This document shows positions 1-64,000 of a stretch of 64,000 nt of DNA, in pieces. The notes under the pieces are model-generated. The model searched no databases. It saw only the letters and a list, made by a program, of their open reading frames with translations, and was not told the DNA's origin. The position numbers and the translations under genes were made by a program. How positions within the stretch are numbered: position 1 is the first letter of the stretch; the number at the start of each line of letters is the position of its first letter. The DNA is from Alphaproteobacteria bacterium (GTDB taxonomy: Bacteria > Pseudomonadota > Alphaproteobacteria > Bin95), in the NCBI GenBank assembly GCA_965261985.1, contig OZ253490.1, forward strand, positions 1,511,947-1,575,946. The letters are read 5' to 3'.

Positions 1-71
1 GGAAGGCGAGCGCGGCGCCGTCAAGCGCCACGGCGGCGCACCGGCGGATGTGCGGGCACGGGGGAGCGGCT

Positions 72-1271
72 TCAGGCGAGCTTCGCCATCGCCCGGGCGA
101 TGCGCCGGCCGGCCTCTTCCAGCCGGTCGAGTGGGGCCGCATAGCTCACCCGGACATGCGGCGAGAGGCCGTAGGACGCGCCCTGCACGACCGCGACATG
201 CGCCTCCTCGACCAGATAGTCGGCGACCGCCGTATCGTCGTCGAGCCGCCGGCCGGACGGCGCGATGCAGCCGATGGCCGAGGCGACCGACGGATAGACA
301 TACATCGCCCCTTCCGGCGCATGGCAGGGAAGGCCCGCCTCGTTCAGCGCGGCGACCATCAGGTCGCGGCGCTCATGCATGATCTGCCGCCGCTCCTCGA
401 CGATGTCCTTGGGCCCGTCGAGCGCCGCCAGCGCCGCATGCTGGCCGACCGCATTGGGGCAGGAGACAAGCTGGCCCTGGAGCTTCGCCATTTCCTGGAC
501 AATATCGCGCGGGCCGCCGGCGAAGCCCACCCGGAACCCGGTCATCGAATAGGCCTTGGAGACGCCGTTGATCGTGAGCGTGCGCGAGAACAGCTCCGGG
601 ACCACATTGGCCATCGTGGCGAGCGGCGCGCCCGTATAGAGCAGGTGCTCGTAGATGTCGTCCGCCATCACATGCACATGGCTGTGGCGCGCCAGCACGG
701 CGGCGAGCGCCCGCAGGTCGTCCGCCGAATAGGCGGCGCCGGAGGGGTTGGAGGGCGAGTTAAGCGAGAGCCACTTCGTCTTTGGGCCGATGGCGGCTTC
801 CAGGTCCTCCGGGAGCAGGCGGAAGCCGTTCTGCTGCGGGCAGGAAACCGGCACCGGCACGCCGCCGGCAAGCCGCACAAGGTCCTCATAGGCGCCCCAG
901 AAGGGTGCGGGCAGGATCACCTCGTCGCCGGGGGCGAGCGTTGCCAGGAAGGCGCAGGAGATCGCCGCCTTGGCGCCCGTCGTTGCAAGCACCTCGTCGG
1001 CAGCGTAGTCGAGGCCGTTCTCGCGGCTGAACTTGCGCCGGATCGCCTCCTTGAGCTCGGGGATGCCGTCGCGGTTGGTATAGCCGACGACGCCCGCCGC
1101 CATCGCCTTCTCAGCCGCCGCACGCACATGGTCCGGCGGCGGGAAGTCGGGCTGCCCGATGGTGAGGTTGATGACGTCGATGCCGTCGGCGGCCATGGCG
1201 CGGGCGCGCATCGCGGCATTCTGGCTGGCGGAGGCCTTGAAGCGGCGCATCCTCGGCGCAATGATCGACAT
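72..1271 (-). CDS. PLP-dependent class I aminotransferase (aspartate/aromatic aminotransferase-like)
   Basis: Translation MSIIAPRMRRFKASASQNAAMRARAMAADGIDVINLTIGQPDFPPP... has an AspC-family architecture of about 399 aa. The upstream part of the 484-aa ORF lacks similarity. Start chosen at the ATG at 1271. Confidence 0.8.
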   Translation of the reverse strand: MSIIAPRMRRFKASASQNAAMRARAMAADGIDVINLTIGQPDFPPPDHVRAAAEKAMAAGVVGYTNRDGIPELKEAIRRKFSRENGLDYAADEVLATTGAKAAISCAFLATLAPGDEVILPAPFWGAYEDLVRLAGGVPVPVSCPQQNGFRLLPEDLEAAIGPKTKWLSLNSPSNPSGAAYSADDLRALAAVLARHSHVHVMADDIYEHLLYTGAPLATMANVVPELFSRTLTINGVSKAYSMTGFRVGFAGGPRDIVQEMAKLQGQLVSCPNAVGQHAALAALDGPKDIVEERRQIMHERRDLMVAALNEAGLPCHAPEGAMYVYPSVASAIGCIAPSGRRLDDDTAVADYLVEEAHVAVVQGASYGLSPHVRVSYAAPLDRLEEAGRRIARAMAKLA

Positions 1272-1338
1272 GGGAAACCTGCTACCCCCAAGACCTCGCA
1301 ACGGCGCGGGGTTATAGCACCGATAGGAGCGCCGCCCC

Positions 1339-2307
1339 ATGCCGAGCAACACCCCGCGCAGAATCACTGTCGCCGCCGCGCAGATGGGTCCCGTCGCGCG
1401 CGACGAGCCGCGCAACCGGGTCGTCGGGCGGCTCGTGGAGATGATGCGCGAGGCGCAAGGGCGCGGCGCGGAACTGGTCGTCTTCCCCGAGCTCGCGCTC
1501 ACCACCTTCTTCCCGCGCTGGTTCATGGAGGACGTGACGGAACTGGACGCCTTCTACGAGGCGGAGATGCCGGGGCCGGAGACGCAGCCGCTCTTCGACA
1601 CCGCGGCCGAACTCGGCGTCGGCTTCTATCTCGGCTATGCGGAGCTGACGCGCGAAGACGGGCGCGAGCGGCGCTACAACACATCCGTACTCGTGGACCG
1701 GGAGGGGCGCATCGTCGGCAAATACCGCAAGGTGCATCTGCCGGGGCACAGCGAATACGAGGCGGCGCGCCCCTGGCAGCATCTGGAGAAGCGCTATTTC
1801 GAGGTGGGCGACCTCGGCTTCCCGGTCTGGAGGACGATGGGCGGCGTGATGGGCATGGCGCTCTGCAACGACCGCCGCTGGCCGGAGACCTTCCGCGTGA
1901 TGGGCATGAAGGGCGTCGAGCTGGTGATGCTCGGCTACAACACGCCGGCCGCCAACTCGCTCGGGCCGGAGCCGCACCATGTGCGGATGCTGCACAACCA
2001 TCTCAGCATGCAGGCCGGCGCCTACCAGAACGGCTGCTGGGTGGTCGGCACCGCCAAGGCCGGCCATGAGGAAGGCTGCGATCTGATGGGCGGAAGCTGC
2101 ATTATCGCGCCGTCGGGGGAGATCGTGGCCCAGGCGCATACGCTGGAGGACGAGGTGGTCGCCTATGACTGCGACCTGGAGGAAGGCCACTTCAACAAGG
2201 AGACGATCTTCAACTTCGCCGCCCACCGCCGCCCGGAGCACTATGCCATCATCACCGCGCAGACAGGCGCGACCGAACCCGCCGAGGAAGAAGGCGCCTC
2301 GCTCTAG
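1339..2307 (+). CDS. N-carbamoyl-D-amino-acid hydrolase (D-carbamoylase), carbon-nitrogen hydrolase superfamily
   Basis: 322-aa product with near-colinear similarity to Agrobacterium D-carbamoylase (FPELALTTFFPRW, GKYRKVHLPGH, ICNDRRWPE, HLSMQAGAYQNG, HIFNFAAHRRPEHY). Confidence 0.85.
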   Translation: MPSNTPRRITVAAAQMGPVARDEPRNRVVGRLVEMMREAQGRGAELVVFPELALTTFFPRWFMEDVTELDAFYEAEMPGPETQPLFDTAAELGVGFYLGYAELTREDGRERRYNTSVLVDREGRIVGKYRKVHLPGHSEYEAARPWQHLEKRYFEVGDLGFPVWRTMGGVMGMALCNDRRWPETFRVMGMKGVELVMLGYNTPAANSLGPEPHHVRMLHNHLSMQAGAYQNGCWVVGTAKAGHEEGCDLMGGSCIIAPSGEIVAQAHTLEDEVVAYDCDLEEGHFNKETIFNFAAHRRPEHYAIITAQTGATEPAEEEGASL

Positions 2308-2310
2308 CGG

Positions 2311-3042
2311 ATGGCGGTCACGCCGGAACCGGGCATGCGCGAGACCGCGCTGTATTCGCCCCTGAAGGCGTTTCTCGAAGCCCAGGGCTATGCCGTCAAG
2401 GGCGAGGTCAATGGGTGCGATATTGCAGCGGTGCGTGGAGATGAGCCGCTCGTTATCGTCGAGATGAAGACACGGTTCTCGCTGTCGCTGGTTCTTCAGG
2501 GCATTGCGCGGCAGGGTCTTTCCGACCGCGTCTATCTCGCCGTGCCGCCGTTCACCGGCCGCACGCCGCGGCAGCGCGACGCACTCGCGCTCTGCCGCCG
2601 GTTGGGCCTGGGGCTGATCGCAGTGCGGCCGGGACCCGAACCGGCGGTGGAGACGCTCCTCGATCCCGCCCCCTATCGTCCGCGCCTGCGAAAGCGCGCG
2701 GCGGAACGGCTGCTGCGGGAGTTCCAGCGGCGCGTCGGCGACCCGAATGTGGGCGGTTCGACCTGGCGGAAACTGATGACCGCATACCGGCAGGACGCCC
2801 TGCGTTGCGCTGTCTGCCTGCAACGGAACGGCCCGACAAAAGCGGCAACGGTCGCCGAGGCTACGGGCGTGGCCCGGGCCAGGGCGATCATGTATGCCGA
2901 CCACTATGGGTGGTTCGAGCGGCCCGAAAGCGCGGCTCCCGGCATCTATGCCCTGACGCCAAAAGGGGCCGATGCGCTCCGGGACCGTGCGGACATTCTT
3001 GCCCTGCTTGAGCCGGACGGAGGGCCTGCGCCGAATCCCTGA
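2311..3042 (+). CDS. conserved hypothetical protein (possibly DUF2161-like)
   Basis: 243-aa ORF with coding-like composition and no recognisable catalytic motif. The start could be the second ATG at 2335. Confidence 0.45.
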   Translation: MAVTPEPGMRETALYSPLKAFLEAQGYAVKGEVNGCDIAAVRGDEPLVIVEMKTRFSLSLVLQGIARQGLSDRVYLAVPPFTGRTPRQRDALALCRRLGLGLIAVRPGPEPAVETLLDPAPYRPRLRKRAAERLLREFQRRVGDPNVGGSTWRKLMTAYRQDALRCAVCLQRNGPTKAATVAEATGVARARAIMYADHYGWFERPESAAPGIYALTPKGADALRDRADILALLEPDGGPAPNP

Positions 3043-3051
3043 CTGCGCCGG

Positions 3052-3585
3052 TCAGGCCTCCGGAAATCCGGGCTCGCGGGTTCGGCGTCCGGCGAGCCGG
3101 CCTTCGTCGTCGATGAGCGCGACGCGCGCCGGACGGTTCTCTCCCCACCGCCACATCACGAGGTTGAGGTCGTCGGCGCCCGCCCCGGCGGCAAAACTCC
3201 GGACCCGCATGCCCGCATAGCCTGCCGCGATCAGGCGGTCGGCCAGGGCCTGCGATGCCGGGACCTGGCCGGCAAGCATCTCCGCTTCCCAGGAGGTGCA
3301 GGCCAGGTCGGACTCCGTCACGCCCAGCGAACGGCGTTCTGCCTCGTCCAGCGCGTCGAAGACAGGATCGGCATCGACTTCATAGGCGCAAAGCGTGAGC
3401 GGCTGCATCGGTCGGCCGAGCGGCTCCGCTTCGCGTATGGCGGTCAACGGAGCCAGCGAGGTGTAATGCGCCGGGACGCCGCGCCGGTTGAAGCGCCCGC
3501 CATGGCGGCGTGCACCCTCGCCGGACAGCGGCGACCAGGACCATTGCGGATTGTGCGCCCGGTAAACCAGCCCCCGGAAGCGCAT
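3052..3585 (-). CDS. RES-domain toxin of an RES-Xre type II toxin-antitoxin pair
   Basis: 177 aa with RES-domain hallmarks (Arg/Glu/Ser core, GGRFNRRGVPAHYTS). Sits immediately downstream of a DUF2384/Xre-type antitoxin gene on the same strand. Confidence 0.7.
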   Translation of the reverse strand: MRFRGLVYRAHNPQWSWSPLSGEGARRHGGRFNRRGVPAHYTSLAPLTAIREAEPLGRPMQPLTLCAYEVDADPVFDALDEAERRSLGVTESDLACTSWEAEMLAGQVPASQALADRLIAAGYAGMRVRSFAAGAGADDLNLVMWRWGENRPARVALIDDEGRLAGRRTREPGFPEA

Positions 3586-3600
3586 CAGGCGTGGGCAGCC

Positions 3601-3951
3601 TCAGGCATAGCCGCCTGCCATGATCCGGTCGAGATAGGCATGCACATGGTCGGCTTTGCCTTCGCGCACCAGCAGGTCGGACGTGGCGCCGCCGAATCCC
3701 GGCAGGGGCTCGGCCCGAAACCAGGCATAGGCTGCGAGCGGCGATCCGGTCTGGGCCTCAACGCGGTTCAGGATCTCCAGCATCTGGCGCAACCGGGTCT
3801 GCGTCTTCCGCGCCCGCACCCGCGAGGCGCGCGAAAAGGCATCTTTGCCGAGCCCCAGCGTGCCGGCGATCTCGGACCGGGTGGTGCGCAGCGCCTCGGC
3901 GATAAGCGCCGGAGAAAATGCCCGATCCTCGATGAATTCCTGAAATTGCAC
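3601..3951 (-). CDS. Xre/MbcA/ParS-like antitoxin (DUF2384) partner of the RES toxin
   Basis: 116-aa ORF 15 bp upstream of the RES gene. Its C-terminal DUF2384-like region fits the canonical antitoxin-then-toxin order. Confidence 0.6.
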   Translation of the reverse strand: MQFQEFIEDRAFSPALIAEALRTTRSEIAGTLGLGKDAFSRASRVRARKTQTRLRQMLEILNRVEAQTGSPLAAYAWFRAEPLPGFGGATSDLLVREGKADHVHAYLDRIMAGGYA

Positions 3952-4051
3952 GATACAACCTCACATTTCCTGACGCATTTTAGTGCGACAAAAGATGTTT
4001 TTCCAGAGGCGGCGTATGGCTTGCCGGAAATGGTGTTGCCGCTTCCGGCTT

Positions 4052-4753
4052 TCAGGCCTCCTTGCCGTAGCGGTGCAGTCCGCGGCCTTCGGTCTTGAGC
4101 CAGCGTTCGGCGGCGTCGGTTTCCGGGCAGAGGCGGCGGCAGAGGCTCCAGAAGCGGGGGCTGTGGTTCATCTCGCGGAGATGCGCCACCTCATGCGCGG
4201 CCAGATAGTCCAGCACGAAGGGCGGAGCCATGACCGCGCGCCAGGAGAAATTCAGCCGTCCGGCGGCGCTGGCGCTGCCCCAGCGCGTCTTCTGGTCCCG
4301 GATGACGATGCCGCGCGGCTGCACGCCGAGCGCGGCGGCATGGCGGGCAACGGCTTCCTCGAAGGCGCGCCGCGCTTCATGCCGCAACCAGCCTTCCACC
4401 AGCCGGGAGCACCCGGCCGGGCTCGCCAGCAGGATGCGGTCGTCCTCAAGCCTGAGCGGGTCCCGGAGCGCCGGGTCGAGGCGGATCCGGCGCGGACGGC
4501 CTCGAAACGGGACGGTCTCGCCGGGCTCGAACGGCACCGGGGCCGGCGTTTCCTGCAACCGGCCCGCCACCCATTCGCCGCGGCTCTCGAGGAACGCGAG
4601 GCCGGTCGCCTCGCTCGCGCCCGGTGGCAGCGTCAGACGGACCTCGCCGCCCCGGATGCTGAGCGAGATGCACCGTGCGCGCGGATTGCGGCGCACGGCG
4701 ACCCGGACCTCGCGGCCGCCGAGCCGGACCTGCCTAAAGCGCCCAGTCGACAA
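4052..4753 (-). CDS. M48-family / YgjP-like (DUF45) metal-dependent hydrolase
   Basis: 233 aa with an [16 protein letters not shown] zinc-binding HExxH motif typical of YgjP/SprT-like proteins. Confidence 0.7.
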
Positions 4754-5174
4754 TATGGCGTTCCAGGTCTTCCTGGTCGCTGCCGATCTCGTCCTCCGAG
4801 ATCACCTTGCCGCGCACGGACATCTGCGCCAGATGCACGGTTTCCGGGTCTCCCGAGACCAAGGGGTGCCACCAGTAGAGGTCCTTGCCCTCATGCAGCA
4901 GGCGGTAGGCGCAGCTCGACGGCATCCAGGCGATCTCGGCGACATTGCGCGGCGAGAGCTGGATGCAGTCCGGCACGCGGGCCTTGCGGTTGGGGTAGTC
5001 GGTGCAGCGGCAGCTTTCGGAGTCGAGCAGCCGGCAGGTGACGCAGGTCGGCTCGATCTCGCCCGTATCCGCCCATTCGATCTTGAGCAGGCAGCATTTG
5101 CCGCAGCCGTCGCAGAGCGACTCCCACTCTTCCGGCGTCATCTCGTCCAGCCGCTTCTCGCGCCAGAACGTCAT
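4734..5174 (-). CDS. YcgN-family cysteine-cluster protein (UPF0260)
   Basis: 146-aa product [31 protein letters not shown]... with the conserved Cys cluster. Start ATG at 5174. The 352-aa ORF upstream of it is non-coding. Confidence 0.75.
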
Positions 5175-5569
5175 GGCCGCCGTCCGTCCCGCCCGCTGCC
5201 CGGCTCTTCCTGGCGTTCGTCGCCGGTGAGGCCGAGCGCCCACATTGCGGCCAGCACACCGCCCTTCGCCACCGGCAGCAGCACGGCGATCAGAGCCAGC
5301 GCCAGCAGCGGCCAGACCAGCACCTGCAGCCAGAGCGCCGGCGCCCAGGTCTGCTCGACGAACAGCAGCAACGGCACGACGATATGCCCGGTGACCAGAA
5401 TGGCGATATAGGGCGGGAAATCGTCGGCGCGGATATGGCCGAGCGCCTCGCCGCACCCGGCGCAGGCCGCTACCGGGCGCAGATAGCCGGCAAAAGCCGC
5501 TCCCTCGCCGCAGGCGGGGCAGCGCCGGCGAAGGCCGTTGCGGAGGGCGGGTCCGAGCGCGCGCGCCAT
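5171..5569 (-). CDS. DUF983 family protein
   Basis: CPACGEG...CAGCGE zinc-ribbon followed by a hydrophobic segment. Start ambiguous: ATG at 5569 or TTG at 5605. Confidence 0.5.
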
Positions 5570-5616
5570 GCCCGGCAAGGTGGCCCCGCCTTCGCAGCGG
5601 GTCAAGCGGCGCCGCG

Positions 5617-6897
<1,281 letters not shown>

Positions 6898-6914
6898 CTC
6901 TCTGGATTCAGGTG

Positions 6915-7520
6915 TCAGGTGTCCGCCGTCCACAGGCACCAGACGGCGAGCAGCGGCGTTTCGCCGGTGCGCATGGCGTGCCAGGCATGGGGCGGGTTGT
7001 GCTGGATACCGCCCGCCGGCCGCGCCCGCCAGCCCAGGTCCTCGCGCCACCAGTCGCCGGGCGCAAGCACGAAATACAGCTCCTCCGGCGGGTGGTTATG
7101 CTTCACATAGTCGGTGTGCGGCGCGACGAGGTTCACCCCGACACGCACATCCTCGCGCCGTTCCAGCCCGTCCGCGCCCGCTACCACGGCATTGGCATGG
7201 GCCTTGCGGAAGGCCGGGTCGGCGCCCTCGCCGCCGAGGCGCGGCCCCCAGGCGAGCCGGGGGTCCATGGCCCGGAGCGCGCCTGCGACCTGCTGCACCG
7301 GCTCCGGCCCCCGCGCCGCAAGCGCGAAGGCCTCGTCCAGCGCGCCTGCCGGGATCGGCCGGCTCGGGCGCATGCCGGCGGGCGGCGGCCTGCCAGGCGT
7401 TTCCAGCGCGTCGAAGATGCGCGCCGCAAGCGCGGCTTCCGGCCCGCCGGGTGGCACGGCCTCCCGCACCGCGCGGCCGAGCGCACGGAAGAAATGATCG
7501 AGATCGGCAGCCCTTATCAA
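6915..7520 (-). CDS. cupin-fold protein, DMSP lyase DddL-like family
   Basis: Cupin motifs HNHPPEELYFVLAPG and PPHAWHAMRTG resemble DddL. The start is uncertain: a TTG at 7520 is proposed to avoid overlap with the upstream gene. Confidence 0.45.
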   Translation of the reverse strand: MIRAADLDHFFRALGRAVREAVPPGGPEAALAARIFDALETPGRPPPAGMRPSRPIPAGALDEAFALAARGPEPVQQVAGALRAMDPRLAWGPRLGGEGADPAFRKAHANAVVAGADGLERREDVRVGVNLVAPHTDYVKHNHPPEELYFVLAPGDWWREDLGWRARPAGGIQHNPPHAWHAMRTGETPLLAVWCLWTADT

Positions 7521-7542
7521 CGCCGAAGCCTTCCCCGCGCCG

Positions 7543-9264
7543 TCATGCCGCCTGCGGGCCGCGCAGCAGGCGGCCCGGCATGGCGCCCGTGGCCTCGCGC
7601 CGCTCCCAGGTCGCCTCGCCCGAGACGAAAGTGGCGACATAGCCGTCGGCGTGCTGCACCAGCCGGCGCCCGCCGGCCGGCAGGTCATGCACCATCACCG
7701 GCGCATGCAGGCGGAGCGCGTCGAAGTCGATCAGGTTGAGGTCGGCCTTGTAGCCCGCCCGCAGGAGGCCGCGGTCGTTCAGGCCGTAAGCCTCGGCCGT
7801 GCCCCGCGTCTGGAGGCGCACCGCATGTTCGAGCGCCAGTTGCGGACCCCGCTGCCGGTCGCGGGCCCAGTAGCTCAGCATGTAGGTGGGCGAGCTGGCG
7901 TCGCAGATGAGCCCGCAATGGGCGCCGCCGTCCGAGAGGCTCAACATGGACAGCGGATGCTCCAGCAGGGTGCGCAGCATCTCGAAATCGCCGTCCGCAT
8001 AGCCGAGCAGCGGGAAGTAGATCAGCGCCCGGCCCTCGTCGGCCAGCATGGCGTCCAGCAAGGTCGCGCGCGGATCGCCGGAGCCGGCCAGCCCGGCGAT
8101 GCTGCGCTCGGCCGGCGGTTCGTAGTCGGGCGGGTCGCCCAGCGGGAACATGCCGGCGAAATGGTTGAACACATAGCCGTCGAACTTGCCCTGCCGGGTG
8201 GACTCTTCCGCGAGCAGCCGCGCGCGCACCTCCGGGCTGGAGAGGCGGGCAACGCGCTCCGCCAGCGGCAGATGCGCGATCTCCATATAGGTCGGATGGC
8301 CCATGAAGGGCTGCATGCTGCTGTCGAAGCCCATCAGCATCCCCGCCGGGCGGGCGCTCACCTGCATGCGGAGCCTAGCGCCTTCCGCCACCGCCGTTTC
8401 GGTCCAGCGCAGGATGCGCCGCCAGTCTCCGGGGCTGCGGTCGGACTGCGCGAGGATGAAGGAGACCGGCAGCCCGGTCTCGCGCGAGAGGTCGCGCATC
8501 CACACCACATCGTCGCGGAAGCGCCCGTCCATGCCGCCGATGCCGAAATCCGTGGCGATCTCGAAAACGCCGTGGCCGGCCCGTCCGCAGGCCCGGCCGA
8601 TGCCCATCAGCTCTTCGTGGCCGGCGAAGGTGCCGGGCACGGGCACGCCGTCGATGGAGCGGTGCAGCATGGTGCGCGACGAGGAGAAGCCGAGCGCGCC
8701 GGCGCGGAGCCCCTCCTCGACGATATCGGCCATGGCGGCGATGTCGTCACCGGTCGGGTCCTCGTTGGCCGCGCCCCGCTCGCCCATCGCATAGGCCCTG
8801 ACCGCGCCATGCGGCACCTGCGTGCCGATGTCGAGCGCGTGCGGCATGGTCTCAAGCGCGTCGAGATATTCCGGGAAGGTCTCCCAGTTCCAGCTCATGC
8901 CCTCGGAAAGCGCCGTGCCGGGAATGTCCTCCACGCCTTCCATCAGGCCGATCAGCCAATCGTGGCGGTCGGGCGCGGCGGGTGCGAAACCGACGCCGCA
9001 ATTGCCCATCACCGCGGTGGTGACGCCGTGCCAGCCCGAGGGCGAGAGCCAGGGGTCCCAGGTCGCCTGCCCGTCGTAATGCGTGTGGACATCGACGAAA
9101 CCGGGCACGGCCAGCAGGCCGTCGGCGTCGATCTCGCGCCGGCCCGGCCCCGCCTTGCCGCCCGCCTGGACGAAACGTCCGCCGTCAATGGCGATATCGC
9201 CGGCGAAGGCGGGTTCGCCGGAGCCGTCAACGATGCGCGCGCCGCGAATGACCGTGTCGTGCAT
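7543..9264 (-). CDS. N-acyl-D-amino-acid deacylase (D-aminoacylase) family amidohydrolase
   Basis: 573 aa with [10 protein letters not shown] metal-binding, [10 protein letters not shown] and other D-aminoacylase family signatures. Confidence 0.8.
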
Positions 9265-9267
9265 GGC

Positions 9268-10047
9268 TCAGAAGGTCCCCGGATAAAGGCCGCCGTCCAT
9301 CAGCACGTTGTTGGCGGTCATGAAGCCGACATGCTCGCTGCAGAGGAAGGCGCAGACCTTGCCGAATTCCTCTGCGGTGCCGAAGCGGCCCGCCGGCGTG
9401 GCGGCCATGCGCCGCTCGCGCGCCGTCGCCTCGTCGATGCCGGCCTGTTTCGCCGCATGGACGATGCCGCTCTGCAGCCGGTCGGTGTCGAACGGACCCG
9501 GCAGCAGGTTGTTGATGGTCACATTGCGGTCGATGACCTCACGGCAGATGGTGTTGCAGAAACCGTGCAGCGCCAGGCGCGCGGCCGTCGAGAGGCCGAG
9601 ATTGGGCACCGGCATCTTGGTCGATTGCGAGGTGATGTTGACGATCCGCCCGAAGCCGCGCTCTGCCATGCCGTCCACGACGGCGGTAATCGTCTCCGCA
9701 TGGCCCAGAAGCTGGGCTTCCAGCGCCGCCAGCCAGCGCTCGCGGGTATCGGTGCGGAAATTGCCGGGCGCCGGCCCGCCGGCATTGGTCACCAGGATGT
9801 CGGGGGCCGGGCAGGCGGCGAGGATCGCCTGGCGGATTTCGGGAAGCGTTATGTCGCCGGCGATGGCCGTCACCTCGACGCCGGCGGCATCCCGGATTTC
9901 GGCGGCCGTCGCCTCGAGTTCGGAGGCCGTGCGGGCATTGATGACCAGATGCACGCCTTCCCCGGCGAGCGCCATGGCGCAGCCCTTGCCGAGACCCTTG
10001 CTGGCGGCGCCGACGATGGCCCGCTTACCCGCGATTCCGAGATCCAT
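9268..10047 (-). CDS. SDR-family oxidoreductase
   Basis: GKRAIVGAASKGLG Rossmann motif, catalytic-region pattern and a length of 259 aa. Confidence 0.8.
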   Translation of the reverse strand: MDLGIAGKRAIVGAASKGLGKGCAMALAGEGVHLVINARTASELEATAAEIRDAAGVEVTAIAGDITLPEIRQAILAACPAPDILVTNAGGPAPGNFRTDTRERWLAALEAQLLGHAETITAVVDGMAERGFGRIVNITSQSTKMPVPNLGLSTAARLALHGFCNTICREVIDRNVTINNLLPGPFDTDRLQSGIVHAAKQAGIDEATARERRMAATPAGRFGTAEEFGKVCAFLCSEHVGFMTANNVLMDGGLYPGTF

Positions 10048-10741
10048 GAGTGTCGTCTCCCTGTTCGAATGCGCCCTCGGCGACCAGTTCCCGCACCAGG
10101 CCGGCGGTGATCCGGCGCCGGCCGGCGAGCGCCGCGCTGTCCAGAATATCTACCGCACGGCGCGCCGCGGCGAAACTGCGTTCGATCCGGCGCAGCAGCA
10201 GGTCGAGCACATCCTGGCCGATTTCGATCTGCCGGTCGGCGAACTGCTTGGCGAGCACGGCTTCCAGCAGGCTGTCGTCGGGCGGGCGGATCGCGGCGGC
10301 GGGCGCCGCCGAGAGGCGCGAAGCGAGGTCGGCGGTCCTGAGCCGCCAGCGCGAGGGCGGGGCGGCCGCGGTCAGCAGCAGCGAGCCGCCCCGGTTCGCC
10401 AGCAGGTTGTAGAGGTGCAGCAGGGCGAGCTCGTCCACGGCCTTGTCGGCCCCGTCGATGACGAGGTGCTGCCGGCCGCCCAGCAGGTTGACCGGATTGG
10501 CCTCCGCCAGCGCCGCCGGCGGGACCGGCACGGCGCCGCTCCGCGCCTGCCAGACATGGGCCAGATGCGTCTTGCCCGCCCCTGCCGGCCCCCAGACCGT
10601 CAGCGCCGGAGCCGGCCAGTCGGGCCAGCGGTCGATCCACGCCACCGCTTCGGCATTGCTGTCGGCGACCAGGAAATCCTCGGCGCCCATGGCCGTGCGA
10701 TGGCCGAGATGCAGGATGAATTGCCGGCTAAGGGGCGTCAT
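10025..10741 (-). CDS. hdaA: DnaA regulatory inactivator HdaA (DnaA-related AAA+ protein)
   Basis: Walker A GPAGAGKTHL at the Hda/DnaA-domain III position, 238 aa. Its stop overlaps the SDR start. Confidence 0.7.
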   Translation of the reverse strand: MTPLSRQFILHLGHRTAMGAEDFLVADSNAEAVAWIDRWPDWPAPALTVWGPAGAGKTHLAHVWQARSGAVPVPPAALAEANPVNLLGGRQHLVIDGADKAVDELALLHLYNLLANRGGSLLLTAAAPPSRWRLRTADLASRLSAAPAAAIRPPDDSLLEAVLAKQFADRQIEIGQDVLDLLLRRIERSFAAARRAVDILDSAALAGRRRITAGLVRELVAEGAFEQGDDTHGSRNRG

Positions 10742-10750
10742 CGGAGCCGG

Positions 10751-11815
10751 CTAAGGGGCGTCATCGGAGCCATAGAGGCGGCTCTCCCGGTATTGCTCGA
10801 TGGCAAAGCGCGTCAGCACCCCGATTGCCGCGGCCGCCGGCAGGGCGACCAGCATGCCGACGAAGCCGAGCAGCGAGCCGCCGGCGAACAGCGCGAAGAT
10901 CACCCAGACCGGATGCAGGCCGACCCGGTCTCCCACCAGCTTCGGGGTGAGGTAGTTGCCCTCGACCGCCTGCCCGGCGACGAAGATTGCGGCGATCAGC
11001 GCGACCCGCCAGATCGAGTCGAACTGGTCGAAGGCGAGACCGATGGAGATCAGCCCGCCCAGCACGCTGCCGACATAGGGGATGAACGAGACCACGCCCG
11101 AGAAGATGCCGACGATGAAGCCGAAATCGAGCCCGGCGAGCATCAGCAGCCCGCCATAGCCGAGGCCGAGCACGATGCAGACCGTGGCCTGGCCGCGCAC
11201 GAAGCCGGCGAGCGTGGTGTCGATGCGCGCTGCCTGGGTGCGGATGACGGGCGCGCTGCGGCGCGGCAGCAGGTCGTCCACGGCGGAGACGATCCGGTCC
11301 CAGTCGCGCAGCAGGTAGAAGGCGACGACGGGCGTGACGATCAGCAGGCCGAGCAGGTTGACGAGCGCGAGCCCGCTGCCCAGCACGCGCCCGGCGATCT
11401 CTCCGGCCCACCCGGCGGCCGTTGCGAGATGCCCCGTCAGCGCCCGGCGGATGCCTTCCATGTCTTCCGGCGAGACTTCCGCCTGCACCCGCGCCATAAC
11501 TTGGGAAACGATGCGCTCCAGGGTTTCGATATAGCCGGGCAGGCTGGCGATCAGTCCGCCGAGCTGGGCGTTCACGACCGGCACGAGCAGCAGCAATATG
11601 CCGAGGCTCGCCACCGCGAAGCCCGCGAGCGTCAGCAAGGCCCCGGCTGTGCGCCCGACGCCCCGGCGCTCCAGCCGGTCCACCAGGGGATCGAGGAAAT
11701 AGGCGATCGCGACGCCGACGACGAAGGGCAACAGGATGTCCTGGAACAATACCAGGAAGAGCACCGCCCCCAGCGCGACGGCCAGCCAGATACCCGATTG
11801 TCTCGCGGGAGTCAC
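10751..11815 (-). CDS. AI-2E family transporter (PerM/YdiK-like permease)
   Basis: Multi-TM protein with AI-2E family topology. The GTG start at 11815 has GAGGAGG nine nt upstream and overlaps the pgsA stop (GTGA). Confidence 0.7.
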   Translation of the reverse strand: MTPARQSGIWLAVALGAVLFLVLFQDILLPFVVGVAIAYFLDPLVDRLERRGVGRTAGALLTLAGFAVASLGILLLLVPVVNAQLGGLIASLPGYIETLERIVSQVMARVQAEVSPEDMEGIRRALTGHLATAAGWAGEIAGRVLGSGLALVNLLGLLIVTPVVAFYLLRDWDRIVSAVDDLLPRRSAPVIRTQAARIDTTLAGFVRGQATVCIVLGLGYGGLLMLAGLDFGFIVGIFSGVVSFIPYVGSVLGGLISIGLAFDQFDSIWRVALIAAIFVAGQAVEGNYLTPKLVGDRVGLHPVWVIFALFAGGSLLGFVGMLVALPAAAAIGVLTRFAIEQYRESRLYGSDDAP

Positions 11816-12369
11816 GGCGCTTCGCCTCCTCGTTCCAGCCGCATCATGCCGCGCATCCAGACGACGACATAGACCCCGCCCGAAACCACGGTCGTCGTCG
11901 CGACGACGGCATAGGCGATTTCCGCCGCCAGCGGAATATCGAGCGGCCATGCCAGCGCGCCCAGCACGCCGGCCGCGAACACAAGCTGCACACAGGTGTT
12001 CAGCTTGCTGGTCCAGTGCGGGCGGACCGCCTGGGCGGACGGCATGAGTATCTGGCTGAGCAACCAGCCGGAGACGATCAGCGCGTCGCGGAACACCACC
12101 AGGATCACCAGCCAGGCGGGCAGCAGGTCGCGAACCCCGAGCGAGACGAAGACCGAAACCAGCAGCGCCTTGTCGGCGACCGGATCGAGCAGGCTGCCGA
12201 GGCGCGTCACCTGGTCCAGCCGCCGGGCCAGCCAGCCGTCCACGGCGTCGGACAGGCCGGCGATCAGGAACAGCCAGAGCGCCGCCTCGTACCAGCCCTG
12301 CACCACCAGCCAGACAGCCGCCGGCACCGCCAGCAGGCGGGCAAGCGTGATCGCGTTCGGCAGGGTCAT
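11812..12369 (-). CDS. pgsA: CDP-diacylglycerol--glycerol-3-phosphate 3-phosphatidyltransferase
   Basis: CDP-alcohol phosphatidyltransferase motif DAVDGWLARR...GSLLDPVADK, 185 aa. Confidence 0.85.
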   Translation of the reverse strand: MTLPNAITLARLLAVPAAVWLVVQGWYEAALWLFLIAGLSDAVDGWLARRLDQVTRLGSLLDPVADKALLVSVFVSLGVRDLLPAWLVILVVFRDALIVSGWLLSQILMPSAQAVRPHWTSKLNTCVQLVFAAGVLGALAWPLDIPLAAEIAYAVVATTTVVSGGVYVVVWMRGMMRLERGGEAP

Positions 12370-12387
12370 CGTCCGGCCGCGCCGGCC

Positions 12388-13536
12388 TCAGCGGTCGAGC
12401 GGGCGGAGCGTCCAGCCATTGCCGCCGGCCCGTTCGAGTGCAACGCCCTGGCGCTCCAGCACGCCGCGCAGGCGCTCCGCGCCGCCCGCGAACCGGAACC
12501 GGAAGGTCGCCCGGCTGCGCGCCAGTTCCGCCAGCCGGACCTGCCGGACGCCGCCGGCCGCTGCAAGCGCGTCCTTCATCGCGATGAGGTCGGCCAGCCC
12601 GCCGAGCGGCGCCGTTGCCTCGAACGGCTCCGCCGGCGCGCCCGCCGCGACCAGATTGGCCCGCTTCCAGCTTTCCTGGATCTCGGCCGCCACCTCGCCC
12701 GCGGCGCGCGCGCAGAGGCTCTCGACCGTTTCCCCGGCCCGGCCTTCGACGCGCAGCGTCTCGGCCGCCGCCGCCTCGCCCGCTCCGAAGCGCCTGAGCG
12801 CCACCTCCAGTACGGGGCGGGTGCGCTGCCCCTCCAGGCGATAGACGGCATGGGCGACCAGCGCGCGCCGGGCGCCGATGCGGGCGGCAGCCTGCAACAG
12901 GCGCGCACGGTCGCCCTCGGCCGCGCTGTCCGCCGCCGGCATGGCGGGGTCGCCGGCCGCCGGCAGCGCAAGCGGCACCGGGTCGTTCGCCGCCGGCCGG
13001 CTCGCCCAGGCCGCGCGCCAGGGATTGGCGTCCTCGAACAGGAGGCGCAGCGGGCCCCAGTCATAGACGGGGAAAACGGCCACACGCCCGCTCACGGCCT
13101 CCGAAAACGGGATGCCCGCTTCGCGCAGGAACGTGCGCACCGGCTCGGGATGGAAGCCGACCGAGACGCGCGCGATATAGCGCACCGGCGACTGGCGCTC
13201 GTCCAGCACCTGCACGGTGCGCATCGCCGCCGCCACAACCGCGGGGTCCGGGGCCGGAAGGCGCCCGCGGTCTTCGCGAAGCGTCAGGCGGCGCAGCAGC
13301 GCATCGAACGCCATCGCCTGGGCCTCGGCCATGGCGGCCTGCTTGGCCTCGGCGGCGGAAGGCGCCGTCTCGTCCACGGAAATGCCCTGCACCGTATAGA
13401 GATCGACCTTCGCGGCGGCCGGCCCGCCCGGCAGCAGAGCCGCAAGTGCTGCGAGGAGCACCGCCGCCGCGCGCAACGCGGCGGATCGTAGGGATGGCGG
13501 CGTTGGCGCCGCCGCCGGCCCGAAAAACGCTCGCAT
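12388..13536 (-). CDS. conserved secreted hypothetical protein (DUF2066-like)
   Basis: 382 aa with an N-terminal signal peptide. A gene in this position between pgsA and purM is common in Hyphomicrobiales. Confidence 0.45.
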
Positions 13537-13593
13537 TGCGCCCCTTCGCCCGATGGATATTGTCTCCCCGGACTATACCGGCCCGGAGGGGAC

Positions 13594-14640
13594 ATGGCGA
13601 GCGCGGAACGTCCTACCTACAAGGCGGCCGGCGTCGATATCGACGCCGGGGAGGCGCTGGTGCGCCGCATTGCGCCGGCAGCGGCGCGAACGGCGCGGCC
13701 GGGCGCCGACGCGCAACTCGGCGGCTTCGGGGGCTTCTTCGACCTCCGCGCGGCCGGATTCCGCGACCCGGTGCTGGTGGCGGCCACGGATGGGGTCGGC
13801 ACCAAGCTGGAGATCGCACAGGCGCTCGGGCGCCATCGCGGCACCGGCATCGACCTCGTGGCGATGTGCGTCAACGACCTGGCCGCGCAGGGGGCGGAGC
13901 CGCTGTTCTTCCTCGATTATTTCGCCACCGGGGCGCTCGACACGGATGCCGCGGCGGAAGCGGTGGAAGGGATCGCGGAGGGCTGCGTCGCCGCCGGCTG
14001 CGCGCTCATCGGCGGCGAGACGGCGGAAATGCCGGGCTTTTATCCTGCCGGGCGCTACGACCTCGCAGGCTTCGCCGTCGGCGCGGTCGAGCGCGAGCGG
14101 ATGGACGACCCCGGCGCCCGACCGGGCGATGTTGTCCTCGGCCTCGCCTCCAACGGGCTGCACGCCAACGGCTTCTCGCTCGTCCGCCGGATCGTTGAGC
14201 GGGAGGGCCTCGACCTTTCGGGTCCGTCGCCCTTCTCGGAGGGCGCGCTCGGCGAGGCGCTGCTCGCGCCGACGCGCATCTATGTCCGCCCCGTGCTGGC
14301 GGCGCTGGCCGCGGGCGGCGTGCGGGCGCTCGCGCACATCACCGGCGGCGGCCTCGTCGAGAACCCGCCGCGCGGCCTGCCGCCGGGCCTGGCCATGCGG
14401 ATCGACTGCGCCGCCTGGCCCCTGCCGCCCGTCTTCGAGTGGCTTGCGGGCCATATCGCGCCGGAAGAGCTCGCCCGCACCTTCAATTGCGGCATCGGCA
14501 TGACCGTCGCCGCCGCGCCGGACAGGGCCGACGCGCTGGCGGCAGGCTTCGAGGCCGCCGGCGAGACGGTCTTCCGGCTCGGCGAAGTCGTGGAAGGCGA
14601 GGGTGTCGTGCTCGACGGCCTCGAGGGTTGGCGGCGGTGA
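13594..14640 (+). CDS. purM: phosphoribosylformylglycinamidine cyclo-ligase
   Basis: Full-length AIR synthetase similarity ([19 protein letters not shown]). 348 aa. Confidence 0.95.
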
Positions 14641-15260
14641 GGGTCGGCGTGCTGCTGTCCGGCCGGGGCAGCAACCTCCAGGCGTTGCTGGACGCCGGCG
14701 CCGCCTCGTGGAAGGTCGCGCTCGCGGTATCGAATGTGCCCGGCGCCCCCGGCCTCACCAAGGCCGCGGCGGCCGGCGTGCCTGTCCGGACGGTGCCGCA
14801 CCGGGATTTCGCCGACCGGGCGGCCTTCGAGGAGGCGCTCGACGCGGAGCTCCGGGCGGCGGAGGTGGAGCTCGTGGTGCTGGCGGGCTTCATGCGCGTG
14901 CTGGGGCCGGAATTCGTGGCGCGCTGGCGCGACCGGTCGGTCAATGTCCACCCCTCGCTGCTGCCGGCCTTCCGGGGCCTCGACACGCATCGCCGCGCGC
15001 TGGAAGCCGGCGTGGGGTGGCACGGTTGCACGGTGCATTTCGTGCGCGCCGAGCTCGACGCCGGGCCGATTATCCTCCAGGCGGCGGTGCCCCTGCTCCG
15101 GAACGACACGGAGGAGACGCTGGCGGCCCGTGTGCTGGCGCGTGAGCACCATGTGCTGCCGATGGCGGTCGGCTGGATCGCCGAGGGCAGGGTGCGCGTC
15201 GAGAACGAACGGGTCGTGGCGGTAGATCCGGACCGTCTGCCGGTCAATCCGTCGCAGTGA
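14637..15260 (+). CDS. purN: phosphoribosylglycinamide formyltransferase
   Basis: [15 protein letters not shown] and VLAGFMRVL motifs. The GTG start overlaps the purM stop (GTGA). 207 aa. Confidence 0.9.
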
Positions 15261-15319
15261 GGCCAACAGGCGTCCGGCTATAGTATTGCGGGCTTGTCTC
15301 GCGGGGAGGTTGGCGCCCG

Positions 15320-15451
15320 ATGGCGGAATACAATGCGGCAGCGGAAGAGGCGCGTCACCAGCACATCTGGGGCGGTTTCTGCACGTTCCTCGGCTGGTCC
15401 ACCGGCGGGGTGATAGTCCTGCTGGCAATGCTGGCGGCGACGCTGCTGTAA
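15320..15451 (+). CDS. 43-aa single-TM small protein (possibly aa3-type cytochrome oxidase subunit IV-like)
   Basis: Not in the supplied ORF track because it is below 60 aa. Product MAEYNAAAEEARHQHIWGGFCTFLGWSTGGVIVLLAMLAATLL has a hydrophobic C-terminal helix. Weak resemblance to bacterial CoxIV (RHQQ..F.GF). Confidence 0.3.
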   Translation: MAEYNAAAEEARHQHIWGGFCTFLGWSTGGVIVLLAMLAATLL

Positions 15452-15466
15452 CGGAGGCGCGAAGCG

Positions 15467-15652
15467 ATGGCCGGAGACAAGGTGAAGGTCGAGGTCGAGC
15501 TGAACCCCGACATGCTGACCCTGCTCGACGACGTGGTGAAGGATTACCGCCTGCCGGACCGCGGCAAGGCGCTGCGCTGCCTGCTGGACTGGCTGGCCGT
15601 GGACGGCGACCGCGACCGGGTGTTCAAGAAGGTCCGCTGCCGGCGCTGCTGA
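15467..15652 (+). CDS. hypothetical small protein (61 aa)
   Basis: GGAGG Shine-Dalgarno site 7 nt upstream of the ATG. Predicted beta-strand plus helix, possibly ribbon-helix-helix-like. Its 3' end overlaps convergent cobK. Confidence 0.35.
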   Translation: MAGDKVKVEVELNPDMLTLLDDVVKDYRLPDRGKALRCLLDWLAVDGDRDRVFKKVRCRRC

Positions 15653-16373
15653 GCGCCCACTCGACCGCTTCTTCGACGCTGGAAACACGCGGGCCCGGCT
15701 CCAGCGGCGGTCGGCGGATCATCGCGACGGGAATGTTGCGTTCGCGCGCGGCGGCGATCTTGGCTTCCGTCGCAGCGCCGCCGGAAGCGCGCGTCACCAG
15801 CGTCCCGATACCGTAGTCATCGAACAGCCGGCGTTCGTCCGCGAGGTCGAACGGACCGCGCGCCAGCACCACATCCGCACCCGGCAGCGGCGAAAGGCCG
15901 GGGTCGATGCGGCGCAGCACGAAGCGGCGGTGCGGGAGCCCTGCAAAGGCGTCGAGGTCGCCGGGGCCGAGCGTCAGGAACACCGCGTCCGGCAAGCCGG
16001 CAAGCGCGGCGGCGGCCTCCCCGGCATCCGCCACGCAAAGCCAGCGGTCCCCCGGCTCCCGCCGCCACATCGGCCGCTCGACCGCGAGCCGGGGCACGCC
16101 CGCCCTTTCCGCCGCCTCGCGCGCATGGGCGGAGATACGCGCGGCAAAGGGGTGCGTCGCGTCGATCAGCCTCTCGATGCGCTCCTCGCGGAGATAGCAC
16201 GCGAGACCCGCCGTGCCGCCGAAGCCGCCGGTCCGGACCTTACCCGCCAGCGCCGCCGGACGCCGCGTCCGGCCGGCGAGCGAACTCGTGACAGCCGCCC
16301 GCCCGTCGAGCGCGCGCGCAATCGCCGCCCCCTCGCCCGTCCCGCCCAGGATCAGCACGCGGGGTCTAGACAC
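15624..16373 (-). CDS. cobK: precorrin-6A / cobalt-precorrin-6A reductase
   Basis: RVLILGGTGEGAAIARAL N-terminus and CobK/CbiJ family similarity throughout. The start is ambiguous: GTG at 16373, GTG at 16358 or TTG at 16397. Confidence 0.75.
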   Translation of the reverse strand: MSRPRVLILGGTGEGAAIARALDGRAAVTSSLAGRTRRPAALAGKVRTGGFGGTAGLACYLREERIERLIDATHPFAARISAHAREAAERAGVPRLAVERPMWRREPGDRWLCVADAGEAAAALAGLPDAVFLTLGPGDLDAFAGLPHRRFVLRRIDPGLSPLPGADVVLARGPFDLADERRLFDDYGIGTLVTRASGGAATEAKIAAARERNIPVAMIRRPPLEPGPRVSSVEEAVEWALSSAGSGPS

Positions 16374-16592
16374 CGGCCTCGCGCCGATGGGCGCCAACTA
16401 TCTGACAAAGCGTCGTTGTTGTCCCGAGATTTGCAACTGGGAAACAAATGCCGCAACTGGAGCCGGGAGAAAACACATGAGGAATGTCATCCTCGCCGAG
16501 GCACGCGTCAAGGTGCTCGGACCTGGCTCGCCTCGCTGCGCGCCGGTCAGCCTTGGCATCCGGCTATGCGCCGGGATTGATCGATCGACGGC

Positions 16593-16608
16593 TTGACAGT
16601 AGTATAAT
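16593..16608 (+). promoter_or_regulatory. consensus TTGACA and TATAAT hexamers upstream of relB (putative promoter/operator)
   Basis: TTGACA at 16593-16598 and TATAAT at 16603-16608 lie in an AT-rich patch of a GC-rich genome and are flanked by TCGAC repeats. They are only 4 bp apart, so this is not one canonical -35/-10 pair. Confidence 0.35.
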
Positions 16609-16644
16609 GTCTTCGACATCGTACGACTTCGCTCGGAGTCAACC

Positions 16645-16866
16645 ATGAGTCAGGTCACAGCCCGGCTTCCCGATGAACTGGTCAAGGCCCTCGACGACGC
16701 CGCCCGGGATCTCAAGCGTTCTCGCGCGGAGGTGATCCGCCAGGCCATCGAGCGCTACGTCGAGGATTTCGACGACCTGAGTGTCGCGATAGACCGACTC
16801 CGCGACCCAAGCGACCCGGTGCTCGACTGGGATGACGTCAGGCGTGGCCTACTCCGTCAGGATTAA
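16645..16866 (+). CDS. relB: RelB/DinJ-CopG-type antitoxin (ribbon-helix-helix)
   Basis: 73 aa with an N-terminal ribbon-helix-helix region (PDELVKALDDAARDLKRSRAEVIRQAIERY). Overlaps the downstream RelE-family ORF. Confidence 0.7.
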   Translation: MSQVTARLPDELVKALDDAARDLKRSRAEVIRQAIERYVEDFDDLSVAIDRLRDPSDPVLDWDDVRRGLLRQD

Positions 16867-17098
16867 AGGGAGCGCGGCCAGGGAGCTGGCCCGAATCGCG
16901 AAGCCGGCACGCGCGCGAATCGCTGAGGCGATCGATGGCCTCGCCGGGAACCCGTTCACGGGGACCGCCCTGAAGGGTGAGCTGCGCGGATTGCGGCGAA
17001 TCCGGGTCGGGGAGTATCGGATCGTGTATGAGATTCAGGAGGGGGAACTCGTCGTGCTGGTGATCCGGGTGCGCCACCGTAGAGACGTGTATCGCTGA
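16832..17098 (+). CDS. relE: RelE/ParE-family type II toxin
   Basis: 88 aa with C-terminal VGEYRIVYEIQEGELVVLVIRVRHRRDVYR typical of RelE/ParE. An alternative GTG start lies at 16844. Confidence 0.7.
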   Translation: MTSGVAYSVRIKGSAARELARIAKPARARIAEAIDGLAGNPFTGTALKGELRGLRRIRVGEYRIVYEIQEGELVVLVIRVRHRRDVYR

Positions 17099-17360
17099 GA
17101 TGCGATGTCAGTTCCATTCGTGAAGCGGTGCGCCGATGGATGGCCGAAGGCCCGGCGCGCCTGCTCGTCCGAGGGCCGCCCCATCCGGTGAACCGCCCGA
17201 GGCCCTCGCCGAACGCCCCGCACTCCGTTCCGCTGGCCTCTTCACCCTTTGAGACGCCCACGACCCGTAATTCGGCGTGGAATCCCGAGTCTGGCTCACT
17301 TGCGATGTAGCTTCGTCAGGCGGCAGGCGCGAGGCCCGCTCCGAGCAGGTCGATACCGGC

Positions 17361-18419
17361 CTATCCGTGTAAATCTCCTCTCCGATTTACGCCAGCCTCG
17401 CCGATTACCCGGCCACGCCGGTCGAACACGCGGACATCGACTTCCGTGCCGCCGGCGAGCACGGCGAGCGCCGTCTCGCGCGCCTGCTCGGCGATGCGCC
17501 GGGCGAGCGGCAGGCTGCCGGCCAGCTCCAGCACCGCACCCGCGCTGTGCGCCCCGCGCGCGTCCGGCCCGCCGAGCGCCTTCAAGTCCGCCGCCAGGCG
17601 CGGGATATCGACCGGGGCGCGGTCGGAATGCAGGTCCAGATGTCCTGCCGCCAGCTTGGAGAGCTTGCCGAAGCCGCCCGCAAGGCTGAGCCGCGCCACC
17701 GGCCGCCGGCGGAGATATTTCAGCAGCGCGCCCGCGAAGTCGCCCATGTCGATCATGCCGTGCGCCGGCAGGCCGAGCAGCGCCTGCAACGCTTCCTCCG
17801 AGCCGCGCCCGGTCGCCGCCCCGATACGGTCGAGGCCCGCGGCGCGCGCGACATCCACGCCGCGATGGACCGCATGAATCCAGGCCGCGCAGGAATAGGG
17901 GATGACGACCCCCGTGGTGCCGAGCACCGAGAGCCCGCCCTCGATGCCGAGCCGCGCATTGGCCGTCTTCAGCGCCAGCGCCTCGCCGTTCCCGATGCCG
18001 ATCTCGGCCTCGATATCGGCCGGGAGCCCGTATTCGTCGGCGACGGCGCGCAGGTTGTCGGCGATGATGGCGCGCGGGCCGGGATTGATCGCCGGCTCGC
18101 CGACGGCAAGCGGCAGGCCGGGCAGGGTGACAGTGCCGACGCCGGGGCCCGCCCGGAAACGCACGCCCGAGCCCGGCGGCGCGGGGTGCAGCCGGGCGCG
18201 CACGATGGCGCCGTGCGTGGCGTCCGGGTCGTCGCCCGCGTCCTTCTCCACGCCGATCCACGCGCCGGTCTCGGCGAGCGCAAAGGAGGCCTTGAGGCCG
18301 CGCGGCAGGTCGATCGTGACCGGGTCGGGCAGGCGGCCGGTGAAAAGGCGCTCGCAGGCGGCCCGCGCCGCCGCCGCCGCGCAGGCGCCCGTCGTCCAGC
18401 CGCGTCTCAGTTCCGCCAT
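17361..18419 (-). CDS. cbiD: cobalt-precorrin-5B (C1)-methyltransferase
   Basis: LRRGWTTGACAAAAARAA N-terminal CbiD signature. Start ATG at 18419. The 378-aa ORF has 26 non-homologous residues upstream. Confidence 0.8.
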   Translation of the reverse strand: MAELRRGWTTGACAAAAARAACERLFTGRLPDPVTIDLPRGLKASFALAETGAWIGVEKDAGDDPDATHGAIVRARLHPAPPGSGVRFRAGPGVGTVTLPGLPLAVGEPAINPGPRAIIADNLRAVADEYGLPADIEAEIGIGNGEALALKTANARLGIEGGLSVLGTTGVVIPYSCAAWIHAVHRGVDVARAAGLDRIGAATGRGSEEALQALLGLPAHGMIDMGDFAGALLKYLRRRPVARLSLAGGFGKLSKLAAGHLDLHSDRAPVDIPRLAADLKALGGPDARGAHSAGAVLELAGSLPLARRIAEQARETALAVLAGGTEVDVRVFDRRGRVIGEAGVNRRGDLHG

Positions 18420-18477
18420 GGCGCTTCCGATTGTAGGCCCTTGCGGCCCGGACGGAAGCGGACATAAACAGGGCGCC

Positions 18478-19293
18478 ATGACCGATACCATGCCCACCCT
18501 GCCCGAGAGCGAGGCGACCGGCCGCGCCGCCGCCCTCTATGCCGACATCCGGGACGTTCTCGGCGTGCCGGTGGTGAACCTGATCTGGCGCCGCCTCGCA
18601 CACTTTCCCGGTGCGCTGGAATGGGCGTGGGGCGCCGTCCGCCCGCTCTATGCGGGCGGCGCGGCCGATGCCGCAGCGGCGGCGATCCAGGCGCGCACGC
18701 CGCTGCCGGACCTGCCGCCCTGGCCCCGCGAGATGCTGCCGGCGATGGGCCTGGGCGAGGCGGAGAACGCGGCGATCCTGCACATTCTGGCGAGCTACGA
18801 CCGCGGCAACCGGCTGAACCTCGCCGCCCTCGGCGCGCTGCTGCAGGCATTGGAAGGCGCGCCGGCGCGCGGTTCCGTTCCGGCGGCCGGGGACGGCGCG
18901 CGCGCGGCGGTCGAGGGCGAGCTCCCGCCCATCCCCGCAATGGAGGCGCTTTCGCCGGAGGTGCGCGAGCTGGTGCTCCGGCTGAACGAACTCGGCAATA
19001 GCGGCGATAATGTCGTGGCCAGCCTCTACCGGCATCTGGCTTACTGGCCGGGCTACCTGGCGCTCGCCTGGGTGCAGCTTGCGGCGCTCGACCGGGACGG
19101 GCGGCTTGCCGCCACGATTGCCGCCGGGGCGGAGGCGGCGCGGGAGGCTTCGGCCGGGCTCGTCGGCGGCCTCGACCTGCCGGCGGAGCCGCCGCCGCCC
19201 GAAGTCGCCGAGGCAGTTGGGCAGTTCGTGCGCGGCCCCATCGCGCGGATGACGCCGGTCTCCCTGCTGCTTCTGCATCTTCTCGGGAAATGA
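18478..19293 (+). CDS. DehI-family (halocarboxylic acid dehydrogenase DehI-like) protein with an internal pseudo-repeat
   Basis: 271 aa. YADIRDVLGVPVVNLIWRRLAHFPGALEWAW is repeated as LYRHLAYWPGYLALAWVQL, matching the two-repeat DehI fold. The start codon follows a 58-bp divergent gap from cbiD. The stop overlaps the cobA start (ATGA). Confidence 0.5.
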   Translation: MTDTMPTLPESEATGRAAALYADIRDVLGVPVVNLIWRRLAHFPGALEWAWGAVRPLYAGGAADAAAAAIQARTPLPDLPPWPREMLPAMGLGEAENAAILHILASYDRGNRLNLAALGALLQALEGAPARGSVPAAGDGARAAVEGELPPIPAMEALSPEVRELVLRLNELGNSGDNVVASLYRHLAYWPGYLALAWVQLAALDRDGRLAATIAAGAEAAREASAGLVGGLDLPAEPPPPEVAEAVGQFVRGPIARMTPVSLLLLHLLGK

Positions 19294-20060
19294 CGCCGGA
19301 CCTGCCGAGGCTGGCGCCGGGCGAGGTCTGGCTCGTGGGCGCGGGCCCCGGCGACCCCGGCCTGCTGACCCTGCTGGCGGCCCGCGCGCTCGAAGACGCC
19401 GATGTCGTGGTGCATGACGCACTGGTCGATCCGGGCGTGCTGGCAATGGCGCGGGCGGGCGCGCGCATCCACCATGCGGGCAAGCGCGGCGGGCGGCCCT
19501 CGCCCTGCCAGCCGGACATTTCCGCCCGGCTCGTCGCCGAGGCGAAGGCGGGCGCCCGCGTGCTGCGCCTCAAGGGCGGCGACCCGTTCGTGTTCGGGCG
19601 CGGCGGCGAGGAGGCGCTGGCGCTGGCGGCCGCGGGCGTGCCGTTCCGCATCGTGCCGGGCGTGACGGCGGGCATCGGCGGTCTCGCCTATGCCGGCATC
19701 CCGGCGACGCATCGCGACGCCAACTCCGCCGTCACCTTCGTCTCCGGCCATGCCGCGCCGGAGGAAAGCGGCCTCGACTGGGAGGCGCTGGCAAGGGGTT
19801 CGCCGGCGCTGGTGTTCTACATGGCGCTCCGGCGGATCGACGCCATCGCGGCCCGTCTGATGGCCCACGGCCGCGCGCCCGACGAGCCTGCCGCCATCGT
19901 CAGCCACGCCGCCACCCCCCGCCAGCATGTCATCGAAACCACGCTGGCCGGCCTCGGCCAGGCGGCCCGCAAGGCCGAACCCCCGGCCGTCATAGCCCTC
20001 GGCCCCATAGCCGCCCCCCGCCTCCGCCTCGACTGGCTGAGGAAGCTGGGGGAGGGGTGA
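19290..20060 (+). CDS. cobA: uroporphyrinogen-III C-methyltransferase (SUMT)
   Basis: VWLVGAGPGDPGLLT, VLRLKGGDPFVFGRGGEE and class III tetrapyrrole methylase motifs. 256 aa. Confidence 0.9.
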   Translation: MTPDLPRLAPGEVWLVGAGPGDPGLLTLLAARALEDADVVVHDALVDPGVLAMARAGARIHHAGKRGGRPSPCQPDISARLVAEAKAGARVLRLKGGDPFVFGRGGEEALALAAAGVPFRIVPGVTAGIGGLAYAGIPATHRDANSAVTFVSGHAAPEESGLDWEALARGSPALVFYMALRRIDAIAARLMAHGRAPDEPAAIVSHAATPRQHVIETTLAGLGQAARKAEPPAVIALGPIAAPRLRLDWLRKLGEG

Positions 20061-20160
20061 GCGGTATTCGGGAAGGCAGCGGCATGTGGAAACCGGTGCT
20101 CATCCGGTCGATTGAACTGTTCCCCATTCGTGATACATTTGTCACCCAGGAGGACGCGCC

Positions 20161-20418
20161 ATGACCAAGACGGCCACGATCCGCGCCCGTGTCGAACCGG
20201 ACCTCAAGGAGGACGCCGAGATGGTGTTCTCGCAATTGGGGCTTTCGGCCACCCAGGCGATCAGGCTGTTCTACAAGCAGGTCACGCTGCAACGCGGCCT
20301 GCCATTCGCAGTCAAGGTTCCCAACGCGGAGACGCGCGAAGCGTTGCGACAAGCCTACGATCGCGACGAACTCACCGAGTACGAGACTCTGGACGCAATG
20401 AAGGCAGCCCATCGGTAA
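20161..20418 (+). CDS. dinJ: DinJ/RelB-family antitoxin
   Basis: 85 aa. IRARVEPDLKEDAEMVFSQLGLSATQAIRLFYKQV...GLPFAV matches DinJ. Strong AGGAGG ribosome-binding site. An imperfect palindrome GTGATACATTTGTCAC lies just upstream. Confidence 0.8.
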   Translation: MTKTATIRARVEPDLKEDAEMVFSQLGLSATQAIRLFYKQVTLQRGLPFAVKVPNAETREALRQAYDRDELTEYETLDAMKAAHR

Positions 20419-20567
20419 CCGTTCCAACAGGCCGTGGAACTAACCGGATCGGCGCTACATTCCGGCGGCCGGAGGGTGATTTTCTGCGCACCGCGGGCTA
20501 CGGAAGGCCGTCATGGGCCTTTCGCTCCCTTGCAGGTTTCTAGTGATTGTGGCGTGCACTCTACCGC

Positions 20568-22385
20568 TCAGCCGTCGTGTTTCCGGCGCCAGCCATAGCG
20601 CGCCAACAATTCGACATATACTTCAGGGCCCATTCGTCCCGCCCGCGAAGAACCTCCCGGAAAGACCTTCTCTTCCACCCTTCCGTCGTCGATGTTGAGC
20701 AGATAAGTCCCGGTGCCCGAGAGAATCACCCACGCCATGGCCTTGGTAAGCGGTGCCGGTTCCAATTGGACGACTGCCAAGCTGTCACGAATGATGCACA
20801 CGCTGCCCGCAATGGGCCCGAACTGGGTCACAAGATCGAGAATGAAGCGGTGGGCGTACCATGCTGACGCCGCCGCCGCCGCTCGTTTCTCTCCCTCCAG
20901 CAGGTCGACCGCCATTCGAAGCGACTGCCCACACTCCACGACATGCGTAAGCTCCGCCGGAGTGCACCGCGAGAGACCATCGTAGGGAATTGGCGGTTTG
21001 GGCTGACTCGGATTTAGGCAGAACTCCAACACAAGCCGCGGGTCAATTGGGTTTTCGTCCACAGTGTCGTACCGCAATGTGGGCGGAATAACCAGTCCGG
21101 TCGGCGGAGTCCCGATGGGCGGACCCTCTGCCAATGCCGGGTTCTGTCGAAGCGTCTCCACGCGCCAGTGTTCTGTTTCTTCATCGCGATACGCTTCGTG
21201 GACGAACCGAATCTGCGTCCCAATCTGGTGCAATATGATGACGTCCGGTCGCTGCTCTTCGTCCGAAGGGAATGGTTCCGGCACCTCCTCCGGCGACGTC
21301 ACAACTTCTTCGACAACTTCTTCTCTCGAATCTGCCGAATTCTGCTGTTCCTGATTCCAACTCGAACGTCGACCACGCGTAATTTGCCGCCTGTAGGTGT
21401 ATGTTCTGCCCGTCTCCCGCTCTTGATTTGCCGGTGACTCATCTTTGGAGACTTCCGCCACCGTCTTCTCCAGCTTGCCTTCCGGGTACTTCACTGGAAA
21501 CAGACAGTCCTTGAGCATGCCCGACATTGGAAGGTCGAACACCTCTCCGACCTCTGGGCCGATTGACAGCATCGCGAATCGGTATTCCATCTGTGCCGCG
21601 TAGTCACGCTCCCGCGACTTCAGAAAGATCATTGCAGAGAGTTTCTCCCAGCCCGGTTCGGCCTGCTCGATGCACTGATAGGGGCTGTCCACATAGAGCA
21701 TCGGCCCGTGCACCACGATCTGGGACCGCCGCTGCTCCTCCACGGTTCTGAATCCTCCAAAAGTCGCGCGCGCTGGCTCTGCCTTTCCACGTACGCCGAT
21801 ATGCTCGCACACACCGAGCCCCAAGCCTTGGGCGAATTGGGTCGGGCGATAGACCGACGTGAAACTCGTATAGCTGTCGGGAAACGACCTCCTCCAAGCG
21901 TTCTCCTTATCCTCGGAAGGGCGCATCGACATGCAGTAAATCAGCCAGTCGGCGCCGAACGTCGCCGCCTGCCTGCTGCTCTTCGACTCGGTATGCCGCT
22001 CGCTCCCACTCAACGACATCTTCGTGCGTGAGAGTTGGAGCCCAGCGTTCAAGGCTGAGACCCGTTCCGCTGACAGTTGCGGCTCCTCGCTCGGCACCTC
22101 GACCGTCTCGCTGGACGACATCCGCGCGCGGCCCTCTTGTTCGTCTTGGATCAGCACTTCACCCTTATCCCGGAAGGCTCCAGGGCGCGACAAGCGAATC
22201 GTGGATGCTGTCGCGAGGCCATATTGGGACTCCGTCGCCTTGACAAGACGCATACCGTCCTTCTCTATCTGTCCCGACAGATCCACGTACATCGTCTGAA
22301 CGTAGTTCCCTTGCGGCGTCAGGAACGCCCCCTCTGTGGCTATCCTCATCTTGGGGAACACGAATTCCCTTCGCTCATCTTCCAA
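20568..22385 (-). CDS. 605-aa hypothetical protein (ORFan) of lower GC, no recognisable domain
   Basis: Uninterrupted 1.8-kb ORF in a visibly lower-GC segment. The TTG start is preceded by AAGGAGA at 8-nt spacing. No Walker, HExxH or other motif identified. Confidence 0.55.
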   Translation of the reverse strand: MEDERREFVFPKMRIATEGAFLTPQGNYVQTMYVDLSGQIEKDGMRLVKATESQYGLATASTIRLSRPGAFRDKGEVLIQDEQEGRARMSSSETVEVPSEEPQLSAERVSALNAGLQLSRTKMSLSGSERHTESKSSRQAATFGADWLIYCMSMRPSEDKENAWRRSFPDSYTSFTSVYRPTQFAQGLGLGVCEHIGVRGKAEPARATFGGFRTVEEQRRSQIVVHGPMLYVDSPYQCIEQAEPGWEKLSAMIFLKSRERDYAAQMEYRFAMLSIGPEVGEVFDLPMSGMLKDCLFPVKYPEGKLEKTVAEVSKDESPANQERETGRTYTYRRQITRGRRSSWNQEQQNSADSREEVVEEVVTSPEEVPEPFPSDEEQRPDVIILHQIGTQIRFVHEAYRDEETEHWRVETLRQNPALAEGPPIGTPPTGLVIPPTLRYDTVDENPIDPRLVLEFCLNPSQPKPPIPYDGLSRCTPAELTHVVECGQSLRMAVDLLEGEKRAAAAASAWYAHRFILDLVTQFGPIAGSVCIIRDSLAVVQLEPAPLTKAMAWVILSGTGTYLLNIDDGRVEEKVFPGGSSRAGRMGPEVYVELLARYGWRRKHDG

Positions 22386-22667
22386 TCTCGTTGTCTCCTT
22401 GGCTTCAATAGCGCGTCACGGTGGGCGAGCCGGGCGTCCACACGCGGTGGGTCGCCTGCATGCAACGCTTGCGACGGTCCCGGCACGTTCGACTCGGGTG
22501 CAGCGCGCAGCTCGATATCGGTCCCTGCGACGATACCGGCTCATCCGCATATTGTCGCGCGAACCGAGAGTCAATCAGGCCCTCAGGGCGCTCTTGCCGG
22601 GCGTGTCTTGCCCGTAAGGGGTCAACGTGCCCCGGTCTGACGGAACGGATACGCCCATCGCTGAGGC

Positions 22668-22900
22668 ATGCGGCTGCTTGTAACCAGGTGGTTCGAGAGA
22701 GACCTCCGACGCTGCCGCCGGCGCAGCAAGGACCTCGACAGATTGTGGGCCGAAGTGGACCGGCTGTTGGCCGGCGAGCCGTTGGAGCCGCGCCATCGGG
22801 CGCACCGGCCCGGGAATACGCCCCCGAAACCCGATCCCCGAAATGCCGGCCGTGGATGGAAGTCGCGGGAAAGGCATTTTCCTTGTAGTCCTGCCGCCGT
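22668..22900 (+). pseudogene. decayed YafQ/RelE-family toxin gene remnant
   Basis: WFERDLRRCRRRSKDLDRLWAEVDRLLAGEPLEPRHRAH matches the YafQ consensus (F.RDLKR..KRGKDL.KL..VI..L..GEPLP...RDH). The downstream part is scrambled (GRGWKSRERHF versus GNWKGYRECHI) and runs in frame into the esterase gene. Confidence 0.55.
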
Positions 22901-22949
22901 TCACCATCGCTTCCCTCTCAGGCCGATTGCGCGTTCGGAAGGTCAGCCG

Positions 22950-23933
22950 ATGCCCAGGACACCGAAACGGCGTTCCCTGCAAGCCGTTGCCGCGATTCTT
23001 GCGGTGTTTGTTCTGCCGTCCTGCGCAGAGAGGTTCGATAACTCGCCTGTCGCTGCCGGGGAGGTGCGGACCCTGCTGCACCAGGGGGTCGAGCGGCGGT
23101 ACTACCTGCAGAACACCGAAGCGGGGGCGGCGGCTCCCGCGCCGCTGGTCGTGTCGCTGCACGGTTTCCGCAGCAGGGAGCCGGCCCTGGCGGAGCGCGA
23201 AGACCTGTCGGGGATTGCCTGGGAAGCACTCGACCGGGTAGCGGGCCGGGAGGGGTTCGTTACCGCCTATCCGCATGCCTGGCTCGGGCGATGGAACATG
23301 TTCGACGGATTGAAGGACACCCGGCTGGAGGACAGGCGGGAGGCGGACGATGCCGGGTTCGTCTTCGCCCTGGTCTCACATCTTGTCGCAGAGGGCCTGG
23401 CAGACCCGCACCGGGTCTATCTGACGGGGTTCTCCGATGGCGCCATCATGTCCTACAGGCTGCTCTGCACCGCCGGGATGCCGTTTGCGGCCGCCGCGCC
23501 CGGAGCCGGGTCGATGTTCGAGGGACACCGGGACACATGCGCCGCCGTGGCGCCGGTGCCGATCATGGTCATCGCGGGCACATTCGACGCGGTCCTGCCT
23601 TATGACGGGTGGATCTTCCCGACGGGACGCGAGCTGTCGATCCCGGAGACGATGGAGCATTTCCGCCTGCTCAACGGTTGGACCGGCCAGGAAGGCGCGC
23701 TTCGCGACTACCGGGACGGCCGGGACGACAGCCGCGTGCTCGAAATGCGCTGGACGGGCTGCACGGTCGAGGGTGCCGTCAAGCTCCTGAAGGTCAAGGG
23801 CGGCGGTCACAACTGGCCGAGCTACGAGCCTCTGCCCGACGAATGGCGCAAATGGGCCGGCGTGCAAAACCGCGACATCGAGAGCGCCGAGGAAATCTGG
23901 AATTTCCTGCGCCGGTTCCGCAAGACCGGGTAA
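22950..23933 (+). CDS. secreted/lipoprotein alpha/beta-hydrolase, PHB-depolymerase/LpqC-like esterase
   Basis: Signal peptide with lipobox-like LPSC. LVVSLHGF, GFSDGAIMSY (GxSxG) and a C-terminal GGGHNWP pattern typical of the PHB depolymerase esterase family. 327 aa. Confidence 0.65.
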   Translation: MPRTPKRRSLQAVAAILAVFVLPSCAERFDNSPVAAGEVRTLLHQGVERRYYLQNTEAGAAAPAPLVVSLHGFRSREPALAEREDLSGIAWEALDRVAGREGFVTAYPHAWLGRWNMFDGLKDTRLEDRREADDAGFVFALVSHLVAEGLADPHRVYLTGFSDGAIMSYRLLCTAGMPFAAAAPGAGSMFEGHRDTCAAVAPVPIMVIAGTFDAVLPYDGWIFPTGRELSIPETMEHFRLLNGWTGQEGALRDYRDGRDDSRVLEMRWTGCTVEGAVKLLKVKGGGHNWPSYEPLPDEWRKWAGVQNRDIESAEEIWNFLRRFRKTG

Positions 23934-24001
23934 CCCGGCGTGCCCCTTTCCGACGGGGCGGCGGGGGGCTATACCGGAAGTCTCGGCAGCGGCGGGGCGG
24001 C

Positions 24002-24433
24002 ATGGCGGGCCTGGAGACCATCCTTCTCGGAATCGCGGTGGCGGCGAGCGCGCTCGTGTTCGGCGGCATGGTGACCTTCACCGGCTTCTTCGCGCCGATG
24101 GTGTTCCGCAGCCTCGACAAGCCGGTCGCCGACGCCTTCATGCGCGACGCCTTCGGCCCCTATTACGTCCTCATGGCCGTGGGCTCCGGCATCGCGGCGG
24201 TCTCGGCGCTCGCGGTGCAGCCGTGGGACGCCGCGATCATGGCAATGGTGATGGCCGCCTTCCTTGCCTCGCGCTATGTGACCATGCCGCAGACCCAGCG
24301 CCTGTTCGATGCGCGCGAACGCGGCGAATACGGCGCGGCGGAGGAGTTCGCGCGCGCCCACAAGCGCGGGGCCTTCGTCAACATGATCCAGCTCGTCGCC
24401 GTGTTCGCGGCGCTGTTGCGGCTGGCGCTCTGA
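24002..24433 (+). CDS. DUF4149-like membrane protein
   Basis: 143 aa with four predicted TM helices. Start ATG at 24002 within a longer ORF. Confidence 0.5.
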   Translation: MAGLETILLGIAVAASALVFGGMVTFTGFFAPMVFRSLDKPVADAFMRDAFGPYYVLMAVGSGIAAVSALAVQPWDAAIMAMVMAAFLASRYVTMPQTQRLFDARERGEYGAAEEFARAHKRGAFVNMIQLVAVFAALLRLAL

Positions 24434-24451
24434 GGCGCCGCCGCCGCTCCC

Positions 24452-25042
24452 ATGCGCAGGGGCCTGCAAATCGGGCTGCTCGTCTCCGGCACCCTCGTCT
24501 CAGCGCTCGCCGGCTACTGGCTCTGGTGGGCGCTGGAGGGCCGGCCGGAAGAGGGCCGGCCGGCGGTCGGCGGGTCGTTCGAGCTGATCGACGGCGACGG
24601 GCGCAAGGTGACGGAACGGGACTTCGAGGGCCGGCACATGCTGGTCTATTTCGCCTACACCTTTTGTCCCGATGTGTGCCCGACCACGCTCTTCAATGCG
24701 AGCGGGGCGCTGGACGCGATCGGCCCGGAGCTGGCGTCGAAGGTCCGGCTGGTCTTCATCTCCATCGACCCCGAGCGCGACACGCCGGAAATCGTCAAGG
24801 AGTATGCCGGCCATTTCCATCCCGGCACGGTGGGCTTGACCGGCACGCTGGAACAGACCGCCGCCGCCGCCCGCGCCTGGCGCATCTACTTCCGCAAGGC
24901 CGCCCCGGAGGATGACGGCGGCTACCTGGTGGACCACTCCTCGATCCTGTTCCTGATGGACGGGGACGGGCGCTATGTCACCCATTTCGGCCATACGGCG
25001 ACCGCAGCCGACATGGCGGCGGCCTTGAAACGCCTGCTGTGA
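24452..25042 (+). CDS. SCO1/SenC-family copper chaperone
   Basis: Thioredoxin-like protein with the CPDVCP motif and a conserved downstream His. 196 aa. Confidence 0.85.
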   Translation: MRRGLQIGLLVSGTLVSALAGYWLWWALEGRPEEGRPAVGGSFELIDGDGRKVTERDFEGRHMLVYFAYTFCPDVCPTTLFNASGALDAIGPELASKVRLVFISIDPERDTPEIVKEYAGHFHPGTVGLTGTLEQTAAAARAWRIYFRKAAPEDDGGYLVDHSSILFLMDGDGRYVTHFGHTATAADMAAALKRLL

Positions 25043-26289
25043 AGGGGGTCGTGCTCGCCGCCCCGGCTTCGGGGAGCGGCAAGACGACAATTGCCGCGGG
25101 CCTCGTCCGGGCGCTCGTCCGGCAGGGGCTCGCCGTGCAGCCCTTCAAGGCGGGGCCGGACTATATCGACGGGGGCTTCCTCGCCGCCGCCGCGGGACGG
25201 CCCTGCCGCAATCTCGACCCCTGGGCCATGCGCCCCGAAACCCTCGCGGCGGCGCTCGATGCGGGTGCGGACATTGCGGTCGTCGAGGGCGCGATGGGGC
25301 TGTTCGACGGCGCGGAGGGCGGCGGCGGCTCCACCGCGGACCTCGCGGCGCTCACCGGCTGGCCGGTCGTGCTCGCGGTGGACTGCGCGCGCCAGGGCCA
25401 GTCGGTCGCCGCGCTGCTGGAGGGGTTTGCGCGCCACCGCAGCGATATCCGCATCGCCGGGGCGGTGCTGAACCGGGTCGCGAGCGACCGCCATGAGGCG
25501 CTGTTGCGCGAGCGGGCGGGCGCGGTGCCGGTGCTCGCCGCGCTCCGGCGCGACCGCGAACTCGCCCTGCCGTCGCGCCATCTGGGGCTGGTGCAGGCCG
25601 GCGAGCATCCCGCGCTCGAAGCCTGGCTGGACCGCGCGGCGGACATGGTGCCGGCGGCGGCGTTTCCCTTCGGCCCGTTGCGGATGGCGGAGGTGTCGAA
25701 AACGGGCGGGGCGCCCCTGCCGCCCCTTGGCGGGCGCATCGCGGTCGCCCGCGACGAAGCCTTCGCGTTTGCCTATGAGCATGTGCTGGCCGGCTGGCGG
25801 CGCGCCGGGGCCGAGATCGCATTCTTCTCGCCGCTCGCCGACGAGGCGCCGGACGGCGACGCGGTCTTCCTTCCGGGCGGCTATCCCGAGCTCCATGCCG
25901 GGCGCATCGCGGCGGCCGGCAACTTCCTGGGCGCGCTCCGCCGCCATCAGGGGCCGGTTTACGGCGAATGCGGCGGTTACATGGTGCTGGGCGAGGGGCT
26001 GGCGGACGCCGAGGGCCGGCGCCACGCCATGGCGGGCCTGCTGGCGCTGGAGACGAGCTTCGCCGAGCCCGCCCGCCGGCTGGGCTACCGCTGCCTGGAC
26101 GCGCGCGCAGGCTTCCCGCTCGGCCGCGCGTTCCGAGGCCACGAGTTCCACTATGCGCGCGTGCTGAGCGAAGGACCGGGCGAGCCGCTGTTCGAGGCGG
26201 CGGACGCGCATGGCCGCCCGCTCGGCCCGGCCGGCCTCGTGCGCGGCAATGTCGCCGGCTCCTTCATGCACCTGATCGACGCCGCCTGA
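25039..26289 (+). CDS. cobB: cobyrinate a,c-diamide synthase
   Basis: N-terminal AAPASGSGKTT P-loop and a C-terminal glutamine amidotransferase domain (GECGGYM). The GTG start overlaps the sco stop. 416 aa. Confidence 0.85.
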   Translation: MKGVVLAAPASGSGKTTIAAGLVRALVRQGLAVQPFKAGPDYIDGGFLAAAAGRPCRNLDPWAMRPETLAAALDAGADIAVVEGAMGLFDGAEGGGGSTADLAALTGWPVVLAVDCARQGQSVAALLEGFARHRSDIRIAGAVLNRVASDRHEALLRERAGAVPVLAALRRDRELALPSRHLGLVQAGEHPALEAWLDRAADMVPAAAFPFGPLRMAEVSKTGGAPLPPLGGRIAVARDEAFAFAYEHVLAGWRRAGAEIAFFSPLADEAPDGDAVFLPGGYPELHAGRIAAAGNFLGALRRHQGPVYGECGGYMVLGEGLADAEGRRHAMAGLLALETSFAEPARRLGYRCLDARAGFPLGRAFRGHEFHYARVLSEGPGEPLFEAADAHGRPLGPAGLVRGNVAGSFMHLIDAA

Positions 26290-26345
26290 CGGGGGCGGCG
26301 GACCGCCGAATTGCCTTGCCATGTGCGCGCCGCGAGAATGCGCCT

Positions 26346-26567
26346 ATGACCGTTGCCGATTTCGCGCCCTGGATTACGCCGGCCGTCCTTCTGGTCGTGT
26401 TCGTCTGGCTGCGATCCGGTATCCGGGAAATTCGCGACCGTCTGGACCGGTTCGACGACCGGCTTCGCGGGGTCGAGCAGGATTTGGCGGAGATGAAGGG
26501 CAAGCTCACCTTCATCGAAAACTATATCCTGAGACGCAACGACGCCGCGCCCGAACCGGCGGAATAA
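26346..26567 (+). CDS. small membrane-anchored coiled-coil protein (73 aa)
   Basis: N-terminal TM segment (WITPAVLLVVFVWL) followed by a heptad-like charged region. Confidence 0.4.
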   Translation: MTVADFAPWITPAVLLVVFVWLRSGIREIRDRLDRFDDRLRGVEQDLAEMKGKLTFIENYILRRNDAAPEPAE

Positions 26568-26607
26568 TCGCGCGTCAAAATCGGCTGCCGCAACGGCGGC
26601 GGGAACG

Positions 26608-27789
26608 TCAACCCCTTTCCGGCATCCGCGCGGCCGGGGCGCCCTGGCTCAGCAGGCCGCGGTAAATTTCGTCGTCGCCGATGACGCCGACCAGCCGGCC
26701 CTCTTCGACCATCAGCACCGGGCGGCCGGTGCGATGGCGGATTTCTATCGCGCGGCGCATCCTGAGGTCGGTGGGCGCCGCACAAATATCGCTGCCGGTG
26801 AGCGCCGCAAGGTCCATGTCGGGCGTGTAATGCCGGAGCGAGGCGGGGCGGGGCTCGACCGTCGCCTCCACGGGCTCCCCCTTGCCGCCCAGTGCGAGCC
26901 GGTTCCGCCCGGACCAGTCGAGCAGCAGGGTCTCGCCCTCGCGCCTAATGTTGGCGACCGGCGTCATCAGCGAGCGGCAGCGCAGCACGTTGAGCGCGTC
27001 CATATGCGCGATGAACTCCGCCACATAGGCGTTGGCGGGGTTCAGCACGATCTCCTCCGGCTCGCCGAACTGGACGATGCGGCCCGCCTCCATGATCGCG
27101 ATATGGCGCCCGAGCTTCAGCGCCTCGTTGAGGTCGTGGCTGACGAACAGGATCGTCTTGCCGAGCCGGCGCTGCAGGTCCAGCAACTCGTCCTGCAGAT
27201 ACTCCCGGATCAGCGGGTCGAGGGCGGAGAAGGGCTCGTCCATCAGCAGGATGTCGGAATCGGTCGCAAGCGCGCGGGCGAGGCCGACCCGCTGCTGCAT
27301 CCCGCCGGAAAGCTCATGCACGAAACGGTCCCGCCAGCGGTCGAGATCGACCAGCTTCAGCTTCTCCTCGACGATGGCGTCGCGCTCGGCCCGGCCGAGG
27401 CCGCGCAGCTCCAGCCCGAAGCTCACATTCTCATGCACGGTGCGCCAGGGCAGCAGCGCGAATTGCTGGAACACCATGGCGATGCGCTCCATGCGCATCC
27501 GCCGGAGCGTGGCGGCATCGCAGCCGGCCATGTCGAGCATCGCCTCCCCGTCGCGCACCAGCACCTCGCCGCGCGTCACGGGGCAGAGGCCGTTGACGGC
27601 GCGGAGCAGGGTCGATTTGCCGGAGCCGGAAAGGCCCATGAGCACGCAGATCTCGCCCGGCCGAACGGCGAGCGACGCGCCGGCGACGCCCACGACAGAG
27701 CCCGTCTCGTCCTGGATTTCCTGCCGGTCAGCGCCCCGGTCGAGCATGTCCAGCGCGGCCCCGGTATCGCCGCTGAACAGGATGTCCAC
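26608..27789 (-). CDS. proV: glycine betaine/choline ABC transporter ATP-binding protein with tandem CBS domains
   Basis: Colinear with E. coli ProV (GLSGSGKST, LSGGMQQRVGLARAL, C-terminal CBS region). The true start is probably a few codons upstream at a non-canonical codon immediately after the in-frame proW stop. Confidence 0.85.
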   Translation of the reverse strand: MDILFSGDTGAALDMLDRGADRQEIQDETGSVVGVAGASLAVRPGEICVLMGLSGSGKSTLLRAVNGLCPVTRGEVLVRDGEAMLDMAGCDAATLRRMRMERIAMVFQQFALLPWRTVHENVSFGLELRGLGRAERDAIVEEKLKLVDLDRWRDRFVHELSGGMQQRVGLARALATDSDILLMDEPFSALDPLIREYLQDELLDLQRRLGKTILFVSHDLNEALKLGRHIAIMEAGRIVQFGEPEEIVLNPANAYVAEFIAHMDALNVLRCRSLMTPVANIRREGETLLLDWSGRNRLALGGKGEPVEATVEPRPASLRHYTPDMDLAALTGSDICAAPTDLRMRRAIEIRHRTGRPVLMVEEGRLVGVIGDDEIYRGLLSQGAPAARMPERG

Positions 27790-27816
27790 ATTCTTCAGGT
27801 CGATGGCGTGAATGGC

Positions 27817-28665
27817 TCAGCCCCGTTCCTTGCCGCCGCCTCTCTGCTTGCAGATGCGGTCCAGCAGGATGGCGACGATGACGATGGCGAGCCCGGCCTC
27901 GAACCCCTTGGCGATGTTGACGGTATTGAGCGCGCGCAGCACGGGAACGCCGAGCCCCGGCGCGCCCACCATCGCCGCGATGACGACCATGGAGAGGCTG
28001 AGCATGATGCACTGGGTCACACCCGCCATGATGGTCGGCATGGCGTGCGGCAGCTCCACTTTCCACAGCAGTTGGCGCCGCGTCGCGCCGAAGGCCTCCC
28101 CGGCCTCGACCAGCGGCCGGGGCACGCTGGAAATGCCGAGATGGGTGAGCCGGACCGGTGCCGGGATGGCGAAGATTACGGTCGAGATCAGGCCCGGCAC
28201 CACGCCGAGACCGAACATGATCATGGTCGGGATCAGATAGACGAAGGTCGGGATCGTCTGCATCAGGTCGAGCGCCGGCCGGATGGCGTTGTAGAGCCAG
28301 GGCCGGTGCGCCGCCGCGATGCCGACCGGCACGCCGACGGCGATGCAGATCGCGGTCGAGAACAGGATCAGGGTCAGCGTCTGGACCGTCGTCTCCCAGT
28401 AGCCGAGATTGATGACCAGAAGCAGCGTCAGCACGACCGCGGCGACCAGCTTCCAGGACCGGTGCAGCCAGAAGGCGAGGCCGGCGATCACCAGCACCAG
28501 GACGAGCGCCGGCACGGCCAGCGCCAGGCCGGCTACGCCCTCGATCAGGAATTTCAGGACCTCGGACAGGTAGTCGAAGAACCAGGCCCCGTGGTCGAGC
28601 AGCAGGTCCACGAAGGACGCGATCCACTTGCCGAGCGGAATCTTATGGTCCGTCAGCCAGTCCAA
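27817..28665 (-). CDS. proW: glycine betaine/choline ABC transporter permease
   Basis: 282-aa multi-TM permease with ProW/OpuAB family similarity. Confidence 0.85.
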   Translation of the reverse strand: MDWLTDHKIPLGKWIASFVDLLLDHGAWFFDYLSEVLKFLIEGVAGLALAVPALVLVLVIAGLAFWLHRSWKLVAAVVLTLLLVINLGYWETTVQTLTLILFSTAICIAVGVPVGIAAAHRPWLYNAIRPALDLMQTIPTFVYLIPTMIMFGLGVVPGLISTVIFAIPAPVRLTHLGISSVPRPLVEAGEAFGATRRQLLWKVELPHAMPTIMAGVTQCIMLSLSMVVIAAMVGAPGLGVPVLRALNTVNIAKGFEAGLAIVIVAILLDRICKQRGGGKERG

Positions 28666-28709
28666 GATCTACCCCGCGGCGTTCCCGGCCACCCGGGCCG
28701 GCGTCGCGG

Positions 28710-29657
28710 CTACAGCCCCAGATGCGCCTTGACGGCCGCCATGCCGTCGCCGCCGTCCATGGTCGTCACGCCGTCGAGCCAGCCGGCCAGCACGTCCGGA
28801 TTGCTCTTGAGCCACGCCGTCGCCGCCATGTCGGGCTCCTCTTTTTCGTCGAGGATCGCCGTCATGATCTCGTTTTCCATGGCCAGCGTGAACTTGAGGT
28901 TGGCCAGCAGCTTGCCGACATTGGGACATTCCGCGGCATAGCCGCGCCGGACATTGGTGAACACCTCGGCGCCGCCGAAATTCGGGCCGAACCAGTCATC
29001 GCCATCGGCGAGGTAGGTCAACGCGAAATTGGCGTTCATCGGGTGCGGCTCCCAGCCGAGGAAGACGATCCACTCCTCCTTGCGGTTGGCGCGCGCAACC
29101 TGGGCCAGCATGCCCTGCTCGCTCGACTCGACGACCTCGAAGCCCTTCAGGCCGAAGGCGTCCTTGTCGATCATGCTCTGGATCAGGCGGTTGCCGTCGT
29201 TTCCGGGCTCGATGCCGTAGATCTTGCCTTCCAGCATGTCGCGGTGTTTGGCGATGTCGCCGAAGCTCCCGATGCCGCCGTCGGCCGCCAGCTTGTTGAC
29301 GGCGAGCGTGTATTTGGCGCCGGTCAGGTTCATGCCCACGGTCTCGACCGACCCGTCGTCGCGATAGGGCGCGATGTCGGCTTCCATCGTCGGCATCCAA
29401 TTGCCGAGGAACACATCGATATCGCCGTTCTTGAGGCTGGTATAGGTGACAGGAACCGACAGCACCGTCGCGGTCGGCTCGTAGCCGAGGCCTTGGAGGA
29501 CGACCGAGGTGGCGGCGGTGGTCGAGGTAATGTCGGTCCATCCGACGTCCGAGAAGCGGACCGCCTTGCAGGAATCCGCATCGGCCGCCCAGCCGGCGGA
29601 AGACATCGTCAAGGCGGAAACGATCCCGATTGCCGCCAGTCGCACGCGCTTCGTCAT
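28710..29657 (-). CDS. proX: glycine betaine/choline ABC transporter substrate-binding protein (ChoX-like)
   Basis: Signal peptide and ProX/ChoX family fold motifs. Start ATG at 29657 with a GGGAGGA ribosome-binding site. Confidence 0.8.
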   Translation of the reverse strand: MTKRVRLAAIGIVSALTMSSAGWAADADSCKAVRFSDVGWTDITSTTAATSVVLQGLGYEPTATVLSVPVTYTSLKNGDIDVFLGNWMPTMEADIAPYRDDGSVETVGMNLTGAKYTLAVNKLAADGGIGSFGDIAKHRDMLEGKIYGIEPGNDGNRLIQSMIDKDAFGLKGFEVVESSEQGMLAQVARANRKEEWIVFLGWEPHPMNANFALTYLADGDDWFGPNFGGAEVFTNVRRGYAAECPNVGKLLANLKFTLAMENEIMTAILDEKEEPDMAATAWLKSNPDVLAGWLDGVTTMDGGDGMAAVKAHLGL

Positions 29658-29766
29658 CGCCTTGTCCTCCCGTTCCGTTGGCCGCCCGCATCCCGCTGTC
29701 TGCAAAGCGGGCTATGGTACGGCTACCATGACCGCGCCGCAAGGAAAGAAGCGGTGGGATGCAGCA

Positions 29767-31425
29767 ATGAGCGAAGGCCGGAATTTCGATTATGTCGTGG
29801 TCGGCGCGGGGTCGGCGGGGTGCGTGCTCGCCAACCGGCTGACCGAGGACGGCAGGGCGACCGTATTGGTGCTCGAGGCCGGCGGCAACGACCGCAGCAT
29901 ATTCCTGCAAATGCCGACGGCGCTCGCCATCGCCATGGGCCACAGGCGCTATGGCTGGCACTACTGGACCGAGCCCGAACCGCATCTGGGCGGGCGGCGC
30001 CTCCATTGCCCGCGCGGCCGGGTGCTGGGCGGCTCGTCCTCCGTCAACGGCATGGCCTATGTGCGCGGCAATGCGCTCGACTATGACGGTTGGGCAGAGG
30101 GCGGCGCGTCCGGCTGGTCCTATGCCGGGGTGCTGCCCTATTTCCGGCGGGCGGAAAGCTTCAGCGGCGGCGGCGACGACTGGCGCGGCGATTCGGGCCC
30201 GCTCAACACCTCGCGCGGAGCCATGACAAACCCGCTTTACGCCGCCTTCATCGAGGCGGGCGGGCAGGCAGGCTATGCCCGCACCGCAGACATGAACGGC
30301 TACCGGCAGGAGGGCTTCGGGCCGATGGACATGACGGTCCATCGGGGCCGGCGGTGGAGCGCCGCCAACGCCTATCTCAAGCCCGCCGCCGGGCGGCCCA
30401 ACCTCGCCGTGGAGACCGGCGCGCTGGCAACCCGCATCCTGCTCGACGACGGACGCGCCTCCGGCGTCGAGTACCGGCAGGGCGGCGCGGTCCGCACGGT
30501 GCAGGCGCGGCGCGAGGTCATCCTTTCGGGCGGCCCGATCAACTCGCCGCAACTCCTGATGCTCTCGGGTATCGGCCCGGCCGCGCATCTCGCGGAGCAT
30601 GGCATTGCGGTCGCTTGCGACCTGCCCGGCGTCGGCGGAAACCTCCAGGACCATCTGGAACTGTATGTGCAGCAGGAATGCACGCAGCCGATCACGCTCC
30701 ATTCCGCGACGGGCCTGCTGCAGAAAGCCCTGATCGGCGCCCGCTGGGTGCTGTTCAGGTCCGGGCTCGGCGCGACCAACCATTTCGAGGCCGGCGGCTT
30801 CATCCGCTCGCGTCCGGGCGTCCGCTGGCCGGACATCCAGTACCACTTCCTGCCGCTCGCGGCCTCCTACGACATGAGCGAGAGGGTCCGCTGCCACGGC
30901 TACCAGGCGCATGCGGGTCCGATGCGCTCGAAATCGCGCGGCGAGGTCCTGCTCGCGTCGGCCGACCCGCTGGAGCCGCCGAGGGTGCGGTTCGACTATA
31001 TGAGCCATCCCGACGACTGGGCGGAGATGCGCGCCTGCGTCCGCCTCACGCGGGAAATCTTCGCCCAGCCCGCCTTCGACCGCTATCGCGGCCGGGAACT
31101 CGCGCCGGGCGAGGCGGTGCGGAGCGACGAGGAGATCGACGCTTTCGTGCGCGAGACCGTCCAGAGCGCCTACCATCCCTGCGGGACCTGCAGGATGGGC
31201 ACCGACGCCATGGCGGTCGTCGATCCGGAACTGCGGCTTCGCGGCATGGACGGCCTGCGCGTGGTGGACAGCTCCGTCATGCCGGCGATCGCGACCGGCA
31301 ATCTCAATGCGCCGACGATCATGATCGCGGAGAAGGCGGCCGATGCAATTCGAGGCCTTCCGCCCCTGCCGCCCTCCGGCGCCTCCTTCTACACAGCGCC
31401 CGACTGGCAGGCGGCGCAGCGCTGA
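29767..31425 (+). CDS. betA: choline dehydrogenase (GMC oxidoreductase)
   Basis: FDYVVVGAGSAGCVLANRLTED, the GMC signature and a C-terminal HPCGTCRMG. 552 aa. Confidence 0.9.
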   Translation: MSEGRNFDYVVVGAGSAGCVLANRLTEDGRATVLVLEAGGNDRSIFLQMPTALAIAMGHRRYGWHYWTEPEPHLGGRRLHCPRGRVLGGSSSVNGMAYVRGNALDYDGWAEGGASGWSYAGVLPYFRRAESFSGGGDDWRGDSGPLNTSRGAMTNPLYAAFIEAGGQAGYARTADMNGYRQEGFGPMDMTVHRGRRWSAANAYLKPAAGRPNLAVETGALATRILLDDGRASGVEYRQGGAVRTVQARREVILSGGPINSPQLLMLSGIGPAAHLAEHGIAVACDLPGVGGNLQDHLELYVQQECTQPITLHSATGLLQKALIGARWVLFRSGLGATNHFEAGGFIRSRPGVRWPDIQYHFLPLAASYDMSERVRCHGYQAHAGPMRSKSRGEVLLASADPLEPPRVRFDYMSHPDDWAEMRACVRLTREIFAQPAFDRYRGRELAPGEAVRSDEEIDAFVRETVQSAYHPCGTCRMGTDAMAVVDPELRLRGMDGLRVVDSSVMPAIATGNLNAPTIMIAEKAADAIRGLPPLPPSGASFYTAPDWQAAQR

Positions 31426-31440
31426 CGGACCGGCCCGAGA

Positions 31441-31857
31441 CTACGGTCCGGCGTCGATCTCGATAGTGCGGGTGTGGGTCTCGGGCTCCGGGCGCGCGAG
31501 ATCGATATGCAGCAGGCCATTTTCTGTATGCGCCTTCTGCACCTCGATGCCCTCCGCCAGCACGAAACGGCGCTGGAACTGGCGCGCCGCGATGCCTCGG
31601 TGCAGGAAGACGCGCCCTTCCGCCTCCTCGCCATGCCGCCCGCGCACGATCAACTGCCGGTCCTCGACCGAAATCGTCAGGTCCTCGCGCGAAAACCCCG
31701 CTACCGCCAGCGAAATGCGCAGCCGGTTGTTGCCCGTCTGTTCGATATTGTAGGGCGGATAGCCGTCCGCCGACGCCTTCGACACCGTGTCGAGCATCTG
31801 CTCCAGACGGTCGAATCCGAGCAGCAGCGGGCTGTTGAAAACCGGAATTCGCGACAT
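31441..31857 (-). CDS. Hsp20/alpha-crystallin family small heat-shock protein
   Basis: 138-aa product with PPYNIEQTGNNRLRISLAVAGF and GLLHIDL motifs. Start ATG at 31857. Confidence 0.85.
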   Translation of the reverse strand: MSRIPVFNSPLLLGFDRLEQMLDTVSKASADGYPPYNIEQTGNNRLRISLAVAGFSREDLTISVEDRQLIVRGRHGEEAEGRVFLHRGIAARQFQRRFVLAEGIEVQKAHTENGLLHIDLARPEPETHTRTIEIDAGP

Positions 31858-31969
31858 GGCGCTGGCTCCCCTCCCGATAAAGCAGGACGCGCGCGAACCG
31901 GACCCGAGCATTGCGGCATCCGGCGGCATTGGTATATGGGAGGCGGGAGAGGGAGTGCAAGCGCCGCCC

Positions 31970-34738
31970 ATGACCGACAAGTCCGACACGACCGCTCAGC
32001 CTGTCCCGTTCACGCTAGACGGCCGCGAGGTGTTGGCGCTGCCCGGGGAAACCATCTGGCAGGCGGCCGCGCGCCTCGGCACCGTGCTGCCGCATCTTTG
32101 CTATGCGCCGGAGCCGGGCTACCGCGCCGACGGCAATTGCCGCGCCTGCATGGTCGAGATCGAGGGCGAGCGCGCGCTGGCGCCGTCCTGCCTGCGGCAC
32201 CCCGCGGCGGGCATGACAGTCAACAGCTCGGGCGACCGGCCGGCGCGCGCCCGGCGCATGGTGCTGGAACTGCTGCTTGCCGACCAGCCGGAAGACGCCC
32301 ACGACCCCGCATCGCGCTTCGGCGAGTGGATTGCCGATGCCGGCCTCGAAGCCGGGCGGCTGCCGGGGCGCGAGGCGCCGGCCGAGGATGTCAGCCACCC
32401 GGCCATGGCGGTCAATCTCGACGCCTGCATCCATTGCAATCTCTGCGTGCGCGCCTGCCGGGAAGTGCAGGTCAACGATGTCATCGGCATGGCCGGGCGC
32501 GGGGCGGAGGCGAAGATCGTCTTCGATTTCGACGACCCCATGGGCCACTCGACCTGCGTTGCCTGCGGCGAGTGCGTGCAGGCCTGCCCCACGGGCGCGC
32601 TGATGCCGAAGACGGCGCTCGGCGCGCCGCCGCCCGACCGGCAGGTGGAGAGTGTGTGCCCCTATTGCGGCGTCGGCTGCCAGATCACCTATTCGATAAG
32701 CGGAGACCGGCTAATCTCGGTCGAGGGCCGCGACGGCCCGGCCAATGAGCAGCGGCTCTGCGTCAAGGGCCGTTTCGGCTTCGACTACATCTCCCATCCC
32801 GAGCGGCTGACGCGGCCGCTGGTCCGCCGCGACGATGCTCCGAAAGGCCTGAATGTCGATCCCGCCCGGCCGCTGACCCACTTCCGCGAGGCGAGCTGGG
32901 AAGAGGCGCTGGACAAGGCCGCCGCCGGCCTCGCGTCCGCCAAGGCGGCGCACGGCCCCCGCGCGCTCGCCGGCTTCGGCTCCGCCAAGGGGTCGAACGA
33001 GGAGGCCTACCTGTTCCAGAAGCTGGTCCGCACCGGCTTCGGTTCCAACAATGTGGACCACTGCACGCGCCTCTGCCACGCCTCCTCGGTCGCAGCGCTG
33101 CTGGAAGGCATCGGCTCCGGCGCGGTGACGGCGACCTTCAACGAGGCCCGCAATGCCGATGCGCTGGTCGTCATCGGCGCCAACCCGACCGAGAACCACC
33201 CTGTCGCCGCCACCTATTTCAAGCAGGCGGCGAAACGCGGCGCGGCGCTGATCGTCATGGACCCGCGCGGCCAGGCGCTGAAACGCCATGCGACGCATAT
33301 GCTGCAATTCCGGCCCGGCCGTGATGTGGCGATGCTGAACGCGATCATGCACACCATCGTCGCCGAGGAGCTTTACGACCGCCAGTATGTCGCCGCGCAT
33401 ACGGCCGATTTCGAGGCGCTCAGCGAGCATCTGGCCGCTTTCCCGCCCGAGGAGATGGCGCCGCTTTGCGGCATCGACGCGGCGATGCTGAAGGAGGTCG
33501 CGCGCGTCTACGCGCGTGCGGAGCGCGCGATGATCTTCTGGGGCATGGGCGTCTCGCAGCATGTCCACGGCACGGACAACGCGCGCTGCCTGATCGCGCT
33601 GGCGCTGATGTGCGGCCATGTCGGCCGGCCGGGCACCGGGCTGCACCCGCTGCGCGGGCAGAACAATGTGCAGGGCGCATCCGACGCCGGCCTCATCCCG
33701 ATGATGTATCCGGACTACAGGCGCGTCGCCGAGCCGGAGGCCCAGGCCCGTTTCGAGGCGGCGTGGGGGGTGAAGCTCGACCCGGAGCCGGGGCTGACCG
33801 TGGTCGAGATCGTGGATGCGATCCACAAGGGCGGGGTGCGCGCCATGTACATCATGGGCGAGAACCCGGCGATGTCGGACCCCGACGCGACCCATGCCCG
33901 CGAGGCGCTCGCAAAGCTCGACCATCTGGTGGTGCAGGACCTGTTCCTGACCGAGACGGCGATGTTCGCCGATGTCGTGCTGCCGGCTTCGGCCTGGCCG
34001 GAGAAAGACGGGACCGTCACCAACACCAACCGCCAGGTGCAGCGCGGGCGCAAGGCGTTCGAGCCGCCGGGCGAGGCGCGCGAGGACTGGCAGATCATCC
34101 GGGACATCGCCCGGCGCATGGGTCTCGGCTGGGACTACACCCATCCGCGCGAGGTCTATGCCGAGATGGCCGGCCTGATGCCGTCGCTCGACCATATCGA
34201 TTGGGACCGGCTGGAGGCCGAAAGCGCGGTCACCTATCCATCCGACGGGCCGGACCATCCGGGCCATCCGGTGGTGTTCGCCGACCGCTTCCCGACCGGC
34301 GACGGGCGGGCGCGCTTCGTGCCGGCCGACATCGTGCCGCCCGCCGAGGAGCCGGATTCGGAGTTTCCGATGGTGCTGACCACCGGGCGGCAGTTGGAGC
34401 ATTGGCACACGGGCGCGATGACGCGGCGCGCGAGCATGCTGGACGCCATCGAGCCGGAGGCGACCGCGAGCCTAGCGCCCGCAGACCTGCGCGCACTCGG
34501 ACTCGCGCCTGGCGACCGGGTGCGCATCGAGACCCGGCGCGGCGCCATTGAGCTCACCGCGCGCATGGACGGCGCGGTGCCGGCCGGCCTGGTCTTTGCG
34601 CCGTTCGCCTATGTCGAGGCGGCGGCGAACGAGCTCACCAATCCGCAGCTCGACCCCTGGGGCAAGATCCCGGAGTTCAAGTTCTGTGCCGCCCGGGTTG
34701 TGCCGGTCGGGGAAGGGACGGCGGCAGAGCGCCCGTGA
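31970..34738 (+). CDS. formate dehydrogenase alpha subunit (FdhF/FdsA-like, molybdopterin)
   Basis: N-terminal 2Fe-2S and 4Fe-4S cysteine clusters, CPYCGVGC, and a molybdopterin oxidoreductase domain with Cys rather than Sec (HCTRLCHASS). 922 aa. Confidence 0.85.
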   Translation: MTDKSDTTAQPVPFTLDGREVLALPGETIWQAAARLGTVLPHLCYAPEPGYRADGNCRACMVEIEGERALAPSCLRHPAAGMTVNSSGDRPARARRMVLELLLADQPEDAHDPASRFGEWIADAGLEAGRLPGREAPAEDVSHPAMAVNLDACIHCNLCVRACREVQVNDVIGMAGRGAEAKIVFDFDDPMGHSTCVACGECVQACPTGALMPKTALGAPPPDRQVESVCPYCGVGCQITYSISGDRLISVEGRDGPANEQRLCVKGRFGFDYISHPERLTRPLVRRDDAPKGLNVDPARPLTHFREASWEEALDKAAAGLASAKAAHGPRALAGFGSAKGSNEEAYLFQKLVRTGFGSNNVDHCTRLCHASSVAALLEGIGSGAVTATFNEARNADALVVIGANPTENHPVAATYFKQAAKRGAALIVMDPRGQALKRHATHMLQFRPGRDVAMLNAIMHTIVAEELYDRQYVAAHTADFEALSEHLAAFPPEEMAPLCGIDAAMLKEVARVYARAERAMIFWGMGVSQHVHGTDNARCLIALALMCGHVGRPGTGLHPLRGQNNVQGASDAGLIPMMYPDYRRVAEPEAQARFEAAWGVKLDPEPGLTVVEIVDAIHKGGVRAMYIMGENPAMSDPDATHAREALAKLDHLVVQDLFLTETAMFADVVLPASAWPEKDGTVTNTNRQVQRGRKAFEPPGEAREDWQIIRDIARRMGLGWDYTHPREVYAEMAGLMPSLDHIDWDRLEAESAVTYPSDGPDHPGHPVVFADRFPTGDGRARFVPADIVPPAEEPDSEFPMVLTTGRQLEHWHTGAMTRRASMLDAIEPEATASLAPADLRALGLAPGDRVRIETRRGAIELTARMDGAVPAGLVFAPFAYVEAAANELTNPQLDPWGKIPEFKFCAARVVPVGEGTAAERP

Positions 34739-35859
34739 ACCGGGCCGGACTCGTTCTTGCCGGCTGCCTGCTGCTGGCCGCAACGTCGATTCCGGGTCTG
34801 GCGGCAAGCGCGCGCGTTGTCTCCGTCAACCTGCCGCTGCCGGCGGTCCATCCGGTCGTGGCCTCGGGTTGGGGCGCTTTCGTCGAGGCGGCGGAGCGGG
34901 ACGGGCTGTTCGCATTCCACCTGTTCGTGGACGGCTCCCTGCTCGGCCAGGAACGCGCGCTGGCCGGCCTTGCGCATGGCGATGCGCAGATGGGCTACGC
35001 CACGCTCACGGCCCATCCGGCCGGGCTTCCGCAACGGGTGACGCTCGGCCGCCTGGCGCTGGCCGGGCCCGACCCGCTTGCCGGTGCAGCCGCCATGACC
35101 GAATTCGTCATGCTGCATTGCCCGCCCTGCCTGGAAGGGCTGGCGAAGCGGGGTGTCGTCTTCCTCGGCAGCCATGCGGCCGGGCCCTTCCACCTGCTCT
35201 CGCTCAAGCCGCTGGCGCGGGCGGAATCGCTGAAGGGAGCTCGTGTCGCGAGCCCCGGACCGCCCTGGGACAACCTGCTGCGGCGCCTTGACGGCCAACC
35301 CGAGGCGGTCGCCGGGAGCCTGGCAGCGGCGCTCGAAGAAGGGCGGATCGACGCCGTTCTCGGCCCGGTCGCGCTGCTTGCCGATCCGGCGCTCGCGCAC
35401 CAGGTCCGCGCGGTCACGGCCATGCATCTCGGCGTTTACCGGGTGTCGAGTCCGTTTTCCGCAAATCTCGGCTTCTGGCGGACATTGGCGCCCGGGGAAC
35501 GGGCCGCTCTGCTGGACGCCGCGCCCCGGGGCCTCGCCGCCGCCGCGCTTGCCTACCGGGCCGCCGACGAAAAGGCCCGCAAGGCAATGGCGGAGGCCGG
35601 CACGGCCTTCAGCCGCGCCCACCCGGCGCTGGTGAAAGCGGCGGTCGGTTTCGACGCCGAGGCCGGGACGGTGGAACTGCGAACCGAAGGCGAACGGGCG
35701 GACGCCCTGGCGGCCGGTTTCCGACGGCTCCACGACAAATACAGGAGCCTGTTCGCCGGGGAAGAACAGTCGGTCGAGTCGGTCGCCAGCGTACTGCAGG
35801 ATGAAATATTCGACCGGCTGGACCCCGGAACATACGGCCTGGGGCTGGCAAGGCCGTGA
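34735..35859 (+). CDS. TRAP-transporter DctP-family periplasmic solute-binding protein (orphan, no dctQM nearby)
   Basis: Signal peptide and a DctP-like pattern (GSLLGQERALAGLAHGDAQMGYA; LKGARVASPG...). The GTG start overlaps the fdh stop. Confidence 0.45.
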   Translation: MNRAGLVLAGCLLLAATSIPGLAASARVVSVNLPLPAVHPVVASGWGAFVEAAERDGLFAFHLFVDGSLLGQERALAGLAHGDAQMGYATLTAHPAGLPQRVTLGRLALAGPDPLAGAAAMTEFVMLHCPPCLEGLAKRGVVFLGSHAAGPFHLLSLKPLARAESLKGARVASPGPPWDNLLRRLDGQPEAVAGSLAAALEEGRIDAVLGPVALLADPALAHQVRAVTAMHLGVYRVSSPFSANLGFWRTLAPGERAALLDAAPRGLAAAALAYRAADEKARKAMAEAGTAFSRAHPALVKAAVGFDAEAGTVELRTEGERADALAAGFRRLHDKYRSLFAGEEQSVESVASVLQDEIFDRLDPGTYGLGLARP

Positions 35860-36431
35860 GGCTCGGCATCGTTTCCGACCTGCATTGCAATATCGCGGGG
35901 CTGGAGAAGGCCGCCGCGCTGATGGGGCCGGTGGACGACCTGCTGTGCCTCGGCGATTCGATCTACGAATACCGGTTCTCGAACGAGGTCGCCGCCTTCC
36001 TGCGCGACCGGGGCGCGAAGACGATCCTCGGCAACCACGAAGAGGTGTTCTTCGGCGCCGGCGGCGAGCGGGCGCGGCAGGCGGAATGGATCGATCCCGA
36101 CCTGATGGCGTGGCTCGCCAGCCAGCCGCGCCAAAGACGGCTCGACTATGGCGGCAAGACGGTGCTGATGGTCCATTCCACCGCCTGGGAGCCTTGCGGC
36201 GCCTATGTCTATCCGCACAGCCGGGAGTTCCGCCGCTTCGGCGAGGCGGATGCGCGCTTCGTGCTCTACGGCCACACCCATATGCAGGTGGCCGAGCGCG
36301 TCGGCGAGGTTCTGGTCGTCAATCCGGGCTCGGCCGGCGATGCGCGCGACCACGCCAACGGCCGCCGGCTGAGCTTCGCCGTGCTCGACACCGACACCGA
36401 AGCGGTGGAGTTCACGGACTTCACCCAGTGA
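35856..36431 (+). CDS. YfcE-like metallophosphoesterase
   Basis: Calcineurin-like motifs DLHCN, GDSIY, GNHE and GHTH. The GTG start overlaps the previous stop. Confidence 0.75.
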   Translation: MRLGIVSDLHCNIAGLEKAAALMGPVDDLLCLGDSIYEYRFSNEVAAFLRDRGAKTILGNHEEVFFGAGGERARQAEWIDPDLMAWLASQPRQRRLDYGGKTVLMVHSTAWEPCGAYVYPHSREFRRFGEADARFVLYGHTHMQVAERVGEVLVVNPGSAGDARDHANGRRLSFAVLDTDTEAVEFTDFTQ

Positions 36432-36441
36432 CACTCCGGGC

Positions 36442-36588
36442 GTCGATGTCGTTCCGGTGCTTGCCGCGCCTCTTGTCTCGACGGTTCCGGTCGAGGCCGA
36501 CGGGCCGCGGGACGGCGAAGCGATAAAACGCCGCGCCATGCAATGGCTCGATGAAGCGCGCGCGCTCGGCGCCCATATCGCCCTGTAA
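36442..36588 (+). pseudogene. possible N-terminal fragment of a carbon-nitrogen hydrolase gene
   Basis: Frame translation ...VVPVLAAPLVSTVPVEADGPRDGEAIKRRAMQWLDEARALGAHIAL* resembles the N-terminus of carbon-nitrogen hydrolases (…LIDEAAAQGADLVVFPE) and is cut by a stop codon. Very short. Confidence 0.2.
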
Positions 36589-36650
36589 GGAAGGCGGCGC
36601 GGCCGCGGACATCGAAACGGCGGTACAATCCTTGCGCAAGCGGCGGTCGA

Positions 36651-38195
36651 TTGCGGAGCGACGAAGGGTTCGCCCCGGAAGAGAGCCGGCGCCCGCTGCC
36701 GGCCCGTCACGCAGGGAATTGCGCACACATCTGGAACGGAAGAGGCGTGCCGGCCTTGAATAGTCCCGCAAATCGCACCGTTCCGTCGCCGGAATTCGCC
36801 CTCTCCTGCCTCCGCTCGCCGCTCGGGAGCCTGTTCGCCCGGCCCTGGTTCGACCGCGCCGCCCTGCCGGTCCTGTCCGGCTGGTATTTCCCGCTGTCCC
36901 GGCTCTGGGCGGCGGCGCGGGCGGCAGAAGGCTCCGTGGAGCGGTATTTTGCCGAGGTTCCCATATCGCCCACGCCGCGCCTCGAACGCGCGCTCGGGTT
37001 GCGCCTCAGCCGCTTCGAGCGGGTCCGCGCGCAGGCCCTGGAGAGCGAGCGCGCCTGGGAGGAGGCCTTTTTCGGCCCCGCCGCGGCAGCGCCGGCGGTG
37101 CTCCGGGAGGCGGAGCGGGCGCGGCTGTTCGACCGCCATGCCTATAATGCGTTGCGCCGGATGTTCGCGCCGTTCAGGGTCTGGGGCCGGGCGGCGCCCT
37201 TCCGCTGGCAAATCCCGGACTCCGCCGAGGTAGAAGCGCTGTACGGTGCTTTCGCTGCCGAGCCCGGGCGCGCCTTCGCCGTGCCGGAGCGCATGCCGCC
37301 CGTCCGGGTCTCGCATGCCTTCCCGGCTGCGGCCGGCAGGCGGGACTACTGGATCCGGTTCGCCTCCCCGTCGGCCCGGATGAACGATGAGGTCGTCGCC
37401 CGGGTGTACGAGCCCGTCGGCGCCGCCGACCCGCCGACATTGATCTTCGGCCACGGCATCGGGGTCGAGTTCGATCATTGGCGGGGGGTGGCGGACGAGA
37501 TCGAGGCGCTGGTCGGGGCGGGCGTCCGGGTCGTGCGGCCGGAAGCCCCCTGGCACGGACGGCGGGTCCTGCCCGGCCGCTATGGCGGGGAGCAGTTCGT
37601 CGCGACGGCGCCCTGTGGGGCGCTCGACCACTTCACCGCTGCGGCCCGCGAATGGGCGGTGCTGATCGACTGGTGCAGGCAGGCAGGCAGGGGACCGGTC
37701 GCTATCGGCGGCTGCAGCGTCGGCGCGATGACGGCGCAGATCGTCGCCGACAGGGCGCGCGAATGGCCGGAGCGTCTCAGGCCCGATGCGATGCTGCTCA
37801 TCACGCCTTGCGGGCGCATTGAGGAGGTGATGCAGGGTTCGCTGGCCCGGGCCTGGGGCGTCGCCGGGGCCATGGCGGCGCACGGGTGGACGGGCGAGCT
37901 GGCGCGGCGGTTCATGCCGCTCCTCGATCCGGCGGACGAAACGGCGGTTGCGCCGGAGCATATCGTCACCGTGCTCGGCGCCTATGACGAGGTCATGCCC
38001 TATGAGGGCGCGCGGGCGCTGATCGACGGTTGCGGCGTGCCGCGGGAGAACCGGTTCGTCTGGCGCCGGGGCCATTTCAGCGTGCCGCTCACCATGCTCC
38101 GAAACCGTGCCCCGCTGGCCCGCTTCCGGGAGGTGTTAGCCCGGATTTCTCACCAAGGTCATGGCCTGCGCGGTGCTGTCGGCCCGGCAGGGTAG
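36651..38195 (+). CDS. alpha/beta-hydrolase fold protein with long N-terminal extension
   Basis: GCSVGAM nucleophile elbow and a downstream His. The start is uncertain, and the first 60-100 aa may be non-coding. Confidence 0.5.
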   Translation: MRSDEGFAPEESRRPLPARHAGNCAHIWNGRGVPALNSPANRTVPSPEFALSCLRSPLGSLFARPWFDRAALPVLSGWYFPLSRLWAAARAAEGSVERYFAEVPISPTPRLERALGLRLSRFERVRAQALESERAWEEAFFGPAAAAPAVLREAERARLFDRHAYNALRRMFAPFRVWGRAAPFRWQIPDSAEVEALYGAFAAEPGRAFAVPERMPPVRVSHAFPAAAGRRDYWIRFASPSARMNDEVVARVYEPVGAADPPTLIFGHGIGVEFDHWRGVADEIEALVGAGVRVVRPEAPWHGRRVLPGRYGGEQFVATAPCGALDHFTAAAREWAVLIDWCRQAGRGPVAIGGCSVGAMTAQIVADRAREWPERLRPDAMLLITPCGRIEEVMQGSLARAWGVAGAMAAHGWTGELARRFMPLLDPADETAVAPEHIVTVLGAYDEVMPYEGARALIDGCGVPRENRFVWRRGHFSVPLTMLRNRAPLARFREVLARISHQGHGLRGAVGPAG

Positions 38196-38387
38196 GAGAG
38201 ACGCGAAGCGCGATGCGGGGCATCGGGCAAGCGGATCGACGCACCATGCCGGGCCGACAGCGCCGCCCTCCGGGTCGCACCCAGGCGCCCGCCCGCAGCG
38301 TCGCGGGCCTCAACCGTAGGCTCCGCTACGCTTTTCGGCCCGCTCCTTGCGGATCGAACGCCTGGACGCGACGCAGGCCGCGACCTT

Positions 38388-38470
38388 GGTGAGAAATCCG
38401 GGCTCACCCGGGCTCGCCTGACCGGGCGCGCATTGCAGGCCGTGACAATGGTGAGAATTCCGGGCTAAAC
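38388..38470 (+). repeat. two copies of a GTGAGAA(A/T)TCCGGGCT motif upstream of the dienelactone hydrolase gene (a third copy lies at 48005-48025)
   Basis: GGTGAGAAATCCGGGCTCACC (38388-38408) and GGTGAGAATTCCGGGCTAAAC (38450-38470) compare with AGTGAGGAATCCGGGCTAAAA at 48005. Confidence 0.5.
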
Positions 38471-38509
38471 AACGGGCCAACCGAACGCCGATGGCAGGAG
38501 AGGGAAACG

Positions 38510-39181
38510 ATGGGCGAGTGGATCGAGGTCGCGTCGAGCGACGGTTTCGAGTTCGGGTGCTACACCGCTGCGCCGGCGGGCGCGCCGAAGGGCGGCATGC
38601 TGGTCATCCAGGAGATTTTCGGCGTCAACGCGCATATTCGCGAGGTTGCGGACGGCTATGCGGCGGACGGCTATCTCGCCTGGGCGCCGTCGCTCTACGA
38701 CCGGGTCGAGCGGCGCTTCGAATGCGGCTACACGCCGGAGGACATCGCGAAGGCCCGCGACATCATGGTCGGGTCGCCGTTCGACGTGGCGGTCCAGGAC
38801 ATGGCCGCGACGGTTGAGGGGCTGAGGGCCGCGGGTGCGGGAAAGATCGGCTCCGTCGGCTATTGCTGGGGCGGGTCTGCCTCCTTCCTGGTCGCGACCC
38901 GCATCGGGGTCGATGCCAGCGTGTGCTACTATGGCGGGCAGATCGCGCCCTGCAAGGACGAGGCGGCGAAGAACCCGCTGCTGATGCATTTCGGCGAGCA
39001 CGACCACGGCATCCCGATGGAGGATGTGGAGGCGATCCGCGCCGCCCAGCCCGAGGCCGAGGTCCACATCTACCCCGCCGGCCACGGCTTCAACTGCAAC
39101 CATCGCGCCGACTGGCACGAGGAGGCGGCAAAGCTCGCCCGCAACCGCAGCCTCGCCTTCTTCGCCAAGCATATGGGCTGA
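38510..39181 (+). CDS. dienelactone hydrolase family protein
   Basis: MLVIQEIFGVN, GYCWGG and HIYPAGHGF dienelactone hydrolase motifs. 223 aa. Confidence 0.85.
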   Translation: MGEWIEVASSDGFEFGCYTAAPAGAPKGGMLVIQEIFGVNAHIREVADGYAADGYLAWAPSLYDRVERRFECGYTPEDIAKARDIMVGSPFDVAVQDMAATVEGLRAAGAGKIGSVGYCWGGSASFLVATRIGVDASVCYYGGQIAPCKDEAAKNPLLMHFGEHDHGIPMEDVEAIRAAQPEAEVHIYPAGHGFNCNHRADWHEEAAKLARNRSLAFFAKHMG

Positions 39182-39286
39182 GCGGGGCCGGGGGCCTCGA
39201 AGACCCCTCTCCCCCCTGTGGCCGGCCGTGACAGGGGGGCTGCGCGGGAGTAGCCTCCGGGAACGCCGGCAAACGGAGAAGACAGG

Positions 39287-39874
39287 ATGAGCGCGGGCGC
39301 GGCGCTACGCCGAAAGGGGCCGGCAGGACGGGCGACCTATCGGGACGTGCTGGATGCGCCGCCGCATATGGTGGCCGAAATCGTCGATGGCGCGCTCCAC
39401 CTGCAACCGAGGCCGGCTATCCGGCACGCCGTGGCGTCGTCGTTCCTGGGCGGGGAGCTTTTCGGCCCCTTCCAGAGAGGCCGGGGCGGGCCGGGCGGCT
39501 GGTGGATCCTCGACGAGCCGGAGCTGCATTTAGGCAAGGATGTACTGGTGCCGGACCTCGCCGGCTGGCGCCGGGAGCGGCTGCCCGAACCGCCGGACGA
39601 GGCTTTTTTCACCCTCGCGCCGGACTGGGTGTGCGAGGTGCGCGAGGTGCTTTCCCCTTCGACGAGGAAATTCGACCTTGAGGAAAAGCGCCCGGTCTAT
39701 GCGCGGGAGGGGGTCGGGCATCTCTGGCTGGTCGATCCTGCCGCCCGGACGCTGGAGGCGTTCGCCTTGTCGGGCGGCGCATGGTCTCCGGCGGGTTCGG
39801 CCAGCGACAACGAGCCGGTTTCCTTCCCGCCCTTCGAGGCCGTCGCCTTTCCCCTCGATGCCCTCTGGCCCTGA
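39287..39874 (+). CDS. Uma2-family (DUF820) putative endonuclease
   Basis: Conserved Uma2 pattern (ILDEPELHLG...VPDLAGW...PDWVCEV). 195 aa. Confidence 0.7.
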   Translation: MSAGAALRRKGPAGRATYRDVLDAPPHMVAEIVDGALHLQPRPAIRHAVASSFLGGELFGPFQRGRGGPGGWWILDEPELHLGKDVLVPDLAGWRRERLPEPPDEAFFTLAPDWVCEVREVLSPSTRKFDLEEKRPVYAREGVGHLWLVDPAARTLEAFALSGGAWSPAGSASDNEPVSFPPFEAVAFPLDALWP

Positions 39875-39925
39875 GCCGGCCGCCGCCTGAGGGCATCCAC
39901 CCCAATTCCGCCGCCCGGAGCCCCG

Positions 39926-41146
39926 ATGCCGCATATCGCCATGGTCATCCCCTCGCTTGCCGGCGGCGGGGCGGAGCGGACGGCGCTCAGGGTCGCGGGC
40001 GGGCTGGCGGCGCGGGGGCACAGGGTCGATATCGTGCTGTTCGGCCCGCATGTCGCCTATCCGCTGGAAGTGCCGGAAGCGGCGCGGCTCATCGTACTCT
40101 CGGGGCGGCGGGCATGGGCGCGGCGCAACCCCTCCACGATGCCGGCGGGCGCAGAATGGCGGCCGGAGCGCGCCTCCCTCCTGCAAGGAGCGCGGCTCGC
40201 AGCCGGCCTCGTCCGCGATTTCCCCGCCGCCGCCCCGGTGCTGCTGCGCCGCGCCGCGCTCGGCCGCGCGCGCCGCCTCGCCCGCTATGCGGCGCGCGAG
40301 CAGCCCGACATCCTGTTCGCCAATCTCGCCCAGGCGGAACATGCGGCCTTCTACGCCGCCCGCCTCGCCGGCCCGCGCGCCTTCCCGCCCGTGGTGCCGA
40401 TCATGCGCAATGTGGAGCCTCCCGGCACGCGCCACTCGCAGCGCCGCCGGCTGCTGTTCCCGGCGGCGGCGCATGTCGCGGCGGTCTCGCGCGGCGTTGC
40501 GGAGAATGTCTCGGCAGTAGTCGGCGTGCCGGAGGAACGGATCGCCGTCATCTACAACCCGGCGGTCATGCCGGAGGCGCTCCGGCGCGCGGAGGAGGAA
40601 CCGGACCATCCCTGGTTCGGGGATGGCGAACCGCCCGTGGTGCTGGGCGCGGGCCGCCTCGCGCGGCAGAAGGACTTCCCGACGCTCATCGAAGCCTTCC
40701 GGCGCGTGCTGGCGGAGCGCCCCTGCCGGCTGCTCATCCTCGGCGAGGGGCCGATGCGCCAGGAGCTCGAAAGCCGGGTGCGCCCGCTCGGCCTGGAGGG
40801 GCATGTGTCGCTGCCGGGCTGGGTGGAGAACCCTTATGCCTTCATGGCCCGCGCGGCGCTGTTCGTGCTTTCGTCGCGCCATGAGGGCTTTCCCGGCGCG
40901 CTGGTGGAGGCGCTGGCCTGCGGTTGCCCGGCGGTCTCCACCGACTGCCCGGCCGGCCCCGCGGAAATCCTGGAGGACCCGGCCCTGCTCGCCCCGGTCG
41001 GCGACCCGGAAGCGCTGGCGCAGGTCATGCTGCGCGCGCTCGCCCGGCCGGCGGACAAGCCGGCACTCCAGGCGAAGGCCGCGCGCTTCTCGATGGAGCG
41101 CGCGGTGGCGGGGTATGAACGGGTTGTCGAGAGGGTGTTGCGATAG
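39926..41146 (+). CDS. glycosyltransferase family 4
   Basis: N-terminal IPSLAGGGAER and the C-terminal EGFPGALVEALACGCPAVSTD motif of GT4 retaining glycosyltransferases. Confidence 0.8.
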   Translation: MPHIAMVIPSLAGGGAERTALRVAGGLAARGHRVDIVLFGPHVAYPLEVPEAARLIVLSGRRAWARRNPSTMPAGAEWRPERASLLQGARLAAGLVRDFPAAAPVLLRRAALGRARRLARYAAREQPDILFANLAQAEHAAFYAARLAGPRAFPPVVPIMRNVEPPGTRHSQRRRLLFPAAAHVAAVSRGVAENVSAVVGVPEERIAVIYNPAVMPEALRRAEEEPDHPWFGDGEPPVVLGAGRLARQKDFPTLIEAFRRVLAERPCRLLILGEGPMRQELESRVRPLGLEGHVSLPGWVENPYAFMARAALFVLSSRHEGFPGALVEALACGCPAVSTDCPAGPAEILEDPALLAPVGDPEALAQVMLRALARPADKPALQAKAARFSMERAVAGYERVVERVLR

Positions 41147-41163
41147 CGGGTAGGCGCTCGCGG

Positions 41164-41979
41164 TCAGCCGGGCAGGTCTCCGGGGCCGCGCGATCCGTAT
41201 GTCAAGATCCGGCCCCGCTGGCGGGTGCGCACAGTAAAGCCGGCGTCGCGGAGCAGCGTCTCGCAAGCATCGCTTGTCCGGCTGCCCTGGCGTTCGGGGC
41301 CGGTGTCGATGGCGATGCGCGCCGTCCGCCGGAGCAATTCCCGCCCGCCTTCGAGCACTTCCGGTTCCGCGCCTTCGGCATCGCATTTGAGGAACGCCAG
41401 CGCGTCTATCCCGTGGTCCTCGGCAATCCGGTCCAGCGTGGTGGCCCGGCGGCTGACCGTGCCTGTAGCGCTTTCAGCGTCGTCTGCGCCGAAAATCGAG
41501 CTGTCCGCCTGCGAAGCGGCAAGGCTGAATGTCAGCTCTTCCTCTGCGTTCCAGACCAGCGCGTCGATGACGGTCAGCGAGTCCCGGCCCGCCAGATTCC
41601 GTCGGAGGCAGGCCAGCGCGTCCGGGTCGGGTTCGACCGCATAGACGGTCCGCCCTTCGTTCAGGGCCAGTAGCGAGAACTCTCCGGCATATGCGCCAAT
41701 GTCGAGAACCGGGCCGGGCGGCGGGGCGAGGGCGCTGAAGAAATACTGTGCGTCGAGGCTGCTCAGGCGGGCGGCTAACCCCCTCCTGTAGCGCAGCCAG
41801 CTCGCCGGCGAAACGCCGAACACCGAGCCGTCCGGCGCCGCAATTTCGCAGTAGCCGTCCACTTCCCGCAATTGCAGCGGGACGCGTCGTTGATAGCCCA
41901 CCGCTGCGTAAAACCGGTGACGCGCGAATTTGAACCGCGCGGCCGGCGGCAGCCCTCTGGCGTCCTTGCGAACCGTCAT
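41164..41979 (-). CDS. FkbM-family methyltransferase
   Basis: DIGAYAGEF SAM-binding motif and FkbM domain layout. Start ATG at 41979. 271 aa. Confidence 0.7.
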   Translation of the reverse strand: MTVRKDARGLPPAARFKFARHRFYAAVGYQRRVPLQLREVDGYCEIAAPDGSVFGVSPASWLRYRRGLAARLSSLDAQYFFSALAPPPGPVLDIGAYAGEFSLLALNEGRTVYAVEPDPDALACLRRNLAGRDSLTVIDALVWNAEEELTFSLAASQADSSIFGADDAESATGTVSRRATTLDRIAEDHGIDALAFLKCDAEGAEPEVLEGGRELLRRTARIAIDTGPERQGSRTSDACETLLRDAGFTVRTRQRGRILTYGSRGPGDLPG

Positions 41980-42095
41980 GTCTTCCCGCTTGCCCTGCAC
42001 TCGCCCGCCGGGAGCAATGCCTTGGCTCTTATCATGACACCGGTCCCATGTCTTGCCGCCGGTAAACCGAAGCGGCGTTCGGGGTTGGAAGAGCG

Positions 42096-43001
42096 ATGAC
42101 ACCCCTCCGGCTGATCCCGAGGCGCATGCTGCCGCGCAATGCGTGGGGGGACAGGGAGTTCTGTCGGCGGCGGTTCGTGCGGAGGCAAGGGCGGCGACCG
42201 GGTCTGCGCGGTTCGGAGCGCCTCACCGACCTGCTCTACAGGATTAAAACAGATGGTTCGCTTCTCGACCCTCTGTGCCAGTTCGTGACCGACAAGGAGT
42301 TTGCGAAGCAATATATCGAGAACGCGGTCGGCCCGGGTTATGTGCCGGAGACCTATAAGGTCTTGAGAAACGCCGAGGACATAAGAGCTTTCGTCCCTGA
42401 TCGCGCCCCCTGCGTGTTGAAGCCAACGCATTTGAGCGGCCCGGTTCTCTTCCATACTGACCCGGACGAGGACATTGACCGCGACCTGCTTTTCGAATGG
42501 CTGAAGAAGGAGCGATATACCAGCACAAGGGAGGCCAATTACCGCTTCCTCCGGCCCAAGGTCATTGTCGAGGAATTCCTATCTGAGGACGGCGTGTCCG
42601 TGCCGAAGGATTACAAGCTGTTCTGCTTTCGCGGAGTCCCGAAGATGGTCCAGGTGGACTCGGACAGATTTGGCGAACACACGCAGAATTTCTACGATTT
42701 GGATTGGAATCGGTTGCCAGTCACCTATGGCGTGCCAACCGGGCAAGAGGACGACGACAAGCCACGGCTGTTGGACGAAATTCTAACCGTGTCGTCAAAA
42801 TTATGCTCGCCCTTCTCGTTCGTTCGAGTGGACTTGTATGTGAGCGAGACAGTCATCAAGGCCGGCGAACTGACATTCAGCCCGCGAGGTGTGAACGATT
42901 TGCTGCTTCCGCCCGCCGCCGACATCGAACTCGCAAAGCTCTTCGACCCGGATTACCGGCTGGATGCGAGGGCCTGCGCCGAGGCATGGGCGAACGGTTA
43001 A
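42096..43001 (+). CDS. ATP-grasp fold protein, TupA-like (teichuronopeptide-type amidoligase family)
   Basis: DYKLFCFRGVPKMVQVDSDRF..HTQNFYDLDWN and SPFSFVRVDLY match the TupA-like ATP-grasp family. The gene body is visibly lower in GC. Confidence 0.6.
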   Translation: MTPLRLIPRRMLPRNAWGDREFCRRRFVRRQGRRPGLRGSERLTDLLYRIKTDGSLLDPLCQFVTDKEFAKQYIENAVGPGYVPETYKVLRNAEDIRAFVPDRAPCVLKPTHLSGPVLFHTDPDEDIDRDLLFEWLKKERYTSTREANYRFLRPKVIVEEFLSEDGVSVPKDYKLFCFRGVPKMVQVDSDRFGEHTQNFYDLDWNRLPVTYGVPTGQEDDDKPRLLDEILTVSSKLCSPFSFVRVDLYVSETVIKAGELTFSPRGVNDLLLPPAADIELAKLFDPDYRLDARACAEAWANG

Positions 43002-43181
43002 TTGGCGGTCAGGCACTTGCCGCTGGAGACGATGACCATGCGCCTGACGGGCGGCGGCAGCGACCGCCGCCTGCGGGCGTTCTTTTCCCTTACCCTGCTG
43101 CCAATGACCGGAATCGTGGCCGGAAATTCATGGGCGATTCTGGCGGCCATGTAGCAGGGAAACTCGGTGCTCGGTAGTGTT

Positions 43182-43913
43182 TCACTTCGACTTTCGGGCT
43201 GCGTGCATGTGCAGCCGGTCGCCCCAGCGGTAGCAAGTCGCTGCCAGGTGTTCGAGCCGGGTTCGCTTGACCTTTGGCCTGGTCTCGATGGTGGGCGGAA
43301 CGCCCGCGTGGGTGACGATGGCCGGATCGACGGCGAGGAAGGTCAGCCCGTTCTGCCACCATTCCGCATAGAGCCAGTCTATCGGCGCGCGGATGCGCCA
43401 GCAGTAGTGAAGCAACGCCTCGGCCGCTTCCAGCCGGATGAGATAGCCGACGGCTCCGCCGAAGCGGCGGCGATACCGGACAAGCCAGCGGACACCGTCC
43501 AGCACGGCGAGCGCCCGGTCAATGCGGTATCGCCGTTTCGGCGCGAGGTTCACGATGTCCCATTCCGCATCGGTTTTCAGGATTTCCTCGACGATGACGG
43601 CAAACCCGTCCTCCAGCCGCGCGTCGTCTTGCAGGATGACGGCGTAGGGCGTCTTGGTCTCGACCATGCGTTGCCAGATAAGCCAGTTCGACAGCAGGCA
43701 GCCGATCTGACCCGGAGCCAGTTCGCGGCCCCGCATGATGCGCCACCACCCGGTCTGCATCCGGTGGCGGTATTCGCTCTCGTCCAGTGCGTTCCCGTCC
43801 ACGGCGTCGAAGAATTCGAAGTCGAACCCGGCAAGCTCCTGCTGCATGGCTGCACGGCGCTCGACGTCCCGTGCAAGGGAGATAACGAAGATCGGCGGAA
43901 TGGTGCTTGACAT
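43182..43913 (-). CDS. glycosyltransferase family 25 (LPS biosynthesis Lic2B/LpsA-like)
   Basis: IFVISLARDVERR N-terminus typical of GT25. Start ATG at 43913. Confidence 0.7.
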   Translation of the reverse strand: MSSTIPPIFVISLARDVERRAAMQQELAGFDFEFFDAVDGNALDESEYRHRMQTGWWRIMRGRELAPGQIGCLLSNWLIWQRMVETKTPYAVILQDDARLEDGFAVIVEEILKTDAEWDIVNLAPKRRYRIDRALAVLDGVRWLVRYRRRFGGAVGYLIRLEAAEALLHYCWRIRAPIDWLYAEWWQNGLTFLAVDPAIVTHAGVPPTIETRPKVKRTRLEHLAATCYRWGDRLHMHAARKSK

Positions 43914-44099
43914 GGGGAAAATATACGAAAGTGCCCACGGGCCGTCATTCTGACGGCTTTGGCTCCCGCTTGAGATAGTCCCATTCATCCACGCCGCGGG
44001 GCGGGGCGGTCATCAGCGCACGAAGCACATTCTCCGGGCTGTCGGGGATACGCTCCGGCATGGGCTTCTCGACCGGTCGGTCGCGCTTGTGGGAATGGA

Positions 44100-44912
44100 T
44101 CATGGGCGACCTCCCTCTTGCTGCGGTGTTTCACTGTAGGGGATTCGCGTCTTACGCACTACGCCGAGCGCGGACAGAGTCAACACGCGGGCCTTGTAGG
44201 GAATTACGCCGACATTCCGCCGTAAGCGGTGCCAGACACTGGTACGCCCGCGCATTCTAGCCCTTTCCCGCCACTGCTGTTGATCGGTTCCATACTCCGC
44301 TCTTTGCCTCGCCATATCTGGGACAATCTGCATCGGGCGCAGCCGCCGTGCCGTCTTTGAGTAGCGAAGATCGAACAGGGTATGGTCCACTGTATGGTCC
44401 GGGTTCGCAAACGCCGCCAGTGCGATCTGCGCGCCGCGCCGGTCGATGATGTAAGCGGCTGAGCCCCCACACCATCTCTCCAGCCGCTGTATCGCACGAC
44501 CGGTTGGGGTCCTGCCCGTCGGGCACCACAGCGGCCGAGAGTGGCTATAACCTTCTTCGAGCCTGATGATAAGTCCCTCGGACGGCCACCAATCCGTTTC
44601 AGTCAGCAGGAGCCGCGTGTCGGAAGCCAGTTCAGCATCGTCTTCAAGGATTAGCGCCGCCGGCGCATCCGAGTCGAGAAGCTCGATCATGGCCTTGCTG
44701 TGTCCGAGCATGTTCGCCGCCGATCCGAGGTTGATGCGCCAGAACGGCGGATTGCCGTTGGCGTCGCTCTGCCATTCCTCTTGAGCGGCGAGCGAGCGAG
44801 CATCGACAGCGGGGATGCGCGTTGCCCCGATGCCCAGGCGATCGAGCTGTTCCGACATCATCGCCCACCGATCCGGGCGGCGGTCGAGATTGATGACGAA
44901 GACAGGCAGCAT
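44100..44912 (-). CDS. glycosyltransferase family 25
   Basis: VFVINLDRRPDRW N-terminus, a paralog of the previous gene. Confidence 0.7.
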   Translation of the reverse strand: MLPVFVINLDRRPDRWAMMSEQLDRLGIGATRIPAVDARSLAAQEEWQSDANGNPPFWRINLGSAANMLGHSKAMIELLDSDAPAALILEDDAELASDTRLLLTETDWWPSEGLIIRLEEGYSHSRPLWCPTGRTPTGRAIQRLERWCGGSAAYIIDRRGAQIALAAFANPDHTVDHTLFDLRYSKTARRLRPMQIVPDMARQRAEYGTDQQQWRERARMRGRTSVWHRLRRNVGVIPYKARVLTLSALGVVRKTRIPYSETPQQEGGRP

Positions 44913-45095
44913 GACAGACCCCGCAAGGCCCGTCGCTGGTGCCGGGCCGTTGTGACCGATCCACAGGAATGCAGAGAGTCCTGTCTATTCGCCGGGCATA
45001 GGGGAACAACCACGCGGCCGCGCGTCGGCTGTTCTATTCAGCAGGCGGCCCAACGAAGCGGGATGCCCATGGACTAGTCACGAGGTCAGTCTGCT

Positions 45096-45206
45096 TTACA
45101 GGAAATATCGGCGCAAGCACGCCGCGAGTCCTTCGGCAAGGACGAGCGCGCTTCGTTCCGCGCCGCCGCCGGTCAGGCTGCGCAGCATCAGGCCGATATG
45201 GGCCAT
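45096..45206 (-). pseudogene. truncated N-terminal remnant of a glycosyltransferase family 4 (GT4) glycosyltransferase
   Basis: MAHIGLMLRSLTGGGAERSALVLAEGL parallels the N-terminus of the GT4 at 39926 (MPHIAMVIPSLAGGGAERTALRVAGGL) and stops after 36 codons. Confidence 0.5.
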
Positions 45207-45878
45207 TTCGAGGTCCGACCCCGCCGGGAGTGAAGCTGCGGTTATACAGCAAGCGGTCGGCGGTCGCGGCATCTTCGCCAGAGGCGGCGAGGCGCAATTG
45301 GAAAAATTTCTGTTTTGTTCTCCTGGGGGACTTGATTCTGGAAATTCTGTGGTAGCATGAATCAGGAGCAAGCGGTGTCCGGACGCCGCTTCGCCTGGCG
45401 CCGGCGCGAAAAACACCCAATGGAACAGACAGGAGACGTGTGCCTTGCGCTTGCCCGCGCGCGGGCAATCAGGCGCGCAAAGCCGCGCCGGCGCGAACGC
45501 AGGCGCACGCGCACATGCAATACGCGCGAAAAAGGGCGCTTCCCCGGAACCCGGCGGCGGCGCGAACCGGGCGACCGGGGCGTGGCGGACGGGGGCAGTT
45601 ATCTGCGGGACGGCCGAAGGTCGCGCCATCTTCCCGGCGGCCGCAAGGTGCCATACGAAAAAATTATAAAACACAAAAGAAAACGGTATTGGCTCTTATC
45701 CAGTGCCGTTGCCAGATTGCTGTTGTCCGGTTCGGAGTTTGCCGGTTCCGGGCGAACGGGGTCGAAAACGACGGCGTAACGCCGAAGAGAGGGAAAAGTG
45801 GACGTTCCGAAACAGGCGGCAAACCCCGGGAAGGCACACAACCGGGATGCCGAAAACCGGAAGAGAGGCCGCCGCGCC

Positions 45879-45986
45879 ATGGCGGCTGCGGGGCTCGCGC
45901 CGGCCGTATTGGCCGTGGCGGTCTTCGCGCTCACCGCCGGCCCGGAGCAGGCGCACGCCTGCTTCCTCGGCATCCCCTGCCGGTAG
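45879..45986 (+). CDS. small ORF: signal-peptide-like segment plus an 8-aa Cys-containing tail (MAAAGLAPAVLAVAVFALTAGPEQAHA|CFLGIPCR)
   Basis: GAAGAGAGG Shine-Dalgarno site upstream of the ATG at 45879. An alternative GTG start at 45798 adds a basic N-terminal region ending in RKRGRR. Followed by two hairpins, including a canonical intrinsic terminator. Confidence 0.35.
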   Translation: MAAAGLAPAVLAVAVFALTAGPEQAHACFLGIPCR

Positions 45987-46012
45987 CGGTTTCCTCCCCT
46001 GCTACCGGCAAC

Positions 46013-46051
46013 GCAGCCGGCGGGCCCCCCACCCGCCGGCTGCATTCTTTT
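46013..46051 (+). terminator. Rho-independent terminator
   Basis: GCAGCCGGCGGG-CCCCCCA-CCCGCCGGCTGC forms a perfect 12-bp GC stem followed by ATTCTTTT. It is preceded by a second hairpin (CCGGTAGC...GCTACCGG, 45980-46008) spanning the small-ORF stop. Confidence 0.7.
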
Positions 46052-46276
46052 GCGCGGAGGGCTGCCGCCTCCTCCGAAGCTCCTCGCCCCGCTTGCGGGG
46101 AGAGGCCGGGCGAGGGGCAGCGGTGCGGACCTCGACGCGGAGGATTGCGTGGTAAACCTGTTACGGGAGGCGGCGTCCGGCGCCGCGGGACGGCATGGGC
46201 AGCGGTTTTCGGAAAAGCAGGGGAAGGCCCGTCCGGCGGCCGGGGCGCAGGGGGCCTCATGACAAAACATGACATT

Positions 46277-47902
46277 TCGTAACTGCCCAGGATGTTGGTC
46301 GTAGGGGCGTTGGCGCCTGGGGTAGTTTCAGGCGTATCGGATTTCGTCGATGAAGCTGCGAGGCGACCCCATCAGGGTGTTGAGGACGTCCCGGCCCTGC
46401 TTTTGAGCGGTGGCGATGATTGTGCGCAGTATGGCGAAGTCGTCTGCGCCGCTTCGGGAGCGGAAGCCTCCGGAGATTTTCTGGCGCAGTTTCATCATGC
46501 GCAGGTCGCGCTCGGCCTCATTATTGGTGAAGGGGACCTGTGGGTCGGTCAGGAAGCGCAGGGTCTCGTCCCGGCGCTCATGCAGGCGCAAAGCGAGGTT
46601 GTGACCCTTGCGCCGCCTCGGGGCCCCGCGCCGGCCGGGCGAGGAGAGCGGCGGCTGGTTCTCATGGAACGCCATCGCCTCGACAAGCAGCCGGTCGTAG
46701 CCGCGCACCAGACGCGCCAACAAACGCCCCGGAACGGCCATGTCCCGCTCCCGCGCCAGCCGCGCCACGCGCCGGGCCCGAAGCAGATGACGCTGCATGC
46801 GCCGGGCCCAGTCCTCCTTGTCGAACTCCACAAGCGCCTGCAACTCCCGAAGGTGATGCGCGTTGCAAAGCGCATGCTCCACACCCGCCATCGGCCAGTA
46901 GCATTGCCAGTGGTCGTGCACTGCGACCCCGGACACCCCCGCAGGCACGGCGCCGCGCCGCTCGCTCACCCGATACGCCGCCAGCAAGAGCCTGCCCCGG
47001 ACCCGATCCGGGGATGTGCAGATCACATGGAGCCACCGCGTGCGTGCGCCAATGCGAAGTCCGGTCTCGTCCAGATGCTTCACACGCGCCCCGACCGCCG
47101 CAAGCTCCTCTATATGCCCGCCCGCAGCCTGAAAACGCTCCGCCGCACGACGGCTCATCGACGCCAGCGTCGCAGGCGACACGCGCGCTCCGAACAAAAC
47201 CCCCAGAACCTCCGACAGCCGGCGCTCCGGAAGGAACTGCGCATGACGGAGCCATACCGCAACGCCCGAAAGACGAGGGCCATACTGAACCGGACCCGAT
47301 ACGCCATCGGGAAACGCCGCCCGCGTCACAGCCCCGCAACGCCCGCAGCGACACGCATGGCCGCGATGCTCCGTCACTTCCAAAGGACGCGGCTCAGGAA
47401 GGTCGAATACCTGACGCGCTACCGGCGCGCCCACAAAAGACGCTCCCAAAAGAGACGCCCCGCAGCCCCCGCACGCCGCTGGAACATGGTCCTTCACACG
47501 GTCCGGGCTCGCCGTCCGGCACAGCGTCCGGCCCTTGTGGCCCGGCTGACCGCCCGGCTTGCGATCCGTCTTGCCACGAAGGCTCTGTGTGCGGCGCTCA
47601 GACGACGGCTTCTTCAAACCGTCGCTCGAAGGAGGCTTGCCGCTATTGCCGCTGTTCAGACCGAGACGGCGCTCCAGCTCACCTATCCGCTCCCGAAACC
47701 GCGCGGTCTCCTCCCGAAGCGAGGCGTTCTCCTCCCGAAGCCAAGCGGTCTCCAACTCAAGACGCGCGATCTTCTGTCCGGAAGTCTCGGACCCGGCCAC
47801 CCTCAATGGGTCAAACGGCTCGGAACGACTCATCCAAAGGTTGACTCATTTTTCGTTCCCACCGTCAACCCCATAACCAAATCTGACATCCTGGGCAGTT
47901 AC
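46277..47902 (-). mobile_element. IS66-family insertion sequence, single-ORF (ISBst12-like) type
   Basis: Perfect 17-19-bp terminal inverted repeats GTAACTGCCCAGGATGT begin with the IS66-typical GTAA. The only internal ORF is a TnpC-like transposase. The element is flanked by an 18-bp direct repeat GACAAAACATGACATTTC. Confidence 0.8.
46328..47833 (-). CDS. IS66-family transposase (TnpC-like)
   Basis: 501 aa with an N-terminal leucine-zipper-like region, a CxxC...CxxC zinc-finger region and an IS66 transposase core. Confidence 0.85.
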   Translation of the reverse strand: MSRSEPFDPLRVAGSETSGQKIARLELETAWLREENASLREETARFRERIGELERRLGLNSGNSGKPPSSDGLKKPSSERRTQSLRGKTDRKPGGQPGHKGRTLCRTASPDRVKDHVPAACGGCGASLLGASFVGAPVARQVFDLPEPRPLEVTEHRGHACRCGRCGAVTRAAFPDGVSGPVQYGPRLSGVAVWLRHAQFLPERRLSEVLGVLFGARVSPATLASMSRRAAERFQAAGGHIEELAAVGARVKHLDETGLRIGARTRWLHVICTSPDRVRGRLLLAAYRVSERRGAVPAGVSGVAVHDHWQCYWPMAGVEHALCNAHHLRELQALVEFDKEDWARRMQRHLLRARRVARLARERDMAVPGRLLARLVRGYDRLLVEAMAFHENQPPLSSPGRRGAPRRRKGHNLALRLHERRDETLRFLTDPQVPFTNNEAERDLRMMKLRQKISGGFRSRSGADDFAILRTIIATAQKQGRDVLNTLMGSPRSFIDEIRYA

Positions 47903-48062
47903 GACAAAACATGACATTTCATGACATGTCGCGACCGTCCCGGCCCGACGGCGGGAGGGGGAAAAGAGGAGCGGCAGCGACGGCGGGGCGCAGACCATGA
48001 CACGAGTGAGGAATCCGGGCTAAAATCGCGCCTTGTTTCCACAGCAGCCGGGGAGGAAGCGC

Positions 48063-49760
48063 ATGGCAGACGACCGGCATCCGTGGCTCGCGAGCTACCC
48101 CGAGAACATAAGCTGGGACGCGGAGATTCCCGAGGGACCGCTCTTCGCAATCCTGGACGACTCCGTCCGTCGCTTCCCGACCCATGAGGCCATGGACTTC
48201 CTGGGCCGGACCTGGAGCTATGCCGAGCTCGGCGCCATGGTGGACCGCGCCGCCGCCGGGTTCCGTTCCCTCGGCGTGGACAAGGGCGTCAAGGTGGGGC
48301 TGTTCCTGCCGAACTGCCCGCAATTCGTCGTTGCCTATTTCGGCATCCTCAAGGCCGGCGGCACGGTGGTGAACTACAGCCCGCTCTATTCGGAGGAGGA
48401 ACTCGCCTACCAGATCGAGGACTCCGAGACCGACATCATGGTGACGCTCGGCCTGGCCGCGCTCTATCCCAAGATGGCGGCGCTGCTGGCGCGCACGCGC
48501 ATCCGCAAGCTGGTCGTCGGCCAGCTCCAGGACGTGCTGCCCTTCCCGAAGAACCTGCTCTTCCCGCTGTTGAAGCGCAGCGAGATTGCGAAGGTGCCGG
48601 ACGACGGCGACCATGTGCCCTTCCGCCGGCTGCTCGACAATGACGGCCTCCGCGAGCCGCCGGAGATCGACCCGCGCGAGGACATTGCGGTGTTCCAGTA
48701 TACCGGCGGCACGACCGGGGTTCCCAAGGGCGCGATGCTGAGCCACGCGAACCTCCACGCCAACATCCACCAGGCGCTGCAATGGAACCCGACGCTGGAG
48801 CCCGGCAGGGAACGCATGATGGGCGTGCTGCCGTTCTTCCATGTGTTCGCGATGACGGTGGTGATGAACTTCACCATCGCCATCGGCGGCTCCATCGTCA
48901 TGCGCCCGCGCTTCGAGCTCGACCCGGTGCTCCAGGACATCACGAAGAAGAAGCCGACGCTGTTTCCGGGCGTGCCGACCATGTACACGGCCATCGTGAA
49001 CCACCCGAAGCTCGACAGCTTCGACCTCACCTCGATCAAGACCTGCATGTCGGGCGGCGCGCCCTTGCCGGTGGAGATCAAGCGGCGCTTCGAGGAGCTT
49101 TCGGGTTGCAAGCTGGTCGAGGGCTACGGGCTGACCGAATCCGCGCCGATCGCCGCCTCCAACCCCTTCGAGGGCGTCAACAAGGAAGGCTCGGTCGGCG
49201 TTCCGGTGCCGGGCACGACGATCACGATCGTGGACAAGGAGGACCCCCTGAAGATCCTGCCGCAGGGCGAGGACGGCGAGATCTGCATCTCCGGCCCGCA
49301 GGTGATGAAGGGCTACTGGCGCCGGGAGGACGCGACGGCCGAGGCCATTGTCGAGGGCCGGCTGCGCACGGGCGATGTCGGGCACCTGGACGAGGACGGC
49401 TATGTGTTCATCATCGACCGCAAGAAGGACCTCGTGCTGGTGAGCGGCTTCAACGTCTTCCCGCGCAATGTCGAGGAAGCGATCTATCGCCATCCCGCCG
49501 TCGAGGAGGTCACCGTCATCGGCATTCCGGACGACTATACCGGCGAGGCGGTGAAGGCGTTCGTCAAGCTCGGCGAGGGCGCGGCGCTGGAGGCCGAGGA
49601 GCTGCTCGCCTTCCTCCGGGACAAGCTCGGCCGCCACGAGGCCCCGAAACATATCGAGTTCCGCGACGAGCTGCCCAAGACGATGATCGGCAAGCTCTCC
49701 AAGAAGGAGCTGGTCGCGGAAGAAGCGGCCAGGCGGGCAGCGGCGGAAACGGCGTCCTGA
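48063..49760 (+). CDS. long-chain-fatty-acid--CoA ligase (AMP-dependent synthetase/ligase)
   Basis: YTGGTTGVPKGAMLSH AMP-binding motif and GYGLTE. GGGGAGGAAG ribosome-binding site. 565 aa. Confidence 0.85.
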   Translation: MADDRHPWLASYPENISWDAEIPEGPLFAILDDSVRRFPTHEAMDFLGRTWSYAELGAMVDRAAAGFRSLGVDKGVKVGLFLPNCPQFVVAYFGILKAGGTVVNYSPLYSEEELAYQIEDSETDIMVTLGLAALYPKMAALLARTRIRKLVVGQLQDVLPFPKNLLFPLLKRSEIAKVPDDGDHVPFRRLLDNDGLREPPEIDPREDIAVFQYTGGTTGVPKGAMLSHANLHANIHQALQWNPTLEPGRERMMGVLPFFHVFAMTVVMNFTIAIGGSIVMRPRFELDPVLQDITKKKPTLFPGVPTMYTAIVNHPKLDSFDLTSIKTCMSGGAPLPVEIKRRFEELSGCKLVEGYGLTESAPIAASNPFEGVNKEGSVGVPVPGTTITIVDKEDPLKILPQGEDGEICISGPQVMKGYWRREDATAEAIVEGRLRTGDVGHLDEDGYVFIIDRKKDLVLVSGFNVFPRNVEEAIYRHPAVEEVTVIGIPDDYTGEAVKAFVKLGEGAALEAEELLAFLRDKLGRHEAPKHIEFRDELPKTMIGKLSKKELVAEEAARRAAAETAS

Positions 49761-49776
49761 AAGGGCCCCGATGAAT

Positions 49777-49810
49777 CCCCTCTCCCGCTTGCGGGAGAGG
49801 CCGGGAGAGG
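49777..49810 (+). repeat. REP-like GC palindrome CCTCTCCCGCTTGCGGGAGAGGCCGGGAGAGGG downstream of fadD (related copy at 46087-46112)
   Basis: The shared core CCGCTTGCGGG(G)AGAGGCCGGG(C/A)GAGGG forms a perfect 8-10-bp hairpin. Confidence 0.5.
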
Positions 49811-49926
49811 GCCGGCGCAGCCGGGGGCGTAGTAGTGGCGCCGCCCGCCTCGGGCGGCTCGCTAACTCCGGCCTCGCGGTGTAGGCTGGGCGCGCATTGC
49901 AACGATACGGGAGAAGGGTCCGCGCC

Positions 49927-50760
49927 ATGCCGCAATTCGACCGCGCCGGCGAGGATGTCGGCAATATCGTCACGCTGGAGCATGTCAATGTCCGGGTGCC
50001 GGACCAGGTGCGCGCGACGGATTTCTATGTCACTACGCTGGGGCTCACGCGCGACCCCTATCTGGTGACCGGCACGAACAACATGTGGATCAATGTCGGG
50101 CGGAGCCAGTTCCACCTGCCCGCCGGCGAGCCGCAGTGCGTGCGGGGCCGGACGGGCCTCGTCATGCCCGATCTCGACGCTCTGGAGGCCCGGCTGGATG
50201 CCGCCGGCGTTCCCTGCGAGCGGGAGGACGGCCATATCGACACCGCCTGCCCCTGGGGCAACCGCATCCGCGCGCACGGCCCGAGCGACGGGCGGACGCT
50301 TGCCATGGACTATGTTGCCTTCGACGTGCCCGAGGGGACGGCCGAGGCGGCGGCGGCCTTCTACCGCGAGGTCTGGAGAACGCCAGCCTGGGTGGACGAG
50401 GACGGCGTGGCGCATGCCTCGGTCGGGCGCGGCCAGGAGCTGCGCTTCGTCGAAACCGCCGAGCCGCAACCGGACTATGACGGGCACCATATCGCGATCT
50501 ATGTCGCCGACTTTTCCGGCCCACACCGCTGGCTGGACGAGCGCGGCCTGGTGTCGGAGGAAAGCAACCGGTGGCAGTACCGCTTCCTCGACATCGTCGA
50601 TCCGGGCACGGGCGAGCCGGTGTTCCGCATCGAGCACGAAGTGCGCTCGATGACCCACCCGATCTACGGGCGCCAGCTGGTCAATCGCAACCCGGCCGTC
50701 ACCAATAACGACTTCGTGCCCGGCCACGAGGCCGCCGCCTGGATGGCCCCGCCGGCATAA
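49927..50760 (+). CDS. VOC-family (glyoxalase/bleomycin-resistance/dioxygenase fold) protein
   Basis: Two beta-alpha-beta-beta-beta modules (LEHVNVRVPD..., HHIAIYVADF). Start ATG at 49927 with GGGAGAAGGG upstream. Confidence 0.6.
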   Translation: MPQFDRAGEDVGNIVTLEHVNVRVPDQVRATDFYVTTLGLTRDPYLVTGTNNMWINVGRSQFHLPAGEPQCVRGRTGLVMPDLDALEARLDAAGVPCEREDGHIDTACPWGNRIRAHGPSDGRTLAMDYVAFDVPEGTAEAAAAFYREVWRTPAWVDEDGVAHASVGRGQELRFVETAEPQPDYDGHHIAIYVADFSGPHRWLDERGLVSEESNRWQYRFLDIVDPGTGEPVFRIEHEVRSMTHPIYGRQLVNRNPAVTNNDFVPGHEAAAWMAPPA

Positions 50761-50775
50761 GGGCGGACGCCGGGC

Positions 50776-51063
50776 CTATGCCCGGCTTGCGGTCTTCAGG
50801 GCGTGGTCGCGCAGCACGCGGTTGATCTCGGTCTGGTAGCCCCGGCCGCCGGGAGCGGCAGCCTTGAACCACGCCACGACATCCGAATCGAGCCGCAGTG
50901 TGACCTGCTGCTTTACAGGCCTGTAGAAGCGGCCGCGACTGGCATGGGACCGGTCCAGAACTTCGGGCAGGTCGCTCGTGTCGATTTCCTCGTCCGCCAG
51001 GGCAGCAAGCACCTCCACCTCTGCCCGCTGTCCGGCCGAGAGCCGTTCAGAAGCCGTCTTCAT
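50776..51063 (-). CDS. BrnA-family (COG3514) antitoxin-like ribbon-helix-helix protein, orphan (no brnT upstream)
   Basis: C-terminal KQQVTLRLDSDVVAWFKAAAPGGRGYQTEINRVLRD matches the BrnA consensus. The 34-bp gap to tauD leaves no room for a BrnT (DUF497) toxin gene. Confidence 0.55.
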   Translation of the reverse strand: MKTASERLSAGQRAEVEVLAALADEEIDTSDLPEVLDRSHASRGRFYRPVKQQVTLRLDSDVVAWFKAAAPGGRGYQTEINRVLRDHALKTASRA

Positions 51064-51097
51064 CAAGGATCCTCTCTCCACGCGGCCCGCCCGCAGC

Positions 51098-51940
51098 CTA
51101 CTCCTCCAGCGTCGGGCCGGCGCCGGTGACGCGGGTCTGGCGCATGCGGCGGCGGAAGCGGTCGGCGTCGTAGCCGGCGCCCCGGTGCAGCAGGCAGCGA
51201 TTGTCCCAGATCACCAGGTCGCCGGGCCGCCAGCGGTGGGTCAGCACATGCTCGTCGGCCGTCATCTCCTCCACCAGCCCGTCCAGCAGCGCGCGGCTCT
51301 CGTCGAACTCCCAGCCCTCGATCTCGCGGGCGTGCGAGCCGATATAGAGGTTGCGCGCGCCGGTGGCCGGGTTGCGGCGCACCAGCCGCTGGCGCACCGG
51401 CGGCAGCGAAGCGGCGTGCGAGGGCGTGACGGCGTCCGGGGCGACCTTCGAGCGCGAGAACACATAGTCGTGGATGCAGACCTGCGGGCCGAGCCGCTCC
51501 TGCTCGTCTTCCTCGATGCGGTCCCAGGCGGCGCGCTGGCTGACGAACAGCGTCTCGCCGCCCTCGTCCGGCGTCTCGTAGGCGCACATGATCGACACGA
51601 AGGACGGCACCGCACGGAAGGACGAGTCCGAGTGCCACATATTGTTGCCGGTCTGGAACACGGTGCGCTTGTGGGCGTTGCCCGCCACGCTGCCGTCGGG
51701 CAGCACATTGCCGATGGTGCCGAAATGCTCGATCCGTCCCTCCTGCCCGAGCACGACATGGTTCGCCTCCGGCTCGCCCAGCCGGCGGGTGAAGGCGAGA
51801 TGCTCCTCGTCGCCGTCCGCAGCGCCCGGCACATGCACGAAGGAATAGCGGTCGATGGCGTCGCGCACCTCGCCCATGTCGAGCTGGCCGATGGGCCGGC
51901 TGTCGAGGCGGACGCCGAATTCGGGGTGGAGCGGGGTCAT
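51098..51940 (-). CDS. TauD/TfdA-family Fe(II)/2-oxoglutarate-dependent dioxygenase
   Basis: HSDSSF with downstream His/Arg (HxD...H) motifs. 280 aa. Confidence 0.8.
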   Translation of the reverse strand: MTPLHPEFGVRLDSRPIGQLDMGEVRDAIDRYSFVHVPGAADGDEEHLAFTRRLGEPEANHVVLGQEGRIEHFGTIGNVLPDGSVAGNAHKRTVFQTGNNMWHSDSSFRAVPSFVSIMCAYETPDEGGETLFVSQRAAWDRIEEDEQERLGPQVCIHDYVFSRSKVAPDAVTPSHAASLPPVRQRLVRRNPATGARNLYIGSHAREIEGWEFDESRALLDGLVEEMTADEHVLTHRWRPGDLVIWDNRCLLHRGAGYDADRFRRRMRQTRVTGAGPTLEE

Positions 51941-52746
51941 GGCATCCCCTCCAGGGTCAGTTGGAAACGGGTAATCTCGGCCATGCCTTCGCCGAACCAG
52001 GCGTCGATGGCGGCCTCGCGGCGCCCGAGATAGACGGGCCTGCCGTCATCGCCCAGCACCATCGGCAGGTCGTGGCCGGGAATCAGCACGGTGCCGGGCC
52101 GGGCGCGCCAGAACTCGCGGATCGTCTCTATGGAGGCGCGCGAGACGGCGGCATCGAAGGTCATGTCCACATCGCCGGAGACGAGCTCCGCGCGGTTCTT
52201 GGCGGCGTCGCCCGTGAACACGACATCGCGCTCGGCCCCGACGAGCCGGAACACCAGGCAGCCCGGCGTGTGCCCCGGCGCCAGATGGGCGGAAATGCCG
52301 GGGAACACATCCTCGCCGTCCGCGACCCGCTCGGTTTTCGGGAAGAGGCCGAGTTCGCGCACATAGAGTTCCGGCACCACCGTCTCGCCCCAGGGCTCGC
52401 CCGCCGCCCAGTCGAGTTCGACCGCGCCGACCGCGACGCGCGCGTTCGGAAACAGCACCCAGTTGACCGCATGGTCGTAATGGGTGTGGGTCAGCAGCAG
52501 GTCGGTAATGTCGGAAGGCTTGAGGCCGCGTTCGGCGAGCGCCGCGGCGAGCAGCTTGCGGTGGCCGAATGCGCCGCAATCCACCAGCGCCAGCCGGTCC
52601 CCGCGGCGGACCAGCACGATAGTGCTCCAGCCGAGCGAGCCGTGGCGCACCGACTTGCCGGGAAAGCCGGTGACGAGGATATCGACTTCCCAGCCGCCGA
52701 CCGCGAAGGCCGACCCGTTGACCGGGTCCGGAATTTGCTGCGTCAT
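51937..52746 (-). CDS. MBL-fold metallo-hydrolase
   Basis: THTHYDH (HxHxDH) and downstream His/Asp ligands. Start ATG at 52746. The longer 666-aa ORF is an antisense fusion artefact. Confidence 0.75.
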   Translation of the reverse strand: MTQQIPDPVNGSAFAVGGWEVDILVTGFPGKSVRHGSLGWSTIVLVRRGDRLALVDCGAFGHRKLLAAALAERGLKPSDITDLLLTHTHYDHAVNWVLFPNARVAVGAVELDWAAGEPWGETVVPELYVRELGLFPKTERVADGEDVFPGISAHLAPGHTPGCLVFRLVGAERDVVFTGDAAKNRAELVSGDVDMTFDAAVSRASIETIREFWRARPGTVLIPGHDLPMVLGDDGRPVYLGRREAAIDAWFGEGMAEITRFQLTLEGMP

Positions 52747-52797
52747 GGCGGCGAGCATAGCCGGCCCGGCAATGAGGACAAGGAGGAGCGGTCTCCT

Positions 52798-53991
52798 ATG
52801 AGTGCGGCCCTGAACGGCGTGAGAATCGTCGATATGACCCACAACCAGGCGGGCCCCGCCTGCACCCAGGTGCTGGCCTGGCTCGGCGCCGAGGTCATCA
52901 AGCTGGAGGAGCCGGGCAGGGGCGAGGCTGCCCGCCGGGCGATGCCCGATATCCCGGGCCAGGACGGGTTGTTCTTCCTTGTGCTGAACGCCAACAAGAA
53001 GAGCCTGACGCTCAACCTCAAGACCGGGGACGGCAAGGCGCTGTTCAAGAAGCTGATCGCCGAAGTCGATATGCTGGTCGAGAACTTCTCGCCGGGCGCG
53101 CTCGACCGGCTGGGGCTCGGCTACGACGTGCTGGCCGAGATCAATCCGCGCCTCATCTACGGCACCATCAAGGGCTTCGGCAGCTATGGGCCGAATTCCG
53201 GCCTCAAGGCGTTCGAGCCCATCGCCCAGGCCATGGGCGGCGCGATGAGCGTCACCGGCTTCCCGGATAACCCGCCGACCTATGTCTGGCCGGCCATCGG
53301 CGATTCCGGCACCGGCATGCATCTCGCCATCGGCCTGCTCGCCGCGCTGCAGCAGCGCCACGCGACGGGCAAGGGCCAGAAGGTCGAGGTCTCGATGCAG
53401 GAGGCGGTGGTCAACATCCTGCGCGTCAGCCTGCGCGACCACCAGCGCCAGGGAATGGTGCAGCCCCGGCGCGGCAACCAGCTCGGCCAGATCGTGCCCG
53501 GCTCCACCTTTCCCTGTGCGCCGGGCGGGCCGAACGACTATGTCTATATCTTCTGCCAGCCGCAGATGTATGAGGGGTTCCGGAGCGCGCTCGACATGCC
53601 GGAACTCGACGACCCGCGTTTCGCCACGCCGGCGGGCCGCTGGGAGCACCGGGAGGAATATAACGCGCTGGTCGAGAGCTGGACCCGGCAGCGCAGCAAG
53701 TATGAGGTAATGCAACTGCTCGGCGCCGCCGGCGTGCCCTGCGGGGCCTGCCAGGACACGGGCGAGGTGCTGGCCGACCCGCATCTGCGCGCGCGGGACA
53801 TGATCGTGGATGTCGATTATCCGGGCCGCGGCACCTACCAGACCGTCGGCTGCCCGATCAAACTCTCCGACTCGCCGGCAGACATCCGCCGCCCGCCCAC
53901 GCTGGGCGAACACAACGAAGAGGTGCTGTCCGCCCATTGCGGCGTCGATGCCGAAACCGCCGCGCGTTTGCGGGAGGACGGGGTGATCTGA
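52798..53991 (+). CDS. CoA-transferase family III (CaiB/BaiF; formyl-CoA transferase-like)
   Basis: VRIVDMTHNQAGPACTQVLAWLGAEVIKLE N-terminus and a conserved Asp region typical of family III CoA transferases. GGAGGAG ribosome-binding site. 397 aa. Confidence 0.8.
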   Translation: MSAALNGVRIVDMTHNQAGPACTQVLAWLGAEVIKLEEPGRGEAARRAMPDIPGQDGLFFLVLNANKKSLTLNLKTGDGKALFKKLIAEVDMLVENFSPGALDRLGLGYDVLAEINPRLIYGTIKGFGSYGPNSGLKAFEPIAQAMGGAMSVTGFPDNPPTYVWPAIGDSGTGMHLAIGLLAALQQRHATGKGQKVEVSMQEAVVNILRVSLRDHQRQGMVQPRRGNQLGQIVPGSTFPCAPGGPNDYVYIFCQPQMYEGFRSALDMPELDDPRFATPAGRWEHREEYNALVESWTRQRSKYEVMQLLGAAGVPCGACQDTGEVLADPHLRARDMIVDVDYPGRGTYQTVGCPIKLSDSPADIRRPPTLGEHNEEVLSAHCGVDAETAARLREDGVI

Positions 53992-54001
53992 AGGTCCGCG
54001 C

Positions 54002-55093
54002 TCAGCCCCGCTGGGCGATGGCCCAGCCGGTCTCAGCCAGCTGGCGGGCCTTGGCGCCGCGCTCTACGGCGTCGGGGGAGCTTGCATTGCCGTCGAGGCC
54101 GCGCTTGTAGACGCCCTGGCTGATCGCGGCGAGGCGGAAGAGCGAGAAGGCGAGGTAGAAGGTCCAGTCGGGAATGCCGCCGCGCCCGGTCCGTTCGCAA
54201 TAGGCGGCGACATAGTCCTCCTCGCTCGGGATGCCGGTCGCCGCATGGTCCATATCGCCTAGAAACCCCCGCACATCGTCGCCGGCATGGTAGGGCAGGC
54301 AGTTATAGGCGAGGTCCGAGAGCGGGTTGCCGAGCGTGCCGAGCTCCCAGTCCACCACCGCCAGCACGCGCGGCTCCCTCGGGTGGAGGATCATGTTCTC
54401 CAGCCGGTAGTCGCCATGCACGACGGTGGTCTCGTCATCGACCGGCATGTTCTCGCCGAGCCAGACGACGAGATTGTCCATCTCCGGCACCTCGTCGGTC
54501 TTGCTCATCTCGTACTGGCCGCCCCAGCGGCGCACCTGGCGGGCCATATAGCCGCCTTCGCGGCCGTAGCCTTCCAGCCCGACGGCGCGGAAATCGACCT
54601 TGTGCAGCGCGGCGAGCGCAGCGTTCATGGCGTCGTAGGTGGCGGCGCGCTCGGCGGGCGGCAGGTCCGGCAGGGTGAGGTTGCGCGCCACACGCCCCTC
54701 GACATGCTCCATGATGTAGAAGGCCCGGCCGATCACGCTTTCGTCCTCGCAAAGCGCCCAAGCGCGCGCCACCGGCACATCCGTGTCCGCGAGCGCGGAG
54801 ATCACCCGGTATTCCCGGTCCACCGCATGGGCCGAGGGCAGCAGCTTGCCGGGCGGCTTCTTGCGCAGCACATAGCGCCGCCCGTTGCCGTCCTCCAGCA
54901 GGAAGGTCGGGTTCGACATGCCGCCCCGGAATTGCGACACCGAGAGCGGGCGCGCGAAGTCCGCAATTTCGCGCTCCATGAAATCGGCGAGCCCGTCCTC
55001 GGGAAACCGGTGCTGGTCTAGCACCGGGGCGGCCACGGCGGTGGTGGTGACCGCGGGCTCGGCGGTCGTTTCGGCAGGTGCCTGGGCAGTCAT
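54002..55093 (-). CDS. phosphotransferase-family (APH-like kinase fold) protein
   Basis: VVHGDYRLENMILH and VVDWE motifs of the aminoglycoside/choline kinase-like fold. Start ATG at 55093. Confidence 0.7.
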   Translation of the reverse strand: MTAQAPAETTAEPAVTTTAVAAPVLDQHRFPEDGLADFMEREIADFARPLSVSQFRGGMSNPTFLLEDGNGRRYVLRKKPPGKLLPSAHAVDREYRVISALADTDVPVARAWALCEDESVIGRAFYIMEHVEGRVARNLTLPDLPPAERAATYDAMNAALAALHKVDFRAVGLEGYGREGGYMARQVRRWGGQYEMSKTDEVPEMDNLVVWLGENMPVDDETTVVHGDYRLENMILHPREPRVLAVVDWELGTLGNPLSDLAYNCLPYHAGDDVRGFLGDMDHAATGIPSEEDYVAAYCERTGRGGIPDWTFYLAFSLFRLAAISQGVYKRGLDGNASSPDAVERGAKARQLAETGWAIAQRG

Positions 55094-55470
55094 CGCAACA
55101 TCGCTCCTTCGCGCCGCGCAAGACTGCCCGGATTTCTCGCCATTGTCATGGTCTGCGCGGCCCGAAGGCGCCGCCCTTCCCAACGCATCCGCGCAGTGCA
55201 GACTTCACACAGGAAATGGCGTGCTAGAGCGGAATCCTTTCGGCTTGGATCGCATTTCGGACCGAACCCACAATCGTCACCCCGGCCGGAGCGAAGCGGA
55301 GAGCTGGGCCCCGGATCGCAGTCCGGGGCGACGAACGGGACACGAGTCCGGCAGCTATCCGCCCACCGCCAGTCGATTCATCCGGATCGAATTGTGCTCT
55401 AACGAGAGCATCGGTCCATGATCGATGACTGCAATTCGTTCATGAATTATGAAGTAATTCTCTGTAGGGG

Positions 55471-55830
55471 CTTGACCCCTGTAAAACCGTGGTAGGATGG
55501 GACAGGAGGAAGCGGCATCCGGAGGCCGCTTCGTCTCCCGCTTCGCGCCGGCGCGAAAAAACCCCAAAGGAACGGACGGGAGACGTGCGCCCTGCGCTTG
55601 GCTCGCGCGCGCAATCAGGCGCGCGAACCGCGCCGGCGCGAACGCGGGCGCGCGCGCCCATGCGATACGCGCGAAAAAGGGACGCGCCGCAGGCAAGCCG
55701 GCGGCGGTGCGAACGGAACGAAACGCGACGGAGGAACGACATGCGGGATGGAGACAAGCGGACCTCGGACGAGGTCGGTGGAGGCGGGTGTGTCCCGGCG
55801 GAACATGACACATCATGACATTTCATGACG
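55471..55830 (+). repeat. copy B of the dispersed repeat family (short variant) with its own CTTGAC-N17-TAGGAT promoter-like motif
   Basis: 5' hairpin AAGCGGCATCCGGAGGCCGCTT, GC palindromes (TTCGCGCCGGCGCGAA) and a 3' ATGACA x3 at 10-bp spacing (55805-55830). Confidence 0.7.
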
Positions 55831-56120
55831 TTTTCGGGTGTCTCCTCCGGGAGCCGGCGGATGGCGGCCGCTTACTGCCCGGCTGAGCGCTCGGGGGCGG
55901 GGCTGCTTCGTCTCCCGCCTCGCGCCGGCGCGAAACGGTCATGCGATACGCGCGAAGAAGGGGCGCACTGCCGGGAAGCCGGCGGCAGCGCGAACGGCAC
56001 GAAACGCGATGGAGGAACGACATGCGGCATGCAGACGAACGGCGCTCCGGCGAGGCCGGCGGCGGCAGGCGGCGCGCGACGGGTCATGACATCGCATGAC
56101 AGAACATGACATTTCGCGAC
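55831..56120 (+). repeat. copy C of the dispersed repeat family (tandem to B, 5'-truncated/divergent)
   Basis: Shares CGCGAA-rich core segments with B and ends with ATGACA x3 at 10-bp spacing (56086-56111). Confidence 0.6.
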
Positions 56121-56238
56121 AGCCTCTGGGCTCATGGGGATGGATGGAGTTGCGGGCCCCCGCCCGTACATTCCGCCGGCGAATCCCTTGTGGCAGAGTG
56201 GGGGCCGCGCAACCGAGCAGGGCAAGGAGGACCGGGCG

Positions 56239-56601
56239 ATGTTCGACAAGGGGCATCTGGAGTTCCACAGCGTCGATCTGGACACGGGCTGGGAGGTGCC
56301 GGCGGGCTATCCGGCCGGCATCGAGCAGAAAATACTGGCCGGCGGGCTGGACGAGGCGGCCGGGCGGGGCAACCGCTCGCGCCTGCTGCGCTTCGCGCCG
56401 GGCGCCTTCACCACCGAGCCGTTCGTGCACGACTACTGGGAGGAGGTCTATCTGCTCTCGGGCGACCTCGCGGTCGGCGCCGGGGGAGGCGCGGAAACCT
56501 TCGCGCCCAACACCTATGCCTGCCGCCCGCCGGGCGCTTATCACGGCCCGTTCCGCTCCGATGGCGGCTGCATGCTGCTCGAAATCCACTATTACGCCTG
56601 A
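56239..56601 (+). CDS. cupin-domain protein (120 aa)
   Basis: Cupin beta-barrel pattern. AAGGAGG ribosome-binding site. Start ATG at 56239. Confidence 0.6.
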   Translation: MFDKGHLEFHSVDLDTGWEVPAGYPAGIEQKILAGGLDEAAGRGNRSRLLRFAPGAFTTEPFVHDYWEEVYLLSGDLAVGAGGGAETFAPNTYACRPPGAYHGPFRSDGGCMLLEIHYYA

Positions 56602-56812
56602 AGCCGGAGCCGCGATTCACCCGCGTCCGCGCCCTATTTGCGCCCCAATTGGCGGTCATTGTCGCATCCGGCGGCGGGGCTTCCCCGGCCCTGACGCCTT
56701 CATGTCCCCATATACTCTTCCCTGTGCCTTGCGGCCGGCATGGACCCACCCCGTCCATGCCGGCCATTTTCTTGCGCTGCGGAAGCGTACAGGCTTGCAT
56801 CGTAGTGCGGGG

Positions 56813-58342
56813 ATGGCGAAGCTTGGCGGGGACATGATCGCGCTTACCGGCTTCATCGGCTTCCACGCCCGGCGCACGCCCGCCCGCGAGGCGCTCGTCT
56901 ATGAGGACTTGCGGCTCGGCTACGGCGCGCTCTGGAACAACATGACTGCGATGGCGGGCAGGCTCGCGGGCTTCGGCATCGGCCCCGGAGATGTCGTCGC
57001 CGCCTGCCTCAGGAACAGTCCTGCCTTCTACGATCTCGCCTTCGCCGCGAGCCATGTCGGCGCAGTGTTCCTGCCGCTCAATTACCGCCTCGCCGCCGAC
57101 GAGATCGCCTGGATTCTCGGCCATGCCGGTGCGCGCCGCCTGTTCGCCGACGCCGATCTCGACACTGCCGCGGAGGCGGCGGAAGCGGCCGGCATCCCGC
57201 TCACCGCGCTCGACCCGGAGGCGGCGCGCGACAGCCGGCGGCTGAGCGCCGGAGCGCCGGCCCCGCCCGCAGCCGAGGCGGCGCCGGACGATGTCTTCCG
57301 CCTCATGTACACCTCGGGCACCACCGACCGGCCCAAGGGCGTGCAGCACAGCTACACAAACTTCTACTGGAAATGCCTGGACCAGACGGCGGCGCTCGGC
57401 GCCACGCCCGACGACCGGCTGCTGGTGGTCGGGCCGCTCTACCATGTCGGCGGCTTCGACCTGCCGGGCGTGGATGTGTGGCGGCGCGGCGGCTGCATCG
57501 TTCTGCATCGCGAGGCCCGGCCGCGCGCCATCCTGGAGGCAATCGAGGCCGAGCGCGTCACCGGCGCCTGGCTCGCGCCCACGGTCACGAACGGCGTGCT
57601 GGCCGATCCGGATCTCGGCCGCTTCGACACAAGCGCGCTGCAATGGGTGATCGGCGGCGGCGAGCGCACGCCGGAGACGCGCATCCGGGAGTTCGCCGCC
57701 GCCTTCCCCAATGCCCGCTATATCGACGCCTACGGCCTGACGGAGAGCGTGGGCGGCGACACGCTGATGGAGGCCGGGCGCGAGCTGGAGAAGATCGGGT
57801 CGGTCGGGCGGGCGATCGGCCATGTCGAGGTCACGGTGCGCGACGAGGCGGGCCGCGCCCTGCCGCCGGGCGAAGAGGGCGAGATCTGCCTGAGGGGGCC
57901 GAAGATCACGCGCGGCTACTGGCGCGACCCGGAACGCACGGCCGAGGCCTTTTTCGGCGACAGGCTCAGAACCGGCGATGTCGGCTATCTGGACGAGGAG
58001 GGCTTCCTGTACCTCACCGACCGGCGCAAGGACATGATCCTCTCCGGCGGCGAGAACATCGCCTCGTCGGAGATCGAGCGTGTGCTCTACGAGCACGATG
58101 CGGTGCATGAGGCGGCGGCCATCGGCCTGCCCGACGAACGCTGGGGCGAACGCCCGGTCGCGGTCGTAGCGCTCCGGCCCGGCGCCGAACTGACGCTCGA
58201 GGAATTGCAGCGCCACTGCCGCGCCCGCCTCGCCGGCTTCAAGGTGCCGAAGGAGCTCCACCTCCGCCCCGCGCTCCCCCGCAACCCCTCCGGCAAGGTG
58301 TTGAAACGCCTCTTGCGCGACGAGCTGGGCGGCGGCGAGTAA
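56813..58342 (+). CDS. AMP-dependent acyl-CoA synthetase/ligase
   Basis: YTSGTTDRPKGV and GYGLTES AMP-binding motifs. An alternative start lies at 56834. Confidence 0.85.
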   Translation: MAKLGGDMIALTGFIGFHARRTPAREALVYEDLRLGYGALWNNMTAMAGRLAGFGIGPGDVVAACLRNSPAFYDLAFAASHVGAVFLPLNYRLAADEIAWILGHAGARRLFADADLDTAAEAAEAAGIPLTALDPEAARDSRRLSAGAPAPPAAEAAPDDVFRLMYTSGTTDRPKGVQHSYTNFYWKCLDQTAALGATPDDRLLVVGPLYHVGGFDLPGVDVWRRGGCIVLHREARPRAILEAIEAERVTGAWLAPTVTNGVLADPDLGRFDTSALQWVIGGGERTPETRIREFAAAFPNARYIDAYGLTESVGGDTLMEAGRELEKIGSVGRAIGHVEVTVRDEAGRALPPGEEGEICLRGPKITRGYWRDPERTAEAFFGDRLRTGDVGYLDEEGFLYLTDRRKDMILSGGENIASSEIERVLYEHDAVHEAAAIGLPDERWGERPVAVVALRPGAELTLEELQRHCRARLAGFKVPKELHLRPALPRNPSGKVLKRLLRDELGGGE

Positions 58343-58350
58343 GGCCCGGC

Positions 58351-59061
58351 TTACCAGACTTCGCCGTAGGGGCGGAGCTCGACACTGAAGGACCAGGCCG
58401 AGCGGTCCTGGTGCGCGACGCGGTACATCTCCTCCGCAATCGCCACCGGCTTGGCGAAATACTCGTCCGGCGCGTCCGGCGCGATGAAGGGACGGGTGCG
58501 CGGCGTGTCGATGGCGGCGTCGATGATGAAATAGGCGACGTGGATGCCCTGCGGCCCGAACTCGCGGGCGATGGATTCGGCGAGGATGCGTTGCGCCGCC
58601 TTGGTCGAGGCGAAGAAGCCCCAATGCGCCTTGCCGCGCGTGGCCGAGGTGTTGCCCGTGACGAGCAGCGCGCCGCCGCCCGCTTCCAGCATGCTGGGAA
58701 TCGTCTCGCGGGCGAGGTGCAGGAGCGCCGTCGCATTCACGCGGAAATTGCGTTCGAGGTCCTCCGGGTCCTGCTCCAGAAACGGCCCGCGCGTGCTCCT
58801 GAGCGCGTTGTGCACGACGACCGTCGGCGGGCCCAGTCGTTCCCGCACCGCCGCCACGGTCGCCCGGAGCGCGTCGAGGTCGCCGACATCGCAGGGGAAG
58901 GCCGTGGCGTTCCCGATGTCGGCTTCCAGCGCGGCCAGCCGCTCCGCGTCGCGGGCGAGCATGGCGGTGCGGTAGCCGCCCACGGCGAAGCGCCTGGCGA
59001 TTTCGGCGCCCGTGCCCCCGTCGGGGCCGACACCGGTGACGAGCGCAACCGGCTGGCTCAT
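58351..59061 (-). CDS. SDR-family oxidoreductase
   Basis: TGVGPDGGTG Rossmann motif. 236 aa. Start ATG at 59061 overlapping the GST stop. Confidence 0.75.
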   Translation of the reverse strand: MSQPVALVTGVGPDGGTGAEIARRFAVGGYRTAMLARDAERLAALEADIGNATAFPCDVGDLDALRATVAAVRERLGPPTVVVHNALRSTRGPFLEQDPEDLERNFRVNATALLHLARETIPSMLEAGGGALLVTGNTSATRGKAHWGFFASTKAAQRILAESIAREFGPQGIHVAYFIIDAAIDTPRTRPFIAPDAPDEYFAKPVAIAEEMYRVAHQDRSAWSFSVELRPYGEVW

Positions 59062-59897
59062 GCGCGTTTCCTTTCGGGAGTCTCGGTTTCGAGCACATAG
59101 CCGTCGAGGTCGGCGGCGAAGGCGGGCAGGCGGCGCAGCCGGTCGAAATGGGCATGCGCGCGGGCGTGGTCGCCGGGCCGGTAGATCGGGTTGAGGCCGC
59201 ACGCCTCAAGCCGGTCGGCCATGCGCTCCTCGCGGCGGAATTGCGCGAAATCGCAGACGAAGGCGATGTCGGCGATCGAGAACGGCCCCGCCAATCCCTC
59301 TCCGCCCAGGCCCGCGGCATTGTCGATGCCGTCCATGTAGAAGCCGTAGGCCTCGCGCATCCGGTCCGAGAGCTCCTGCGACGCCTTGCGGGCCACGAGC
59401 GCCAGCAGATAGACCTGCGCCTCGCGCGCGAAGACAAGCCCGGCATCGAGGAAGCTGTCGATCCGAGCGGCCTCGTATGGCCCCTCGCCGTAGAGGCCGC
59501 CGGCCGCCGCGCCCAACGCGGCGAGTTGTTCCGTCGGGCGGCGCTCCGGCACCGCCGCGCGGGCGACGGCGCGCAGAATGCTGTTCGACTCGAAGATGCC
59601 GGTCCCGCCTTCGGGGTCGAAGGCGGCGGGCACGGTGCCGAAGGGGTGGGCGGCGAGAAAGGCGTCCGTCTTGTAGAGCATGGCGTCGAAGCCGCGCTTG
59701 CTTGCGCGCGCATGCGGATTGCCGGGGGTCTTCTCGGCCTCTTCCAGCGGGCGCGCTTCGAAGTCCCAGAGCCAGCCCGGCAGCGCCTTCGGGCGGTCGC
59801 CGACGACCTCGACCTCGACGCCGAGCAGCCGGGCGGCGACGGTCGCCTTCCAGACGCGCGGATTGGGCAGGTAGGAGAAAATCCTGAGCACCGCCAT
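59058..59897 (-). CDS. glutathione S-transferase family protein
   Basis: N-terminal thioredoxin-like and C-terminal helical GST domains. 279 aa. Confidence 0.65.
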   Translation of the reverse strand: MAVLRIFSYLPNPRVWKATVAARLLGVEVEVVGDRPKALPGWLWDFEARPLEEAEKTPGNPHARASKRGFDAMLYKTDAFLAAHPFGTVPAAFDPEGGTGIFESNSILRAVARAAVPERRPTEQLAALGAAAGGLYGEGPYEAARIDSFLDAGLVFAREAQVYLLALVARKASQELSDRMREAYGFYMDGIDNAAGLGGEGLAGPFSIADIAFVCDFAQFRREERMADRLEACGLNPIYRPGDHARAHAHFDRLRRLPAFAADLDGYVLETETPERKRA

Positions 59898-60042
59898 CGC
59901 AAGCGCCCCCTTCGCCGCAGTTTTCGGAGCCGCGCGCAGTCTGCCACGAAAGCGGCGGGCCGCGCCAGCGGAGGACCGTTCCCTTGGCTGCGCCGGAGGG
60001 CGGTATTACTCTCGCCGCAGGCAGGAAGGGGAGGCTTCTTCC

Positions 60043-60945
60043 ATGCGTGCGACCCGGCGAACGGTTCTGGCAGGCGCGGGCGCTGCGCTGGCGGCGCCGG
60101 CGTTCGGCGCCGGGCCCGGAAAGGCGTTGGCCAGGCCCATTCCGGCGACCGGGGAGCGGGTGCCGGCGGTCGGGCTCGGAAGCTGGATCACCTTCAATGT
60201 CGGCGGCGACCCGCTGCTGCGCGCCGAATGCCGCGCCGTCATGGCCGCCTTCTTCGAGGAAGGCGGGGGCATTGTCGATTCCTCGCCCATGTACGGCTCC
60301 TCGCAGGAGGTGATCGGCGACGCGCTCGCGAAGCTGGACCGCCCGGCGGGCCTCTTTTCCGCCGACAAGGTCTGGACCCGCGCCGCCGACGGCCCGGCGC
60401 AGATCGCGGAGACGGCCCGGCGCTGGGGCGTCGAGCGTTTCGACCTGTTGCAGGTCCACAACCTGATCGACCGCGAAGCGAACCTCGACACGCTCGCCGC
60501 CATGAAGGAGGCCGGCGCGCTCCGCTATACCGGCGTCACCACCTCGCACGGCCGCCGGCATGCCGAGCTGGAGGAGGTGATGAGCCGCCGCCCGCCCAAT
60601 TTCGTCCAGCTCACCTACAACATCGTGGACCGCGAGGCGGAACGCCGCCTGCTGCCGCTCGCGCTGGAACGCGGCATCGCGGTCATTTGCAACCGGCCGT
60701 TTCGGCGCGGCCAGCTTCCGGACCGGCTTGCGGGCCGTCCGCTCCCCGGCTGGGCGCGTGAGATCGAGGTGTCCACCTGGCCGCAATTCCTGCTCAAATT
60801 CATCCTCTCCCATCCCGCCGTCACCGCCGCCATCCCCGCGACCCGGCGGGTGGACCATCTGCGCGAGAACAAGTCCGCCGCCTACGGCCCGATGCCGGAC
60901 GCGGCCCTGCGCCGGCGCATGGCGGAGCATGTGCGCGACCTGTAG
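60043..60945 (+). CDS. aldo/keto reductase with twin-arginine (TAT) signal
   Basis: RRTVLAGAGAALAAPAFGA TAT-like leader and AKR fold motifs (GLGSW, QVHNL). Confidence 0.7.
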   Translation: MRATRRTVLAGAGAALAAPAFGAGPGKALARPIPATGERVPAVGLGSWITFNVGGDPLLRAECRAVMAAFFEEGGGIVDSSPMYGSSQEVIGDALAKLDRPAGLFSADKVWTRAADGPAQIAETARRWGVERFDLLQVHNLIDREANLDTLAAMKEAGALRYTGVTTSHGRRHAELEEVMSRRPPNFVQLTYNIVDREAERRLLPLALERGIAVICNRPFRRGQLPDRLAGRPLPGWAREIEVSTWPQFLLKFILSHPAVTAAIPATRRVDHLRENKSAAYGPMPDAALRRRMAEHVRDL

Positions 60946-60988
60946 CGCCGTTCGGCCCGGCCGGGCGGGAACGGAATAGCGGCCCGCC

Positions 60989-61642
60989 ATGGACGGGTCC
61001 TGGGCGCTCGAGGACCTGCTGCTGTTCGAGCCGCGCGTCTATTTCCGGCTCTTCGCGCTGGAGAACGGGGCGGCGTGGCCGGCCCAGCCGGTGCTGCTTG
61101 CGGCGGGCGGGCTGCTCGTCCTCTGCCTCCTCACGGGACGGCGGCCTTCGGGACACTGGCTCGGTCCGGCGCTCGGCGCGGTCTGGCTCTGGACCGGCTG
61201 GCAGTTCGTGGCGCTCCGCTATGGCACGGTCAACTGGGCCGCGCCCGCGCTCGCCTGGGGGTTCTACGCACAGGCGGTCCTTCTCGCAGCGCTCGGCCTT
61301 TCGGGCCGGCTCGCCTTCGCAGGGCGGGCGCGCAACGCCTTGCCCGGCGTCGGCCTTTTCGCTGCGGCGCTGTTCGTCTGGCCGCTGCTGGCGCCGCTCG
61401 ACGGACGGTCCTGGACCGAGGCCGAGGTCGTGGCGATTGCGCCCGATCCGACGGCAATCGCCACGCTCGGCCTGCTGGCGCTCGCCGCGCGCAGCCGCTG
61501 GACGGCGCTGCTTTGCGTCGTGCCGGCGCTCTGGCTCGCGGTCTCGGCGCTGACCCTGCTCACCATGGGCGCCTGGCAGGGCTGGGCCGTGCTCGCGGCC
61601 CTGCTCGCCGGCCTGGCCGCCAGGAGCCTCCCCTTGCGCTGA
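60989..61642 (+). CDS. conserved integral membrane protein (hypothetical)
   Basis: 217 aa with 5-6 hydrophobic helices. Confidence 0.45.
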   Translation: MDGSWALEDLLLFEPRVYFRLFALENGAAWPAQPVLLAAGGLLVLCLLTGRRPSGHWLGPALGAVWLWTGWQFVALRYGTVNWAAPALAWGFYAQAVLLAALGLSGRLAFAGRARNALPGVGLFAAALFVWPLLAPLDGRSWTEAEVVAIAPDPTAIATLGLLALAARSRWTALLCVVPALWLAVSALTLLTMGAWQGWAVLAALLAGLAARSLPLR

Positions 61643-61691
61643 GACCCGGCCGAACGCCTCGCGCGGATCGTTCCCGGGCCGCCCCGCCGCC

Positions 61692-62570
61692 TCAGGCCAG
61701 GGCGGTTTCGAACAGGGCCAGCAGCCGGCTCCAGGCCCGCTCCGCCTGCGCTTCGTTGTACACGGCGGAATCCGGAGGGCACCAGCCGTGCAGCGTGTCC
61801 GCATAGACTTCGATCTCCGCCGGCAGCCCGGCGGCGGCAAAGGCTTCCCGAAGCGCGGTCTTGGCCTCCGGGTCTTTCCCGTCGTCGTTCTCCGCGATCG
61901 CGAACAGATAGCGCGCGCGGATCCTGTCCACCAGCCGATGGGGGCTGTCGGGCGCGTCGGTCACGAGCCTGCCGCCGTGGAACGAGGCGCCGGCGCCGAT
62001 CCGGTCGGGGAATGCCGCCGCGGTGCGCATGGTCATGGAGCCGCCCATGCAGTATCCCGTCGTCCCCATCTTGCGGTCGCCGGCCACCGCGTCCCGGCTG
62101 TCCAGGAAGCCGACGAAGGCGCTTGCGTCCGCCACAGTCCTTTCCGGGGTCAACGAGCGCATCAGGGGAAAGATCTTCTTGCGCGTCGCCTCGTCCCGGA
62201 ACGAGGCGCCCTCCGGCAGGACCGGCGCCTTCTCGGTGCGGTAGTAGGGATTGACGACCAGCACCGCATAGCCCGATTCGGCCAGCCGCCGCCCCATCTG
62301 CTCGAAGGCGGGCCTGAGACCGAGGGCATCGGGCCAGATCAATACACCCGGATGGGCGCCGCTCGACGGGTGCACGAAGTGGCAGTCCGCCGTGCCGTCG
62401 GGTGTGGACACCTCGACATTTTCGGCCGTCACCTGAAGCGCAGAAGCGGCCCGAGGCAGGAGCATGGCCAGTCCCGTCCCGACCGAAAGCGCCCCGAACT
62501 TGCGCCGGGTCAGCCTTCCCGAACGGCGCAAATAGTCCTCCGCGTCACGCAGTGTTCTCTCGTCGCACAT
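61692..62570 (-). CDS. dienelactone hydrolase family protein (secreted, TAT-like leader)
   Basis: GYCMGG nucleophile motif and dienelactone hydrolase similarity. 292 aa. Confidence 0.75.
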   Translation of the reverse strand: MCDERTLRDAEDYLRRSGRLTRRKFGALSVGTGLAMLLPRAASALQVTAENVEVSTPDGTADCHFVHPSSGAHPGVLIWPDALGLRPAFEQMGRRLAESGYAVLVVNPYYRTEKAPVLPEGASFRDEATRKKIFPLMRSLTPERTVADASAFVGFLDSRDAVAGDRKMGTTGYCMGGSMTMRTAAAFPDRIGAGASFHGGRLVTDAPDSPHRLVDRIRARYLFAIAENDDGKDPEAKTALREAFAAAGLPAEIEVYADTLHGWCPPDSAVYNEAQAERAWSRLLALFETALA

Positions 62571-62587
62571 GGGTGCCTCCCGTCACG

Positions 62588-63196
62588 CTAGGGTTCGCAT
62601 TGCAGCCCGGCGCCATCGCGCTCGGGCGCGGATCGGGCGGCCGGCGGCGGCGCGTCCTCGCGGGCCAGGTCTTCGACGCAGCGTTCCAGCGCGAAGACAT
62701 GCGCATCGTCGATGCCGAGGCGCCGCAATTCGCCTGCCAGCTTCCTGAGATAGTCGATATTGGTGCCGCTCGGCCCGGCCGAGCCGGCGATATGCGCGGC
62801 CATCTCCGGCAGCGGCGCCGGGCCGAGGTAAGCGCGGTTGCCGACGGGCGCGACATAGAGGACGCCGTCGGTCGCCGTGCCGTCGCGGAACTCGAGCCAT
62901 ACCGTCTCGCGCCGGTAGCCGTTCTTCTCGCGGCGGTCCAGCTCGGCCCAGGTCTTCTGCAGCTGGACCCCATCGACGAAATAGGCCACGCCTTCGCAGG
63001 ATGCGTCAGCATCCGGAATGAGCGTCGCCACCCGGCCGGGCGCATGCGGCACGCCGCGATGGTCGTGCGAGCCCTGCCAGAACCGGCGTTTCCAGCCGCG
63101 CACGCGCGCAACCCGCGATTCGAGGAACGGGATGTCCGGCCGCCAGACCAGCGAGCCATAGCCGAACACCCAGGCGCCGTCCTGAGGCGCGGTCAT
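62588..63196 (-). CDS. gamma-glutamylcyclotransferase (ChaC-like) family protein
   Basis: WVFGYGSLVW N-terminal motif of the ChaC/GGCT family. Start ATG at 63196 overlapping the upstream stop. Confidence 0.7.
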   Translation of the reverse strand: MTAPQDGAWVFGYGSLVWRPDIPFLESRVARVRGWKRRFWQGSHDHRGVPHAPGRVATLIPDADASCEGVAYFVDGVQLQKTWAELDRREKNGYRRETVWLEFRDGTATDGVLYVAPVGNRAYLGPAPLPEMAAHIAGSAGPSGTNIDYLRKLAGELRRLGIDDAHVFALERCVEDLAREDAPPPAARSAPERDGAGLQCEP

Positions 63197-64000
63197 CCGC
63201 ACCGCCCGACATGGTCGAGAATAGCGCTGGCGGTGAGTCCCGGCTCCTCCTCGGGCACGAAATGCCCGCTTTGCTCCGCGACCAGCCCCCGCACGTCGGT
63301 GGCAACCCGGCGCATCGACGCCTCGACTTCGCCGGCCCGCCCGAAGGAGTCCGTCTTCCCGCCGCCGATGGCCAGCACCGGCATGGGCAGGCGGAAGCCG
63401 GTTGCCAGCAATGCCTCGTTGTCGGCGACGTCCCGGGGCAGGTTGCGGTAGAAGGCAAAGCCCGCGCGCAGCGCCTCGGGCTGGCTGTAGCTGCGCAGAT
63501 ATTCCTCTACGGCCTGCTCGTCTATCGCGTCCGGGCGGGCGGCATAGGCCCGGTAGAACCAGCCGAGATAGGTGCGCTCGCGCCCGCCGACCAGCGCCTC
63601 GGGCAGGTCCGGCGTGCGGTGGAAGGCATGGTGCCAGCGCCGCCCGCCCTGCGAGAAATCCCCCCCGTCGCCGGGGATCACCACGTCGATGATCGTGAGG
63701 CTCAGCACCGCTTCCGGATGCTGCGCGGCGAGCGCGAAGGCGGCGGGGCCGCCCCAGTCATGGCCGACGAGGTGCCAGCGTTCGAGGCCGAAATGTTCGG
63801 AGAGCAGCCGGAAGATGTCCTCCGAAACGGTGCGCTTGTCGTAGCCGCCCGCCGGCCGCGAGGAATCGCCGAGGCCGCGCAGGTCGGGCGCAATCACCGG
63901 ATGGCGCTCCGCTATCGCCGGCATCGTATGGCGCCACTCGTACCAGGTCTCCGGCCATCCGTGCAGCAGCACCACCGGCGGCGAAGTGCGAAGGTCCGCG
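63193..64000 (-). CDS. alpha/beta-hydrolase (epoxide hydrolase/haloalkane dehalogenase-like), 5' end outside the window
   Basis: VLLHGWPETWYEW and HDWGG (nucleophile) motifs. The ORF runs off the window edge. Confidence 0.7.
   Translation of the reverse strand, partial: ADLRTSPPVVLLHGWPETWYEWRHTMPAIAERHPVIAPDLRGLGDSSRPAGGYDKRTVSEDIFRLLSEHFGLERWHLVGHDWGGPAAFALAAQHPEAVLSLTIIDVVIPGDGGDFSQGGRRWHHAFHRTPDLPEALVGGRERTYLGWFYRAYAARPDAIDEQAVEEYLRSYSQPEALRAGFAFYRNLPRDVADNEALLATGFRLPMPVLAIGGGKTDSFGRAGEVEASMRRVATDVRGLVAEQSGHFVPEEEPGLTASAILDHVGRCG

Follow-up and report, generated by a model that had tools for sequence, protein, structure and literature searches.

The pneumococcal BOX, the Neisseria Correia, and the enterobacterial REP, BIME, and ERIC elements are clade-specific intergenic repeats that occur in many copies, are modular with a variable middle, may act as promoters, and can fold into RNA structures. 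They are based on inverted repeats or palindromes and are 30 to 150 bp long, and REP-type repeats are preferred IS targets. Among protein-binding sites made of short direct repeats, OmpR-family proteins bind repeats of 10-bp period, Pho boxes have an 11-bp period and sit at the -35 region of the promoters that they regulate, and MraZ boxes comprise three repeats of 10-bp period. The pac regions of the pac-type phages SPP1 and SF6 overlap the small terminase gene (gene 1) and so join a gene for a TerS-type helix-turn-helix (HTH) protein to short direct repeats and a promoter of its own. The DNA-binding domain of SF6 TerS, when isolated, shows little sequence specificity in its binding to pac DNA (PMC4737164). 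In putative mobile promoters, one promoter-bearing intergenic sequence is found before unrelated genes of the same genome (Matus-Garcia, Nijveen, and van Passel 2012, PMC3488235).

The stretch of alphaproteobacterial DNA analyzed here (the window, 64 kb) carries three repeat copies, A, B, and C, at the places where an initial annotation had put them. These copies are not a local operator; they are repeats of a dispersed cassette family, and no described family was found that matches it. The architecture of the unit and the membership of the copies in the family are very probable. The unit runs from an AT-rich tract with a sigma-70-type promoter motif through a 5' RNA hairpin, a GC-rich leader of ~200 nt, and an optional cargo open reading frame (ORF) to a 3' array of CATGACA repeats. 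Copies B and C are tandem gene-less copies of a ~0.4-kb unit, with C truncated at its 5' end, and copy A is a third copy with a small peptide gene. This agrees with the initial annotation, which had described a dispersed repeat family with a promoter-like motif, a 5' hairpin, a core with GC palindromes, and 3' hexamers at exact 10-bp phasing, all of which were found.

The unit resembles each of the known systems in part. Like the BOX, Correia, and REP-type elements, it is clade specific, intergenic, multicopy, and modular, and three IS types are found at its arrays; unlike them, it is 0.4 to 1.5 kb long and directional, with a complete promoter motif followed by a 200-nt leader, an optional protein cargo, and a direct-repeat array. 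As in MITEs, the short copies that could be aligned are internal deletions of gene-bearing copies with both ends kept, dispersed in many copies, but the unit has no terminal inverted repeats or transposase, no target-site duplication was seen, and it is stable at orthologous sites. In having three or four short direct repeats that follow each other at one turn of the helix, it recalls OmpR/PhoB and MraZ boxes, from which the arrays differ in not being positioned relative to a downstream promoter. The presence of one promoter-bearing intergenic sequence before unrelated genes of a genome is shared with the putative mobile promoters (PMC3488235), except that here the reuse extends to the entire unit, whose 3' end is defined, and that about half of the copies face away from the gene that comes next.

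Table. Positions of the three copies, their parts, and the IS66 insertion in the 64-kb window
Feature	Position	Strand	Remarks
Copy A	45275-47936	+	62-aa ORF inside; IS66-type element within its array
A, 5' module	45275-45579	+	AT-rich tract, CTTGAT-N16-TAGCAT (45331-45358), hairpin (45370-45391), leader
A, cargo	45798-46052	+	62-aa ORF (45798-45986), then intrinsic terminator (46013-46052)
A, array, left part CATGACAAAA CATGACATTTC	46258-46278	+	
IS66-family insertion	46279-47902	-	Splits array A, not part of the unit; Pfam, inverted ends, empty site
A, array, right part GACAAAA CATGACATTT CATGACATGT CGCGAC	47903-47936	+	
Copy B	55418-55860	+	Gene-less; in tandem with C
B, AT-rich tract	55418-55470	+	5' of promoter motif, UP-element-like; GTTC motif common to one subfamily
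B, promoter-like motif CTTGAC-N16-TAGGAT	55471-55498	+	TG one nt before -10; family-conserved; transcription predicted
B, 5' hairpin AAGCGGC-ATCCGGAG-GCCGCTT	55508-55533	+	Predicted 5' end of transcript; also in single-sequence fold
B, GC-rich conserved leader	55534-55740	+	Family alignment and profile
B, leader palindrome TTCGCGCCGGCGCGAA	55542-55557	+	Read from sequence
B, leader hairpin TCGCGCGCGC-AATCAG-GCGCGCGA	55603-55626	+	
B, leader 25-mer GCAATCAGGCGCGCGAACCGCGCCG	55611-55635	+	
B, leader element CATGCGATACGCGCGAAAAAGGG	55659-55681	+	
B, leader, purine-rich, SD-like GGAACGAAACGCGACGGAGGAA	55715-55736	+	
B, variable body, leader to array	55741-55803	+	Possible 25-codon ORF (55741-55818) entering the array
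B, array CATGACACAT CATGACATTT CATGACG	55804-55830	+	
Copy C	55861-56125	+	Gene-less; in tandem with B
C, body	55861-56084	+	5'-truncated, with internal deletion
C, array CATGACATCG CATGACAGAA CATGACATTT and degenerate fourth unit CGCGACA	56085-56121	+	

Copies A and B have the 5' ~260 bp in common (Table). A profile made from the two matches 45320-45579 (E = 1.1e-82) and 55460-55725 (E = 1.4e-82) by nhmmer, both by construction; it also gives a partial match in copy C (55938-56006) and no further match anywhere else in the 64 kb. The ungapped blocks of A and B are 85 to 93% identical and are separated by indels of 1 or 2 nt, which indicates that coding sequence is not what has been conserved here; with these indels and no conserved start codon, a protein-coding core was ruled out. 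The initial annotation had seen no long ORF over the copies; copy A carries a 62-aa ORF with a signal-like segment and the C terminus AHA-CFLGIPCR. Homologs of this peptide occupy the equivalent position in L025 and other units, giving four peptide units including A. The ORF and its intrinsic terminator lie in the ~680 bp that separate the 5' module of A from its array. The segments common to B and C are 55659-55833/55940-56114 (79% identity) and 55524-55558/55901-55935 (94%). Neither the promoter nor the 5' hairpin is present in C, which compared with B has also lost ~96 bp internally. The short ORF in the body of B is not conserved as coding sequence across the family, in which many gene-less units (e.g., L005) have no conserved start codon. 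From the end of array C to the cupin start codon (56239, by the gene call in L001) is 118 bp, and from the right end of array A to the start codon of a fadD-like gene (48064) is 128 bp. One CCATGACA box lies within a 33-nt element common to the upstream regions of the fadD-like and an APH-like gene, and a genuine promoter may precede the fadD-like gene in the form of ATGACA-N18-TAAAAT.

The insertion in array A is an IS66-family element. Its ORF (46328-47833) matches Pfam DDE_Tnp_IS66 (E = 9.2e-38), DUF6444, and zf-IS66, and its inverted repeats, GTAACTGCCCAGGATGT, start with GTAA. The strain-variant contigs L001 and L003 lack the insertion and have the uninterrupted array A, CATGACAAAACATGACATTTCATGACATGTCGCGAC; this empty site confirms the interruption of the array by an IS, as had been proposed. 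The duplication flanking the insertion is 18 bp, compared with the usual 8 bp. In total, three bona fide IS types sit in or next to arrays of the family, and the array is not their own end.

A scan for the triple CATGACA array retrieved more than 112 loci, almost all in one group of alphaproteobacterial metagenome-assembled genomes (MAGs); most come from ~14 uncultured species, some of them sponge derived. One chromosome, OY730441.1, has at least 16 array loci among the matches listed, dispersed over 0.8 to 4.5 Mb. In 65 of these array-selected loci, the 5'-module profile of the window found 71 sites, and wherever an array was paired with a 5' module, the module was upstream on the same strand, 9 to 3,372 nt away. 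Selection from the other end of the unit gave the same picture: the 25-mer of the leader alone retrieves at least 120 metagenome loci, and 96 of 121 loci picked by it have a downstream array. The 25 loci without one are mostly truncated by contig ends (19 have <300 nt downstream). Among pooled nonredundant 5' modules, 150 of 176 have an array, and 19 of the 26 that lack it have <400 nt of downstream sequence; where at least 400 nt is available, the array is present in 150 of 157. None of 114 arrays lies inside a high-GC3 ORF. About 86% of the pooled units are gene-less (129), the others carrying a protein named MTATDP (9 units), a TerS-like protein (8), or a peptide (4). MTATDP is a 200-aa protein without a Pfam match, alignment shows short units to be MTATDP units with internal deletions, and the MTATDP and TerS-like families are both clade restricted and multicopy. 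Partial copies also occur: besides copy C, L090 has four incomplete 5' modules in tandem, and some profile matches are truncated at the 5' end.

The unit is retained at orthologous sites across ~10% flank divergence. In 59 locus pairs with both flanks conserved (83 to 100% identical), the unit is kept, and no empty site was seen among these pairs, which come from the loci analyzed. In two of three orthologous pairs aligned over their full length, the promoter and leader are 62 to 94% identical, compared with 24 to 72% for adjacent intergenic DNA. A cupin ortholog (89% identity) on an Aplysina metagenome contig likewise has the unit upstream. The 23-mer common to A, B, and C, CATGCRATACGCGCGAARAAGGG, has no exact match in species-representative genomes, among which the source species is probably missing. 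In viral contigs, the leader 25-mer has no match and the 12 array matches are unrelated microsatellite-like or low-GC sequences, which indicates that the unit is not recognizable phage sequence.

The promoter motif, the AT-rich tract, and the leader are conserved in ~50 aligned copies. The family form of the motif is CTTGAC-N16-TAgAAT with an AT-rich tract 5' of it; CTTGAC-N16-TAnnnT is present in 87 of 96 matched copies and the TG in 77 of 96, and a second subfamily fits CTTGAC-N17-CTATAT. The motif reported earlier for A and B was thus borne out, with a spacer of 16 rather than 17 nt. In a genome of 69% G+C, mean A+T content reaches 61% over the 45 nt that precede the -35 motif. By E. coli-type hexamer definitions (TTGACn to -10), the spacer is 15 nt, against 16 to 18 nt for sigma-70-type promoters, and this short spacer explains why a generic promoter scan gives no call. 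In the 5' hairpin, 91% of the cells are paired in 43 copies, both sides have changed in four of eight pairs, and one pair is AU in 17 copies and GC in 17. Compensatory change, claimed earlier from A and B, is therefore real across the family, but between A and B there is only a G-C to G-U change and a mismatch that became a pair, with no strict double change. The toleration of G-U pairs points to sense-strand RNA. Pairing in the AATCAG hairpin is 87%, but its sequence hardly varies, and the RNAalifold prediction for 43 leaders contains no helices besides the 5' hairpin and two GC helices that are invariant; the other leader helices proposed by eye gained no covariation support. A conserved leader peptide was also considered and rejected: the 15-codon ORF (ATGCCNGAA...TCATGA) of one subfamily is the retained 3' coding end of MTATDP genes, and in other gene-less units, it is missing or has no start codon. 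At the Rfam gathering thresholds, no family matches anywhere in the window, and with E values up to 10, the region 55400-56250 gave only two chance-level minus-strand matches (19 and 17 bits, against cutoffs of 45 and 70). The leader proposed by the initial annotation thus has no riboswitch-like match, and clear covariation is limited to the 5' hairpin. The view that the element belongs to no known family was upheld by the Rfam result and by the literature searched, in which the four array sequences occur in no paper.

The array consists of two to four CATGACA decamers at spacings of 10, 21, or 31 to 33 bp. In the window, ATGACA-N4-ATGACA occurs seven times, compared with 0.04 expected from shuffling, and all seven lie within the three arrays. 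The left hexamers of array A start at 46259 and 46269, not at 46257 and 46267 as first read, and those to the right of the IS start at 47911 and 47921, the latter as given before; the third hexamer of array B reads ATGACG, so that the claim of three ATGACA per copy needs amending. Across the family, ~600 nearest-neighbor spacings include 402 of 10 bp and 2 of 11 bp, 33 of 21 bp and 2 of 20 bp, and 18 of 31 to 33 bp; the 21-bp class comes mostly from one subfamily (spacer TTTCCGGCGGGCC), so its cases are not independent. These spacings favor recognition on one DNA face, in line with the helical phasing noted earlier, and the array is predicted, with about even weight for and against, to be a protein-binding site on DNA; the constancy of spacing and orientation could reflect descent rather than selection. 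The array does not fit a promoter with ATGACA as the -35 element, given that no -10 element follows the arrays, and LexA, CtrA, DnaA, and EcfG-type motifs fit neither the array nor the upstream GTTC motif.

The TerS-like cargo protein matches Pfam Terminase_2 (E = 2.8e-13) and PHROG 51 (E = 2.4e-15). Its N terminus resembles the SF6/SPP1 G1P DNA-binding domain in sequence (E = 1.5e-4) and in predicted fold (4zc3; TM, 0.85; root mean square deviation, 1.5 Å), and profile matches in the PDB are 4zc3, 2cmp, and 3zqp. The AF2 model has a pLDDT of ~90 at residues 11 to 60 and helices at 52 to 106, and its top Foldseek matches are the TerS structures of SF6, PaP3, and NV1. The modeled cargo of full-length units thus has the N-terminal HTH and oligomerization helix pair of a small terminase. 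The protein falls into 299 clusters with at least three paralogs per genome, and its genes are monocistronic and stand alone between metabolic genes. Their last codons (..P-x-H-D-x-x-stop) are the array itself, which makes the protein a candidate ligand of the array. The same array type also ends units with unrelated cargo and is not specific to TerS-like genes, and the low specificity of the SF6 domain (PMC4737164) makes a TerS-type HTH no obvious reader of a 7-nt motif. That the TerS-like protein is the ligand is thus possible but rather doubtful. The union of a TerS-type HTH gene with short direct repeats and a promoter, and the match of its N-terminal domain to G1P by sequence and fold, are as in the pac regions of SPP1 and SF6. 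Unlike in phages, the repeats are at the 3' end of the gene rather than the 5' end, each chromosome has many such sites, most of them with no terS, and the protein has a long acidic tail (~200 aa). No large terminase, portal, or capsid Pfam family was found within 10 kb of two TerS-like genes, and the likeness to pac appears to be one of architecture only.

The explanation that we favor, with moderate confidence as to function, is a self-contained, sense-transcribed unit that carries a DNA site for an oligomeric protein. Against it stand the short promoter spacer and the TerS-like genes without packaging or capsid genes nearby. A rather unlikely alternative is that the unit is mainly a noncoding RNA gene whose array works in RNA, either because the CAUGACA repeats bind an RNA-binding protein or RNase or because a three-frame stop/start block (AUG and UGA) frees ribosomes where the unit ends and shields the sequence beyond it. 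The promoter motif directly 5' of the hairpin, the covariation and G-U pairs expected of sense-strand RNA, the constant orientation of the array with the promoter, the cargo ORFs that all end in the array, the gene-less majority, and the folding of the B transcript, somewhat better than that of shuffled sequences (z = -2.57), all fit this alternative. The three plus-strand decamers also place TGA and ATG in all three frames, but this is automatic for any ATGA-containing motif repeated at 10 nt. Spacings of 21 (not 20) and 31 to 33 bp fit the helical repeat of DNA, a constraint that RNA does not set; no helix except the 5' hairpin has convincing covariation, Rfam has no match, and an intrinsic terminator that could set the 3' end follows the array in only 3 of 66 cases. 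The initial annotation had seen the array as a binding site for a response-regulator-like protein, and a version with an OmpR/PhoB-type response regulator controlling acyl-CoA ligase operons from behind a leader or riboswitch can be put forward from the short distances of the arrays to the cupin-acyl-CoA synthetase (ACS) and fadD-like start codons, the single CCATGACA box shared upstream of the fadD-like and APH-like genes, the cupin ortholog that keeps the unit in another species, and the 10-bp period, which is that of OmpR-family sites. Its probability is very low. The tie to acyl-CoA ligases is local, as an AMP-binding homolog lies within 8 kb in only ~6 of ~95 array-found clade loci, and the next downstream gene has the same orientation in 56 cases and the opposite one in 48, an almost random split. 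The array is linked to the upstream 5' module and not to the downstream gene, behaving rather as the 3' end of a self-contained unit, in which the final codons and the stop codon of the cargo gene often fall within it. A scan of 20 neighboring ORFs (36.6 to 41.1 and 44.1 to 64 kb) revealed no domain of a response regulator or of any other DNA-binding protein, no riboswitch matched, and the PhoB analogy is a resemblance over 6 to 7 nt with the wrong period, that of Pho boxes being 11 bp. The PhoB/acyl-CoA ligase idea is not supported.

Two further explanations concern the origin of the copies. They could be decaying remnants of a multicopy, phage-derived selfish gene family (TerS-like, MTATDP), the gene-less units being functionless wrecks and the window copies junk that lies upstream of ligase operons by chance. 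The alignment of short units as internal deletions of MTATDP units, the partial copies, and the clade-restricted, multicopy protein families would be expected of such remnants, but random loss should often hit the promoter or the array, and nearly all modules with enough downstream sequence keep the array. In addition, the promoter, leader, and array exceed adjacent intergenic DNA in conservation in two of three aligned orthologous pairs, and the units persist at orthologous sites despite flank divergence; we consider decay quite unlikely. The probability is lower still that the family is a conventional DNA transposon with MITE-like derivatives, of which the 5' module and the array would be the ends. 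Dispersal in many copies, internally deleted nonautonomous forms with both ends, and tandem copies (B-C in the window and L090) speak for it. However, the two ends are unrelated in sequence (AT tract and CTTGAC versus CATGACA array and GC hairpin) and have no inverted repeats, the inverted-repeat search in the window finds the IS66 ends only, and a nonsystematic look at the flanks showed no target-site duplication. No transposase, integrase, or recombinase is among the cargo, the 59 locus pairs include no empty site, and the three genuine IS types insert into or beside the array without using it as their end.

In the self-contained unit that we favor, the promoter would drive a sense transcript, which the 5' hairpin may protect or mark, and the array would be read from one helix face by an oligomeric DNA-binding protein, with the family's own orphan TerS-like protein as the best candidate reader. 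Most likely, the gene-less copies arose by internal deletion with retention of both ends, in MITE fashion, as alignment shows for some short units; this retention implies a cis-acting role for each end. The units of the window may also feed transcription into, or put a protein-binding site before, the cupin/acyl-CoA synthetase and fadD-like operons. An improbable extension of this model is that the arrays are chromosomal pac-like or origin-like sites served by several domesticated small-terminase paralogs. Every unit would in that case serve as an entry point, activated by transcription, at which host DNA undergoes a DNA transaction, for example, directional packaging into GTA- or phage-type particles or the hijacking of an infecting phage's terminase as a defense. 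If so, sponge symbionts would have a genome-wide, host-encoded packaging-signal system, which would account for the homing of several IS families in on the arrays.

If the favored explanation is true, uncultured and at least partly sponge-associated alphaproteobacteria bear many portable, strongly conserved expression units per genome, which would shape transcription near many unrelated genes, including the CoA-ligase operons of the window. The family also accounts for annotation problems in such high-GC MAGs, namely long "empty" intergenic regions and spurious ORF calls. Through their link to orphan small-terminase-like proteins, a family that has expanded, the units offer an entry point to the roles of orphan TerS homologs in bacterial chromosomes and to the origin, persistence, and IS attraction of clade-specific repeat families.

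The description of copies A, B and C in the initial annotation holds apart from small corrections (see the table), and its observation of a repeat family is both confirmed and greatly extended, since the 5' module and the CATGACA array are found to form one unit of a large family. Within the window, a 5' module of about 260 bp is common to A and B, in ungapped blocks that are 85 to 93% identical, and because the block offsets differ by 1 to 2 nt, this module is not conserved as coding sequence. B and C are in tandem; C has neither promoter motif nor 5' hairpin and, compared with B, has lost about 96 bp internally. The motif ATGACA-N4-ATGACA occurs 7 times in 64 kb, against 0.04 expected, with all 7 occurrences in the three arrays, and a profile of the 5' module matches only these three copies within the window.

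Copies of the repeat unit and features at or near them in the window
Feature	Coordinates	Strand	Remark
Copy A	45275-47936		
Peptide ORF in copy A, 62 aa	45798-45986		GTG start with RBS, then strong intrinsic terminator (to 46052)
IS66-family element	46279-47902		splits array A
fadD-like CoA ligase	48064-49760		downstream of A
APH-like kinase	5' side ends ~55093	minus	upstream of B
Copy B	55418-55860		tandem with C
5' hairpin of copy B	55508-55533		
Copy C	55861-56125		
Cupin	56239-56601		downstream of C
Acyl-CoA synthetase	~56813-58342		downstream of C

A scan for exact CATGACA-N3-CATGACA-N3-CATGAC, with one genome per species, returned at least 112 loci which, a few microsatellites in unrelated organisms aside, come from about 14 uncultured MAG species, labeled among the matches listed as "Alphaproteobacteria/Rhodospirillaceae bacterium" (e.g., Spongia_Bin9 and SB0661_bin_7). 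The OY730441.1 chromosome alone has at least 16 array loci between 0.8 and 4.5 Mb. Among these array-selected loci, the profile of the window's 5' module matches 71 sites in 65 loci, and wherever an array is paired with a module, the module precedes the array on the same strand at a distance of 9 to 3,372 nt. An array-blind reverse search with the leader 25-mer GCAATCAGGYGCGCGAACCGCGCCG recovered at least 120 metagenome contigs, including some from the Aplysina aerophoba sponge assembly MKWU01 (PMC5649159). Of the 121 leaders in that set, 96 have at least two CATGAC motifs at exact 10-bp spacing downstream, and most of the 25 array-less leaders are contig-end truncations (19 have <300 nt downstream). 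When non-redundant 5' modules were pooled, 150 of 176 had an array, and 19 of the 26 without one have <400 nt downstream. Contig L090 (CBDBZZ010000043.1), which is labeled as a Bryobacterales MAG and is probably a misbinned alphaproteobacterial contig in an acidobacterial MAG, carries four tandem partial 5' modules about 300 bp apart at 5847-6917; tandem amplification, as in B and C, thus recurs.

The unit opens with a tract averaging 61% A+T over 45 nt in a genome of 69% G+C, followed by the putative promoter CTTGAC-N16-TAgAAT. Of 96 matched copies, 87 have this motif and 77 have a TG one nucleotide before the -10; in a second subfamily, the motif resembles CTTGAC-N17-CTATAT. A generic promoter scan did not call the motif because its spacer between the E. 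coli-type hexamers is 15 nt, and we therefore treat the promoter as one that we infer. The 5' hairpin directly after it is 91% paired across 43 copies; both sides change in four of its eight pairs, one pair being A-U and G-C in 17 copies each, and the common G-U pairs fit a sense-strand RNA. The GC-rich leader that follows, about 200 nt long, is highly conserved, notably in the segments GCGCCGGCGCGAAAAA, GACGGGAGAcGTGCGCC, CGCGCGCGC-AATCAG-GCGCGCG, CCGCGCCGGCGC, and ATACGCGCGAAACAGGG, and all helices proposed past the hairpin are invariant or poorly aligned in the 43 copies. Paired changes support the hairpin of the structured RNA initially proposed but no further helix of the leader. No Rfam match was obtained even at an E value of 10, in agreement with the original failure to place the element in a known RNA family.

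The interval between leader and array falls into four content classes. Most units (129, or 86%), including B and C, have no cargo. The TerS-like cargo, of about 320 aa, occurs in eight units (six full and two partial) and matches Pfam Terminase_2 (E = 2.8e-13) and PHROG 51. By sequence profile, its N terminus resembles the DNA-binding domain of SF6/SPP1 G1P (4zc3, 2cmp, and 3zqp; E about 1.5e-4), with a TM score of 0.85 between the predicted fold and 4zc3, and a long helix pair and an acidic disordered tail are predicted to follow. The family comprises 299 clusters at 90% identity, with several paralogues at 67 to 90% identity on one chromosome, and the first array repeats double as the final codons of its genes, P-x-H-D-x-x-stop. 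These genes are solitary in metabolic surroundings, and no further phage gene lies within 10 kb of the two inspected; the protein resembles a small terminase in structure but not in context. The "MTATDP" cargo, of about 200 aa, occurs in nine units (four full and five partial), has no Pfam match, and comprises 177 clusters, with at least five paralogues in one genome. Alignment of orthologous loci shows that the aligned short units keep the first ~18 codons and last ~48 nt of this gene and are internal-deletion derivatives with both ends preserved. The remaining four units, including copy A, encode small peptides. The 62-aa peptide of A has a basic and hydrophobic, signal-like N terminus and ends in ..PEQAHA-CFLGIPCR, and its homolog in locus L025 ends in ..PEPAQA-CLLPGIPC; cleavage after AxA could free a two-cysteine octapeptide from the former, which may be a secreted signal or toxin peptide.

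In 59 pairs among the loci compared, both unit flanks are conserved in another contig. In the pairs listed (flanks 83 to 100% identical), the gap between flank matches is never much shorter than the unit, and therefore no empty site was found. In two of three fully aligned pairs, with coding flanks about 90% identical, promoter and leader are 62 to 94% identical versus 24 to 72% for the intergenic sequence just upstream; in the third, identity is about 90% throughout. The array is kept in aligned orthologous pairs, but 10-bp units or a second array are gained or lost. In Aplysina metagenome contigs L141 and L187, a two-array unit likewise lies upstream of the cupin ortholog (89% identical). 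The units are therefore of long standing, and they are both stable and constrained.

The unbiased array consensus is gcggaC CATGACAAAA CATGACATTT CATGACAyy, with position-specific spacers (purines following the first repeat, pyrimidines following the second), and array A reads CATGACAAAACATGACATTTCATGACATGTCGCGAC where uninterrupted, in the strain-variant metagenome contigs L001 and L003. The array is usually followed by a short GC hairpin that lacks a U-run, and intrinsic terminators there are rare (3 of 66). None of 114 arrays lies within a high-GC3 ORF, and the next downstream gene points the same way as the array in 56 cases and the opposite way in 48. On the sense strand, each reading frame of the array contains both ATG and TGA, and the array is where every cargo ORF terminates; a motif of this sequence and period produces this by itself. 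Nearest-neighbor ATGAC[AG] spacings are 10 bp (n = 402), 21 bp (n = 33), 20 bp (n = 2), and 31 to 33 bp (n = 18); a 10/21/31-33-bp pattern would be expected of contacts on one face of B-DNA, an argument weakened by the fact that the 21-bp class is largely one subfamily.

Insertion of IS elements has hot spots at the arrays. The IS66-family element in array A is flanked by an 18-bp direct duplication, GACAAAACATGACATTTC (46261-46278 and 47903-47920); such duplications in this family are usually 8 bp. In three further loci (L137, L019, and L069), the same end of this element lies directly against CATGACAYNYC. A second IS type, ending in CACTAGTGTCCGGT, lies at or adjoins array sequence in five of five junctions, and an IS3-like type, ending in TGGAGTGGGNCCCTGGGTNCGGACAG, adjoins arrays in four of four. 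Of 23 distinct occurrences of the motif TGGAGTGGGCC, which is sometimes present in tandem, 21 lie 5 to 7 nt past the third array repeat (carriers include loci L142, L157, L192, L220, L228, and L233). The motif has the same sequence as the tip of the terminal repeat of the IS3-like element and could represent solo IS ends or a 3' motif of the unit that this element mimics or targets.

Copy A borders the conserved fadD cluster and a variable region (~41200-45260) of lower GC content (54 to 66%) with glycosyltransferase genes (GT25 at 44100-44912); in place of this region, strain contigs L001 and L002 carry other genes. Between A and B, gene calls in strain contigs place BrnA-antitoxin-like and metallo-beta-lactamase-fold genes in a conserved cluster (window region 51937-52033; L001 7737-8024). 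A 33-nt element, GCGCAGACCATGACA-N9-GARRAATCCGGGC, is common to 47988-48020 (+) and 55126-55158 (-), 44 to 76 bp before the fadD-like start codon, where it contains the promoter-like ATGACA-N18-TAAAAT, and 33 to 65 bp before the APH-like one; in strain contig L004, the insertion point of a DDE_Tnp_1 IS coincides with the edge of the latter copy (55125/55126). A mechanical 748-aa ORF at 56096-58342 fuses an upstream overlap to the acyl-CoA synthetase, and the region is called as a 700-aa protein in metagenome contig L003, with the cupin in another frame; the synthetase likely starts at ATG 56813.

The initial interpretation was partly right about architecture, but its functional part, an array for a PhoB-like response regulator tied to acyl-CoA ligases, is unsupported. 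An AMP-binding gene lies within 8 kb of the array in only about 6 of about 95 clade loci, and the ligase association is local, even if different species share it for the cupin operon. None of 20 neighboring ORFs scanned at 36.6-41.1 and 44.1-64 kb has a DNA-binding or response-regulator domain. The Pho box has a period of 11 bp, a spacing found only twice in the arrays. What we infer of the unit's function centers on the array as a DNA site for an oligomeric protein, the reading that we favor and hold to have about an even chance of being correct. The unit's own ring-type TerS-like HTH protein is a tentative candidate for the ligand, by analogy with the SPP1 pac region; the isolated SF6 TerS domain shows little sequence specificity (PMC4737164), which counts against a simple pairing of the two. 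That the arrays form a host-encoded system of packaging-type recognition sites is a minority reading that we consider improbable.

Compared with known systems, the unit differs from IS elements and MITEs in having neither terminal inverted repeats nor a transposase nor detected empty sites, matches no Rfam family, and lacks the defining property of a Pho/OmpR operator. The nearest concepts are modular intergenic repeats such as BOX, Correia, and REP, as well as pac/terS modules and putative mobile promoters (PMC3488235). Its combination of features is found in none of these, and we file the unit under clade-specific dispersed repeats with regulatory potential.
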